Shown here: in pieces, positions 1-64,000 of the stretch | Layout of the letters: every line of letters starts with the position of its first letter | How positions within the stretch are numbered: the stretch's first letter is position 1 | Assembly: GCA_951406725.2 (NCBI GenBank) | Contig: OX597818.1 | Coordinates: 80,228,001-80,292,000 of the forward strand | Length of the DNA stretch: 64,000 nucleotides | Direction of reading: 5' to 3' | Origin: Octopus vulgaris | Taxonomy: Eukaryota | The notes under the pieces: generated by a model | What the model saw: the letters and a program-made list of their open reading frames with translations, nothing else | Told to the model about the DNA's origin: nothing | Database searches by the model: none | Position numbers and translations under genes: made by a program

Positions 1-528
1 AAAAAAAAATTAGCTCGCTTAGTCCACGTATCATTTTTAGTTGCAATTTTTGTTAATTATGACCCTCCCCTACAAACACTTACATACATATACACACCCA
101 TGAGTATGTAAATATGTGTGTTTGTGCCCATATGATGTGATGTTCAATTTTGTAAGGGATGATTTAAGGAAATCACAAAATTACAATAGTTTCTTTAAAT
201 GCAACGCAGTCCCAAAGCCCGAAATAATTTATAATAAATATAGACTCGCTAAGCACAGGCACTCTTTTAGTTCAACATGCGCACACAACTCACAATGATG
301 TACACACATTGACACATAGAGGCATACACAATAGCGTAGGCAAAACCACCAATAATAATTATTATACATTTTTATTTATTTATAATTAGTATATATTTTA
401 CATCTTCTCAATACATATCTATAAATATAAAAAGTAGTAAATAATATTACTGATTAAATTTTTTTTAAATTTTAGCTTTTTCCGCCCAGCATGCATCATT
501 CCTTACTTTGCTAACATTCAAAATCAAA

Positions 529-567
529 ATGGCTGATTACGATGATCAGATCTCCGATGGCGAAAAG
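529..567 (+). CDS. CAPZA: F-actin capping protein alpha, coding exon 1 (MADYDDQISDGEK)
   Basis: ATG in AAAATGG context; peptide resembles the CapZ-alpha N-terminus; donor AG|gtaaca; 39 nt, phase 0. Confidence 0.93.
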
Positions 568-805
568 GTAACATCTTGTTGACATTTACTTTGTATTCTC
601 ATTTAGTAGTTGTCTTGATAAAGAATAAGAATTTTTATTATATTCGAATCTTTTACCCAAAATTTCCGGTTGTAACAGTATTTAGTTGCGTGTAATAGAA
701 ATCAATTGACATAGTCTTGGTGGATGGGATGTCACACACATTCATATATATATCAATATATATATATATGCACATGACTATTTAATATACACATGAAAAA
801 TAGAC

Positions 806-845
<40 letters not shown>

Positions 846-1701
846 CTGTAATATGTACATTCTTATAATACACATACATAACACTTGACCATGTTTACTG
901 TGCGACCCCTCCCTTCATCTTTTAAAAATATAATTATTCAGTTCGTTAATTCATATAATATTATATATATCAATATATAATTTTCGTTAAGTATTTCAGT
1001 GGAATAACCAGTAACATTATTATTATTCCAGTGAATAATAGTTTGATGTTACTCTGTCTTCATTATATTTCCGCTCAACACCGCCCTCAATCAAATAATG
1101 ATTAATTAATTCTATCAGGAACCACCTGAAGATTTTACCCTTCAACCTTCCTAATTTTTTAAAATTAATTTTTATTCGTTGTGCCTTATTTCACATTCTC
1201 ATTCTTCGTCAAATGTCGTTAATGCACTTTGAAGAGGCATGAATGTCACAAGTTCCTATTTCACAGCATTAAAAAAAGAAGAATCTGGGCGTCTTCTTGG
1301 ATGAAGAAAGCTTATTGGCAGTAGAAGTGGTAGAGTGTTTGCTGGTTGGCTGATTGGATGCTTTTACAATATTTCGTTAGCTTCGTACCCTATGGTTTTG
1401 AGTTCATATCCCATCAGAGTCAACTCATTGTTTAGATTCTGTTTGTTTCGAGTGATAAAAGTTATATAATAAAATCGATTCGAAAACGTCAGCTATGACT
1501 CCTCTCCCACCTCAAAATTGGTCGTGTGTTTCATCAAACGGCATCAATATATATATATTTGGCATTCTTTAACTGCAAAGAACAATCATCCTATGTAAAA
1601 CCGAAAAAAATAAAATAGTTTACAAGGATAGACAACTAGATTCAATTATTATATCGCTTCCCTTTTAACAAATATGGCCTCTCTCCTTTTACTCAAAGTG
1701 G

Positions 1702-1750
<49 letters not shown>

Positions 1751-3446
1751 TGAAGAGATTGACGTAAACAACCTGCACTTCGATTGTCAGTTTGTATTGT
1801 TTCCGTCAAAATATTTTGTAAACAATTCCTATAGCTTTGACTTTTAGATGTTTTTTGTTGTTGGCTGCAAGAATGTCACCTACTGCGATTCGTCTCTATT
1901 CTGATATACACACACACACACACACATATATATATACACATATATAAAATTCGCTCGAGTTCTTCGTAATTTTTACATCCTGTATTAAAATTGAAAGATA
2001 ATAATTCTCAAGAGTTGCAGCCCATATTAGACAAGCTATGGCGATTATTTATAGAAATTTGCTGGTGGCACTAAATATTGTAATACATTAAAAAATAATT
2101 TTTTAAATGTAGTGATTTATCAGTTCTTTTTCTTATAAGAGCTAATCAGAGTACAATATACTCCTGTATAGTAACTTGTTTATAAATCGAAACACTTCAT
2201 TTTAAAATTATCCAAGTCACTAAGCATATTGCTTTTTTTTTTTTTTGTCTAAAAGTGATATTTTATTAGCATTTTCTAACATCATGTTCGCTTAGCACCC
2301 ACCTTCAAATGCAGTACCAACATTTTTAAATGTCTGCTGTATCTTCGGATATCCTTTGGCTCATCATAAATTTAAGTTGTCGATAGTTGTTGGGCAGTAG
2401 GTGTGCACAATGTTTCTGATCCATAAAGGTTTTTATATGATTGGTGCACGTGTGTGATTAGATAGTCAATTTCTTATGTAGATGCTTTCAGGAAACGTAT
2501 ACGAGGGCGATAAAAAGACGAGTCTTAAATGATGTTCAAAATCCGGTCACGTACCTTTCATCCATCGCCGCCGATAACTTCACCATTTTATAAGGAAAAT
2601 TATAAGTTCCATCATCATAGCCACCATATTACTATCTATAAATACCGTTACTAAAGGCGAGCCGACCATAGAGCCTTTACATATTTGCTAGAAATAGCAG
2701 ACAAATCTCACTCATCTATACTGATTGTGCGAATAAAAAGGAAGGACATATATTAAACCTCAGATATTCGGTTTGGGGTGGGGAGAGCATCGGTAATATC
2801 TTAGATCACAAGACTGAATAGAACTGACCTGGAGCTTATGGGCAGCTACTTTTAATATGAAATCTAAACCGCTGGTACAAAGGTTTAAATTTGATGGAAC
2901 TGAAAATGTATAGGATTCTATCGACCGAGCAATAATTTTATCGATCTTATAGGCATTGACAAATATAGTCGATTCCAACAGGTTTTGAATTTAGAAACTA
3001 GAATGAGTAGAACTTAAGAGAGAGAGAACGAAAAATACCGTTGTAAGGTATACCATTTGGCACTCTTTCAATAGTCATATAATTGTAACCAAAAGCTTTC
3101 CTTTTCGACAAAAACATTAAGTGAAATATCGGTTAAAGAATTTAGAAAACTATCGATAAGTTTTTGTTGTTATATTTAAATATAAAACAGAAAGGAGTTT
3201 TTTGACCCTAGTTGTAAAGGATAAAGAATCAATAAGTTTGCCACGCCCTCCGAAGGCATTTTGTTACTAATACGAAAATACGGAAATTGCTATTACTTGT
3301 ATTGGCTTTTGTTCTACTTAGACATTGTTGTATTAATCGTTAGTGTTATTACTTGGAGAAAATATTTATTTGCAGAATTTTCTTTCTTTTTTTTTTTTGA
3401 TAGAGGCAAAATTCTTTTTATCTCTCTCTCAGACCACCATAGCACA

Positions 3447-3520
3447 TACACACGCAGCTACGCAAACATTTATATACACACACACGCAGCTACGCAAACA
3501 TTTATTATATACACACACAC
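3447..3520. repeat. Two-copy ~33-bp tandem repeat
   Basis: acacacgcagctacgcaaacatttat twice. Confidence 0.8.
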
Positions 3521-3991
3521 AGGCACAATGTTTTATTATCTGCGAGCTTTGTAATTTGATATGTCCGGTTGAAATTACATTCTCAAGGGATAGATAAAGA
3601 GAGAGGAAGCATGTAAGAATTTTGAACATTAATTTTGAAAACTTATGTATCCGGTAGGCGCAGGCGTAGTTGTGTGGTTGAGAAACGTACTTCCGAATCA
3701 TGCTGTCTCAGGTTCAGTCCCGCTACACATCTTTGGCAATTGTCTTCCACTTAGCTTCAGGCCAATTAAGTCTTGTGTGTGAATTTGGTTGATAGAAACT
3801 GAATAAAAACTCGTGTCCAACGTCTATCTATCTATTTAGCTATGTATCTGTCTAGCTAGTCCCGTCTGTGTCCAGCCCTGTGTGTCTAATAAAGAAACAT
3901 CTAGCCATCTACCTACCTATCTAGCTAGCTTTTTATCCAACCTACCTACGTGTCTGTCTATCTGTCTATATAAAATCTACATAATAGATAT

Positions 3992-4190
3992 ATAAGCATG
4001 GTAAATTTAACCATTTCTCCGTAGACTGAAAAAAAAAAATCAATCTTAATCAATTTCAGAATCTCATCAGGTTCTCATCAAAGTGGTCTACATCACGTAA
4101 CCAATCTCAGAATTAACTACCCTGTTGATATACGCAACAAATCTAGTAGCCTCACAGAACTGGAGCTTCTAATTTGCACACCATATTTAA
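3992..4190 (-). mobile_element. ~200-bp hammerhead-bearing repeat, decayed homolog of 43452-43648
   Basis: Minus strand gatgtagaccactttgatgagaacctgatgagattctgaaattgattaagattga aligns to gatgcagatgcctctgatgagaatttaataagatttgaaaatcgattaaggctga; both flanks also align. Confidence 0.7.
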
Positions 4191-4237
4191 GACTTTATAT
4201 GTATGTATAATACACACACACATATATGTACACATAA

Positions 4238-4389
4238 GTGCAGGCGTGACTGTGTGGTAAGAAGCTTACTTCCCAATGACATGGCACTTGAGTAAGTGTC
4301 TACCACTATAGCCTCAGATCAACCAAAGCCTTGTGAGTGGATTTAGTAGATGGAAACTGAAAGAAACCTTTTGTATATATGTGTGTGTG

Positions 4390-4427
<38 letters not shown>

Positions 4428-4633
4428 TATATTTGTGTGTCTGTCTCCATGCCATTGCTTGACAACCAATGCTGGTGTGTTTATGTCCGCATAACTTAGT
4501 GGTTCAGGAAGAGAAACCAATAGAATAAGTACTAGGCTTACAAAAAATAAGTCCTGGGGTCAATTTCTTCAACTAAAACCCTTTAAGGCAGTGCTCCAGC
4601 ACGGCTGCTGTCAAATGACTGCAACAAGTAAAA
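4238..4633 (+). mobile_element. tRNA-derived SINE copy
   Basis: Homologous to 31567-31965. Confidence 0.8.
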
Positions 4634-5640
4634 GTATATATATATATATATATGTATACACACACACACATATAATGTGGACTTCCCTGCCCACCCACCT
4701 TTTCTGACTCTCTAGTCCTATTCTCCCTCTTTTCAGCTGGAGAAGCTATGTATCTTCTCTTCAGCAAGGCACTTCTTTCTGTCTTTCTATCATACATTCA
4801 CCTTCTTCAATACTACACCCTTACTTAATTGAAGGAGTCTTATCTTGTGAGATACTTGATAGTGTCACTAGTGCTGGTGTCATGAAACAAAGCACCCAGT
4901 ATATTCTGTAAAGTTGTTGGCATTAGGAAGGGCATCCAACCAGTGACACCAAATCACAGCAATTATGTTAACTTGTCCAAGGTGCTTTGCCATGGGACCG
5001 AACCCCAAACCATATGGTTGGGAAGCAAATTTTTTAACTGCACGGTCACCCTGTACCTCACAGCCACATCTGTGCTATGTATGATAGATTTTCTGACATG
5101 TTTCATGGTCTTATCAGCTTTCAACTAGAGACTGGGTCTTTAGGTTTCTGTGCACTACTTTTGGGCAGTAATAACTCCTTCATTTCCTCTCCTTAATTAC
5201 AGTTAGCCAGTGTATTAAACACGGATGACTTGGTGGAACAGGTTGTGGGACAACTGGCCGAGAGGTCACTAGTATCTTGCCTCTTCCAGCAACCATTGCA
5301 TCCATGTCCATCCACTTGCCTTAAATGGTTTAAATCAATTACATATACATAATATGATGGTAAAAACTGTATGTGAAGCTTAAAATTGACATACAGTTCA
5401 AGTGGTTTTGATGGCTCCAGCAGGTTGATATGTTCAACATATATAAAGTCAGACTGTTTGAGTGCTGCTTGAATGACCCAATGGTTGAAAGGGCTTACTA
5501 ATCACTCTTTAGGTAAAGTTGTGTGTGTGTTGATTTATATATGAGCACAAGCATGACTTTGTGCTAAGAAGTTTGCATTCTAACCATATGATCTTGGCTT
5601 CAGTTCCACTGCATGGTACCTTGGGTGAGTATGGTACCAG

Positions 5641-5868
5641 CGGTGAGCTGACAGAAACGTTAGCATGCCGGACGAAATGCGTAGCCGTATTTCGTCTGCT
5701 GTTACGTTCTGAGTTCAAATTCTACCAAGGTTGACTTTGCCCTTCATCCTTTCGGGGTCGATAAATTAAGTACCAGTTACGCACTGGGATCTATGTAATC
5801 GACTTAATCCATTTGTCTGTCCTTGTTTGTCCCCTCTGTGTTTAGCCCCTATAGGGTAGTAAAGAAAT
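5641..5868 (+). mobile_element. MetaSINE-like element nested in another SINE
   Basis: B box GAGTTCAAATT; ccttcatcctttcggggtcgataaattaagtaccag domain; 17-bp TSD tggtaccttgggtgagt (5614-5630, 5869-5885). Confidence 0.8.
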
Positions 5869-6872
5869 TGGTACCTTGGGTGAGTGTCTTCTACTATAGC
5901 CCCAGGACAACCAAAGCCTTCAGAGTGGATTTGGTGGTCACAAACTGAAAGAAACCTGTCATGTGTGTACATATATATATTTACATATATAATTTGTGTG
6001 TGTTTTACTGTTTCCTTGCTTTGACTTCATGTGATTGCTGTCAAGGAATATCACTATCTTCCATGAAAACATGTCTGGTCATGAGGAATATTACCTTACA
6101 TGGAAGCAGCTGAGGGTTAGCAACAGGAATGATATCCAGCTGTAGAAAATCCACCCCAACAAATTCTGTTAGACCCATACTTGCATGGGTTGCACAATTA
6201 AACAACAATGGTTTTAAATATTATTTCCTATTGACTCTGAGCTGTCTCAGATCTAACCTGTAATGAACACTCTGTTTTAACAATGAGTAACCATGTATTC
6301 AGTTACTACCTGCTGTTAATTTGGCTGAAACATTCCACTGGCACATGCACAATTTAGATCTTAGATTAAATGGATGTGATACTGTGCAACAAGCCATGCT
6401 AGTTGAAGTACAGGTGCAATCCATCTGTTGGGCTTTCACATTGTTTCCATTTACCCAATTTCACTCATAAAATTCGGGGTGACCTGTAAATTCAAACTTT
6501 GTATGAACTTTAAATATTTTGGACACCACTAAGTTATAAAATTATAGACACAGTACTTCATCTTTATGATGTATATTCTAAGGTAAATCGGCTTGGTGAA
6601 TGCTGCTCCTCTTAATTCCAGCAATGAATTGCACCATTTCATGGTACCTATAAATTTTTACATGAACTGGTTTCTTGGCCACCAATTTTCTAAAGCCCCA
6701 GGGAAGTTTAAAAGCCAGTGCTTATCTCTGGCTTCATGGCATTAAGCAAATGATGATAATTATTTTAATCTTGATTTGAATGCTAATCTTTAAAGGCAAC
6801 ATTCCGAGAAAATCTCATTGGACCATACTTCTGTGAGTTGACTTTTTGTATGTATTAATCTATTTCTCTAAT

Positions 6873-7100
6873 TTAACCCTTTAGAAATTAAATGACCGTA
6901 TCTGACCCAAATATTCCACCTTTTTCTATGTTCAAAGTAGCTAAATTCTGCCTTTCACATCTACTCTGCTATGTCATTTTAAAAATAAGCAATCACATCA
7001 TCAAAACCTCAAAGCTATGAAATAATGGAAGATTAATTCTAGACAGTGTGAATAATTAAGCATTACATTTAACTGTGTAACCTGAATGCTAAAAGGTTAA
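6873..7100. mobile_element. piggyBac-type TTAA MITE
   Basis: TTAA-ccctttag ... ctaaaagg-TTAA; relatives at 9359-9579, 16591-16813, 44148-44516, 45987-46212. Confidence 0.75.
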
Positions 7101-7117
7101 TGTAATTAAGCTGTCAA

Positions 7118-7235
7118 TTTCACAGCCATATCATGTTTAAAACACCTATTCTCATCCAATCATTGAGATTATGCAACATGAAGCCTAGTTAGTATTTAGA
7201 TGGATTACTGCTTGTGAAACCTAGGTATTGTAAGC
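7118..7235 (+). pseudogene. Full-length decayed 5S rRNA copy (possible SINE head)
   Basis: 118 nt colinear with the metazoan 5S consensus (cagccatatcatgtttaaaacacctattctcatccaatc...gcctagttagtatttagatgg...ctaggtattgtaagc); many CpG->TpG/CpA changes; degenerate A and C boxes. Confidence 0.9.
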
Positions 7236-7440
7236 AAAACTTTTAATGGCAGTGCCCCAGTATGGCTACTGCCTCTGGCTGAAAAAATAAAAGAATGAAG
7301 AATTTGGGTTACTAATACTGTGTTTTGCTTGTGTGTTTAACTTTATCACTGAAGTCTACTATTTCAGTGGAATTACCAACAGGCTTATCATATTCAACTG
7401 TAGTTGAGAGAAAAATTATCCTCTGTTATTTTGTTAAAAA

Positions 7441-7863
7441 TAGGTGCAGGTGTGACTGTGTGGTTAAGAAGCTTGCTTCCCAACCACTTGGTTCTGGGTT
7501 CAGTCCAACCGTGTGGCACTTTGGGCATCCTCTGCTATGGCCCCAGGCTGACCAGAGCCATGCAAGTGGATTAGGTAGGTGTAAATTGAAAAACACCTAC
7601 TGTATATATGCGTGCGTGTGTGTGTTTTGTCTTCTTGTCTCGATATCATGTGATAGTTGCAAACGAGTGTCACCACCATACAGTAGTATCCTTCATTTCC
7701 AATTTTATGTGAAAACATGTCCAGCCATGGGAAAAATTTACCTTATTTGGGAACAGGTGAGGGTTGGTGACAGGAAGGACATTAAGCCATAGAAAATCTA
7801 CCTCAACAATTTCCAGCCAACCTATGCAGTGATGTAAAAGTAGTCTTAATGTTGATGATGATG
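7441..7863 (+). mobile_element. tRNA-headed SINE with RTE-type tail
   Basis: Same head as the 31567 family, different body, (GAT)n tail as in the RTE; similar copies at 12605-13023 and 14360-14790. Confidence 0.7.
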
Positions 7864-8423
7864 GGTTTGTCAAAAAGAAATGGGTGGAATAAAGGTTTTC
7901 ATTGACTATTCTGAAATATATGTGGCTCTGGTTGATCTGAGCTGTTATCATTATCATCATTGTTTAGCATCTGTCTTCCATGCTGGCATGTATTGGACAG
8001 TTTGACAGGAGCCTGCACTAAACTTCTGTGTTGGTTTTGGCATGGTTTTTACAGCTGCATGCCTTTCCTAACACCAAGCACCAGTAGAGTGGACAGAGTG
8101 CTTTTTACATGGCATAAGCACAGGTAAGGTCAGTTTTGTTATGGTTTTTACAGCTGGATGCCCTTCCAAACGCTAACCACTTTACAGTGTGGACTGGATG
8201 CTTTTTACATGGTACCAACACTGATAGGTTCACCAAGTAACTTGCAAGACAAAGATCTTTTGAGAGGAATGTGACAGGGGCATTGGGAGAGAAAGACAAA
8301 GTTCAACTGAGAGGATCTTGTGTCAGATGATGAAAAGTTCAAGTGTGATAGAGTGGGTCAATGCAAACTTAAAAGAGGTATTCTCATAACTGTAATGATT
8401 TGGTTTTATTAAAATTACTACAA

Positions 8424-9218
8424 TTTGACCTAAGGAGCATCAGTTGTGGCGTGCAAGTGAGACGTTTGTGCTGGTATGGTCATGTAGCGAGAATGGATGA
8501 AGATAGTTGTGTGAAAAAGTGCCACACCCTAGCGGTTGAGGGAACCTGTGGAAGAGGTAGACCCAGGAAAACCTGGGACGAGGTGGTGAAGCACGACCTT
8601 TGAACTTTAGGTCTCACCAAGGAAATGACTAGAGACCGAGACCTTTGGAAGTATGCTGTGCGTAGGAAGGCCCGGCAGGACAAGTGAGACCATAACCCGT
8701 GGCCTCTACCTGGGACGTAGCCAGTCCACTTACACATACCTTTCCTTCTTGTGACACAAACCCTACTTGTGAAGACCTGTTGAGGCAAGTGAAAATCGAA
8801 ATCGATCAACATCAATGGAAATTGTAGCTGTGATACCAGTGCCGGTGGCACATAAGAGAACCGTCCGAACGTGGCCGTTGCCAGCGCCGCCCTGACTGGC
8901 CTCTGTGCCGGTGGCACATAAAAAGCACCATCCGATTGTGGCCGTTGCCAGTCTTGTCTGGCCCCCGTGCCGGTGGCACGTAAAAAGCACCATCCAATCC
9001 TGGCCGTTTGCCAGCCTCGTCTGGCACCTGTGCAGGTGGCACATAAAAAGCACCCACTACACTCACAGAGTGGTTGGCGTTAGGAAGGGCATCCAGCTGT
9101 AGAAAGACTGCCAGATCAGACTGGGCCTGGCGCAGCCTACTGGCTCCCCAGACCCCAGTTGAACCGTCCAACCCATGCTAGCATGGAAAACGGACGTTAA
9201 ACGATGATGATGATGATG
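8424..9218 (+). mobile_element. RTE-clade LINE 3' fragment with 3' UTR and (GAT)n tail
   Basis: RRLCWYGHVARM...GTCGRGRPRKTWDEVV C-terminal motif; tail ...catggaaaacggacgttaaac(gat)n. Confidence 0.88.
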
Positions 9219-9358
9219 TTCTAACACCTTATATTGATATAAAATATTAACATTCTGCATTATCAGTTTACTTGTTTCAGTCATTTGACTGAAGCCATGT
9301 TGGGGCACTGCTTTGGAGGGTTCAGTCTAACAAGTCAACTTTAATACTTATTTTTTCT

Positions 9359-9579
9359 TTAACCCTTTAGCATTTAAACTGGCCATGTCTGACCCAAATA
9401 TCCTACTTACTTATGTGCAGACTGGCCTGATCTGGTATGTCACACCTATCCTACAATGTCATTCTAAGGAAAGTTACATCATCCAAATCTCAAAGCTACA
9501 AGATAATGCACGATTAATTCAAAATAATACGAATAAATAAGCATTACATTTGACAGTAATAGGAACACTAAAGGGTTAA
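9359..9579. mobile_element. piggyBac-type TTAA MITE inserted into a SINE
   Basis: TTAA-ccctttagc ... actaaaggg-TTAA; interrupts a minus-strand SINE. Confidence 0.8.
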
Positions 9580-9734
9580 AGTCTGGTACTTGTTCTGTCA
9601 GTCTCTTTCACCAAACTGCTAAGTTATTGGCAACATAAACAATCCAGCACAGAATTTCAAACAGTTGGAGGGAACAAATAAAGACACATATGCATATATG
9701 CAGAGATATAAATATGTATTTATAATATAATAAA

Positions 9735-10090
9735 TGACTGTATGAAAAGAAGCTTGCTTCCCAACCACTTGGTTCCAGGTTCAGTCCCACTGCAAGGCAC
9801 CTTGGCCAAGTGTCTTCTGCTATAGCCTCAAGCCAACCAAAGATTTGTGGGTGTATTTGGTAGACAGAAACTGAAAGAAGCCTGTTGTGTGTGTACATTG
9901 CATGCCTTTGTGTCTGTGTTTGTCCCCCATCACTGCTTGACAACCGGTGTTGGTGTGTTTAGCAAAAGAGACTGATAGAATAAGTATTAGGCTTAAAAAT
10001 AAGCCCCAGGATTGATTTGTTCAACTAAAACCCCTCAAGGCGGTGCTGCAGCAGGGCTGCAGTCAAATGACTGAAACAAGAAAATAAAAA
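9735..10090 (+). mobile_element. tRNA-derived SINE copy
   Basis: Homologous to 31567-31965. Confidence 0.8.
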
Positions 10091-10320
10091 AAAAGAATAT
10101 GTATATATAAAATATAGGGTAGTGATTTTTTTTTTTTAGAAAATTCACTACCAGTGGCCCAGCATGTATAAAAAGTCAATAGACAACATTATCTCAATAT
10201 GTACATTTAAACAGGCAGTTTTTACATGCTAGAAGAAGTAGTCAAAATGACCAAAACCACATTTAAAAGCAATCTTCAAAAGGAATGAAAAATACAAACT
10301 TTCACCTTGTTTTTTAATCT

Positions 10321-10393
10321 GGTCAGACCTAGGTTTCAAAATTTTTTTAGCAAATGAAATAATTTGCTAGGCGAAATTTCTCATCAGTGACTG
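10321..10393 (-). ncRNA. Type I hammerhead ribozyme motif (intact core)
   Basis: Minus strand reads CAGUCA-CUGAUGA-[GAAAUUU..UAGCAAAU/AUUUGCUA..AAAUUUU]-GAAA-CCUAGG-UC^UGACC; GUC triplet; palindromic stem III. Confidence 0.85.
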
Positions 10394-10576
10394 CGCCATA
10401 ACACTAACATATAATTAAGAAACGAATAACGTGTCCCATCGTTATACATTATCATTTTTCAAATTCACCGCGCAAGTGCAGTTTCAGTTGGCTTGCATGG
10501 TGAATTTGAAAAATTATAATGTATAACGATGAGACACATGTTATTCGTCTCTTAATTATATGTTAGTGTTATAGCG

Positions 10577-10650
10577 CAGTCACTGATGAGAAATTTTGCC
10601 TAGCAAATTATTTGATTTGCTAAAAAAATTTTGAAATTTAGATCTGACCG
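10577..10650 (+). ncRNA. Type I hammerhead ribozyme motif (sense copy)
   Basis: CAGUCA-CUGAUGA(10583-89)-long stem II-GAAA(10633-36)-UUUAGA-UC^UGACC; AUC triplet. Confidence 0.8.
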
Positions 10651-13600
10651 GATTAAAATAACAAGGTAAAAGTTTTTATTTTCCATTCCTTTTGATGATT
10701 GCTCTTAAATGTGGTTTTGGTCATTTTGACTACTTCTAGCATATAAAAACTGCCCATTGAAGGCAGTTTTCTTTTTTGTTTAAATGTACACTATTTTATA
10801 TTGAGTATATATATATGAACTTCCATACACTTTCTGACCTGGAGTTAAAGTGGACACTAACTCAAGGTAGGACTAAACCCAAAACCACATAGTTACAGAG
10901 AGAGATTCTAAACTACAGAGCCATACCTTGAAGTACAACTATTCTTGAATGAAGCTCTGCCACTAGTTTAAATATACATCATGCACAAGTAGGTAAAATA
11001 TTTTAAGTACTCTCCCACAACGTTTCTAGTTTGGTTATAGCAAGTTGAAGAGTCCAAGTGTTTGGGAAATTTGATGGTTTTCATATAAAGAGCTATTGAT
11101 ATGTCACTGAATTTCCTAAATGCCGTATGTCATTCAATCTACTTAAGATTTAAAACTATGCATTATGATCCAGTGCAATGTGTATGTGTGTCATTTTAAG
11201 ATTTACTTTTCCTTGCTTGCGTGAATCGGACAAACTAAGTTGAGGCAGATTTTCTATAGCTGGATGCTCATCCTGCTGCCAACCCATACCTATTTCCAAA
11301 CAAGGTAACATTTTACCCTAATTTGGACATATTTACATGGGATATTGCTAACAAACAGGAGTACTTGTATGATAGATGTTAGTATGCAATTAGCATGCAA
11401 TGTCAAAACAAGGAGGTAAAAATATATACATGAAGTGGTTGGCATTTGGTTGGGCATCCAGCTGTAAAAAACATGCCAAAACTGACCTAATCTGTGCTGG
11501 TGCCACATAAAAAGCACTCGGCTCACTCTGCAAGGTGGTTAGTGTTAGGAAGGGCATCCAGCTGCAAAAAAAAGCATACCAAAATGGACAGAGGTATGAT
11601 GTAGGCCCATCCAGCTCCTGTCAACCTGTCCAACCCAGCATGGAAGGTCGACATTAAATGATGATGAAGAAAGGCATTTGGCCATAGAAAATTAAACCTC
11701 AGCAAATTCCATCTGACCCGTGCAAGTTTGGAAAAGTGGATGTTAAAATGATGACGATGATATATATAATCACACATAAATATGATTGCTGTTTTTCAGT
11801 TGACACATCACTCACGAAATTGGGTTGAGGCTATAGTAGAAGACACTTGCTCAAGGTGCCCCCACCTCCCACCCTATGTGTGTATGTGTATTTTACACTG
11901 TGTTGTCCAATGCAATATGGTTTGTGAATCTTTAGTCTGTTTCAGCCATTGGACTGCAGCTATGCTAGGACGCTACCATGAAGGGTTTTAGTCGAATGAA
12001 TTGATCCCTGTACATTTTTAAAACCTGGTGCTTGTGCTATTGGTCCCTTTGGTTGAACTGTTAAACAAACCAAAACTGGCCATCAAAAAGTGATGGGGAA
12101 CAAAGACACACACATTGACATACACTTATGTATAAATATGATTTGATTCTTTGAGTTTCCACCTACCAAATCCACTGACATAGCTTTGGTCTGCCCAGAG
12201 CTATAGTGGGATTGAATTCAGAACCATCTGGTCGGGAAGTGAACTTCTTACTTCACCACCATTCCTGCAATGTTTTAAACTGCTGCACATGAAATAACTT
12301 GTTTGATCTGTTCGTCATGGATGTAAGACCATCAGTTAAATCCCTGCCAATATAGTCCCCTCTGTCAGTACACATACAATCTCTTTACCTCTTTTAATAA
12401 AACATACTAACAAAGTATATTTCATTTTCATTTGCCAAAGCAGACATTGAAGACCGATGAAGTCATCAGACTCATTGGATTCTGTTGACCTGTCCAACAG
12501 GTACCAGCAGAAAAGATAAGACATTAAATGATGATGATATTAAAGCTGCACTTGTGCATTTTTCAATTAGCCTTGTATTACTCAAATTAATTTCTAACTT
12601 ATAGACACAGGTATGGCTATGTTGTTATGAAGCTTGCTTCTCAATCATGGATTTGGGTTCAGTTCCATTCTATTGCACAGCACCTTGGGCAAGTGTCTGC
12701 TATAGCCTTAGCCAACCAAAGCTGTGTGAATGGATTTGGTAGGTGGAAACTTAAAGAAGTCTGTTGTGCGTGCATGTGTGTTTATGTGTACCCTTGTTTT
12801 GATATTATGTGATGATTGTAAGTGAGCATCACCATCATACAAGTGATGTCATTCATTTCCTGTCTTCTATGAAAACATATCTGGCCATGGGTTAATATTA
12901 CTTTGCCTGGAAACAGGTGAGGGTTGGTGAAATGAAGGACATATGGTCATAGAAAATCTGCCTCAACAAATTCTGTTTATTCCATGCAAGCATGGAAAAG
13001 TGGACATTAAAATGATGATGATGAGACTGCTAGTCAAAACGTCTCAGTAGGACTTATATATCCACAACTTCAGAAGTTTCTTTCCACCATTGTTTTAAGG
13101 ATCACTCAGCATACTTCAACACATACAGTGGTTTATTATGTGGGATTGTGTGGCAACCTTATGTGTTGTAACTCCATAGTGCAGTTTGTTCTTGTTGGTG
13201 CATAGACCCTGGTTGTAGCTAACCTGTGAAGATGAAAGACATGTTCTCTCTCTTCTTTCTCACTTAACCATGAAATAAAAATTGACCCAATTGCACCATG
13301 TCCCCAGTATAGTAGGAAAAGCCTAAACCAGTGACACCCAACATGGAGCATGGGATCCAAATTTTTTTCTTTTTTTTTTTTTATAGTGGGACGTGGAATT
13401 GAAAATCTTTTTTTGTTTTCTTAGTTGATAATGTACTTCTTTTTTATACTCAATACTTAATAAAAAAAGGTTACCAGTAGATTCTTTCATATTAAATAAT
13501 TGTGATAAAATATTAAAAATAAAGTCGTTTTTTCCCAACTGATGGTGGGCATTTCCCTGGAAAGTTACAGTGGGGTCTAGGGGAAAATAGGTTCAGAAAT

Positions 13601-13970
13601 GTAATCTCTACCAGATTCCCATTAAAGCGCTAATGAACACACTTGTAGAAAAAGAACATAAATATCAAAAATAGAAAACTGATCACATTGCAACATTGTA
13701 GTCAAGTGTGTTTATGACTCCTTGTTAATGGTGTCCCCTGTAACTGGGATTTGCTTTCATTTTTAATTGAAAAAAAAAAAAATGGTGATGAAATGAGTGT
13801 GATGAGCCCATAACTTCATCTGGTAAATGAACAAAACCTAGATTCTTTACAGTTGAGGAAATTGTTAATGATATTTATTCTTTGGATGATGAATTTACAC
13901 TTACAAAGACAATGAGAGTGATTCAGACATTCAAACTAGTGAAAATGATGAGGAAAGTAGCGATTTCAGT

Positions 13971-14143
13971 GAACAAATACAGTAGTTAAAAGACAAGCCT
14001 ATCATTGTTATTCTCCTGAATTTTTTTGTGATTTTGTCATTTGTTTGCTTGCCATGAACAAATATGGTATTTGAGAGATAGGCCTATTATTGTTATTCTT
14101 CTGAATTTTTTTTTTTGCGATTCTGTCAGCTAGTTTGCCTGCA
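13971..14143. repeat. Degenerate two-copy ~86-bp tandem repeat
   Basis: gaacaaata...gcctat.attgttattct.ctgaattttttt...tttgc.tgc twice. Confidence 0.7.
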
Positions 14144-16330
14144 ATTATTATTCTTGAGCTGTGTATGCAACTATTTTTCTTTTACTGAGGAGCCCATATT
14201 GAGGTTAAAGTTAGACACAGGGGCCCAGGTCAGAGATGGTTAAGAAAGGCCTAGTTGCCCTAGACAACATTTGGTCTTGGAAGGTGAAGGGATGGTAATT
14301 GATTGCTATTAAAAAAATGTCATTCCTCTGCTGTTTGGATTCTGCTATAACCATGACACTAGTGTGTCTGGCTCTGTGGTTAAGAACTGTGCTTTGCAAC
14401 TAATTGGATTTGGATTCAGTCCCACTGCTTGGCAAGTGTCTTCTACAGTATCAGGCTATCAAAGCTTTGCAAGTGGATTTGGTAAATGAAACTTGAAGTC
14501 CATCATAAATATATCATCTTCATCATCTGTGTGTGTGTGTATAAAATGTATGTATTGGTGTCTTGTCTTGACATCACATGATGGTTGTACATGAGTGCCA
14601 CTGTCATATAGGCAGTGAGTTTCATTTCTCAATCTTCTTTGAAAACCATGTCTAGTCATGGGAAAAGTCTTACCTTACTTGGAAACAAGTGAAGATTGGC
14701 AACAGAAAGGGCATCTAGCCATAAAATATCTGCCTCTACAAATTCCATCCAACCCATGCAAGGATGGAAAAATGGACAGTAAACCAGTGATGATATACAC
14801 ATATGTACACTGGTGGATGTTAATAAAGGCATGGTTGCTCTCACCTCCCATTTCTCAGTTGTATAAGTGAGAGAAATTGATTGTTCTATGTAGCCAAGTT
14901 TAAAAGCACCTTTTACTTTTTCATTTGTTTGTTTCTGTATTTAAAAGTACATCCTTCATCAGTCTCTAGCTAATTTCTGTTTCTGCTACTGATAACAGTA
15001 AATAACTGAGATAATGGAGAAATCCATTTAATTCAATATCTAAGGCTATAGTTATTTTTTAAAAACTGATATATATATATACATACACAAACACACAGAT
15101 ACATGCATTGTCACTTTCTCTCTCTCACCACATACTCCCATCATTTCAACTAATTCCTAAACAACAAAGAGATACTTGTTGAGAGAAGTAGCTCTTATAC
15201 CAATGCTCTTCGTGTCTCTTATGTATGGGTTTGGCTTTTAAATAAGATATATTTTTTCTTTTTACTGTAAGCACTGTAGAGTCATGTTAAGCTTCCAGTA
15301 AGCTGCATCTGTTATGTAGGTTCACTACCTGGCTAAGCCGTTTATTTATTTTTCACTTACATTCTCTAACTATGCTCCATAGAGCTATTGGAGAGAGACG
15401 AGTACCTGCCTGTTTGATTTAGTCATAAAGAACAATTTTCCTATTCTTTTACTTGTTTGGGCGGGGGGTTTATAGTATTTTTCTTGTGTAGTATATTTGA
15501 ACTTTTGAGTGATAGGCTTAATATGCCTCCACCTGTTTCATGGGTGCCTTTAGCAGGCTTTACTCTGTTGCAAGCAGTGAAACCAGGCTCTTCCTTTCTT
15601 TTCAAACTATGTTTTTCCCTGCTAGCACAGAGATATTCAGTCAGGTTGGGCATCAACTATAACAATCTCACCAATCTGAAGTACCTGCATTTCATGAGCA
15701 TTTTTTCCTCTACCTTCCTCTAATGCCATTATGAAAAAAGGCATTAACAGTTATGAGATCCAATTGTTGTTGAATACTAATTAATGATTAATTAGTTTTA
15801 AAATATCTAATAATTAATGTGAAATTTGTATCTGATAATTATGGATTTTTGATTCAGCTCTGAGCCAAAAGCTTAGAGAGAGGGGAAATATGATACTGTA
15901 TTTGATGGCATATGAGATGTCATTACCAAAAAAAAAAAAAAAAGAAGCATCCTCTTTACCCCTGCTTTAGTACACTAAAATTTTTTCTGAATATGTGCTG
16001 CTGAAATTGTAGTGTGCATAATATTCTCGTGCATTTTTTTTACCATCAAGTATTGTAGTTCTTTCACAAGACTATTGGTTGCACATTTGAAAAGAATAGG
16101 ATTTCAGTGAGACACGGAAGTTTACTTTCAAACTGCACACGACACTACTGTTTTTGTTAGTTATAAATGACAATTACTCTGTTTTAATGTAAAGAGTAGC
16201 ACAAATTTAGAGGAAGAGGAAATTTAATTTTTTCTAATATTTGACTATTAACCCATCCTCAAAGGATGAAAGATAAAGCTAACCTTAGGAGAATTTCAAC
16301 TTAGAATATAAAGGATACTAACTAAAAATA

Positions 16331-16576
16331 TTTCATTTTTGGATTTGGTTTGCAAGATTCTTTATGTGAGTTTGTGTGTTGAAGCATATTCTGTTGTGTC
16401 TGGGGAGAGTCATTCTCTTTTAGTGCCTTTTAATTTAACACATTCACCAGTTCAAAAGGTTGCAAGATGCAACGAAAATTTTAGAAAAATATATAAGTAA
16501 ATGAGTGGAAACTTTACCTGTGAGTGTGTTAAATTATAAGGCACTAAAAGAAAATGACTCTCTCCAGACAACAGAA
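16331..16576. mobile_element. Inverted-repeat insertion with 12-bp flanking direct repeat
   Basis: ~60-bp arms 16387-16447 and 16520-16578; TAACTAAAAATA at 16319-16330 and 16577-16588. Confidence 0.65.
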
Positions 16577-19500
16577 TAACTAAAAATACTGTAACCCTTT
16601 AGTATACAGATTACTCAGTCAAATGTAATGCTTATTTCTTCACATCATTTAAAATTAATCCTGCATTTTCTTGTAGGTTAAGTGTAAAAAGTTGGATCTG
16701 GTCATTTTGAACATAAAACAGGTGAAATATTTGGGCCTGATGTGGCTGGCTTAAACATGAGATGAACAGAGTATTTGGGTCAGATATGGCCCGTTCAAAT
16801 ACTAAAGGGCTAAAACTTTTTGTTCAGTGCCCCACTAATTTTAATTGCTTACACAGGTACAAGCTCACACTGGTAATTTAATTTGACTCAAGGTTCAAAA
16901 GCAAAGTTAACAGAATTTGAACTCAGAACAATATAACTAAATGATGAAAGTGTTTTGTCTGCTGGTTAATTGATTCTTTCATATAGGCACAAGGCCACAG
17001 TTTTGAGAGGAGAGAAGCTGTAGTCAACTCAGTGGCAATTAAACTTGGATTGAGTTTAAAATCAGAGTGCAATGAAATGTCACTCTCGACTGTCTTTATA
17101 TAAAAAATGAGATGGTCAAAACCATGTGATTGAATTTTGAAGAAACTGAAAGAAGTGTTGTGTTTTATCATTATAATCATTTTACCACCAAGTTTTCCTT
17201 TGTTTGCTATCCCTCACCTGTTATCAAGCAAGGTGATATTTTCCTATCCTTATACATGTCTCATGGAAGACTGGAAACAAATTCACTTATATGACTGATA
17301 TTTGCTTACAACCATCATATGATGTCAAGACATGAGTGCGCACGCGTGCACACACACACACGGGACAGCTTTTTTGTTTTTCCATCAACCAAATCCACTC
17401 ACAAGGGTTTTTATTGGCCTGAGGTTAAAGTAAAAGACACTTGTCCAAAGTGTTGTCCAATGGAACTGAACCTAAAACTATGTGGTTCCAAAGGAAACCT
17501 CTTAACCACACAGTTTTGGAGGCATAGAAAGGAGTATGTGACACTGACAACTGGAAATAACTGGACGATATCAGTATCTGTTGCTCTCACATCTGGGGCG
17601 ATTTTGTTTCACCTTTGAAGTATGCTGTGTTTTTTTTTAACACTATATGTCTTTAAAGGCATCTCCCCTGGATGAAATACTGAAGCTTTCTAGTGTTTAA
17701 CAACACACTCTTTAAATATTGATATTGATAATGTGTGTGTTTGACGTGTATGTGTTTACACCTCATCTTGACATGGCTGGATAGTTGTAAAAGAGTGACA
17801 CCATTACATAAGCAAGGTTATTTCTTTCCAATTTCCCATCAAAACATGTCTGTTTCATCATCATGTAGCATCTGCTTTCCATGCTGGCAAGGGTTAATTT
17901 GACTGAAACTTGTAAGCTGGAGAGCTGCACCAAGTTCCAGTCGGATTTGGCATGGTTTCTATGGATGCCCTTCTTGATGTTTGTGAGGAAATATTACTCT
18001 GTTTGAAAACAAGTGAGAGTTGGTGAATGGAATGGTGTCCAGCCTTAGAAAATATGCCTTGAGACATTCTGGCTGACCTACACAAGCATAGAAAAGTGAA
18101 TGTTAAAACGATGTGAGTAATGATGGGTCTAAGCAAAGATCTTAGCTAAAGAGTCCTGAGGTTACAGACTTTACTCATTGCAAATTGTTTATTGGATGTT
18201 TTAAAGCTAAAGATAGCTTTGTTGTGAAATATCTTTATTCACTGGGATTGTTCACTGCTGTGATCTAAGCTATTAATTTCTGAATAGACTACATCCACTG
18301 GGATTGTTTGTTATTAATGATGAACATTCATTACTACCTATCCTAGATCTTGGTCTACATATATTCTTATTAATCAAACTAAGCCAGAATGTCTGTAATT
18401 GGCAGAAACAGGCTCAGACACACGCAGATAAGTAAATTGTAAATGCTTGATGTGTGTTGTTGTTTAGCCCTTGGTTAATCTAGAATTGAGTAGGCCTATG
18501 ATCAGGCAATCTAGCCATGGTTTCCCTGTCTATTTGTAAACAACATGTCCTAGACTATTCTCAAAATTGTCCTTTTTTTTTTAAGATGGTAGGTTGTGTG
18601 TGTGAGTGAGTATTAACTCTTTTTAAAATTTTTTTTACCATATTTCTGTTGAAATACATTGCTTTTGTTTCTATTAATTTATAAGATAATGGAGAATTTA
18701 GTAAAATAATTTTATCACTGTTGAGCTGCCATGACAAATTTGTCCAGAAGGTAATAGCACCAGATCCTCCCTTGAGTTTAAGCAGAGAGGTGGTCAGCTG
18801 ATGTGGCTCATGACAATCAAAGCAGATATGGAAATTGTTTTTAAGAATCCATCAGGAAAATGTAATGATGATTACCTCTGGACTTTATGAAGGGGTGCCT
18901 GAGGACAGTATTCCCATGACTATTCTCAGGAATAGTGGGTGGCAAAAATAGGTGGATGGATGGATAAAAATTGAAAATGATGGTGGATATGGTCAAATAA
19001 TTTACTTATAGAAATTGTATTTGTTTTGACTCTTTACATTGAGTTCAGATCCAGCCAAAGTCAACTTTAGCTTTAATCTTTCTGAGGTTGATTAAAATAT
19101 AGTACTAGGTAAATACCAGGGGTTTATATAATCACCTGCCAACTCCCTCCCAATATCTGACCTTGTGTTTGTTAGAAACAATTATTCTTGCCATTATTTT
19201 ATTCTTTTATCTTTTACTTGTTTCAGTTATTGAGGGACACTGGTTTGAAGGGTTTTAGTCAAACAAATTGACCCCCAGTACTTATTTTTTTAAGTTTGGT
19301 ATCTTTTGCTGAACTGCTAAGTTACAGAGACATAAACATACCATCAATTGTCAAACTGTGGGGGTGACTAACATAGAGACACACACACACAAATATATAT
19401 ATGATTGGCTACCACATAGTTTCTGTCTACCAAATTCACTCACAAGGCATTAGTTGGCCCAGGGCTAGTAGAAAACACTTAGTTGCAAAACAAACTTCTT

Positions 19501-19611
19501 AACTACACAGCCATTCCTGCTTATTAAAATTGTCTTTGTTCGGGCTCTTTGTTCTTAGTTCAGGACCTTACCATGGTCAACTTTTTCATTCTTCTGGTGG
19601 GGTCATTATAA

Positions 19612-19841
19612 TTAACCCTTTTGATACCAACCCACCTGAGACTGCCTCTGGCTCTGTAGTACGAATGTCTTGTTTTCAAAAGTTCTCAATTAAAATCATC
19701 CACCAAACGTTAATCACAATTTATGTTCCTAACACTAGCTGAATGGTAACTAAGTTATTTTACTAAATACTTTGTTATATTTAAAATTAATTGAAAGAAA
19801 CACAGAGCATCTCAACAGAAGTATGGTAACAAAAGGTTTAA
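19612..19841. mobile_element. Second TTAA MITE family
   Basis: TTAA-cccttttgatacc ... ggtaacaaaagg-tTTAA; interrupted relative at 30276-30802. Confidence 0.7.
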
Positions 19842-20087
19842 ACACTTCACTACAACCCACAAATTTCTAGCCATGTATCTTTATTAGAAACAATTATTCT
19901 TTTCATGTCCACAACTGTTAACAAAGTTCATAATGGCCAACTCATTAGGTCTTACACTTGAATCTACAGTATGTGTGAAATCAATAACAAACACTCTACA
20001 TCAGTCGTGAGGAAACTGTAATCCATAGGACTTTCTGACTGGCACACCTAACAAAAGAATTACCTTGAATATTTTTTTTTTAGTATT

Positions 20088-20155
20088 GCAGTTTGCCTGA
20101 TGATGAGCTATGTCTCATGTGGCCTACTTCTTGAAACAAAATTGTCCATGCCTGC
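20088..20155 (+). ncRNA. Degenerate hammerhead ribozyme motif
   Basis: CTGATGA(20097-20103), imperfect hairpin, GAAAC-AAAATT-GTC(20133-20146); stem I only partial (GCAG/CTGC). Confidence 0.5.
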
Positions 20156-22658
20156 TCTTTATGGTTGTTTGATTTGCTAGAAATAGTAGCCAGATTTCCC
20201 ACTAAGTCACACCTCAGTATTTAAAAACAACACAAAATAAGGTAGTCCTGACATCCCTGAAAGAATGTGGTCATAATTGCTAGCATGCCTGTTTTGATCA
20301 TAAATCTGTTGGATTAGGTTTCATCTGGACTAAACAATAACTGCTGACGGTTTAATTATCTCAACAGGACACTTATTCTGCATTGTATCAGTTCATGTTG
20401 CCATTGAAGAAATAGATAACAAAAATTACCTGTGAGTGTTTTTCTAGATTGACTGTGTCCTATATCTATACAGGAGTGGCACATACATTATTGCATCAAG
20501 GCACATGCGTGTCTGTGTTGTAAGAATTTTGCTTCCTAACCATATAGTCTTGGGTTCAGTCTAATGTGTGGCATCTTGAGCAAATGTTTTCTACTATAGC
20601 CCTGGTATGACAAAAGTCTTGTGAGTGAATTTGGTAGACAGAAACTGAAAGAATCCCATTGTGTGTGTGTGTGTGTGTGTGTTACTGTCTTCCCAGTCTT
20701 CTGTGAAAACATGTCTGATCATGGAGAAATGTTACCCCACCGGGAATACTTTGGCCAGATATACATATGTGCAGTACTATTCACGTGGCAAGTTTTCTAC
20801 AGCCGGATGACCAGCCAGTTTAAATACCAAAGGGTTAAAAAGACAGCCAAAGGGTGTAAGAAGTAGCTTTTTTCTAATGACAAGTTAGAAACTATATAAA
20901 AATACATATATATAAATGTTGAGCTGAATGTCTGGAATCTGACTTTAAGCTAGCTTATCTACCAAAGTGACATGTTTATCAGCACCACCCTTGGAAGATA
21001 ACCACAATAGTTTCGGAATATTTGTCATCACCACCACCACCATCCATCATCATCATTGTAGAAATATTCCTCAGCATGTCATTGTAGTTATCATTACCAA
21101 GTTATATATCCATCCTTCTAGTACCACTATGTCTATTGTGTAATTGTTATTTAGTTGAACAAATGGTCCATGCATTTTTCGTACTCTACCTCCTCTGATC
21201 ACCTAAAAACAAAATGAAAAAGTCATTTCACCTGTCTACTATAACTTGATCTGTTACAGTAGGTATCAAATTTCAATGTGCTACTGTGTCTCGAGAGGAG
21301 AAAATGTTTTTTGCTTCCCTCAAATTATTGTCAATTAATGTCCACTTTTCCAAGCTTCCATTGATCAGTTGGAATTTGTTGAGGTTGATTTTTCAATGGC
21401 TGGATGCTCTTCCTGTCACTTGTATGAAAGTAATGCTCATTTACAATCATTATTTGATGGCAAGACAAAGGTGTAGACTCTCTCTTTCTCTCTCTTTCAT
21501 ACACACCCGCATGATTGCATTTCTGTTTCCATCTACCAAACCCACTCACAAGGCTTTGGTCAGTTGAAGGCTATAGTGGAAAATACTTGCCCAAAATGCC
21601 ATGGTTGAGAAGCAAGCTTCTTAACCACACAGCCATGCCTGCATGTTGGATCAAAATGGTACTGGACTCATGACTCGAGTTAACTCCTTATGTACAAAAA
21701 TGTCACAGCAGCAGTTTATTAGTTAGGTTGTATCTTAGATACACAAGCCTAACTCTCTTATATATTTTAACATTTAGAAAAGGGTTAGGATTACAACTTT
21801 GGTTATCTTTCTACTAATTCTGGTGACAGCCAATGTAATGAGATAGTGGGAACATGTAGATGCTACTGCTCCTACTATTGCCATTCTTGAAGAAAGTCAA
21901 GCAAATATTTGAGTGCTATCTGTAAGTGCAGTGCCTATGTCTGCCTTAAGTCAGGTCTACAACTAGAGTATGCATAATATTGTGCAGTAGTATTATGCAC
22001 TAGCAAGTTGTGTTGGTGTTGTACAGGAGTGCAGTGGATAATCTTACAATTCTATTGTAAAATATACCAATCTTCAATCTGGTTTGACACCACAATTGAG
22101 TAGTTGTGGTAATAGTATGGACTACATTTTGATAGCTATCAGGGTATATAGTATGGAGGAAAGCAGTGTATACAACTAAAGATTTGTCAATTTGGATATG
22201 CCATGCTTCAGTGAAGCTACATTATGCTGTTTATATTACTTTGCTGGTTGGCGAAGGAAATTGTACCTTGTATGTGTGTGGTGCAGTGACACAAATTATT
22301 GTAAAAAACAATGGAATTTGGCTCGCTGTGGACCAAATGTTATATGCGGATTTTGAGGACTGCCATGTTTGCAGCTACTCAGCAACAGTAAACTAGCAAT
22401 ACATCATTTTCATTTCATGATAGTCTGTCATCATTAACAGGTATGACTAACTGACTGTCTAACATCCAGGTGTTTGGTAAATTTGGTAAAGCTAAATTTT
22501 GTCTCGTATGACACCATGTTGCCCTCTTCCTTTTAGACTCTCTTTCTCTCTCTTTCCTTCCCTACCCTCCTCTTCTTTCTGTCCAAAGTAGACTATGATA
22601 TTGAAGTATTTCTGATATTCTCTTTGTTGCGACAACTTGTATATTATTAAATTTTTGG

Positions 22659-22702
<44 letters not shown>

Positions 22703-23976
22703 CTCTGCTTTCCTCATAGTTGTTATATTTATGCTGTATTATTATATCCACTCTTTATAATTAAGCCAGTCAGACCCCCTGTCCTCTTCTCTCTCTCTCT
22801 CTCTCTCCTACTCCTGTCACTCCCTCATTTGTAATTAGAAGAAGTGTTTTGTTGTCAGTCTTCATGTAATGAGCCATGACTTGGAATTTTCTTATAATTT
22901 TGTGTTGGAAATGTAATCAGTCTGTGCTGTGTGTGTGTGTGTTTGTGTGTGTCTTTTGTAGTCTCACATGTACATAATGTGTATTAGTAATTACTTGTCA
23001 TCCCACACATATATTGTGTCTTTTGTGGTCCTGCATGCACTTTGTAGTCTCACATGTACATAGTATGTATTAGTATCCTTTTCTGATCCTACACACACAT
23101 GGTATCATTTGTAGTCCTACAGGTTCATAGTGTGTGTTAGTATGAGGTGTAGTCTTACATTTACATGACACAGTTTTAGTTGAGTTATTATTAAATATAT
23201 GTATTGTCTTGTACATTTTTCTTTTCATCTCTGCTATAACTACTTTTTAAAGATCAGGATAGTGTGTAGAGCACTGGTTAACTGAATGATTAGCATATTT
23301 TGATGACATGGAAAATACACTTTTCTTTTTTTCATTGCAAAACAAACAGAAAAAAAAAGGACTTGAAAATTACCATACATCTTTCATGATGCTAGTTGAG
23401 TTGTAGCTTTCTTAGGGTTAACTGATGTCAACCTTTATGTAGATTTAATGGCTGTCAGCAGTGTCAGATATGGTATGATCATCATCATGGTGTGTGTCAC
23501 ATGAATAATCACAGGACAGTGAAAGTGATGAGTCTTGTGTTGTGTACTACAATAATTCTTGGCATAATAGGTGGCCATTGTGTGGTGATTTTGCTCAATG
23601 ACAGTGGGCATAAGCATTCTGTTGGCTTACCCTCACTAATAATTTTGTCTGATAATAGGCATTTAGGGCATACCTACTGGACACTGTCTAGTCATATATT
23701 GGCAAATATAAAAAGATTTTTTTCCTAAAATTAGATTTTTGAAATCAGGGTGTGTCTTCCACAATGCAGCATTTACCATGCTGCAAAATATGGTACACAG
23801 AATTCCCTTGACATGCTATACAAGATTGTGGTATGGTAACATAGAGAAGGTACATCTGGTAGATGACATTTCCAACATCAATTTGTGTATATTTATCTGT
23901 GTGTATGTGTGTACACACATATGTGTATGTATTCTATATATATTTATTTATATGTATTCTCTTTCTTCCCATCTAG

Positions 23977-24040
23977 CTGAAGATAATATCAAATTTCATC
24001 ATCCATGCTCCTCCTGGAGAGTTCAATGAAGTTTTCAATG
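23977..24040 (+). CDS. CAPZA: CAPZA exon 2 (LKIISNFIIHAPPGEFNEVFN)
   Basis: Diagnostic HAPPGEFNEVFN motif; polypyrimidine tract + ctag acceptor; gtatgt donor; 64 nt. Confidence 0.97.
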
Positions 24041-24317
24041 GTATGTTAAATATTTTTCTTCAATTCTTTCTTTCCTTCATCTATGCATGACCTGTTCAGA
24101 GAGTTCATTCCATATTTCATTTTGCCCTGTCTGTACTACTACCCCATTCTATTTAGTGGGTTTTTGCTATCATTTGTTATCTTTGGACTAGTTACTTAAA
24201 TTTTTAACATTTCTCACTTTCCATATATTTTTTGAGGAAAATATGTACTTGACTTTTTCTGAGTGAAGTTTACTTGAAATAGTCCAGCAGTCTATCCTTG
24301 AAAGGTTTAACTTTTTA

Positions 24318-24700
24318 TGTACCGGTGGCATGTAAAAAGCACCATTCGAGCGTGATCGTTACCAGCGTCGCCTTGCTGGCACTTGTGCTGGTGGTATGTG
24401 AAAAAACAATCGAGCGAGGTCATTGCCAGTGCCGATGGACTGGCTCCTATGCAGGTGGCACATAAAAAACACCATTTGAGCGTGGCCATTGCCAGTACTG
24501 CCTGACTGGCCCTCATGCTGGTAGCACATAAAAGCACCCACTACACTCTCGGAGTGGTTGGTGTTAGGAAGGGCATCCAACTGTAGAAACTGCCAGATCA
24601 GATTGGAGCCTGGTGCAGCCATCTGGTTCACCAGTCCTCAGTCAAATCGTCCAACCCATGCCAGCATGGAAAGCAGACATTTAAATGATGTTGATGATGA
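24318..24700 (+). mobile_element. RTE 3' UTR/tail fragment with hairpin repeats
   Basis: Homologous to 8839-9218 (ggtggcacataaaaa units; ggaagggcatcc...catggaaag..ttaaatgatg). Confidence 0.8.
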
Positions 24701-24984
24701 TATATATATTGTAGTAAATCTGTGAGTTAGCAGCAATTTGTTGTGTAGCTGTAAGGAATAAAAATCACACACACAAAATAAAGATTGTGAGACAAGAAGA
24801 CAAACAAATGGTACATGGGTTCAAACAAACAAAACCACATGGCTGAAAAATGTAAAGTGCAAAAGCAGCAATGAAGGAAGTGCACAGTGAAAAGAAATAC
24901 ATCAATGGAAGAAGCAGTGTTTCATGTGATACCTCAAGTAAAAGAATAAGAGAGACAAGGTGAAAAGAAAAAAATGTTACCATA

Positions 24985-25720
24985 TTTTACAACATCTGTA
25001 TATATGGCACTCTTAAAGTAAAAATGCAAAGATTTAGTATTCTGTATTTTTCTTTTTCTCTTGCTTCTCTTATTCCTTCTTTTTGATAAATGATAACACC
25101 CCAAAGCTTAGATTCACTTTCTTTCATTGGTGTGTTTATTTTCATTATTTTTCTGTTGCTGTTTGCTTGCTTTGTATTTGTGCACTTTTTCAATCAAGTG
25201 ATTTGTTTGTGGTGAGAGAGTGTCACGCAGCTCTGAGGATATAGTATGATAGTTTGAGCATGTAATATGAGGATATAGTGTGGTATAGTTGTCTGTTAAG
25301 TATGATATATTTTGATGTGAATACATGTATGTGGTGTTGTGCTGCAATCTGGACATGCTTCTCTGAAGCAGTCCAAGCATGATGTATAGGACATATGCAG
25401 ACATCTGGATGTTTGTATGCCTTATGTTGTGATGGCCTGAACATACTGTGAAAGGGGTAGTTTAACAATCAAGATTATGAGTGGAATTCCAAATATTTTC
25501 AGTGGTCCACAGTGTGGAAATCTCAGTTTTTTTTCTGTGAATTAAGTATGATGTGATGGACAGAGCATGGTAGCAGGATTTAGGTATATTCTTGCATGTT
25601 GGGATTTATTGTGGTTAGTAGTGTTGCTGTTGAGTCATGATTTAATGTGTGAATATATTGTTAGAATGTGCTTTAGTATCAAGTCTCTTTATATATAAGA
25701 CTGAATCCAAAGAGTCCTAT
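24985..25720 (-). mobile_element. Possible old L1/Tx1-like LINE remnant
   Basis: A-rich minus strand with LWGV...KEKYRILNLCIF / FKSAIY peptides; weak. Confidence 0.3.
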
Positions 25721-25723
25721 ATT

Positions 25724-25975
25724 ATGTAGTAAAATTGGCAAGAAAAGTGAACTTGCTGTAGGGAGTGAATAACCTACCCACAGCAAATGGGGTAATCAAT
25801 GTTTTGGACAAAGCTCTTCTTCAGGGGAAAATTGATGGGAGGATATAAATCTGCTTCTCTTTAATTTCACTCCTGTCTGTCAACTTTTTCCTGAAGATGG
25901 ACTCAGCTTCAAACATTGGATTTGCTACTCCCCAAGGCAAGTTCACTGTACTCTTTTTGTCAGTTCATCACCATT
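25724..25975. mobile_element. Old inverted pair of decayed hammerhead-type units
   Basis: Minus CTGAAGAAGAGCTTTGTCCAAAACATTG (25824-25797) and plus CTGAAGATGGACTCAGCTTCAAACATTG (25891-25918); both followed by actccc..gcaagttcact. Confidence 0.55.
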
Positions 25976-25981
25976 TATATT

Positions 25982-26012
<31 letters not shown>

Positions 26013-26029
26013 ATATTTATATTTATATT

Positions 26030-26060
<31 letters not shown>

Positions 26061-26077
26061 ATATTTATATTTATATT

Positions 26078-26108
<31 letters not shown>

Positions 26109-26242
26109 ATATATTATATTTATATATATATTTATATTTATATATATTTATATATATATATATTTATATTTATATATATATATTTATATTTATATATATA
26201 TATATTTATATTTATATATATATATATATATATTTTTATTTA

Positions 26243-26281
<39 letters not shown>
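25975..26281. repeat. Compound (TA)n/(TTTATA)n microsatellite
   Basis: Read directly. Confidence 0.95.
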
Positions 26282-26285
<4 letters not shown>

Positions 26286-26949
26286 ATGAAGGCAGCTATA
26301 CATAATATAAAACCAAAAAGGAAAAATTCAATTGTTGCTAATTGTGACTGACAGTGCAGGGTAGCACCTACATTGCTAGAAATAAGTTTAAAATCCTTAG
26401 CCGCAAGAAGCACTTCTGTGCACTGACAGGAGAGATAACTGCTCCACAGTGAGCGAAATCATCATACTAGACTAGTTTGGCTTAAAATTAAAGCTCATTA
26501 GTGGTAACTACTCCACCACTGGATATACATACATATATATATGTGTGTGTGTGTAGGTAGGTATGTATGTATCCTTGTTAAACAAGCAAAAGACCTTCTG
26601 TTTAGCTGTTCAACTTTTCAGATTTCAAACTTTGAATTGTTAGTACAAGATGCCCTACATAATAAAAAAAAAAAAGGAAGTGGTCACAGTTTAAATGTTG
26701 ACTTTGTGATAGTTACTATCAAATAACTATTGACATTGGTATATGTAGGAGGAAAGAGGTAAGACAGTTCAAAGCTGAATCATTATTTCTCTTATGTATA
26801 TTGCCTGTTATCAAGTTCTCTCTCTCTGTCTCCCATTGTCTTTTTCATTTCCTTTCCATTCCCTTTCAACTTTATCTTTGTTTTATCATTTTGTATCGCT
26901 CTCTCTCTCTCTCTGTTGCTATGAATCTCTCTTTTTTTTTTACCTACAG

Positions 26950-27001
26950 ACGTTCGTATATTACTGAATGAGGACCAGTTACTTCGGACAGGAGCTTCTG
27001 G
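26950..27001 (+). CDS. CAPZA: CAPZA exon 3 (DVRILLNEDQLLRTGASG)
   Basis: DVRxLLNxDxLL motif; cag acceptor; gtaagt donor; 52 nt; phases fit the neighbours. Confidence 0.97.
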
Positions 27002-28088
27002 GTAAGTTATTACAGACAAATGCCCATTCTTTCTCTCAGAGTATCTTTTTCCTCCACCCACTCTGCTATAACTCCCATTCAAACATCTACTACCTTAGGT
27101 GAAATCATGTCATCTCTCTGTCTGAGATGAAAGAGGAATCGATTACTACCCTCTACACTACATGTGACATCAGACTGCAGTCCATGACAATGTGGGGGAA
27201 TACAGTGGTGTACTTTAGAGTAGTTCTATGTCCAGTATGCCTGTTTATGTTTCACTATTAGTTATTCATTTAATCTACATGTCTGCTAGCTTTTATATTT
27301 CTTTCTCTCTCACCTAAATGGTAAAGGTCAAATTTTGTATTCTCCCATTTTGCTGACATCCGTGTATTGGTTCCTGTCTAGTAGTAGCTAAAATATCACC
27401 ATTTACCAAGATTTAGTTCACACTGTTCAGTAGATGTGTTGTAAACCTCTAGTCCATTGTTGTATCTGCTTAATTAGTGGTGGGGAATGGTATGGGGAGA
27501 TTTCCTATGGCTTGTCAAAGTAGCACTGAAGTAAACTCAGCTTTTTTTTTTTGTGTGTGTTGGCTGCACACCAGCTGAAGCCATTAAGAGAAGCTTGTAT
27601 GAATTCACTCAGCCTATTTGAAATAGCAGCTAAATCTCCCTCATATGACTCTACCATTTTAAAAGGAAGGAAGGATACCTTGATCACTTCCTCACCTTAT
27701 ATGAGTAACCATGTGGCCCAGAAACCTTTTCTGCTCTAGTCCTGTCTTTCGTACTTTGTCTCATCTCTTTGCATAAAGCCAACTTTCTTGGAATTTGTAG
27801 CTTTGCAAGCTGCATGGCAACCTCACTGGTGCTGGCACCTTGAAGAAAGTACTCTGTACACATTGTACAGTGGTTGGCATTAATAGAAACCATTCTAAAG
27901 TAGATAGCGGAGCCTGATGCAGTCCTTCGACCCATCAGATCCAATCAAACCATCCAACTCATGCCAGCATGGAATGTGGACATTAAATGATGTTGGTAGG
28001 ATGGTTAACATTAGATCTGCTTAAGACTTAATTGTGGGCTGAACAGTGACAAATATGTGTTGGCAGTTGCAGGATGTCCAGACCTCAG

Positions 28089-28808
28089 TGAGTCCCATAT
28101 CTTCTGACATTTGATCAAAAGCACACCAAGCAGATCACATCAGAAGAAAGTCTGACGTTGTTTCAGGCAGATCCACCTGGTTTCTTTGAACATTTCCTAA
28201 GCCAGGATGAGTGTTGGCTTCATCACTTTGAGCTAAGGACAGAGAGGCAGTCCATGCAATGGTAACACCTCTCCTCATCTGCTCCAAAGTAGGCCAAGGT
28301 TGTTTCATCTGCAAGGAAGGTGATGGCCTGCATGTTTTGGGATGTAAAAGGCATTGTGTTTATTGACTCTCTTCAAAAGGACCACTCCAGCAATGGAAAG
28401 TACTATGCCAACTTGCTGAGGCAGTTGCAAAAAGCTATCAAGACCAAATACCCAGGAAAATTGGTAAAAACAGTCTTGTTTCAAGATAATGCTCCAGCAC
28501 ACGTCTTTGGTTTCAGTGGCTGCTGTGCATGACTGAGGCTTTAATACCTTCCCCGTTCTCTTGATTTGGCGTGGTCTGACTTTCATCTGTTTCCCAACAT
28601 GAGAAAACACTTAATAGGGAATCAGTATTGCAGTGATGATGATGTCATATCAGCTGTTGCTGCTTAGTTACTTTTGAAGTCTTTTGAACCATTAGATGTC
28701 AGCTTACCTGGAAAGAAACAATTAGTTGAAATTAATGTATTCAAAACTTCACAGCTCTAGCATCGCTCCTTCGTAGTGAGCCTATGAACCTTTCAGCCCA
28801 ACCTCGTA
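28089..28808 (+). mobile_element. Mariner (DD34D-type) transposase pseudogene with right TIR
   Basis: *VPYLLT, DECWLHHF, KVMACMFWD.KGIVFID, QDNAPAH, SLDLAWSDFHLF motifs; end ...gaacctttcagcccaacctcg-TA. Confidence 0.9.
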
Positions 28809-30146
28809 TATATTGTTTTTAAACATAGTATATCCATAAAATATTTTATCTCGGATATAAACTGCAGTGACTTGCCTGTCAACTGTGTATATACATTATG
28901 ATAGGTGACTATTTTAATTTAATACTGCTTCAATTGCAAACACCAATGATGGTGAGTCCTGATCAATGGGGTTGGGGTCTACATTGATGACCTGCAGGTA
29001 CATCCTTAGTTACCAACCATGTTTCCTCTACAAGCCCAAGTGTAGATAGTGCTACCAATATCATCACACATGAAGGAGTGCAGAAAGTATCTTTGTATTA
29101 AAAACCTGCAGAGATGGTGGATATTACTTATAACATCTTCACATAGTAGCATAATTAAGTGTTGACCTTTGGCAAGATATAACACCTGTTCAACCACCCT
29201 GCCAGGGATATGGCAAAGACATGGAGCTGCAGCATGGTGGATTGTGAAGAGGTAGCGGAAGATCTCAACTGAGCCACCAGTGCTTCTTACATAGATGCTG
29301 AACGGAGGAATCTTAGAAGATCAACAGTCAGGATCAAGCTCTATCTAGAAAGTAACTGCAATGCATCAATAGGGGTGGTGTCCATGGTTGTGTAATCAGC
29401 AAATGAAAGATTTATTATGAATCAAGCTCTTAATTCAAATTTATACAAATGGAATTGGATGGCAATGTAGAGTCATGGGAATTTGTGAAAGCTGCACGAC
29501 CAACAAATGACCATTAAGTTTCTTTTTTAATGTTGTTTTTTAATCCTACTATTCCATTTTGTTTTTTTGTTGAATTGTTCCATTTATAGATGATTCCTGT
29601 GTTTCCTGTTAGGCAGCAAATTGTTAAAACATGATAACAGCATTTTGTTTGTTCCAACTCTGTGCTTGAGTTTAAAACCTGCCAAAATCAGCTTGCCTAC
29701 CCATCCAGGATAGTGGATTGGAAGGGATGAAGAATGTTAGACCAGATGTTTTGTGATATTTGTTCTGATTCTTTGCATTCTGAGTTCAAATCCTGACATG
29801 GTCTGCTTAAGTGATAGAATTAATCTGTCACATGATTTCACACCACCATCTTCAATGATTTTAATACTGACCATTTGCAAGTAGTTTGGCCACGCCCCCA
29901 GTTTGCAGATACTGTTCTCCCTCCTGCCAATCTTAGAGATGCTGCCTCTCTTCCTGAGTAAGGATAAAAAGGTAGGAATGGCTGTGTGATTAAGAAGCTC
30001 ACTTTGCAACCATGTAGTTTTGGGTTCAGTTCCACTGTGTAACATCTACTATGACCTTAGGGACAAATGCTTTGTGAATGACTTTGTGATTTGTATTACT
30101 GTTATTACCACTTTGTTTAATCTCTCACTCTCTCTCTTAATTTCAG

Positions 30147-30210
30147 GGCGTTTGCTAAATACAACAAAGACCAGTTCACTCCTTGCCGGATAGAAGGCAG
30201 TGAGGAACAA
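30147..30210 (+). CDS. CAPZA: CAPZA exon 4 (AFAKYNKDQFTPCRIEGSEEQ)
   Basis: AFAxYNxDQFTP motif; tttcag acceptor; gtgagt donor; 64 nt. Confidence 0.97.
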
Positions 30211-31566
30211 GTGAGTTATTAGTTTCTATCTCAGACATTGTAATTGTCAGTGGACTCTGGAATTCAATCAATCCATTAACCTTTTTGACACCAACACTCC
30301 AGTGGCTTAATAGTTAGAGCGTTGCACTTGTGATGGTAAAAAAAAAAGTAAAAACAAAAATGGTTTTAATTCCTGGACTGGGTGGTGCATTGTGCTCTTG
30401 GTCAAAACCAAACATTTTGATTCATATTGCTCTGCTATCACTTCGACATCTGGTGGTGTGGCACATTATGCACTTGTATAGCCAATGTTGATTTAATAGA
30501 GTGAGTGAGCTAATGCACCGCTCAAACATTCAATCATTATAAACTAACCATAGTATAAACAAGTCGTCTGTACTTGTTGTGCAACACCCCTCTGTCAATT
30601 ACGACAGGAGAGACCATCATCATCACCAAGCTGTCTAAGACTGACTTTGGTTCCATAATATAAATTCCCTGTTTTAAAATAATTTAGATTAAATTCTTTC
30701 CATCAAAATTTCATGTTTATTTAGCCACTAGCTTAATAAGGGTAAAGTTATTTTGATAAATTTTTCCTTATTTTCAAAGAAATATGGCAACAAAAGGGTT
30801 AAACTCTTCTCTCACATGGTATGGCTAGTTCAGTACTTTGTATCTAACTGATATTTGAAACATTAACCTTTCTCAAATCTAAAGAAAGATAAATTAAAAA
30901 AAGATAAAAGAAAAACTAATAATAGATAACTGTTCCAAGTTAAAATAAATATTTGTAAATTTTTATCTCTTGGTATTTTCAGCTGGCTTTGGTATCTTTT
31001 GCAATGCACATATTTATCTTCACTGCTAAATCGTTATTATTATTTGTTTAAATTTCTTCAGAATTGAGAAAGGTTAAACTTTTAAATGACTATTATGGAG
31101 CAACAAGAATTTAATGGGAGAGGGCTGTTGTGACTTCAAGCATAGGATTTTAATACAAGTGTTGCTTCATATATATATATATATATATATATATTTTTTT
31201 GTTTCTTTTCAAAAATATTTATTTACCATTTAATTTTATTTGGTTATAGACATAGGTGTGGCTGTGTGGTTAAAAAGTCTGCTTCCCAATCACATAGTTT
31301 TGGGTTCAGTCCCATTACATGGCACCTTGGGCTGACCAAAGCCTTGTGAGTGGATCTAGATAGAAACTGAATGGAGCCTATTATATATATATATGAATTT
31401 TTGATTCCTCATTCTTTTTCCTTGTATGTTATTGCATACATGAGAAGAATTCTTCATCATTTCTTAGTTCCTTATAGAGACTCATAGTACACTACAATTA
31501 CCAAACTCTATTTTTATAGAATTAAGCAAAATGAACAGTGGTTCATATTTGAGTAGACTTTTGCTC

Positions 31567-31965
31567 GCAGGAGTGGCTGTGTGGTAAGTAGCTTGCTAAC
31601 CAACCACATGGTTCCGGGTTCAGTCCCACCGCGTGGCATCTTGGGCAAGTGTCTTCTGCTATAGCCCCGGGCCGACCAATGCCTTGTGAGTGGATTTGGT
31701 AGACGGAAACTGAAAGAAGCCTGTCATATATATGTATATATATATATGTGTATGTGCTTGTGTGTCTGTGTTTGTCTCCCTAGCATTGCTTGACAACCGA
31801 TGCTGATGTGTTTACGTCCCCGTCACTTAGCGGTTCGGCAAAAGAGACCGATAGAATAAGTACTGGGCTTACAAAGAATAAGTCTCGGGGTCGATTTGCT
31901 CGACTAAAGGCGGTGCTCCAGCATGGCCGCAGTCAAATGACTGAAACAAGTAAAAGAGTTAAGAG
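31567..31965 (+). mobile_element. tRNA-derived SINE, young near-complete copy
   Basis: A box TGGCTGTGTGG, B box GGTTCAGTCCC, body ttgggcaagtgtcttctgctatagcc, tail ggcggtgctccagcatggccgcagtcaaatgactgaaac; many relatives in the window. Confidence 0.9.
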
Positions 31966-32045
31966 TATACCAAGTCTCTATTGAATATAGTGACTTTTTT
32001 TTTTTTAACTTTTGCAAATGAAATTTTTTTTCTGTTTATATTTAG

Positions 32046-32116
32046 GTTTTGATTACTGAATATGGTGACTTGGGTGCAGGAAGATTTTTGGATCCTCGAA
32101 CAAAGACCACCTTTAA
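32046..32116 (+). CDS. CAPZA: CAPZA exon 5 (VLITEYGDLGAGRFLDPRTKTTFK)
   Basis: VLITExGDLGxGRFLDPR motif; tttag acceptor; gtaagt donor; 71 nt, phase 2. Confidence 0.97.
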
Positions 32117-33738
32117 GTAAGTGTACATCTTATGGTTTTCAGGACTTCAAAAATATATGATTTTTTGTGTAGAAATAAGAGAAAGGTGCATTCAGTATGT
32201 GTGTGTGTGTGTGATCATCAGCACCACTTAACATCTGGTCTCCATACTGGCATGGATTGGACCGTTTGACATGGAGTTGGCTAGCAGGATGCTGTTTGGA
32301 CTCCAACCGTCAATTGTGGCATGGTTTTTATAGCTGGCTGCCCTTCTTAATGCCAACCACTTGTGTGCTTGGTGTGCTTGGTGCTTTTTACATGTCACCA
32401 GCATAGATATGTTAACACAGCACTGCCATGGGTGCTTTTTAAGTGGCACTGACACCTAAAAAGACAAGACTGTGTGGAAGGCAATGATTTTACTTAGCTT
32501 GACATGTCTTATCAAGTACAGCACATCTCCCAGTCCCTTGTCATTTCCTCAGTGATGCACAATGTCTGAAGATTCTTTATATGCACATCACATGTGAAGT
32601 AGAGTTTATCTATTGGATTCAAACCTAAAGTTTTTCCTGTCATTTTTCTGAGTTTAGCATTCAATATTTTTTTAATAATAGAAATTAATAATACAAAATT
32701 CTCATCAGTAGCTATGTAGTTAAGAAGATTGCTTCACAACTATGTGGTCTTGGGTTGCATAGCAACTTGGGCAAGTGTGCCCTGAACTATAGTATGGGCT
32801 AACCAAAGCTTTGTGAGTGGATTTGGTTGGCAGAAACTGAAAGAAGATTGTGTGTGTGTAGATGTGTGTATTTACCTATGTCTTGTGATGGTTGTAAATG
32901 AGCATCACCATCATACAGATGATGTTTGTTTCTTGTTGTTCATGGAGAAATGTTACCTTGCTTGGAAACAGCGTGGGTGGTGACAGGAAAAGCATTCAGT
33001 TGTATAAAAATCTGCCTCAACAAATTCTGCCAGTCTCATGCAAGTATGGAAAAGAACACAGATGGTGATGCTGATGAATATAGAGGACTCACATTCTCTA
33101 CAAACAAAATCTTATCTTTCGTCCATTATTGCCTTCAGATAATCTCATTCTGCTGTTGATATAGAGTAATGATTATCAAATATCAAGGTTAAAATTGTCT
33201 CCATTCACAGTTTGTGAATTCTCTGTATTCAGTGTCAGCATCACCATTTAATGCGCACTTTTCCTCTCATGAATGGGTCTGATGAAATTTGAGATACGGT
33301 TTTTTTTTTTCTGTAGTCAGCTGCCCTTCCTGTCACCTGTTTCCAAGTAAGAATATATTTACTCTTTGGCCTGATATGCTTTTTTGGAAGACTAGAAACA
33401 AGACTATATTGCCTATTTGATGGTGATGCTCACCTATAACCATTACATGGATTCAAGACAAGTGTACATGCAAACACACACAATGGGCTTCTTTCAGTTT
33501 CAATCTACCAATCCTGGCTTTGGCTGTGCCTGGGCTTTAATAGAAGACACTTGCCCACAGGGTCGGAAGCAAACTTTTCAACCATAAAATCACACACCTT
33601 ATGTATTAAAATAAAAATTTATAAATTAACACTGTTTGTTTCAGCTTGTTTTACTATTTTTCTTTATTTTGAGCTGTGAAAATTTGATTCCATTTTTTTT
33701 TTTTTATGAAATATATTTTCATTTGTGTTTCCTATCAG

Positions 33739-33954
33739 ATATGACCATTTGCGGAAAGAAGCCAGTGACTTCCAACCTGCTGAAATTGATAAGGTAGCTG
33801 AACCGTGGCGTGCTGCTATAGAATCTTCATTTACTCCCTATGTACATAACCACTACAAATATGGCGTCACTTCTGTCTATGGTAGCCACACTGATGGCAA
33901 TATCACCATCATTGCTTGTGTGGAAAGCCATCAATTCCAACCCAAGAACTTTTG
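33739..33954 (+). CDS. CAPZA: CAPZA exon 6 (YDHLRKEASD...IIACVESHQFQPKNFW)
   Basis: Inside ORF 33725-33958; DHLRKEA and ESHQFQPKNFW motifs; atcag acceptor; gtaagt donor; 216 nt. Confidence 0.98.
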
Positions 33955-34020
33955 GTAAGTTTTTATTTAGTTTTTTTTCTTTCATTTTAATATTTTTAAC
34001 ATTTTAACATTTAAGCTGGC

Positions 34021-34190
34021 TGAGGAGTGTCCAAGAGATCGAAAATGGCCACTTGGAAGGTCTCCATGACAATGGGAAGATGATTTGGGTCAAGATGGAA
34101 AAGAATGGCACAATCAAAACCAAGCTAGAAGCTCATTGGACCATCGGTGAATAACAGCATCTGATAGTCTGGTTGATTCTGTGATAATGT
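34021..34190 (+). mobile_element. Short RTE-like LINE 3' coding remnant inserted in a TTAA MITE
   Basis: Translates CPRDRKWPLGRSP*QWEDDL, like the RTE WxPxxxKRxxGRPxxRWxDD motif; ctggc repeated at both junctions. Confidence 0.55.
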
Positions 34191-34336
34191 GAAACTGGCC
34201 ATATCAAGCCCAAGTATTGTGCTTTGTGTTCAAACCAACCAGATTTTGCCTCTCGCATCTATCTTTACAATGTCACTTTAAAAATAAGCTACCACATCAC
34301 TGAAATATCGAATCTATGAAACAATGTGAATTAATA

Positions 34337-34742
34337 GGTGCAGGTATGGCTGTGCAGTAAGAAGCTTGCTTCCCGACCACATGATTCTTGGTCAGTCCCA
34401 CAGCATGGCATCTTGAGGCTACTATAGCCTCAGGCCAACCAAAGCCTTGTGAGTGGATTTGGTAGATGGAAACTGAAAGAAGCCTCATTATATATATATA
34501 TATATATATATCTGTTTCTGTGTCTTTGTGTCAGTGTTTGCTTCCCCATCACCACTTGACAACCAGTGTTGGTTTGTTTACATCTCTGTAACTTAATGGT
34601 TCTGCAAAGAGACCAATAGAAGTACTAGGCTTTTAAAAAAAAAAGTCCCAGTGGGGTGGATTTGTTCGACTAAAATCCTTCAAGGCGGTGTCCCAGCATG
34701 GCCACAGTCGAATGACTGAAAGAAGTAAAAGAATAAAAGAAA
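34337..34742 (+). mobile_element. tRNA-derived SINE copy nested in a TTAA MITE
   Basis: Homologous to 31567-31965; MITE sequence resumes at aaataagcattaca. Confidence 0.8.
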
Positions 34743-37700
34743 AATAAGCATTACATGTGACAATCTGAATGCTAATGAGTACTTTCTAGTATGGTGGATG
34801 GCAAAACTAGTAGAGCACTAAGCAAAATGCATTGCATTTTTTAGGTACGGCACTTTAGTTTAAATTCCTTTCAGGGCAGATAAAACACATACTAGTAATA
34901 TACTGGGGTAAACTCCCCCCACACACACACACTTCCGAATTTGTGACCTTCAGCTTATGTGAGAAACTCTTATTTAATCTCAAATCATTTCCCATTGTGG
35001 AGACCGAGAGTGAGATTTGGTTACTATTTCTGTCAGTTAAAGTAACCATTCACATGTTCTTGCCTTGGCTCAAATAAGTCATTGCTGTTATTGAGGGCTA
35101 AGTAGATGGAGCATTGACGTTACCAAGATTCCAACTTAGAACATAATGGAAAGGATCCAAATACTCTTAGGATTTAATCATGCTGCTATTTCTACAATTC
35201 CACTTTTACAATCATCATGTTAAGTCCACTGTTCCATGCTTACATGGATCAGACAGAATTTATTGAGCTGCATTCCCTTCCTTTTGCCAATTTTTATGTT
35301 TCCAAGCAAGGTAATATATCCCCATAGCCTGGCATATTTTATATGGAAGAATAGAAACAAACATCTCTTATGCAACTGGATTCTTTCTATTATAGGCAGG
35401 GAGGATTCTTTCCATTATAAGCATAAAGTTTGAAATTTAGTGGGAAGAGAGGGGTGGTCTAGTCAAGTACATCAACTGTTGTGATCAACTGGTACTTTAT
35501 TTTATTTTCATTGAAAGGATGAGAAACAAAGTTGACCTTGGTGGAATTTCAACTCAGAGCTGGTAGGAATGCCATTGAGCATTTTGTTCCAGCACAGTAA
35601 CAATTTGATTCTGCCTGCTTGCTGTCACCTTAATAATAATTATAATAATAGCTTCTAATGTAGCCACTAAATTTGGGTAAGTGTTAGTTGATTATTGATT
35701 GTAGTACTTGACTGGTACTTATTTCACAACACTGACAGGATGAAAGGTAAAATCAGCCATGGCTGGATTTGGTCTTAGAATGCATTGGACACAACTAGAT
35801 ATAATAATAATAATAATAATAACAATGTTAGTGAGGATGGTGATTATAATTGTTTAATCAGTAAGTAGTAATGTTTATTCACTTTATTTACTGAATAAAC
35901 CTGCTTTTTTATTTTTAAATATCCTGTTGGAAGGGCCTACATTTTCAGACAGTTTGTCTTGCATTAATGTTGGGTTGGCTTCATTTAGAAATAGCAGTTA
36001 TTGTAACTTGTTTAAAGGCTCTCTGTTCAAGCACAGATGAGTGGCACTAATACCTTTTAGCTCAGAGTGTATATATATATATATAGTGAGAGAATGAACG
36101 TGTATTCCTTATAGCATCTGTTTCATCATCATCATCGTTTAGCGTCCGTTTTCCATGCTAGCATGGGTTGGACGGTTCTACTGGGGTCTGTGAAGCCAGA
36201 AGGCTTCATCAGGCCCAGTCAAATCTGGCAGTGTTTCTACGGCTGGATGCCCTTCCTAACGCCAATCAGTATTTGGTAATTAATAATGTCACACTTTAAA
36301 TGCGATACATAGATACAACTTATGTGATATCGTTAATTGTTGAATACTGAAACAAATGTAATAACAGAGTATCAAGTTCATGCCTCTGTTTTTTTTTTTC
36401 TGCCTTTATTTCATTATTGATGTGCTCTTTATATTATGTTATAACACTTCCCAGACGAAAAGGAATCCATTGGGGTCAAGCAACAGTGTGAGCTTAATGT
36501 GATTATTCCTAATAAACACCTCTCAATCTGAACAGTAAATTTGTTGCACACTGAACAAATCCATTCCCACTAATATGTGTGTGTGTGTGTGTGGAGTTTT
36601 TTGTGATATTTCCCAATGAAATACACTGAAAAATATCAGACTTGGAGAGATTTAGTGAAATCCCTTCTTTATTGGTTTCAATAATTTGATTGCAGCCATG
36701 TTGGGTCACACTACCTTCAACAGGTGATCATATTATTCTTAAGTTATTTTCAAGTCTAGTACTTTATTGATATATTTGTTGATCCACTAAGTTACTGGAC
36801 ATAAACAAATGAATATAAACACAGTCACACACACACCCACACTCATCATTATCATCACTATTCCATGCTTGCACAGGCAGAATTCCTATGACTGGATGTC
36901 CTTCCTGTCCTGTCTCCAGGCATGTTTTATCACAGGGGACTAGAAACAAATAATGTCACTTGTATGGTGGCAGTGATGCTTGTTTATAGCCATCACACAA
37001 ACACATGATGGCTTTCAGTTTCTGTCTACCAAATTCACTTACAAGACTTTAGCTGCCTCAAGGCTGTAGTAGAAGGTATTTGCTCAAAGTATCATGCAGT
37101 AGGACAAAACCCAGCACATATTTAGAAAGGAAGCTTCTTAACCACGCAGACATGCCTTTGTCTGTGTATAATTTGTTAACTGGTAAATTATACAGAAGCC
37201 TATCACACAATCACATACACACACGATAGACTTCTGTATAATTTTTGTTTATCCATTTTCTCTTATAATGCATTATCTAACCCAAGGCTATCAGAGAAAA
37301 CATTTGCCTACACGATATTCCTTGCATTGGGATTGAATTAAAAACCGCATGGTTGCAAAATGAACTCCTGAACCCCACCCACATTAATTTTTTTAGCTAT
37401 TTCATTAAGCTGGGATTGAGTTTTAAATTAAATATAAGCACTTTAAAATAGGTGGGTGGTTTTTGTATCAAAAAACCAGAAGCAGTCTCAGGTTGATTGG
37501 TATAAAATGGGTTAAAGTACTTTCAATGTGCTCAGCTCAAAAAATACCTAGTGAAAGTATCAGTAATTCATTTAATAAATTGTATATCCACATCATGTAT
37601 TGGTATGATTTCAGTGTATAATTTACAAAATTGTCAGCCCAATTTCTGCAGTATACAACAAGATCAAGAAGGCCTTATTTTAAAAGAAATCTGACAAATG

Positions 37701-38716
37701 TTGAAAAATCATACTGGTTTTTTAAACTAATTCCTGATAAATGCTTTTTGAGTTGGCAACTAATCATCATCATTATTCTAATGTTAATTTTCCATACTTG
37801 CATGGGATGAATAGAGTTTATTGTATATTTTCTATGGCCAGATACTCTTCCTGTCTGCAACATTTACCTGTTTCCTAGCAAGGTTATATTTCCCCATGAC
37901 CAGATAATGTTTTTCACAGAAAACTGAAAACAACCAACCTTGCTTGTATGTCAGTGATACTCATTTACAACCATCACGCGATCTCTAGACATAAGTACTT
38001 GAACTCACACACACGTTTTTAAACACAATATTTACATGTTACTAATTTTGGCTTTATCAACTATTCACAAAGCAAATGATTGGGAAGCTGACTGCTGAAC
38101 CACAAAGTCACACTTGTGCCTATAAGCTAGTAATAGTTTTAAAGCATACACGTGTTTTTAAAGGATAGGTAGCAAAGGAGAGACAGTGCCCATAAACTAT
38201 GAAAGCTCATCCAGGCTAAATGAGATTGATTTGAACATGTAGGAAAAGCCAATGGACAATAACAGAATTGCCTAGATTTGTGATTTGAGTTAGAAAAAAT
38301 TGGTTGAAGTATGTTTAGCTTGCAGGGTCTAATAACTGATACAGTGTGAGTAATGTAAGGAGTAGGCTGAGATGGATGGTCCTAGATGGAGAGGGTTTTT
38401 TTGCATTGCATTATTAGAATCACATTGCAAAATGTTCCAATGAACCAGTGGTGTAGTGTGCTGGTGAGTAAAACTGACTGATGATAGTGTAGATAATTGT
38501 GCTTCTGTCTCATGAACTGTGCTCCACTGTAGTGTTTATTCAGTCTTTGTAAAGGGTCAGCAACTAATCAGGGAGGAATTTGGTATTTCTTTGCTCTTAA
38601 AATTCTTAGCATTCTAAACATTATTTCATATTATATATTGAACACTTTTATAGTTTACTTTGTATTTCGATTCGTATGCTAATGTAATTAATATCTGTAT
38701 TTCCAATGTTTTATAG

Positions 38717-38801
38717 GAATGGGCGCTGGCGCTCTCAGTGGACTATCACCTTTAATGAGAATGGTGGTAAAGTTGACTTGATAGGTCTTCTCAAAGTGCA
38801 G
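38717..38801 (+). CDS. CAPZA: CAPZA exon 7 (NGRWRSQWTITFNENGGKVDLIGLLKVQ)
   Basis: WNGRWRS motif across the junction; ttatag acceptor; gtaagc donor; 85 nt. Confidence 0.97.
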
Positions 38802-40332
38802 GTAAGCAAGCAACTATGAATTTTTGGATGTTGAACAGGGAGGTAATTCTTGCTTTAGCAAGTGTTTAAAGGGAGGTAATCAAAGACAACTTTTTATAAT
38901 TAAAAAAAACAAAATGCGCTTGCATATACAACATGCGGCAGAAAAAAATTCGTCGTTGCTGTGGCGTTAGTGGACATAGACAGGTGGTAACGATGTATTC
39001 ATGTAAATAATGTTTTACTGCTTTTTTTCCCCCCACCCATCGTAGTTTGGACTTCGTACATCCTGTGATAACTGTTGAAATGTTTAACAAAAATGATGGA
39101 TTGGGGAGGTTGTGTCGCATCCTGTATATAAGGAGTTATCTAGACCTTTTTTTCTTAAAATTAACAGAACTCAGATTAATAAAGAATTGTAGTAGTGGAG
39201 ATTGGCGGGGCTATGTTGAGGACATTAATGATGTTAATGAACAGCAGTTTCTCACTTTTCACTTTTGAAATCATTATTACATAACTTAGTAGTTTATAAC
39301 TTTTGACATCAGATAATAAGTTGATGTGGGGGATACAATTTGTGATATTCATCAATAGTGAAAGTGCATATACTAGTAATAGTATATTTGATAAGTCTGC
39401 TCATTGTTAATCTATGAGTCTAAAACATTAGTTCTCAGCTGGAGTCCATATAAAATTTTGTTGTTAAAATCTATGGGCAATAAATTGGTCAGATTTCTAC
39501 AACACAAAATATTTTAACACCTTTTTTTATACAATTCCTTACATCTAATCTAATATATGAAAGAGAGATGTGTGTGTGTATATTCACTTTTCACATGAAA
39601 ACAGCTTCATTTACTTCCATACTTGTGATGTATGAATAATTTGACCTCAGACACATAATAGGGTCTTCATTTAATTTTTTTTATTAAAAATAAAAAAATA
39701 TTGCTTTATATTTATGATTCACTTCTTTGAAAAGGTTTCTCAATGTCAACTTCTGGCATTGATGTAAAAGCGGTGAAGTCTCACTTACTATTTTAATGTT
39801 CACTATTTGTAAACAACTACCATAAATTACTGAAAGAACTATTTACGAAGTTCACAAATTTAAATATTCGGTACAATATAGTTTTTAACGTGCTTTTATT
39901 TATACGATTTTTTCATTCCATGTTTATCTCATTCATTGCTTTCAATGTTTTCTCTGCCTGTCTCTCTCTCTCTCTCTCTCTGATTTCGTTCTGTACTCGC
40001 ACACTTTGTTAATTTCTGTAAAATTTTAAAATTTATTTTCATTTTGCACGCTGTGTTCAGTTCTCTATTTGTAGTCAGTCACACATGCACATGCGTTTTT
40101 GTATGTACGTTTGTATGCATTTATGTGTGTGTGAGTGAATGGGTGTGTTGTCATGCATGCATGCATACATACATATATAAATATATATATGCATTCATCT
40201 TTTTTCTGTGTGAGTGTGAGAGGGATGTCTAAGTGGCACTCTTTCTCTTTCACACACATATACATACAAGAAAGATGTATGCCTATTTACGTATATACAT
40301 ATACATAAACAACACACTCCTTCACTCACTTG

Positions 40333-40363
<31 letters not shown>

Positions 40364-40429
40364 GCATCCATTTCATCTGATGTTTGATATTGTATGTATC
40401 TGTGTATGTGTATGCATGCGGCATTCCAT

Positions 40430-41467
40430 AATCACTAGAAAAAAAGCAGAGGAATTTTCTTTCTTGATGCTCCTGGTGGCACAGGTAAAACATTTGTAAC
40501 ATTGCTTCTCTCCAAGGTAACAAAAAAAGAATTGCAGTTGCTGTACTATTGTCTGGCTTTGCAGCCACCATTCTCCCAGGAAGACGAACAGCTCACTCTG
40601 CTTTTAAATTATCACTAAACCTGGTCACAAGGGACAGTCCAATTTGTAACATAAGCAAAAATTCAGGTTCAGCAGAAGTGTTGTGCCAAAGCCACATTAT
40701 CATTTGGGATGAGTGCACCATGTCACAGAGGTGCAATGGAAGCTCTTGGTAAGACCTTACAGGACATCAGAGGCAACAACAAATCTATGGGAGGAGTTAC
40801 ATTAGTTTTATCAGGAGACTTCAGATACACATTACCAGTCATTCTGAGACGAACAAGATCTGGTGATATAAAAGCATGCATTGTCTTCACACCAATGGAA
40901 TAAAGTACTAAAATTCTCTTTCGATACTAATGTGTGAGCTTTATTACATGGAGACCAATGTGCAAAACCGTTTTCAAATTGGCTCCTCTAATTAGGAAAT
41001 GGAAAAGTACCATTTGATGGGAATGGTGATATGAGATTGGTTCATATTGTTGTCACGGTGAATTCTCCAGCTGATTTGAGGAACAGGGTATTTCCAGACT
41101 TAAGTAATAATTATAATTCACATAAATGGTTGTGAAAGGGCAATTCTTGCTCCAAAAAAATGTGGAAGTAGCAAGGATTAACCATGAGTTAATGAATAAG
41201 ATTCTAACAGTCATTAAGGAGTACAAATCAGTTGATTCAGTCTTTGATGAAAATCAAGCTGTCCATTACCCAACAGAGTTCCTTAATTTTCTTAAGCCAC
41301 CTGGAACTCCTCCACATAAATTTTTTCTGAAGGTAGGAGTCCCAATAATGCTTCAAAGAAATTTAGATCCTCCTACATTATGCAATGGGACAAGGTTGAT
41401 TGTGAAGACATTACCACCTAATGTGACAGAAGCTACCATCATCAATGGCAGTGCCTCTAGGATCTAA
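40430..41467 (+). mobile_element. Helitron PIF1-like helicase remnant (frameshifted)
   Basis: FFLDAPGGTGKTF, RTAHSAFKL, IIWDECTM, GDFRYTLPVI, LKVGVPIMLQRNLDPPTLCNGTRL; possible 5' TC end near 39544-39550 and CTAG at 41503-41506. Confidence 0.9.
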
Positions 41468-41831
41468 TTTGTTAAAATACTCAGTGTAGTGTAGAAGTGT
41501 AACTAGTTCATTGCTCATAAGCTTTAACAACAAAATCTTATATGAAACCTCAAGGGTTATATGGGCACCGGTTGAGAACTACTGATTGAGGGATACCTTT
41601 GTTGGCTTGTTGATCATTTATGATCAAAAAGTATCCTATTTCATATTATGTTAGGAGTCTCCCCTCACACACACCTGTTTTCTTTTTTTCAACTCCTCAA
41701 CACTAAATAACATCACAGTTCACCTGCTACTAGACTGTGGCAGTTGACTTAAGATTTTGGTGATGACTTACATAAGATTTTGTCAACTTGCAGTTATTTA
41801 ATGATTCTTTTCTTTTTTTTTATTCTATCAG

Positions 41832-41903
41832 GTCCACTATTATGAAGATGGTAATGTACAGCTTGTTAGCTCCAAAGATGTTAACTTAACTATAAATGTT
41901 ACC
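41832..41903 (+). CDS. CAPZA: CAPZA exon 8 (VHYYEDGNVQLVSSKDVNLTINVT)
   Basis: VHYYEDGNVQL capping-protein-alpha signature; atcag acceptor; gtaagt donor; 72 nt. Confidence 0.98.
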
Positions 41904-42464
41904 GTAAGTATATATTTTTTTGTTACCTATTTTTTCGTTTGTTTTTGTTGCGATTTCTCTCTGTTTTTTTACACTTCCATGGATTTGATAGGGCTTCTCT
42001 TTGATTCTATGTCTTACCATTTGGGAGTTAATCATGGTCAATATACAGACACTAAAGTGGATAGAAATTCCATATACTATAGATTTATGGTTAAGCCTTT
42101 CAGTTTACTTACTTCTATGTTAAAAACTTCTCTAACTGTTTGACTGATTAATCTATAAGAGCTAGATCATTGACAGAAATCTGGGTAGCCTGTCGTAAAC
42201 AAGGAGGTTGGGAATCCGGCTCTGATAGACACATACTTATTGCATACCAGCTACCTCAATGGAACCATTGCTGACTCTCACCTTACTGGCAATGGTTTTC
42301 TTAATGATCACCGGTCTTCAGAGCATGGTACCCTATCAAAGACTGTCTAGTCAACAAATACTGGGTATTCGTAGGCTTACTCTTAGCTGGGAACTTACCA
42401 CTAAATAGGTGGTGGGCATTGGTGATATTCTGTCCATCCTGGCAGAAACCTAAGCTACCTTCAA

Positions 42465-42671
42465 CTACCTTCAACAGGTGATCATATTATTCTTAAGTTA
42501 TTTTCAAGTCTAGTACTTTATTGGTATATTTGTTGATCCACTAAGTTACTGGACATAAACAAATGAATATAAACTCAGTCACACACACACCCACACTCAT
42601 CATTATCATCACTATTCCATGCTTGCACAGGCAGAATTTCTATGACTGGATGTCCTTCCTGTCCTGTCTCC
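42465..42671 (+). repeat. 207-bp direct duplicate of 36711-36917
   Basis: 3 substitutions counted over 207 bp. Confidence 0.92.
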
Positions 42672-43544
42672 TGTCCTATCCTCATCACTGATATAAGCTT
42701 ACTCTCTTTCTAATTAGCTGTTTTCATAAACATCGCCCATCAATTTGATGTCTGTGTAGTGTTTTCTTTTAGAGCATCTCTTTTACTCTTGTTTCTGTTG
42801 AAGATACTACTACACCCTCTACTACATAATTAACTATGCAAGTGATTAGCACCTTTCGTATTTCATTAAATATTTTCAGGATCTTACCAACTATTTCCTG
42901 ATACTTTTCCTACCTTTATATCCCTTAATAGTCCTTTCAACTCTGTCGCTGTTAATTTCAACTATAGTCTTTGTTTTGGGTGTATTTGGAGTAACCCCTA
43001 TCCTCCAAGCATTCTCTTTGTTCAGTGACCTTTCACATCCCTTTTTCTTTTTGATGCAAATACCACCAAGTGCACCACTGTCCTTATTAGCATATTGACA
43101 TTTAGAACAGCTTATACCTCTGATCATCTCATCACAGAAAATTAGCAAGCCTCTTACTTTCAGTTTCTCTCCTTGCTAAGTCTAATCTAATATTTAACAG
43201 ATATTGTTCTTTGCTCTCCACCCATCTGTCTTTCTTACATTCTTTTCAGACCTGTTTCTTAGCTTTTAGGGACTATCTATGCTACCATTCCACGCCATGT
43301 CTATCTGGTTAGAACCTTGGTCCATCCGTAGATCTTGTCTGTGGCGGGTAGTGGGTTTTCTCAGAACCCCCCAAATTTTATAAAACTTTGTCTCCACTTC
43401 TTGTCTCATACAGTGCCTAGCACTTCTTTGAACTTACATGTTAACACTTACAGTATGCAAATAAGTAGCTCTAGTTTTCTGTAGCTACTCTAATTGTTGA
43501 GCATATACAGATTGGTTGCTTGCTTCTCTGGTGTTGGTCAAATT

Positions 43545-43604
43545 GATGCAGATGCCTCTGATGAGAATTTAATAAGATTTGAAAATCGATTAAGGCTGAT
43601 CATC
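43545..43604 (+). ncRNA. Minimal type I hammerhead ribozyme motif
   Basis: GCCU-CUGAUGA-GAAUUU aauaa GAUUU-GAAA-AUCGAU-UA^AGGC; stem I GCCU/AGGC; palindromic stem III. Confidence 0.75.
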
Positions 43605-43655
43605 ATTTTTATCAATCTAAAGAGAAAGTTAAATTAGCCCTATTTATAAAGGTTC

Positions 43656-43870
43656 TATGAGGGGTGTTGAAAAGTTCCTGGCTCTAAGGATATCATGAAA
43701 GGTCTGGTTGGAGGCGCAACCTTCCAAGTTCTTTTGCAAGGCTTAGAAAAACTGAAGGATCACTGCAATAAATGTGCCTCTGAGAGGGGAATATATTCAA
43801 TAAAATCATAATTAACTGACCCTCCTGTATTTTCTTTTACTCAAAGCCAGGAACTTTTCAGCACTCCATA
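43656..43870 (+). mobile_element. Non-autonomous mariner derivative (MITE)
   Basis: TA-flanked TIRs tgaggggtgttgaaaagttcctggct / agccaggaacttttcagcactcca; keeps transposase C-terminus LEKLKDHCNKC..RGEYIQ*. Confidence 0.8.
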
Positions 43871-44598
43871 GGTTGCATATCATTGGTGGATCTTTCATGT
43901 TCTGTACCTTTCTTCTCTAGATTGTTTTGGGTCTATCTTGCTCTTATCTTGAAGCCACTGATCACCAATGTCTGTTGAGTAGATTTGAGACTATAGTAGA
44001 AGACACTTGCCCAAGGTGCCCCACAGTGGGACTGAACCTGAAACCATTTAGCTGGGAAGCAAACTTCTGAAGTATGCAGCCTCTATGAATACTAAACATG
44101 CATCCATACATTCAGTATTCTTGCTACAGGTGCTCCAAATAATTTTTGTTTAGCCCATTTGCATTCAGGTTTCTTAATGAAATATATTGCTTATTTATTC
44201 ACATTCTTTGGAATTAATTCTGCATTGTTTTGTAGTTTCAAGATTTCAATGATGTGATTGTATATTTTTAGAATGACATTGTAGGGGAGGTGTGAGAGGT
44301 TGAATCTGGTCAGTTTTAGCACCCAGCACACTCTGTTAAGTGGTTGGTGTTAGGAAGGGCACCCAACTATAGAAACCATGCCACAGGCAATTGGAGTTTG
44401 GACAGCTCCATGTCAAACAGTTCAACACATGCCAGCATGGAAAGTGGACATTAAATGATGCTGCTGCTGATGATAATGATGACATAGAATATTGGGGCCG
44501 GTTACTAAAGGGTTAATTAAATATTTAAGCAGCAAATATAAACATATAATGAAATACAACTATTTGGTTTTGAAAGAAATATTATTTTTCTATTTCAG

Positions 44599-44661
44599 AA
44601 AGAAGAAGCATTGGCCAAGGAATTTACACAACTGGTTTCAGAGGCAGAGAATGAGTATCAA
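44599..44661 (+). CDS. CAPZA: CAPZA exon 9 (KEEALAKEFTQLVSEAENEYQ)
   Basis: AKEF...AENEYQ motif; tttcag acceptor; gtaagt donor; 63 nt. Confidence 0.96.
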
Positions 44662-44724
44662 GTAAGTTTCATACACACTCGCATGTGTGCGCAATGTTGC
44701 TTTTCAATATTATAATACTGAGTA

Positions 44725-45120
44725 AAGTGGTGAACTAGCAGAATCATTAACATGAAGCTTAGTGGCACTTTACATTCTGAGTTCAAAATTTTGCTGAGGT
44801 CGACTTTGCCTTTGATCCTTTCAGAGTTGATAAAATAAGTACCAGTTAAACACTGGGAGTTGATATAATCAATTTAACCCCTCTCCAAAAAATTTTGCTG
44901 GACTAGTGTTGAAATTTGAAACTGATGTTATAGTAAGGCAATGAGCTGGCAGATTCATTAGCATGAAGGGCAAAATGTGTTGTGACATTTCGTCCATATT
45001 TACATTCTGAGTTCAAAATTCCACTGAAGTTGATAAAACAAGTACCAGTTGAATGCTGGGGTTTATGTAAACTGCGTTAACTCCTCCTCCAAACTTGCTG
45101 GCCTTGTGTCAAAATATGAA
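44725..45120 (+). mobile_element. Two tandem MetaSINE-like copies
   Basis: Two heads (gagctggcaga..cattagc), ctgagttcaaa, gataaaataagtaccag. Confidence 0.7.
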
Positions 45121-45986
45121 ATTATTATTTATTGTACTGTGTTGTTACATTTGTATTGATACTTTTGAAGTAGTAGTTGATGTTATTACTAGTGTCATTA
45201 TGGATGTCAACTGTAGAATCGGAGTTTGTATGTCCTGTCTGGGAGAGTTCAGCCCAGAAAAGAAACTTGATCCAGCATTGAACATGTGTTGTTAGATCAC
45301 TGGTTACATGAGGCCTATCAGCACAGACAACCTCCATCTCCTTGCTGGTATGTGCTCCTACTGATACTAGACAGGAATTGGTTAGTTACGTCAAGATGAT
45401 AAAGGCTAGTAATGATGGACCATACTATGGAACACTGCCCTTTCTGCCTTCTACTACCCAATCACCACAGCCCAAAAGATATTGCTGAGTTACATAAAAA
45501 TTGGAAAAACACTGCGTAAAGAAATGAGAAAATGTCACACTTTGAAGAATCAAAAGATGGTGTGGCAAAGATATAGTTGCATTTTGCATTTCATTGTCAG
45601 GGTTTATTTTAAGGTACCTGACAGGTATTAAGGTCTATATGCCCTTTGTAAAAATTTGCAGCCTTTTACTTATATTAGGAATTATTATTACTGCTGCTGT
45701 TGTTGCTTCTTATAATGATGTTCTTCTAGCCAAGCTTTGGGATTATAATGACCGATATATTGAATCCTATTTTGAACGCTTCTGTATGTTTTGACCACTA
45801 TGATGCAATTGGTTGGTCTTCATCCACAAGATAGCCATGGTATCCTGACTACCTGTTACAGCTGGTTATTGTTTACCCTCCTGTTGTAATTGGTCAGTAT
45901 TTGTCATTACGTACATCTACAGTTACTGTTGTTACTCTAGCAGTTATTGTTTACATTGTTGTAAATGCTGTTTCTGGTGATGTTGT

Positions 45987-46212
45987 TTAATCCATTAGCA
46001 TTCAGATCTCTGTCAAATGTAATACTTATTTATTCACATTGTTTTGAATTAATCATGCATTATCCTGTAGCTTCAAGATTTCAATGGTGTGTTTATATGT
46101 TTTTAGAATGACATTGTAGGTTAAGTATGAAAGGTTGGATCTGGTTAGTTTTAACATAATACAAGTAGAATATTTGGGCTGGATGTGGCTGGATTAAATG
46201 CTAAAGGGTTAA
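45987..46212. mobile_element. piggyBac-type TTAA MITE (opposite orientation)
   Basis: TTAA-tccattagcatt ... aatgctaaaggg-TTAA. Confidence 0.78.
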
Positions 46213-46497
46213 TAGATCTATCCTCATTTATCACTGATCTGGAATGACATGGAACACTGGTTGTGAACTGTATTATACTTATCAAAAATTGATCTGCGAT
46301 AATGCAGGTTGATAATCAAAAGATTCTGCTTGGATTGTGAAAGTATACCTCAGTAACCATCCACAGTACAACTTAGGGTCTCAGAACAAAACCTATTTTT
46401 CCCATACATTGTTATTCATTTATCATTGATCCAGTTAACATGATAGTTTTTTTCATTTTATTTTTTTAAACCAAAAACCTGTGATGTATACCAGTCA

Positions 46498-46560
46498 TAA
46501 ATCCTTAAATCCTAAAAATGTTTCAGCCCGAAGGCTGCGGCCATGTTGGGGCACCACCGC
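46498..46560 (-). mobile_element. Isolated LINE-like 3' tail with 8-nt terminal repeats
   Basis: Minus: ggtggtgccccaacatggccgcagccttcgggctgaaacattttt(a)aggattt-aaggattt; matches the SINE tail. Confidence 0.65.
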
Positions 46561-46677
46561 ATGGTGACACTTTTTCAAAAAAAATTTCTATTTAAAATTT
46601 TTTTTTTATTTTATTAAAAAAAATTTTTTTTTTTGTTATAATTTTAATCAGTGTTTTTCTTTCCTCCTGTTTTGCAG

Positions 46678-46818
46678 AGAGCCATATCTGAAAACTACCA
46701 AACTATGTCTGACACCACCTTTAAAGCTCTCAGACGACAACTTCCTGTGACCCGCAGCAAAATTGACTGGAACAAACTGATCAGTTACAAAATTGGGAGC
46801 GAACTGAAGAGCCCTTGA
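46678..46818 (+). CDS. CAPZA: CAPZA terminal exon 10 ([46 protein letters not shown])
   Basis: [16 protein letters not shown] signature; tgcag acceptor; TGA at 46816-46818; joined CDS = 867 nt, 288 aa. Confidence 0.98.
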
Positions 46819-47269
46819 AAGGGTTCTGTTTTAGGTGGTCTTTATTCTTTTTTTTTTTTTTTTGTCGGTGGCAGAGCAACACCAGCAACTACTGCAGCAA
46901 AAGGAGGAAAACATAACTTGATACTGGATGTGTGTAGCCTCAGTTGAACTCCAGAGATTGAATTATGAAGCTACTTTAAAATCTGCAATTTTTTTTTTTT
47001 TTCTGCTGGACTCATGACCTCCATTCCCTCCCTAAAAAATATATCTAGTGACTACAAATAACAAAAAATAAGAAAAAAAAAATGCCTGAATGATAATAAT
47101 GATAATAATAAATAATAATAATAATAATAATGATAACATAATCTTTCAATATTTCCCCCTGGGTAAATTTTATGATGAAGAGAAATATATATATATATGA
47201 AAATAAAATAAAGACAAATATAAAAAACAAAACATTTTTTTTCTTCTTCTTTGTACCTTGGCTCCATGG

Positions 47270-47305
47270 AATAAAAAGATTTTTGACTATTGTTTTTGGT
47301 TGTCA
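47270..47305 (+). promoter_or_regulatory. Candidate CAPZA polyadenylation signal
   Basis: AATAAA at 47270-47275 followed by a GT/T-rich tract; alternative AATAAA at 47107 and 47202. Confidence 0.45.
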
Positions 47306-47330
47306 ATCTTTATATTTATAGGTCATATTT

Positions 47331-47661
47331 ATGTGGCTGTGTGGTAAGAAGCTTGCTTCCCAACCACATAGTTCCGGGATCAGTCCCACTATGTGGCACC
47401 TTGGGCAAGTGTCTTCTACTATAGCCTCGGGCCAACCAAAGACTTGTGAGTGGACTTGGTAGATGGAAACTGAAGTATGTGTGTGTTTGTTCCCCTACCA
47501 TCGCTTGACAACTGATGTTGGTGTGGTTACATCCCCGTAAATTAGCGGTTCAGCAAAAGAGTCTGATAGAATAAGTACTAGGCTTACAAAGAATAAGTCC
47601 TCGGGGTCGATTTCTTTGACTAATGGCGGTGCTCCAGCATGGCTACAGTCAAATGAGTAAA
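47331..47661 (+). mobile_element. tRNA-derived SINE copy
   Basis: Homologous to 31567-31965. Confidence 0.82.
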
Positions 47662-48194
47662 ATATATATACACGTGTGCACTCATTATACTCTTGGAGTG
47701 GTTGGTGTTAGGAAAGGCATCCAGCCATAGAAACCATGCCAAATCAGACTGGTGTCTTGTGCAGTTCTTCAGTTTACCAGCCCAGATCAAACCGTCCAAC
47801 CCATGCCAGCATGTACAACGGACATTAAATGATGATGTGTGTGTTTGCCAATGTCCTGTAGTGTGAAGATCAGAGACATGAGGTGTTCTGGATTGCGAGA
47901 CAGTGTGTCAGAGAGAATTGATATATTGTGTCATCATCGTTTAACGTCCGCTCTCCAAGCTGGCATGGGTTGGACGGTTTAACTGAGGTCTGACAAGCCA
48001 TTGGGTTGTACTAGGCTCTGATCTGGCAATATTTCTACAGCTGGACGCCCTTCCTAATGCCAACCACTTCGAGAGCGTAGTTTTTTCCTTTTTACATGGC
48101 ACAGGCGCCAGTCAGGGAGCACTGGCATCGACCACGTTCGGATGGTGCGTTGTACATGCCACTGGCACGGAAGCCAGTCAGGCGATGGATGGAT

Positions 48195-49563
48195 TATGGT
48201 ATGTTAGCACGTAATGATTCAGGCAAGAAAGAGGCATGTGCAATGCTATTGAATGTTGAGAATGAATGGGATAAAGGAAGTCTCCTTTGCGTGAATCCAA
48301 TAGAGGGACCAGCTATCCTAGCAGACATCAGTATGATAGATAAGACAATTAAAGATATGAAAACCCGGAAAGCCTCTGATCCATCTAGAATCACAATTAG
48401 GTTGCTCAAAGTATCTGGTAGGGTAGGATACGGACTTATAGCAGATTCTATATCAGCTAGAAAAGAAATTCCAGCTATGGAAGCAAAACCTGGGATCAAA
48501 GCGGTCTTAAAATCAACTTAACGAAGACTAAGGTCTTAGTAAGCCAGAAGACAGTTAGGATCCAACCACTTCGATGTGTAGGCAAGAACTCCATATAGTG
48601 TACCCGGTGTAAGCTATGACCGCACAAGAGTGCAGTGGATTAATAGGAAGGTTACGAGAGAAAGTAGCGTTTGTACGTGGAAAGATGCACAGGAGCCATG
48701 AAAACTATAGATACTCAGGAAATCGATTTTCTTAAATACCCCGGAGGTTCTTTACAGGAGGTGGATAATTTTTGCTACCCAGGGGACCAAATTAATTATG
48801 GGAGATGATGTACGGGGAGTGTAATAGCTAGAATAAGAATAGGATAGTGAAAATTCAGAGAGCTTTTACCTTAGTTGACAACCAAAAGTTTCTCTGTTCG
48901 AGTGAAAAAAATATTGTATGATGCATACGAACAGCAATTCTACATGATAGTGAGACGTGGGCCCTCAATACAGAGAGCATGCGAAGGTTAAAGAGGAATG
49001 AGGCTAGCATCCTCGAGTGGATGTGTAATGACAGTGTATTGAGAAAGAAGTTAGGCATAGGAGGAATTAGATGCAGTGTGCAAAAGAGAGGACTGCGCTG
49101 GTTTTACATGTGATGCGGATGGATGCTGACAGCTACATAAAGAAGGGTGCTGTTCATTCAAAGTAGGTGGAACTTGTGGAAAAGGGAAACCCAGAAACAC
49201 ATGGGACGAAGTACTGAAGGACGACCTCAGAACACTGAATATTTCGGACGAGATGATAAAGGACAGAGGTACCTGGCACCTTGCTGTACTGAAGAAGACA
49301 CCTCCTCAGCAGAATTGTTAAGACCGCATTTTCTGGTGAAGAGTCCTGTGCCGGTGCCATATAAAAAGTGCTCGTGCCGGTACCACGTAATTAACACTTG
49401 TGCCGGTGGTACGTTAAAAGCATCTAACGCACACTGTAAAGTGGTCGGTATCAGGAAGGGCATCCAGCCATAGAAACTACGCCCAAATTGACTAGAACCT
49501 GGTGCAGCTTGCCAGCTCTGGTCAAGCGACCCAAACCATTGCAGCAAAAACGATGACGATGAT
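48195..49563 (+). mobile_element. Decayed, internally deleted RTE-clade LINE
   Basis: LLNVENEWD..PIEGPAI, KTKVL, DNFCY, SETWA and GTCGKGKPRNTWDEV remnants; same 3' UTR and GAT tail as 8424-9218. Confidence 0.85.
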
Positions 49564-50657
49564 GGTATATGTGTGTGCTTATATATATATATATATATAT
49601 ATTCTGATTTTTCAGATTTTTTATATATGCTAGGCTACTGGTTTCAAATTGATATTAATTAAATTAATATTCAATTTATCTCACTCAGAGAAACATGTAT
49701 GTGAATAATCCATATTTTTATTGCTTTTTCTTTTATCTTGCTCGATTACATTTTGGTTGTTTTGCTAAATTTTTCTTGAGAACATTTCTTAGTGGTAAGA
49801 CCATAGCGGATCTATTTCTAACATCTGGGTGTCCAAATAGTGGTTTCCCTCTAATATGTATATGTATATATATATTTATATATGACCTTTCCTCCCTACT
49901 TTCCTCCCTGCATGTCTGTCTTCCTCACTGCCTGTCTCTCTCCCTCTCTTATTTTTCATCCTTTCTGGTTTTCTCTCCCACCCTTCCCTATTCTTCTCCT
50001 CTCCCTTTCACCGTTCCCTCTCTCTTACTCCTCCTCCTCCCTCTCGTCGCTGACCAGAGGGTAACTAACTTTCTTTCTGACCACTGCCTTCAACGAGTCA
50101 ACAACGGCTTCTCCTGTCCTCGTAAGCCGTTTTCTCAATGCGTTCAAATTAATTTTTCCATCGTCTAGCCTTAAAAACCCTTATCGTTTGTTTTTACTGT
50201 GTTATTCTCCTTGTCCTGTCTTTTACTGTTTTTATTTGTATTGCTTTTACAGTCTTGTTTTGTTTTTACTGTCCTGTTCTTGTCACCATTTTTACCCCTC
50301 CACAAAAAATCCCAAATTATATTTAATTTGCTTTGCGGGAAGGATTGTTTCAATGAAGTCGTGTCTTGCCCTTACCTTCGAAACACGGAGTAGTCGAAGC
50401 AGGGGCAGTTGAAGAAGGGGAATGTTCCTTGTGTTGTATGTCTTGTACTCTGTTTTTTCGTTGTTTAAAAAAAGTCCGTTTCCACGTTTTTGTTTTTGTT
50501 TCCCGTTGTGTTTATGATTTTTTTGGTGTCCTGTACCCATATATGCATGTATATATACATATAGATGTAGGTATGTACATATATGTATGTATGCATGTTT
50601 TATTTATTAATTTGTTATTATATGATCGAACGCCACGCATCCACTTCCAAGTAAGTT

Positions 50658-50659
<2 letters not shown>

Positions 50660-50723
<64 letters not shown>
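50660..50723. repeat. (TATC)n microsatellite
   Basis: Read directly. Confidence 0.95.
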
Positions 50724-50751
50724 GTATATATATATAAAGAGAGAGAGAGAA

Positions 50752-51130
50752 GCGCAGGCGTCGGTGTGTGGTAAGAAGCCTGCTTTTCAACCACAAAGTT
50801 CCGGGTTCAGTCCCACTGCGTTCGGCCTTGGGCAAGTGTCCTCCACTATAGCCTCGGGCAGACCGAGGACTTGTGAGTGGATTTGGTAGACGGAAACTGA
50901 AAGAAGCCTGTGTTATATATATGCGTGTGAGTACCTCTGTGTCTGTGTTTGTTCCCCACCACCGCTTGACAACTGGTGGTTGTGTATTTACGTCCCCATA
51001 ACTTAGCGGTTCGGCAAAAGAGACCAACAGAATAAGTACTAGTTTTCAAAAAATAAGTCCTAGGGTCAATTTTTTCTACTAAAAGTATGGCCTCAGTCAA
51101 ATGACTGAAACAAGTAAAAGATAAAAGATA
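50752..51130 (+). mobile_element. tRNA-derived SINE copy, CpG-intact
   Basis: Homologous to 31567-31965. Confidence 0.85.
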
Positions 51131-51207
51131 TAAGATACATATACATGTGTGTGTGTGTGTGTGTGCGTGTACACATATGTAGTTATAATTATAATCATTT
51201 AAGATCT

Positions 51208-51270
51208 ACTAGCACTATGACCCGACGTTGCCGGGCCTAGTCTAGTGCTTGTTATTCGTTGCCGGGTCGC
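51208..51270 (-). mobile_element. Helitron 3' terminus (hairpin + CTAG), partly duplicated
   Basis: Minus strand CCCGGCAACGTCGGG-tcatagtg-CTAG|T; second partial copy at 51242-51270. Confidence 0.7.
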
Positions 51271-51399
51271 AGTAAAAATTTCTCACTAAGTCAAGAGCTA
51301 AGTTTCTTATCACATTTCAGCCCGGACCAGTTTTGTTGTTTATGACCTAGTTGGAGCTTTTTATGAGAGTAATTAATATTCATTGGATTTCGGTTTTCT

Positions 51400-51670
51400 C
51401 ACATGGATCAGCATAATCATGGAAAATTAGCAGGACTGTGCATTCTAAGACCCCCTGATGGGGGTCAGCCCATTTGTATACAGTAGCGTTATCTTTCTGT
51501 AGAAAATCAGCATTGAAAGAGGATTTTTGACTGCTTTGCAATACTTTAGTGTCGTCGGCATGGCTAGTTAGAGTGGTTACCTGTATAATTGATAGCATGT
51601 CTGAGAGGGCTACTACAAACAGTAGCAGAACTCCTTTCGTTATCAATGTCTCCTTGGAGAGGGCTACAGC
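51400..51670 (-). mobile_element. CR1/L2-group reverse transcriptase remnant
   Basis: LLFVVALSDM...TSHADDTKV...LQKD...VYKWA, a decayed YADD region. Confidence 0.7.
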
Positions 51671-51714
51671 CTGACTTCTGTTTTTAAACTCTGCAGAACC
51701 CGCGTAGTTTGAGA

Positions 51715-52690
51715 CCGTGTCCAGAAAAATCACCGTAAACATATTTACTGCAGGAAAGTTGTTGCCCATATAGCAAAAATTCACCGTATGGACATTGATA
51801 AAGTATATTATATCAACATTTTTTTAAAGGAATGGTAAACGGTTTATAAAAGCATTAAATAGGTAAGTCTTTATTCAACATCAAACATTAAAAAAATGTG
51901 ATGAGCTCATTTAAGACGTATGAAAATTCTAAGTAATGCTGTACAAATTATGTACTTTTGCTGCGGATTGTATCGAAGCATTTGTCTCTGAAGTCTTGCA
52001 TTAATATCACTATACTTTTTCTTCATCTCTGCTGCATCTCCTTGATCTGAATCACACATTTTCTTTCTTCCTAAATTCTCTTCCTTTTTTAAATAAGTTA
52101 TGAGTTTCCAGATATTTGGAAACATGTTAGCAATAGAGCTTTGTATTGCATTGCGAAAGCCTTCTGAACTATCGTTTGTTCTGATCATATTATTCTGAGT
52201 TCTTTCGAAAACATTCCACAATTCTATTGGAAATATTGGCTTCATTATTCACTTTCGCGTACTTCGAACTTGTTCTCCTCCTAAAGAGTGAGTTTCAAAG
52301 TAAGATACATATACTTGGAGAAAATCATCATGGTCAGTCACTTCCACAAATCCAATTGCGCTCTGGAAGAAAGGCTAATGCTGTGAAGCGTTTGAGTTCG
52401 TTGTTAAATTATACGTTTGTTTGAAAGCGCAACTTTAAACGATATCCACAATTTTGCGATGAATATTCTTAGTCATATGAAATAAACAACCTTTAATAGT
52501 TGTTGTGAATGTGTGAGAGAAAGCATTGATAGTTGCTTTCTCGAAGTCAACCATTAAGGCTTCAGGATTTAATGATTTATGTAAGCCTTTTAGGCCACTG
52601 AAAAGTTTGCTGCACGTTATTTCGGACTTACCAGGAAGCAAAACAAAAAGATGTGGAATGCTAATACTACTCATGACAATATGTAGCGTG
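51715..52690 (-). mobile_element. MULE/Mutator transposase pseudogene with a TIR-like end
   Basis: LLPGKSE, MVDFEKATINAF...IKGCLFH, FPIELWNVFER..RTNDSSEG motifs; aaaa(t)tcaccgta sub-repeats at 51725-51789. Confidence 0.85.
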
Positions 52691-52713
52691 AAAATAATAT
52701 ATATATATATTTA

Positions 52714-53240
52714 TACAGGGCGGCCCAAAAGTAGGTTTACGGCTATTCAACTGACGGTTTAAGAAATACTCCTAATATAAATGTTTATGAATAGAATTAG
52801 CCTAGTGAAATCATAAATCTAGCTATCTGAGTCAATGAGTCAACGAAGCTTGGCAACACTGAGTCGATGAGTCACCGATGCTTTGTCAGTTCTGTGCTTG
52901 AAGTGTAGGCGTGCGGCTGTGTACTAAGTTTACATATTCCATTCACCTTTATAATTCCAAGAAATTGTATAAACATCGCAATTTGCAGTGATTTAACATT
53001 CAAGTCACCAAGACGGCATTTCACGCCATTAATTAAAAAAGTGCTATGAGTATTATTTTGATTGCAAAGTGGGTGACCTGGATAAAAGCTGGGCCCCTCA
53101 TGTGTGTTGTGTAATCTCTGTCAGGCTTCTCACTGCATGGACCAAAGGTTCACGCCATAAGCCTTTTGCCATCCCTATGATTTGGAGAGAGCCCAAAGAT
53201 CGCACTTCCGATTGCTACTTCTGCATGACAAATATACAAG
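52714..53240 (+). mobile_element. Tc1/mariner-superfamily-like element, 5' end and N-terminal remnant
   Basis: TA-CAGGGCGGCCCAAAAGT TIR-like start; GDLDKSWAPHVCC...PFAIPMIWREPKDRTSDCYFC seen in transposon-derived proteins (family assignment uncertain). Confidence 0.6.
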
Positions 53241-55260
53241 TGTGGGCTTCTAGATGGCTTTTTATAACCCAATGGAGTTTTTCTAAAAGGTTCGGTTAGA
53301 CTTTTTGACGGGAAGATTTCAGTTCACTTGGTTACACACCAGCCGATCTGATTAGTCAAACTACATTCGTATAGGCGTTAATGCCATTTATGGCGACACA
53401 CCTTTACATGATTTAAACTTGCTTTTATGGCAGTATGGCAGGCTGTGGGCTTGAACTAGGAAACCTGAGAACAATTGTTCGAAACTCAGCAACAAGAGAG
53501 ACACAGTAATTAACGTTGTTCTAGAAGTATAAACAGACAAGATAGTCGTGTATGGAACGCCTTTAATCATAGTTCTGGTCAATCAAGGATGACCTGAGAT
53601 CAAGCAATAAAAACAGCACCAATATACTGAAAGAAACTTATTATTGAGGCTGATAGGATTGAGGAAAGACATTTTCCTTTTTGATCAAAGCTCTTATCGA
53701 GTTTTTTTATGTTTCACTTGGAAAGGAGAGTGGGGGTGGAAAGGAAAGTGCTACTTCCCAGTGAATTTGTGTAAAGGTTGGTGACTATGACAAAAATAGT
53801 TAGGATGAATGTATCTACATGCGCTTGTAGATTGGAGAACAACAACTATGAGAGGGCTAGATCCATTAGTTGTCAGGGTAATCCTGGATCTGTGGGGTTT
53901 CTTGATTGGCCTTAGTTGGAGTTTCTCCTGTAATAGGAGCACTCCTTCGTCCTTTCCATTTCTTTCTCTCCTATCTTTTATGTAAACTCCAACATAAATT
54001 GTAGACTGTCCTTGTGATGCACCTCCTGTCTGTGTTCCTGTGACGAATAAAAGAAATTATTATTATTACTATAGAAGGGTGGTGGATTGGAAGAAACATT
54101 AAAACGACAAATGATATGCCTTGTATTATTTATACCAGATCTTTACATTCTGAATTCAAATTCTCTCGAGGTCATCTTTGCCTGCCATCTTTCCAAGGCC
54201 GGTAACATTTAATAACTATCAAACAGACTTGAGTCTGTTTAACTGCATATCTCCCTTCCCTATCGCAAAATTACTGGCATGTACCTAAATTATTCACAAG
54301 AGATTTTAATGAGAAATTTATTAGAAATACATTGAACTCAGTTTAAATCAACTTTTCTGATCTTAAGAGTTAGCATTGTTTTAGTTTCGCATTCAATGCT
54401 TTAGAAGAGAAAACATGGCAGTCGTTTAAAGAGCACAAATATGTGAACAGTTGTATTTTGGAGTTGCTTGTAAGTTGATCTAAGTACAATTATATTAAAT
54501 GTTTTAATAAAATCTTTCGGAAGTACTGATTAATAATAGTTTCAGAACATCAATTTTCACTGCAGCGTATTCAGTTTTGACTTAATGGACCATACGGCTT
54601 TTGTCTGTATGGATAGTAGTCTCAACCCACTTAACCTTCAAGCAAATTAAATAACCGGTTTCACTCATCGGTTTCACTAATATTTCAATAAAATCTACCC
54701 AGAGACGGGTCTTCTTTCTTTCTCCCTCTTATTATCTCCCACATTTTATATCACCTCTACCTCTCTTTTGCTCCTTTCAATTCGTTTATACATACATATA
54801 TGCTCTGTCTGTCTGTCTCTCTTTCTCTCTTCACGTATTCCTTTTCAAAATGGCGTTAGACTACAAAGGCGAGAAGTAAAAGAGGACTGCGAAGAATATG
54901 AAACAAAATACAGAAACAAAGAAACTAATAACACAATCAAACAATGAAAGAAAAGGAAAATAAGGAAAACATTAGAAAACGAAGAAATTAAGGAAAGAAA
55001 AAAGGAAGGGAAAACAATAGGAACAAAAAAATTACGAACAAATGAACAAGAAATAATTCACAAGGCCTGAAATTTCGAGGATAGAGGTTAGTTGGTTACA
55101 TCGCCCCCTGTGCTCAACTGGTACTTATTTTATCAACCTCCAAAGGACAAAAAAGCAACGCCGACCTTGGCGAATTTTTTAATTCAGAATGTGAAGGCGT
55201 ACGAAATGCTGCTAAATATTGTGTCCGGCGTGCTAACGATTCTGTTAGCTCACCGCCTTC

Positions 55261-55297
<37 letters not shown>

Positions 55298-55352
55298 TAA
55301 TAATAATGATAATGATGATGATGATGATGATGATGATGATCCTTTCTAATAT

Positions 55353-55769
55353 TACTCTTACTCTTTTACTCGTTTCAGTCATTTAACTGCGGCCATGCTG
55401 GAGCACCGCCTTTTAATCGAGCAAATCGACCCCAGGACTTATTCTTTGTAAGCCCAGTACTTATTCTATCGGTCTATTTTACCGAACTGCTAAGTTACGG
55501 GGACGTAAACACACCAGCATCGGTTGTCAAGCGATGTTGGGGGGACAAACACAGACACACAAATATATACACATACATACATATATACATATATATACAT
55601 ATATACGACGGGCTTCTTTCAGTTTCCGTCTAGCAAAACCACTCAGACGGCTTTGGGCGGCCCGAGGCTATAGTAGAAGACACTTGCCCAAGGTTCCACG
55701 CAGTGGGACTGAACCCAAAACCATGTGGTTGGTAAGCAAGCTAGTCATCACACAGCCACTCCTACGCCT
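55353..55769 (-). mobile_element. tRNA-derived SINE copy, CpG-intact; 5' end locally duplicated
   Basis: Reverse complement of the 31567 family; cacacagccac..ctacgcctata occurs twice at 55749-55801. Confidence 0.87.
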
Positions 55770-55801
55770 ATACTTACCACACAGCCACACCTACGCCTAT
55801 A

Positions 55802-56197
55802 TAGGTGCAAGATCTGAAATTTTGGAGAGGGGGCTGGTCGATTTCATTAACTCCAGTCTTCCACTGGTACTTATTTCATCGACCCCGAAAGAATGAAAGG
55901 CAAAGTTGACCTCGGCGGAATTTGAACTTAGAACGCAAAGGACGGACGAAATGCCGCTAAGCATTTTGCCCGGCCTGCTAACGATTCTTTTCTACTCCAG
56001 GCAGAAGGCCCAAAATTTTTGGGGAGGGGGCCAGTCGATTTGATCGACCCCAGTACGCAACACGTACTTAATTTATCGACCCCGAAAAGATGAAAGGTAA
56101 AGTCGACCTCGGCGGAATTTCAACTCAGAACGTAGCGGCAGACGAAATACAGCTAAGCATTTCGCTCAGCGTGCTAACGTTTCTGCCAGCTCGCCGC
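55802..56197 (-). mobile_element. Tandem MetaSINE-like copies (another at 55060-55260)
   Basis: Reverse complement of the 5641 family: atcgaccccgaaa..atgaaaggcaaagt.gacctcggcggaattt. Confidence 0.8.
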
Positions 56198-56258
56198 ATG
56201 CAGAATATGACGAAGACGGCGACGGCGGTGGCGCGATGACGATGACGACAACGACGAA

Positions 56259-56312
56259 AAAGAAGAAGAAGAAGAAGAAGAAGAAGAAGAAGAAGAAGAA
56301 GAAGAAGAAGAA
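56259..56312. repeat. (AAG)n microsatellite
   Basis: Read directly. Confidence 0.95.
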
Positions 56313-56750
56313 TTAAAATGAGGATGACAACGGAGTAGGAACGCAAATAAAGAAACAAAAATATATAAGAATGTATTTTCCCTTTTTTCCCGTCACATTT
56401 TAAGAGTTTCACCAGATTCTTATTTTTGTCTTTAAAATTTCCCAGCTTCTATCCACTTCGAAAGTCAATTTATCATTTGCCTTCAAACTTATTTTTGCAA
56501 ATCCACGCGCTTCACTGAACAAATTTTTGATCGGCTGCTCAGGCAAAACGTTTTCCCGCCCTTAATGTCTCCACCAAATCAAACGTTGTTTGTTTAAAAT
56601 AGAAACTGGGAATTTATGTATGTATGTATGTATGTGTGTAAGTATGTATTACCTCTAACTCTCTACTACATGTCTACACACACACACACTTATAATTATA
56701 AGCACACATATATCTACATGTGTGTGCGCGTTGCTGTGTGTGTATGTATA

Positions 56751-56788
<38 letters not shown>

Positions 56789-57164
56789 TAGAAATGTATG
56801 TGTAAGTGTATATTTATATGTACTATGTAGATTTGTGTGCGTGTGTGCGTGCATGTGTGTGTGTGTGTGTGTCCGTGTCCGTGTGTGTGTATGTGCGTGT
56901 GTATGTGTGTCTGTGTGTAAATGTGTGTGCGTGCGCGCGCGCGTGTGTAATGACACACGCGTATAGATATATATATAGACGCTTTACAGATGTATGTATT
57001 CAAACACAGATAACGCAGATACAGATATATACACACATCGATGGAAACGCATGAGTGATCATATTTTTGGTAATCTATCCATGCAAAAACTTTTTTCTCC
57101 ACTCTTAATGTCCCAAACATATAAAAAGTTATGAAATATATAAATACAAACATATTTGTACATA

Positions 57165-57261
57165 TATGTATGTACGTATGTATGTATGTATGTATGTATG
57201 TATGTATGTATGTATGTATGTATGTATGTATGTATGTATGTATGTATGTATGTATGTATGT
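57165..57261. repeat. (TATG)n microsatellite
   Basis: Read directly. Confidence 0.95.
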
Positions 57262-57290
57262 TTATGTGTGTGTGTCTGTGTGTGGTGTAC

Positions 57291-57328
<38 letters not shown>

Positions 57329-57628
57329 ATAGGTATGTATGTGTGAATATAATTATGTGTTACGTAGATTTGTGTTTGTGTGTGTCCGTGTTTACGTGTC
57401 CGTCTGTGTGTCCACCGTGTGTGTGTGTGTGTGTGTATGTGTAAAATATGCATATGCACTGTATATACGTTTATTATCATTTCTGTCATTGTTTACTGTT
57501 CTTGTATAATATAGTCACACATAAACGCATACATACATGTATAGACTTGTTGTGTTTGTGCGTTTTGTATATGTGATGGGAAAAGATACAGATAGCGTGC
57601 GCGTGCGCGTAGTGTGCATGAGAGAGAA

Positions 57629-57659
<31 letters not shown>

Positions 57660-58067
57660 AGGCGAGAGAGAGAGAGAGAAAAGACGAAAGAAATTAGGGA
57701 AAGGAAAAAATGCCTGATGTGATTGTGTGTGTATGACTGTACGTGTAATGTGTTCGTGTATGTGTATAGCTGTTGCTGGGGTCTCTCTTCCAACAGCCTT
57801 AACATAACAACGTCTCCGAGTGTTGTTGAAGCGGAATGTGTTATTGCAGCAATGAGGAAACGGAAGAAAGGGACACAGCAGAGATATAAGTGTTCGTTAT
57901 TTTGTTTGGAGACTTTGTTTGTAGACATTGGACATTAAACAGAGAACGTCGTCTGCAGGAAAAAATATCCTATTTTTCTTGTGCAGGCGAACAAAAATTT
58001 CATCTGTCGAATGAGACATTTCAAATCTCGTTTTTAAGTGTATGCATGTTATGTGTGTATAGGTATG

Positions 58068-58231
58068 TGTATGTATGTATGTATGTATGTATGTATGTAT
58101 GTATGTATGTATGTATGTATGTATGTATGTATGTATGTATGTATGTATGTATGTATGTATGTATGTATGTATGTATGTATGTATGTATGTATGTATGTAT
58201 GTATGTATGTATGTATGTATGTATGTATGTA
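58068..58231. repeat. (TATG)n microsatellite
   Basis: Read directly. Confidence 0.95.
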
Positions 58232-59347
58232 CACACACACATACACATATATGTGTATTATCGATCCATTTCAGCCGATCTTACCAATTAGTTTCACATT
58301 GGGTATTAGATAACTGGATATTAGATAACGCGGTTAACAAACACCACGTGCTCCTTCAAGGCGACAATATATGGATGTATTTATGTTCAAATATATGTGT
58401 GCGACAATTTATGTTATTCATGTGTGGGTCTGTGTGTTATGGATTTATGTATGTGTAAACATGTTTGTATAGCAATATATGCGTCATACATAATGTATAA
58501 ACACCATTAATAAATAAGTTGCCGCGGTTTTCATCCGATAAAGGGATTTCTTATAAACGTGCTGTGTTAAGAACAAAATATCGGAGGGAGATGAAAATCC
58601 TGTTTCCCGTGTCCTCTGAAAGGTGGGCTTGGCATGCCATAGTTACTGATGAGCAGACACGCGTTAAGGCTGCATCACTTGTAAATATTCTTTAACGGTG
58701 AACAGATTTGGTCTCCGCTTATAAGACACGCTCATCTTTTTGATGGAAATACAGTCTTGGCTCATGAAAAGATCAAGATTGGTTGTCCGGAACGCGGAAT
58801 GTCATCAGGCGCTCACCACCCTCTACAAGTCGGGCAATGCGATCGTTGAAAGTTTCACTTTTGCAATATATATATATATATAGAACTAATGGTGCAAAAG
58901 AGCGTCGACGTTTTCGGGGAAACGCTAGGCGTCGCTGAGGTTAACTTTCTCTTTTATAAATCGGGGATCGATAAAATAAAGTACTAATCAAGTGCTGAGT
59001 TTGATGTGATCAATTAACCACCTCCTCTAAAAGTTAGTGTCTTTGGGCGAAAATCTGAAATCATTGTTATTGTTAGGTGGCGAGCTTACAGAATAGCTAC
59101 AGCGTCAGACAAATTGCTCAGCGGCATTTTTTCCGGTTCTTTACATTCTAAGCTCAAATTCTGTCAAGATGTGGACGCTTTTTCTTTGTTACTGATACTT
59201 CTGTACTTTCTAGCACCATACGCCTATACGAGGTGTTTTCTCAAGACAAATATCGCAGTATATGGTGTTCTTACAGTAAATTAACATTTAGTAGAATGTA
59301 CAGATTGCCATCGGTACTAAGTGTTCTCGTCGCAAATTTTATATATA

Positions 59348-59383
<36 letters not shown>

Positions 59384-59429
59384 GTGTGCGTGCGTGCGCG
59401 TGTGTGCGTGTGTGTGTGTAGTCTTTATT

Positions 59430-60200
59430 GTCTATATAAACGACCATGCTAGTGTCATAAAGCAGCAAAGTGAAAATATTCGCTGATGTCTCTAAGCGCC
59501 AGAAAATTATCAATGAAGAAGACCAAACTGAACTCCAGCTGTGGGTTAATGGATACACAAAAACAAAATGCAATTACACGAGGGAAAATTTGAGCTGATG
59601 CATTTTAGAAGAAAGATTATGCTAAACCAGCCATACTCTTTTCCTTCAAGGGAACCGCTCACAACATCTAATAATATCAGAGGCCTAAGACTAATTGTTG
59701 ACAACAATCTCAGCTGAAGTGCCCGCATAAACAATAAGGTCGATATAACTCGCAGGATGAGCTCCTGAATCCTAAGAACATTCCGGTCCAGCGAAAAAAG
59801 TGTCATCATTCCTCTTTGCTTCTCCTTTGTACGGCCACACCTCGAATACTGCTGCTGCCCCCCTGTGGCCTCCCCATACAAAACAAAACATTTTGAAAAA
59901 CTGAATCACCCCAGAGGTCGCTCACTAAAAGAACAAGGGCATGACTGATCTCGAATATTTAGACCACCTTAAAGCATTTAAACCCAATTCCCTCAGGCGC
60001 CGCTGTGAGCGATACATCATTTGCACAATGTGGAGATTATACCACCAGCATTGCCCAAACGACCTCAACATTAGCTTCAAAATTCATCCAAGGCTAGGAC
60101 CAGGGACCATACGTCCCCTACCCAATTAAGGATCACAACACATAAATACACTGCAACACAATTTCTTTTCCTCAACAGGCGCTGCCCTATTTAACATTGT
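59430..60200 (+). mobile_element. CR1/L2-group LINE RT C-terminal remnant
   Basis: VKIFADVSK, KFELMHF, VDNNLS*SA, VRPHLEYC, SLRRRCERY motifs with stops and frameshifts. Confidence 0.78.
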
Positions 60201-62241
60201 TATATATATATCAACCGAATGAGCCAGAAAGATGGAGAGAGAAAGATGGAGAGAGAAAGAGGGAAAGACAGAAAGAGAAAGAGAGAAAAATAGAGAGTCT
60301 AGATGAGAGTTTAATTAATAACTTTAATTGCAAAATTTTCAAGAGGTAAACGGCATCATTTTCTTAGAACACAACCGTCAAAAGTGAAAGTATATTGCAA
60401 TACAAATGAAAAGGGAAGACAGCTCCATAATTTCGTAAAGGGAATATAAAGTGAACTGGTGAAATCCTTTAATTTCATTAACACTACTCTGTCACTATTC
60501 TGCAATCACAAGCACCTACTTATATAGTATCCTCAGAAATAATAGCTGAGGTACACTGTTCCTATGTACTTTACTCAACACCGAACTCCACTGCGAAGGC
60601 AATTGGATGGTTTGTATGTCGACACACGATAGCCATATAAAATATTCGTACAGTTGTCGTGTTATATAAAATGTATGTACGTTCTATACATTAGGTATGT
60701 CATAGACAACGCTTACATGAAATTATGTGGTGTCACTGTCATCATTTCCGGTCAATTTACTTCCGCTTTTTTAAAGATACTAAACTGCATGTTAACCAAA
60801 GTCTGTAGATACTGAGTCGATAGACCAGTGTTTAGGTGTTGACTGATTAAACAGACACCGTATATAAATACTAACTGCATATACATTGTGTATTCATAGA
60901 TGTTGACTAGATAGCCCATACACTCATTTTTATTTTGTTCAAACTAACTGATGTGCGATCTATAGCATTGGCAGCGTCTCAGAGTAAAAAAGTTGGCTCT
61001 AGGCCAGGCGCAACTGCTATACACTTGTTTATTATAAATGTGACTTTTATCATAAACTCAGTACAGTACTTTATAGAAAGTAACTATTCGAATTCACGCT
61101 TTCTAACGCAATATATATGGGAAGCAGACATAAATCGTCTCACAGCCGATTGATGCGTATTCCTTGATTGTTGGGCATTGTTAGAAGCATGTACTCAGTC
61201 TATCGCATAGTAAAACAAAATCTGTCGCTTTCGATATAGGAAAATAGTGAATGAATAATTACTGATGTTGCAAATAGCCGCCTGGCTGAATAAAAATTCG
61301 TTGTATGCAACACTATTGGCAACACCAGTGATTGCTATTCACAGTTTTCCGATATCGATAACGACAGATTTTTATCTTAGCATGCAGTAAGTTGTGAGCA
61401 CATGCTGCTGACAAAGCCAACGAGGTAGGAAATGCATTTAGCATTCTCACCGCAGTTGCTGGATGTTTTTCGTCTGTTATTGATATATTTGCCTTTTTAA
61501 ACACAGCACGTCTACACGAGATATTATCTAAGGACGAATACCGTAGTAAATTTGCATTTTCGCAAAGTATTTACACTAGGTATGAAAGACGAAAGTCCTC
61601 ATTACTTCCATCACCAAATGAAGGCACTTCAATGTGGTAAATCATCTGGACTAGAAATAGTAGCCAAATTTTTGTCAATTCTCACCCAGCTGTCTTCAAA
61701 CGATATCTATAATACATTATATAATGTAATCTTAGATAAAATATTTGGATCTTTACCTTTTGACCGACAGATTTAAAAAATAATTTTTGTAACTAAACAA
61801 TATCAAACTTTGGACACTGGTAGAATGTGTCATATAAAACATCTTTTACTCTTAGCATTTTTGAGAAAAAAAACTTATATTTACGAAGTTATTTCACGTT
61901 AAAGTTCTCGTATTTCAGTAATTTCAACCAATCAATGACGTGTATTCAGCTGAATAAAATTACTGCTGTTGTTTGTCAACAAGAACTTCCGGCGGTGGAT
62001 ATTAGAGTAAAAAGTTGACTGTCACAAGCATCACTGACCTGGGGTTAAATAAACATGCACGCACACACAGATATACATATATGGCGACAACCATCATCAA
62101 AACTATTATTATAATCGTCATCACCATCGTTGTCATCAAGGTCAAGATGACTTTAACCATAAAATATTCAATCGCTAAACGGCATCACTTTCTTAGAACA
62201 CAAGCATCAAACCATTTTCGTTTGCTGCCATTGATTCAGTT

Positions 62242-63565
<1,324 letters not shown>

Positions 63566-64000
63566 TATGCCTAAACTCGGAGTTTCATATACGTATATAT
63601 CCATGTAATAAAGAAACATTATGGCGGGCAAGCTATTCTTGTAATACGGGTAGGATATATGAGAACTTTATACTTAAATAATTATTTTCGAAAATCACAA
63701 AGCGAAATACTGAGTGCATCAAAAAACCAAAAAAAAAAACCCCCCCCAAAAAACGTTTTTCCACCATTTTGGATAAAAGTTTCAACACCAAACGCATGAT
63801 CTGCACAAGTTCAAATCATAATGATAACTAAAAATAACAACGGTGAAACATTAGCTATATGAAGATATTATTACCACCTGCCTAACTTCAATAGTGCGAC
63901 ATCAATGGCTGTGTAAAATATGAGCGATTTTTCTATTTCAACCTTATACGTAGTAGCAAGCCTCTAACTGAATTTGAGACCGACACGCAAATTCAATCAA

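Follow-up and report, generated by a model that had tools for sequence, protein, structure and literature searches.

A decayed 5S rRNA copy joined to a retroposon tail in an octopus intron, probably a one-off chimera made by template switching and built like a minimal SINE3

A copy of 5S rRNA that runs directly into the kind of tail carried by neighboring tRNA SINEs raises a simple question: does it belong to a family of mobile elements, or is it the trace of a single accident? The sequence-only reading of this locus had proposed both, a minimal 5S-headed SINE family with no central body and a one-off chimera made by template switching. Here, we find that the element is a real and old chimera of 5S rRNA and retroposon tail, with the layout of a minimal SINE3 and no sign of amplification. 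The second proposal is now favored, and we give a probability of roughly 60% to a one-off template-switch chimera of SINE3-like architecture that did not detectably amplify. The family found no support among the copies that we recovered, but its probability is only lowered, because the test has limited power for old copies (see below).

The element sits in sense orientation in a gene for F-actin capping protein alpha, inside its first coding intron (positions 569-23976, + strand), within the window (the whole stretch of 64,000 nucleotides that was analyzed). A tblastn search with capping protein alpha places exons at 469-570 and 23977-24039 and then onward to 46815, a GT donor directly follows position 568, and one exon of the gene shares 99% identity with an F-actin capping protein alpha recorded for Octopus sinensis. 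A MITE flanked by TTAA lies 17 nt upstream of the 5S copy, outside the element (6877-7096, with inverted ends and with TTAA at 6873-6876 and 7097-7100). We take it to be piggyBac-like. It has 7 further matches in the window at 72-86% identity, and a relative at 9358-9582 abuts a headless SINE tail (9266-9339). Within an intron of the capping protein gene, fragments of a PIF1 helicase occupy three different frames (40489-41464, +); they are likely a decayed Helitron or similar element. The window also holds a mariner-type transposase fragment (28293-28529, +; Transposase_1, E 1e-14) and a weak match to a MULE transposase, below the curated cut-off (52438-52710, -).

The head of the element is a full-length but decayed 5S rRNA copy. 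The Rfam model RF00001 matches 7118-7236 on the + strand over all of its positions (1-120 of 120), with 58.3 bits for a gathering score of 38 and E 1.3e-9, and this is the sole 5S match of the Rfam scan in the 64-kb window. The copy had been described as full-length, decayed, and ending at 7235; the first two attributes stand, whereas the end was one base short. The Rfam alignment includes several non-standard pairs and the copy folds no better than shuffled sequence (z +0.52), which, together with its being a single copy, rules out a functional 5S gene. It differs from most of the overlapping 5S-like contigs that we found in public data (see below) at positions 7138, 7167, 7168, 7172, 7180, 7195, 7204, and 7206. 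At 7178, at least half of these contigs disagree with it. By the usual 5S numbering, the changes at 7167, 7168, 7172, 7178, 7180, 7204, and 7206 fall in box A and box C, and the internal promoter boxes are, to judge by their sequence, decayed. A run of four T (7241-7244) stands just 3' of the 5S copy, inside the linker that opens the tail. Oligo-T is a Pol III terminator (PMC4494074), and this run is a possible one, at which Pol III would probably halt without reaching the tail. The changes in boxes A and C and the T4 run thus argue against present Pol III activity, and an active SINE is an unlikely description of the element.

Where exactly does the 5S copy give way to the tail? The junction falls at the last base of the Rfam 5S model: the 5S copy ends at 7236 and the tail begins at 7237, in the same orientation. 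The absence of a spacer that had been noted from the sequence is thereby borne out. The tail has 67 nt (7237-7303) and the whole element 186 nt. From 8 tRNA-SINE tails of the window we made an nhmmer profile, which finds 7235-7295 (E 5.4e-7, 25.6 bits), whereas in the control, the reversed window, the best match only reaches E 0.67. In BLAST searches, the tail aligns to 4576-4637 (74.6% over 63), 31905-31964 (73.3% over 60), and, on the minus strand, 46554-46521 (79.4% over 34). The likenesses proposed earlier to 4575-4633, 31905-31965, and 46498-46560 are therefore all real. Of the 30 nt on the 5' side of the junction, only 7-9 agree with the SINE body, hence the element joins 5S and tail without the SINE body. 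There is no sequence between 7236 and 7237. The central Deu domain of the vertebrate SINE3 elements, which in DeuSINEs stands between a 5S head and a tail from a CR1 or L2 LINE, is therefore absent.

The tail opens with a linker (7237-7247, +), the start of a 5'-truncated tail, which is nearer to the longer of the tRNA-SINE tail variants (7-8 of 12 columns match in five copies). The core that follows is a two-hairpin region (7248-7284, +), to which the profile match applies and which is common to the tRNA SINE and to a headless tail at 46519-46559; it is identical to the SINE majority at 19 of 23 positions. The element ends with short A-rich 3'-terminal repeats (7285-7303, +, read from the sequence), and the intact SINE tails of the window terminate in short A-rich repeats. 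When folded, these intact tails form two hairpins (z -2.8 and -3.3); the element's own tail folds more weakly (z -1.6).

The main SINE of the window, which may be OR1 or OR2, shares the core of this tail. We assume its head to be a tRNA, following the sequence-only reading; ARAGORN found no tRNA gene in the window. It has two tail variants (e.g., 4549-4637 versus 31880-31961), which differ by an indel of 8-9 nt before the first hairpin, and before that hairpin the element's tail resembles the longer one. Its second-hairpin segment, in contrast, matches the headless tail 46519-46559 at 13 of 16 positions, versus 7-11 of 16 for 9 tRNA-SINE tails. The public contig runs contain dozens of pieces that cover the tail only, at 7244-7284. 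Past 7284, a similar A-rich repeat is present in 16, 14, and 13 of these contigs in the three runs, and 5' of 7244-7248 they carry A/C-rich sequence, not 5S. The donor of the tail was probably a third tail variant; as derived from loose contig ends, this variant has 0 matches elsewhere in the window at 3 mismatches. Relative to the octopus tRNA-derived CORE SINEs (OR1/OR2, credited to Ohshima and Okada 1994 in later papers), the element has a 5S head, no CORE region, and another variant of the second hairpin.

What is the source of such tails? Their build and their sharing among elements suggest a LINE origin. A scan of 112 of the window's frames, a part of the total, turned up no reverse transcriptase domain. 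The headless tail (46498-46560, minus strand; nhmmer E 0.003) has a perfect second hairpin with a TTCG loop and a terminal repeat unlike that of the element, and it stands ~115 nt before the last coding exon. It could represent the 3' terminus of the partner LINE, or that of some other family. Patterns of the tail had 0 matches in viral, metagenome, and prokaryote collections, and the junction pattern had 0 in metagenome contigs, all of them collections with little or no octopus DNA, so that these zeros carry no weight.

A family should show the same junction at other loci. We searched public sequencing runs with 6190-7445 and then aligned four of the 24 runs listed to 7100-7430 at 80% likeness. 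Three contig runs (X1, X12, and X20, from organisms A, C, and E) gave 91, 69, and 64 aligned records, 224 in total; X1 is possibly the source of the window itself. What follows concerns the longest 24 of these 224 pieces, and the alignment tool leaves some records out silently. Among these 24, 3 pieces are orthologues that bridge the junction, 20 cover only the 5S copy, and 1 covers only the tail. The bridging pieces all carry the 5' flank of the locus itself and span 7100-7430 (0 differences), 7100-7257 (6 differences), and 7100-7339 (2 differences). The sequence-only reading had expected many copies with the same junction if there were a family. Among the longest 24 of the 224 pieces from the three contig runs, there is no paralogous junction; all occurrences belong to the orthologous locus of three organisms, as labelled in the runs. 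Its presence at all three orthologous loci implies an insertion older than the split of these organisms. In the orthologue of organism C (run X12), the alignment stops at 7257 with 58 letters left and there is no depth beyond 7303, likely due to a lineage-specific indel inside the tail. A run of raw reads with the species label of X1 (X22) had 0 of 12.9 million reads aligned, multicopy parts included, and so does not count for or against a family.

The pieces restricted to the 5S part are informative in another way. Among the 20 listed, 11 extend to 7233-7236. Eight of these 11 continue for at least 29 letters without aligning to the tail; from their shared coordinates, we count these eight as about six loci. 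The longest 5S paralogue piece among the 24 is identical to our copy at 92 of 115 positions. No joints between 5S and tail pieces were reported in the three contig runs. The shortest listed pieces have 47-55 nt, which makes it unlikely that an unlisted piece includes the tail and more than ~10 nt of 5S. Each of the three runs has dozens of dispersed, decayed 5S-like contigs over 7118-7236, and another 5S-headed element could lie downstream of them.

Could some of these run-on pieces betray a longer 5S-headed SINE, of which the copy in the window has lost the body? The eight listed pieces that continue into unknown sequence are compatible with this, and the 5S SINEs described so far usually carry a body (PMC3531059 and PMC4824008). 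Yet one would then expect joints of 5S, further letters, and tail, of which the three runs reported none, and the deletion must begin exactly at the 3' end of the 5S copy. We regard such a remnant as very improbable.

How large a family could have gone unseen? We ran simulations of families whose master is unknown and used blastn in place of the alignment tool. The chance that a copy yields a bridging piece varied from 0.7% to 98% overall. At word size 15, it was 0.7-4.9% per copy when the query was 18-22% and the copies 12-16% away from the master, and 6% when the query was 14% and the copies 16% off. As a control, 0.03-0.08% of simulated tRNA-SINE tails passed at word size 15. The density in the window implies several hundred thousand tails, of which this rate should have let through more pieces than the few dozen that each run gave; the tool is therefore at least as strict as simulated. 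We thus consider a family unlikely if it is young or has thousands of copies, whereas an old family could have escaped us if its copies number in the tens to a few hundred: with a detection of 0.7-6% each, the observation of 0 allows roughly 50-400 copies, and more if the tool is stricter.

The alternative to be weighed most carefully is thus a small, old, and inactive family of body-less 5S-headed SINEs, with tens to a few hundred copies, that used the LINE of the tRNA SINE. A 5S copy and a tail suffice as the architecture of a SINE, the tail variant of the element is unlike that of the main SINE, and these genomes have many decayed 5S-like contigs. Furthermore, a randomly encountered copy should more often be a family member than a unique event, and the giant squid has ~24,000 5S-derived loci, called likely SINEs (PMC6962438). 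This size-biased sampling and the loci of the giant squid are the reasons why we keep the family as a serious minority view. It has to be reconciled with the lack of paralogous junctions among the listed pieces of the three runs, with the fact that, of the 8 listed 5S pieces that keep their 3' end and extend beyond it, 0 continue into the tail, and with the T4 run. In Amphioctopus fangsiao, moreover, only 26 SINE/5S, 15 5S-Deu-L2, and 48 5S-Sauria-RTE hits are listed, for 308,559 tRNA-Core hits, in a library-dependent count from another genus (PMC9795677 Table S5).

Retroposons often favor A/T-rich targets, and the two halves could also have arrived separately, e.g., a 5S retro-pseudogene followed by a truncated SINE or LINE inserted into its A/T-rich 3' end, or in the reverse order. 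Our search for target site duplications (TSDs) gave a best score of 4, for a null median of 4 and a 95th percentile of 6. There is thus no TSD above chance that encloses both parts, with or without the neighboring MITE. The copy is old, and clear TSDs are absent on most of the 7 full SINE copies in the window. Tails are also dense (13 profile matches at E < 0.01 in 64 kb). Still, two insertions would both have to fall on one strand, with an extreme truncation and with a junction no more than a few bases away from the 5S end. The chance of a same-strand adjacency within 5 nt is ~8e-5 per 5S copy if one assumes 2 headless tails per window and no target preference, which could raise this figure. 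On reading the sequence by eye, unscored, no TSD is evident around the tail alone. The two halves look similarly old, as suggested by the identities of the tail core and of the longest 5S paralogue piece given above. This similar age and the position of the junction at the exact 3' end of the 5S copy favor one event, and we find two insertions improbable. Since no TSD rises above chance, the single event is favored rather than demonstrated. No empty site occurs among the orthologous pieces either, as 3 of 3 carry the junction.

The chimera most likely arose by a template switch. A LINE reverse transcriptase would have been primed at the intronic site on an RNA ending in the two-hairpin tail, would have copied ~65 nt of it, and would then have switched onto a cellular 5S rRNA at its 3' end and copied it to the first base. 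The expected product is a whole small RNA, in sense, located 5' of a retroposon end that has lost most of its 5' part, a layout known from the U6/L1 chimeras. Such a product would also bring together the parts of a minimal 5S SINE, i.e., an internal promoter and a tail for recognition by the LINE. RNA ligation before reverse transcription would be an alternative route to the same, indistinguishable product. Both parents are multicopy on their own, as a template switch requires.

How does the element compare with known chimeras? In 10.1101/2025.02.02.635956 and PMC4494074, chimeras of small RNAs and LINEs (U6/L1 and 5S/L1) have, like the element, the small RNA 5' of a truncated retroposon 3' end. 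In humans, those with L1 are described as unique events that do not propagate themselves; the 5S/L1 ones are often truncated and antisense, whereas the U6/L1 ones have a full-length, sense layout (10.1101/2025.02.02.635956). The element shares with the U6/L1 type a whole small RNA, in the same sense, that abuts a retroposon 3' end with nothing in between, and, among the pieces listed, an apparently unique locus. Its whole, sense 5S copy thus resembles U6/L1 rather than human 5S/L1. It differs from both in that no TSD was found and in its tail, which is not L1 but the octopus tail with two hairpins and tandem repeats at the end. The tailless 5S rRNA retropseudogenes (PMC5322556) are also dispersed dead 5S copies made by LINE machinery, but they are truncated at the 3' end, whereas here the 5S copy is whole and has a retroposon tail.

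The closest architecture is that of SINE3 elements (zebrafish SINE3-1, AmnSINE1, CoeSINE5 of the coelacanth, and HaSE3 of Lepidoptera), which have a 5S-derived head with an internal Pol III promoter and a tail in common with a tRNA SINE. According to PMC5786205, HaSE3 and HaSE1 in moths and CoeSINE5 and CoeSINE4 in the coelacanth form head-swapped pairs, with 5S or tRNA heads and a common 3' part. The 5S heads themselves are proposed to have originated when copying switched from a SINE to 5S rRNA (PMC4824008). The element differs from SINE3 in having neither Deu nor another body, in its decayed promoter, in the T4 before the tail, and in being seen at a single locus among the pieces listed. 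By the SINEBase definitions, its size and dispersal are those of a SINE (<1 kb, interspersed, and non-tandem: 186 nt, one copy in 64 kb, intronic). So is its head, for which at least 60% identity to 5S rRNA over at least 60 nt is expected: 5S-like contigs align to it at ≥80% over up to 115 nt. We do not file it as a SINE, for which PMC3531059 sets a rule of 100 copies, as the junction occurs at one locus among the pieces listed.

Is such an element new? None of the papers listed by our literature searches describes an octopus 5S SINE; Repbase, Dfam, and the SINEBase supplements, which our search did not cover, may describe one, and the 1994 octopus SINE and 2015 genome papers, likewise outside it, may bear on the matter. 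The portions available of PMC10886601, PMC4758252, PMC9115989, PMC6472339, PMC5322556, and 10.1101/2023.05.16.540928 do not describe any. We hold it only tentatively possible that the element represents an undescribed, old, low-copy octopus SINE family made of a whole 5S and a 67-nt LINE-recognition tail and born by a head swap. If so, it would be a minimal, body-less SINE3 in a mollusc, with a tail common to the dominant tRNA SINE. Such a family would bring SINE3, reduced to its simplest form, into the cephalopods, and could be relevant to the 5S-derived loci reported in the giant squid. As the one-off chimera that we favor, the element would be a tidy and unsurprising case, with no function indicated, from an invertebrate system that does not involve L1 and in which the whole 5S was captured in sense. 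It would then be a fossil of the step that is thought to create 5S SINEs, the switch from a retroposon tail to 5S rRNA.

What the first reader, a model, noticed from the sequence alone, without database searches (positions are those of the whole stretch)
10193..10805. Palindromic intronic element with a hammerhead ribozyme on each strand
Seen: two ~265-bp inverted arms with a 15-nt loop. Each arm has a complete type-I hammerhead core (CUGAUGA, long AU-rich stem II, GAAA, 6-nt stem III, UC, stem I GUCA/UGAC). The minus copy has palindromic CCUAGG and a GUC site. The plus copy has UUUAGA and AUC, so the first stem-III pair changes C-G to U-A and still pairs. The plus unit ends in a hairpin (AAAACTGCC-cattgaa-GGCAGTTTT) plus a T-run. 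Known: type-I hammerheads with short palindromic stem III occur in Penelope-like-element pseudo-LTRs and can cleave as dimers. Inference: this is a non-autonomous, ORF-less PLE/retrozyme-like element that gives a ribozyme whichever strand is transcribed. In CAPZA pre-mRNA the upstream antisense arm could mask the sense ribozyme in long dsRNA, an ADAR substrate in a lineage with heavy A-to-I editing. That would make a possible editing-gated self-cleavage switch.
Basis: partly seen in the sequence, partly recalled or inferred. Interest (0 to 1): 0.85.

Follow-up and report, generated by a model that had tools for sequence, protein, structure and literature searches.

The report
Head-to-head ribozyme retrotransposon in an intron
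The palindrome is two partial copies of a 472-base, protein-less repeat, each carrying a hammerhead ribozyme motif, joined head to head inside an intron; it is likely an old, decaying insertion made by Penelope-type retrotransposon enzymes, not a regulatory switch.

Summary
Observation confirmed; span and meaning corrected. Both hammerhead cores and the inverted arms are real and lie in the inferred first coding intron of CAPZA. The element runs about 10109-10805: two 5'-truncated copies of an ORF-less 472-nt monomer joined head to head; the '15-nt loop' belongs to the minus copy. The family was found in 95 of 99 stretches examined; 47 are head-to-head. 3' ends fall at two fixed sites, and 26 of 28 scorable pairs have one long and one short end, mostly in (TA)n. 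These are the published insertion signatures of Penelope-like elements (PLEs). An active autonomous PLE in this genome shows the same two-end pattern, but no autonomous partner sharing sequence was found. The plus arm's U-A pair occurs at chance frequency (1 of 95, 1.4 expected). The arms differ by 6-8%, much like other decaying pairs. The duplex beats the ribozyme fold by 77 kcal/mol, and editing heavy enough to open it would likely hit core adenosines, so the editing-gated switch is unsupported. Verdict: a new retrozyme-like, non-autonomous PLE family. Its value is genomic evidence that such RNAs are likely copied from internal start sites, through the uncut ribozyme. No earlier scan note matched.

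The parts
10109..10491 (-). 5'-truncated copy of the 472-nt monomer, ending at the long 3' terminus; lacks 22 nt of hairpin A and about 10 nt before the tail
   Evidence: blastn to a natural full period (L030): r121-530 at 10492-10112; deletions
10492..10805 (+). 5'-truncated copy of the monomer, ending at the short 3' terminus in a TA run
   Evidence: r136-459 at 10491-10810; flanks
10579..10648 (+). minimal type-I hammerhead motif: core 10583-10589, helix II 10590-10632, GAAA 10633-10636, decayed stem III, predicted cut after 10644
10322..10391 (-). minimal type-I hammerhead motif with the family's commonest palindromic stem III, predicted cut after 10326
10746..10770 (+). hairpin A, about 30 nt before the short 3' end; one pair varies G-C/A-U in the family
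10118..10152 (-). hairpin B at the long 3' end; one pair varies A-U/G-C in the family
568..23976 (+). host intron: inferred first coding intron of the F-actin capping protein alpha gene (CAPZA)

Best explanation
The element is two 5'-truncated copies of a 472-nt protein-less hammerhead repeat joined head to head, likely inserted in one event by the reverse transcriptase and endonuclease of a Penelope-like element and likely decaying neutrally since. Shown: monomer length, tandem permutation, variable 5' ends, two fixed 3' ends, one-sided tail, TA-rich flanks, no ORF. Inferred mechanism: a PLE protein binds a tandem or circular transcript, nicks both strands of (TA)n DNA and starts cDNA at two internal sites, each near a hairpin. 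One strand is primed from the long site and the other from the short site, and the two incomplete cDNAs are joined at their 5' ends. Copying runs through the ribozyme site, so the template was uncut or re-ligated RNA. In CAPZA pre-mRNA the upstream antisense copy is predicted to sequester the sense ribozyme in a roughly 280-bp hairpin, leaving it inactive; the hairpin may be edited as a bystander.
For: Period of 472 nt in L030; a full head-to-tail dimer in L121; 30 of 152 arms exceed one period. 95 of 99 stretches hold the family; 47 are head-to-head, 1 also tail-to-tail. 3' ends: 76 of 152 at r430-469, 47 at r510 or beyond, 0 within 5 nt of the cut site; 5' starts are scattered, 3 near the cut against 3.5 expected. 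26 of 28 scorable pairs are long+short, none long+long. 77 of 120 termini have 4 or more TA units against 433 of 5000 random 38-mers. These match the PLE features in 10.1101/2021.04.23.441226 (passages) and the two internal RT start sites and HHR-independent insertion in PMC11167929 (parts 1-2 of 4). A 775-aa RT plus GIY-YIG PLE in this genome has short and long ends in (TA)n, long+short in 3 of 3 inverted pairs seen. The core is about half as variable as background, hairpins A and B each have a double change, and the monomer folds at z -5.6. Arm-arm divergence: median 9.9% in 33 pairs, 7.7% here.
Against: No autonomous PLE sharing sequence with the monomer was found: none in 30 loci of one family (one 20-nt match), none in 19 loci of a second, no in-line ORF in 99 stretches, no shared 5' flank except simple repeats and another high-copy repeat. 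The tail (80-95 nt) is longer than the published 30-40 bp. Helix II closes G-U (37) or A-A (19), G-C in only 2 of 66, and Rfam gives no hammerhead hit. Core conservation is not significant in the set picked by overall similarity (14 against 22.7 expected, resampling p 0.07). Loci were picked by similarity or pattern, many for holding the ribozyme region, so frequencies are not genome-wide and the 111 of 152 read-through count is inflated. The TA count window includes the element's last 8 bases.
Confidence: 0.85

Rival explanations
1. Host-exapted, editing-gated switch: A-to-I editing opens the hairpin, frees the sense ribozyme and cuts CAPZA pre-mRNA.
For: The element lies in a sense intron of CAPZA; both cores are intact; a long duplex is predicted (-376 kcal/mol for 10190-10810). 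Intronic ribozymes that affect splicing exist (CPEB3, PMC10919898, search listing only). Heavy editing in cephalopods is recalled.
Against: The duplex beats hammerhead plus antisense folds by 77 kcal/mol, and by 31 after every A is changed to G; all five core adenosines survive in 6 of 200 trials at 50% and 0 of 200 at 75%. G-U understates the I-U penalty; with a recalled 2.3 kcal/mol per pair, about two thirds of the 48 A's would need editing. The sense copy is the more decayed one in stem III. Both arms are 5.7-6.8% from the family's commonest letters against a median of 6.5%, so no special conservation. Five other loci also keep both cores; L012 has two commonest-form stem III copies.
Confidence: 0.03
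2. Classical non-LTR retrozyme spreading through ribozyme-cut circular RNA copied by rolling reverse transcription, the inversion being incidental.
For: Permuted tandem monomer, type-I hammerhead, no ORF, compact fold fit PMC7229834 (passages). A circular template also explains read-through and arms longer than one period. It overlaps with the best explanation in using PLE enzymes.
Against: No array above about 2 units and no tandem pair with two intact cores among the loci checked (L121's two cores are both decayed). An uncut tandem transcript explains the data equally. Fixed ends and a one-sided tail need PLE-type internal initiation in any case.
Confidence: 0.3
3. MITE or other foldback DNA transposon whose arms are terminal inverted repeats.
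For: Long inverted arms, no ORF, TA flanks.
Against: The two outer ends differ by about 85 nt; inner ends vary from locus to locus; 48 of 95 loci have no adjacent inverted arm; direct tandems occur.
Confidence: 0.03
4. Assembly artefact or later local inverted duplication of a single copy.
For: The arms here are closer to each other (7.7%) than to the nearest other locus (8.3%). No listed contig spans the centre.
Against: Arms differ by 18 substitutions and three indels; the flanks are not duplicated; the minus arm holds family sequence that the plus arm lacks; the geometry recurs in 46 other loci.
Confidence: 0.03

Closest known systems
Penelope-like elements with C-terminal GIY-YIG (Penelope/Poseidon, Neptune; PAc of Anolis, PMC11167929; structure in 10.1101/2021.04.23.441226)
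   Same: 5' truncation, partial tandems, an inverted 5'-truncated copy at the 5' end, a tail on one end only, AT-rich or microsatellite targets, minimal hammerhead, copying through the uncut ribozyme.
   Different: No ORF; whole unit 472 nt; tail 80-95 nt rather than 30-40 bp; no sequence link to an autonomous element found.
Metazoan non-LTR retrozymes (PMC7229834; preprint 10.64898/2026.07.22.740005)
   Same: ORF-less, AU-rich, tandem-permuted monomer with a type-I hammerhead, in a genome with PLEs.
   Different: Dispersed partial copies and head-to-head pairs instead of arrays; monomer slightly above the 150-450 bp range; no tandem pair of intact cores seen; circular RNA untested.
Minimal PLE hammerheads (PMC4209133)
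   Same: Conserved core, short helix I, long helix II, short palindromic helix III suited to dimers; reported low activity alone.
   Different: Helix II region of 43 nt, AU-rich, closing G-U or A-A instead of the usual G10.1-C11.1 (axolotl HHR_Amex2 has U-U there, PMC7229834).
Rfam MIR4371 (RF04276)
   Same: Long hairpin scoring 72 bits.
   Different: Below the gathering score of 110; I read it as a generic match to a long hairpin.

Membership tests
Minimal type-I hammerhead ribozyme | Core CUGANGA, GAAA and NUH in type-I order with helix I | tested here: met
   Both arms, 4-pair stem I; 48 of 77 spanning segments scored intact, some misses being alignment slips
Minimal type-I hammerhead ribozyme | Short palindromic helix III | tested here: met
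   Palindromic in 38 of 77 segments and in the minus arm; plus arm self-pairs only with wobbles, -2.2 against -11.4 kcal/mol
Minimal type-I hammerhead ribozyme | G10.1-C11.1 closing pair (typical, not universal) | tested here: not met
   G-U 37, A-A 19, G-C 2 of 66
Minimal type-I hammerhead ribozyme | Match to an Rfam hammerhead model | tested here: not met
   No hammerhead family at E <= 10 in 8000-13000
Minimal type-I hammerhead ribozyme | Self-cleavage at the predicted site | not testable with these tools
   Needs in vitro transcription
Non-autonomous Penelope-like element | Variable 5' truncation with fixed 3' ends | tested here: met
   123 of 152 arms end at one of two sites; 5' starts scattered
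Non-autonomous Penelope-like element | Partial tandems and an inverted copy joined at the 5' end | tested here: met
   47 of 95 loci head-to-head, 1 tail-to-tail; tandems
Non-autonomous Penelope-like element | Tail on one end only | tested here: met
   26 of 28 scorable pairs long+short; 19 further pairs had an end elsewhere and were not scored
Non-autonomous Penelope-like element | AT-rich or microsatellite target | tested here: met
   77 of 120 termini against 433 of 5000
Non-autonomous Penelope-like element | Sequence shared with the pLTR of an autonomous PLE | tested here: inconclusive
   None with two PLE families (30 and 19 loci); other families in the genome were not compared
Non-LTR retrozyme | ORF-less monomer of a few hundred bases with a type-I hammerhead, in tandem | tested here: met
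   472-nt period; longest open frame 53 codons; full dimer L121
Non-LTR retrozyme | Two consecutive units with complete hammerheads ('active' criterion of 10.64898/2026.07.22.740005) | tested here: not met
   L121 has two decayed cores; four other long loci show one core per strand; sample not exhaustive
Non-LTR retrozyme | Expressed linear and circular monomer RNA | not testable with these tools
   No holder on record as RNA; only contigs available
MITE | Matched terminal inverted repeats around a fixed-length body | tested here: not met
   Unequal outer ends, variable inner ends, solo and tandem copies

The most novel reading that the evidence does not exclude
An ORF-less retrozyme that carries the complete PLE insertion fingerprint: two hairpin-marked internal start sites 160 and about 245 nt past the ribozyme, used one per strand. 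It would be direct genomic evidence that animal retrozymes are mobilised by PLE target-primed reverse transcription through an uncut or re-ligated ribozyme, and would define a 472-nt minimal cargo for a PLE enzyme.
Probability: 0.55. Interest if true: 0.5.

Novelty: new member of a known kind. Interest (0 to 1): 0.3.

Why it matters
The locus itself is most likely an inert old insertion. The family matters modestly. The link between animal retrozymes and PLEs has rested on co-occurrence and pLTR homology in the papers I read (PMC7229834, 10.64898/2026.07.22.740005). Here the insertion geometry of an ORF-less element points to PLE enzymes and shows where they start, in a genome with a very young autonomous PLE that could be assayed. 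Searches for 'hammerhead ribozyme' + octopus and cephalopod + hammerhead + ribozyme listed no paper on such a family; subscription journals, Repbase and supplements were not seen. An editing-gated ribozyme would be far more striking, but I put it at about 3%.

Tried and rejected
Rfam scan: no hammerhead model; the MIR4371 hit is below threshold. Autonomous partner: PLE ORF pieces near family copies in L036, L050, L062, L076 and L124 are not in line with the copy; in L036 and L062, which I read, the ORF is on the opposite strand and separated by a TA run. Two PLE families share no sequence with the monomer. The 400-nt flank shared by L023 and L124 is a common repeat. Four of 40 pattern-picked loci (L041, L055, L061, L065) were chance matches and were dropped; the minus hit in L008 lies far from the element and was dropped from the both-strand count. 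Sequencing runs: no RNA holder listed. Laying X1, X2, X4, X5 gave contigs only, mixed with other family copies, so expression, editing and RNA ends could not be judged. The first core-conservation test (30 against 57.7) was biased by pattern-picked loci and was redone. No excess of 5' starts at the cut site. A search for hammerhead + ADAR + A-to-I listed 3 papers, none on a natural switch by title or abstract start. Three look-ups of earlier scan notes gave one unrelated hit and two blanks. Copy number was not determined: 1937 and 1451 first-look candidates, 40 scored each; 69 pattern hits against 9 in the control.

Full report
1. Observation. The inverted repeat is real: 263 of 281 ungapped columns agree between 10193-10476 and 10492-10805, with three indels. 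A hammerhead pattern run over both strands of the whole window matched only at + 10579-10648 and - 10391-10322. Rfam gave no hammerhead hit at E <= 10 and a below-threshold MIR4371 hairpin match. CAPZA lies on +; coding exon 1 is 529-567 and the next exon 23977-24040, so the element sits 9.5 kb into an inferred 23.4-kb intron. No call named the organism; I take it for an octopus-like cephalopod from recalled repeat motifs.

2. It is a repeat family. One arm found 1937 first-look candidates in the genome, 40 scored, the full-length ones at 85-91%. I fetched 98 other places from four searches and compared them with a natural stretch of L030. With the window, 95 of 99 stretches hold the family. 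L030 repeats with a period of 472 nt, L121 is a full head-to-tail dimer, and the longest open frame in the monomer is 53 codons. Against this unit the window holds a minus copy from 10491 to about 10109 and a plus copy from 10492 to 10805.

3. Insertion geometry. 47 of 95 loci have adjacent head-to-head arms and one also has a tail-to-tail pair. 5' starts are scattered over the whole unit; 3' ends cluster at r430-469 (76 of 152) and r510 or beyond (47 of 152). Of 47 pairs, 28 have both ends at these termini: 26 long+short, 2 short+short, none long+long. The window is long+short. 77 of 120 termini have four or more TA units nearby, against 433 of 5000 random 38-mers (the count window includes 8 bases of the element). 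Craig et al. (10.1101/2021.04.23.441226, passages) describe this for PLEs: 5' truncation, partial tandems, an inverted truncated copy at the 5' end, a tail usually on one end, and microsatellite targets. Frangieh et al. (PMC11167929, parts 1-2 of 4) show that the tail is the stretch between two internal RT start sites, that both strands of AT-rich DNA are cut and extended, and that hammerhead mutants still insert. Here no 3' end lies within 5 nt of the ribozyme cut site (r289), 5' starts there are at chance level (3 against 3.5), and 111 of 152 arms read through it (inflated by how loci were picked). A hairpin lies near each terminus, each with one double change in the family: hairpin A G-C 93 to A-U 18, hairpin B A-U 65 to G-C 10. 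These may each be one inherited event.

4. Machinery. The genome has a very young PLE: a 432-aa RT plus GIY-YIG stretch matched 97 of 97 scored places at 100%, with a 775-aa frame. By eye, 26 of 30 loci show the 3' motif: 7 short ends and 19 long ends about 30 nt further on, in (TA)n; 3 of 3 inverted pairs seen are long+short. Its long end, like this family's, is AC-rich and closes with CCC before the TA run. It shares no sequence with the monomer, nor does a second PLE family. The driver is therefore inferred from geometry, not identified.

5. The ribozyme. In 67 segments picked by overall similarity, core positions differ 14 times against 22.7 expected (resampling p 0.07). In the pattern-picked set the unselected CUGA-GA half differs 5 times against 15.1 (P 0.003) (arms are not independent). 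This fits selection on source elements followed by neutral decay. Stem III is palindromic in 38 of 77 segments. Helix II closes G-U or A-A, almost never G-C. Minimal PLE hammerheads are reported to be weak alone and to need dimers or protein (PMC4209133, passages; PMC11167929); 8 of 9 frog retrozyme dimers showed no cleavage (10.64898/2026.07.22.740005, parts 1-3 of 5). The plus arm's U-A pair is 1 of 95 against 1.4 expected from U-G (11) and C-A (8) singles; C>T and G>A are the commonest changes in the family.

6. The switch idea. In the CAPZA-sense transcript the antisense copy is made first. Its duplex with the 70-nt ribozyme is -98.5 kcal/mol against -8.0 for the hammerhead fold and -13.9 for the antisense strand alone. 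Changing A to G at 10-100% of sites never reversed this in 200 trials per level, and the five core adenosines all survived in 6 of 200 at 50% and 0 of 200 at 75%. G-U understates the I-U penalty; with a recalled 2.3 kcal/mol per pair, about two thirds of the A's would need editing, where the core would rarely survive. The locus is not specially conserved: arms are 5.7% and 6.8% from the commonest letters, median 6.5%, and differ from each other by 6.4-7.7%, against a median of 9.9% in 33 pairs. At 0.0036 substitutions per site per million years (octopus rate quoted in PMC13282606, passages; assumed to apply) that is roughly 9-11 million years. Six of 95 loci keep a core on both strands. RNA data could not test expression or editing.

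7. Verdict. A new family of a known kind: an ORF-less, hammerhead-bearing, PLE-mobilised repeat akin to non-LTR retrozymes (PMC7229834, passages). It works like a non-autonomous PLE; formal membership lacks an identified partner, and ribozyme activity and circular RNA are untested. The two-strand ribozyme is a by-product of head-to-head insertion. Supplements of the cited papers and Repbase were not seen and may already list the family. Interest 0.3.

Noticed in passing
L079-L108, L036:3-1298 (G000, many contigs): A very young RT plus GIY-YIG Penelope-like family: 97 of 97 scored matches are 100% identical over 432 aa, many with an open 775-aa frame, in tandem and head-to-head pairs in (TA)n. 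Its 3' UTR has a hammerhead-like motif with C in place of U4 and a palindromic stem III.
   Followed up: partly
L062:1400-2830, L130-L148: A second large PLE family (150 scored matches at 95-100% aa) whose 3' repeat carries a hammerhead-like motif on the strand opposite to the ORF; antisense hammerheads I recall from endonuclease-less Athena/Terminon elements.
   Followed up: partly
L034, L035, L018, L003: Both arms share changes in the ribozyme region; in L034 both lack the cleavage-site UC. Either a ribozyme-dead RNA was still inserted or the arms were converted later.
   Followed up: no
family-wide: Two subfamilies differ at the base of helix II, G-U (37) against A-A (19) of 66.
   Followed up: partly
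L018:1759-2905: The inverted repeat extends about 240 nt into the flanks on both sides and both arms have the short end, unlike other pairs.
   Followed up: no
G000:C8 86.29 Mb and 86.49 Mb (L001, L007): Two copies share their upstream flank and junction, suggesting a local duplication 200 kb apart in opposite orientation.
   Followed up: no
window 10807-10832: A contig of run X1 lacks 26 nt just right of the element's right junction, a possible polymorphism.
   Followed up: no
window 8034-9230, 9747-10084, 11200-13000: Many copies of other high-copy SINE-like repeats in both orientations, which would give further long duplexes in the same intron.
   Followed up: no
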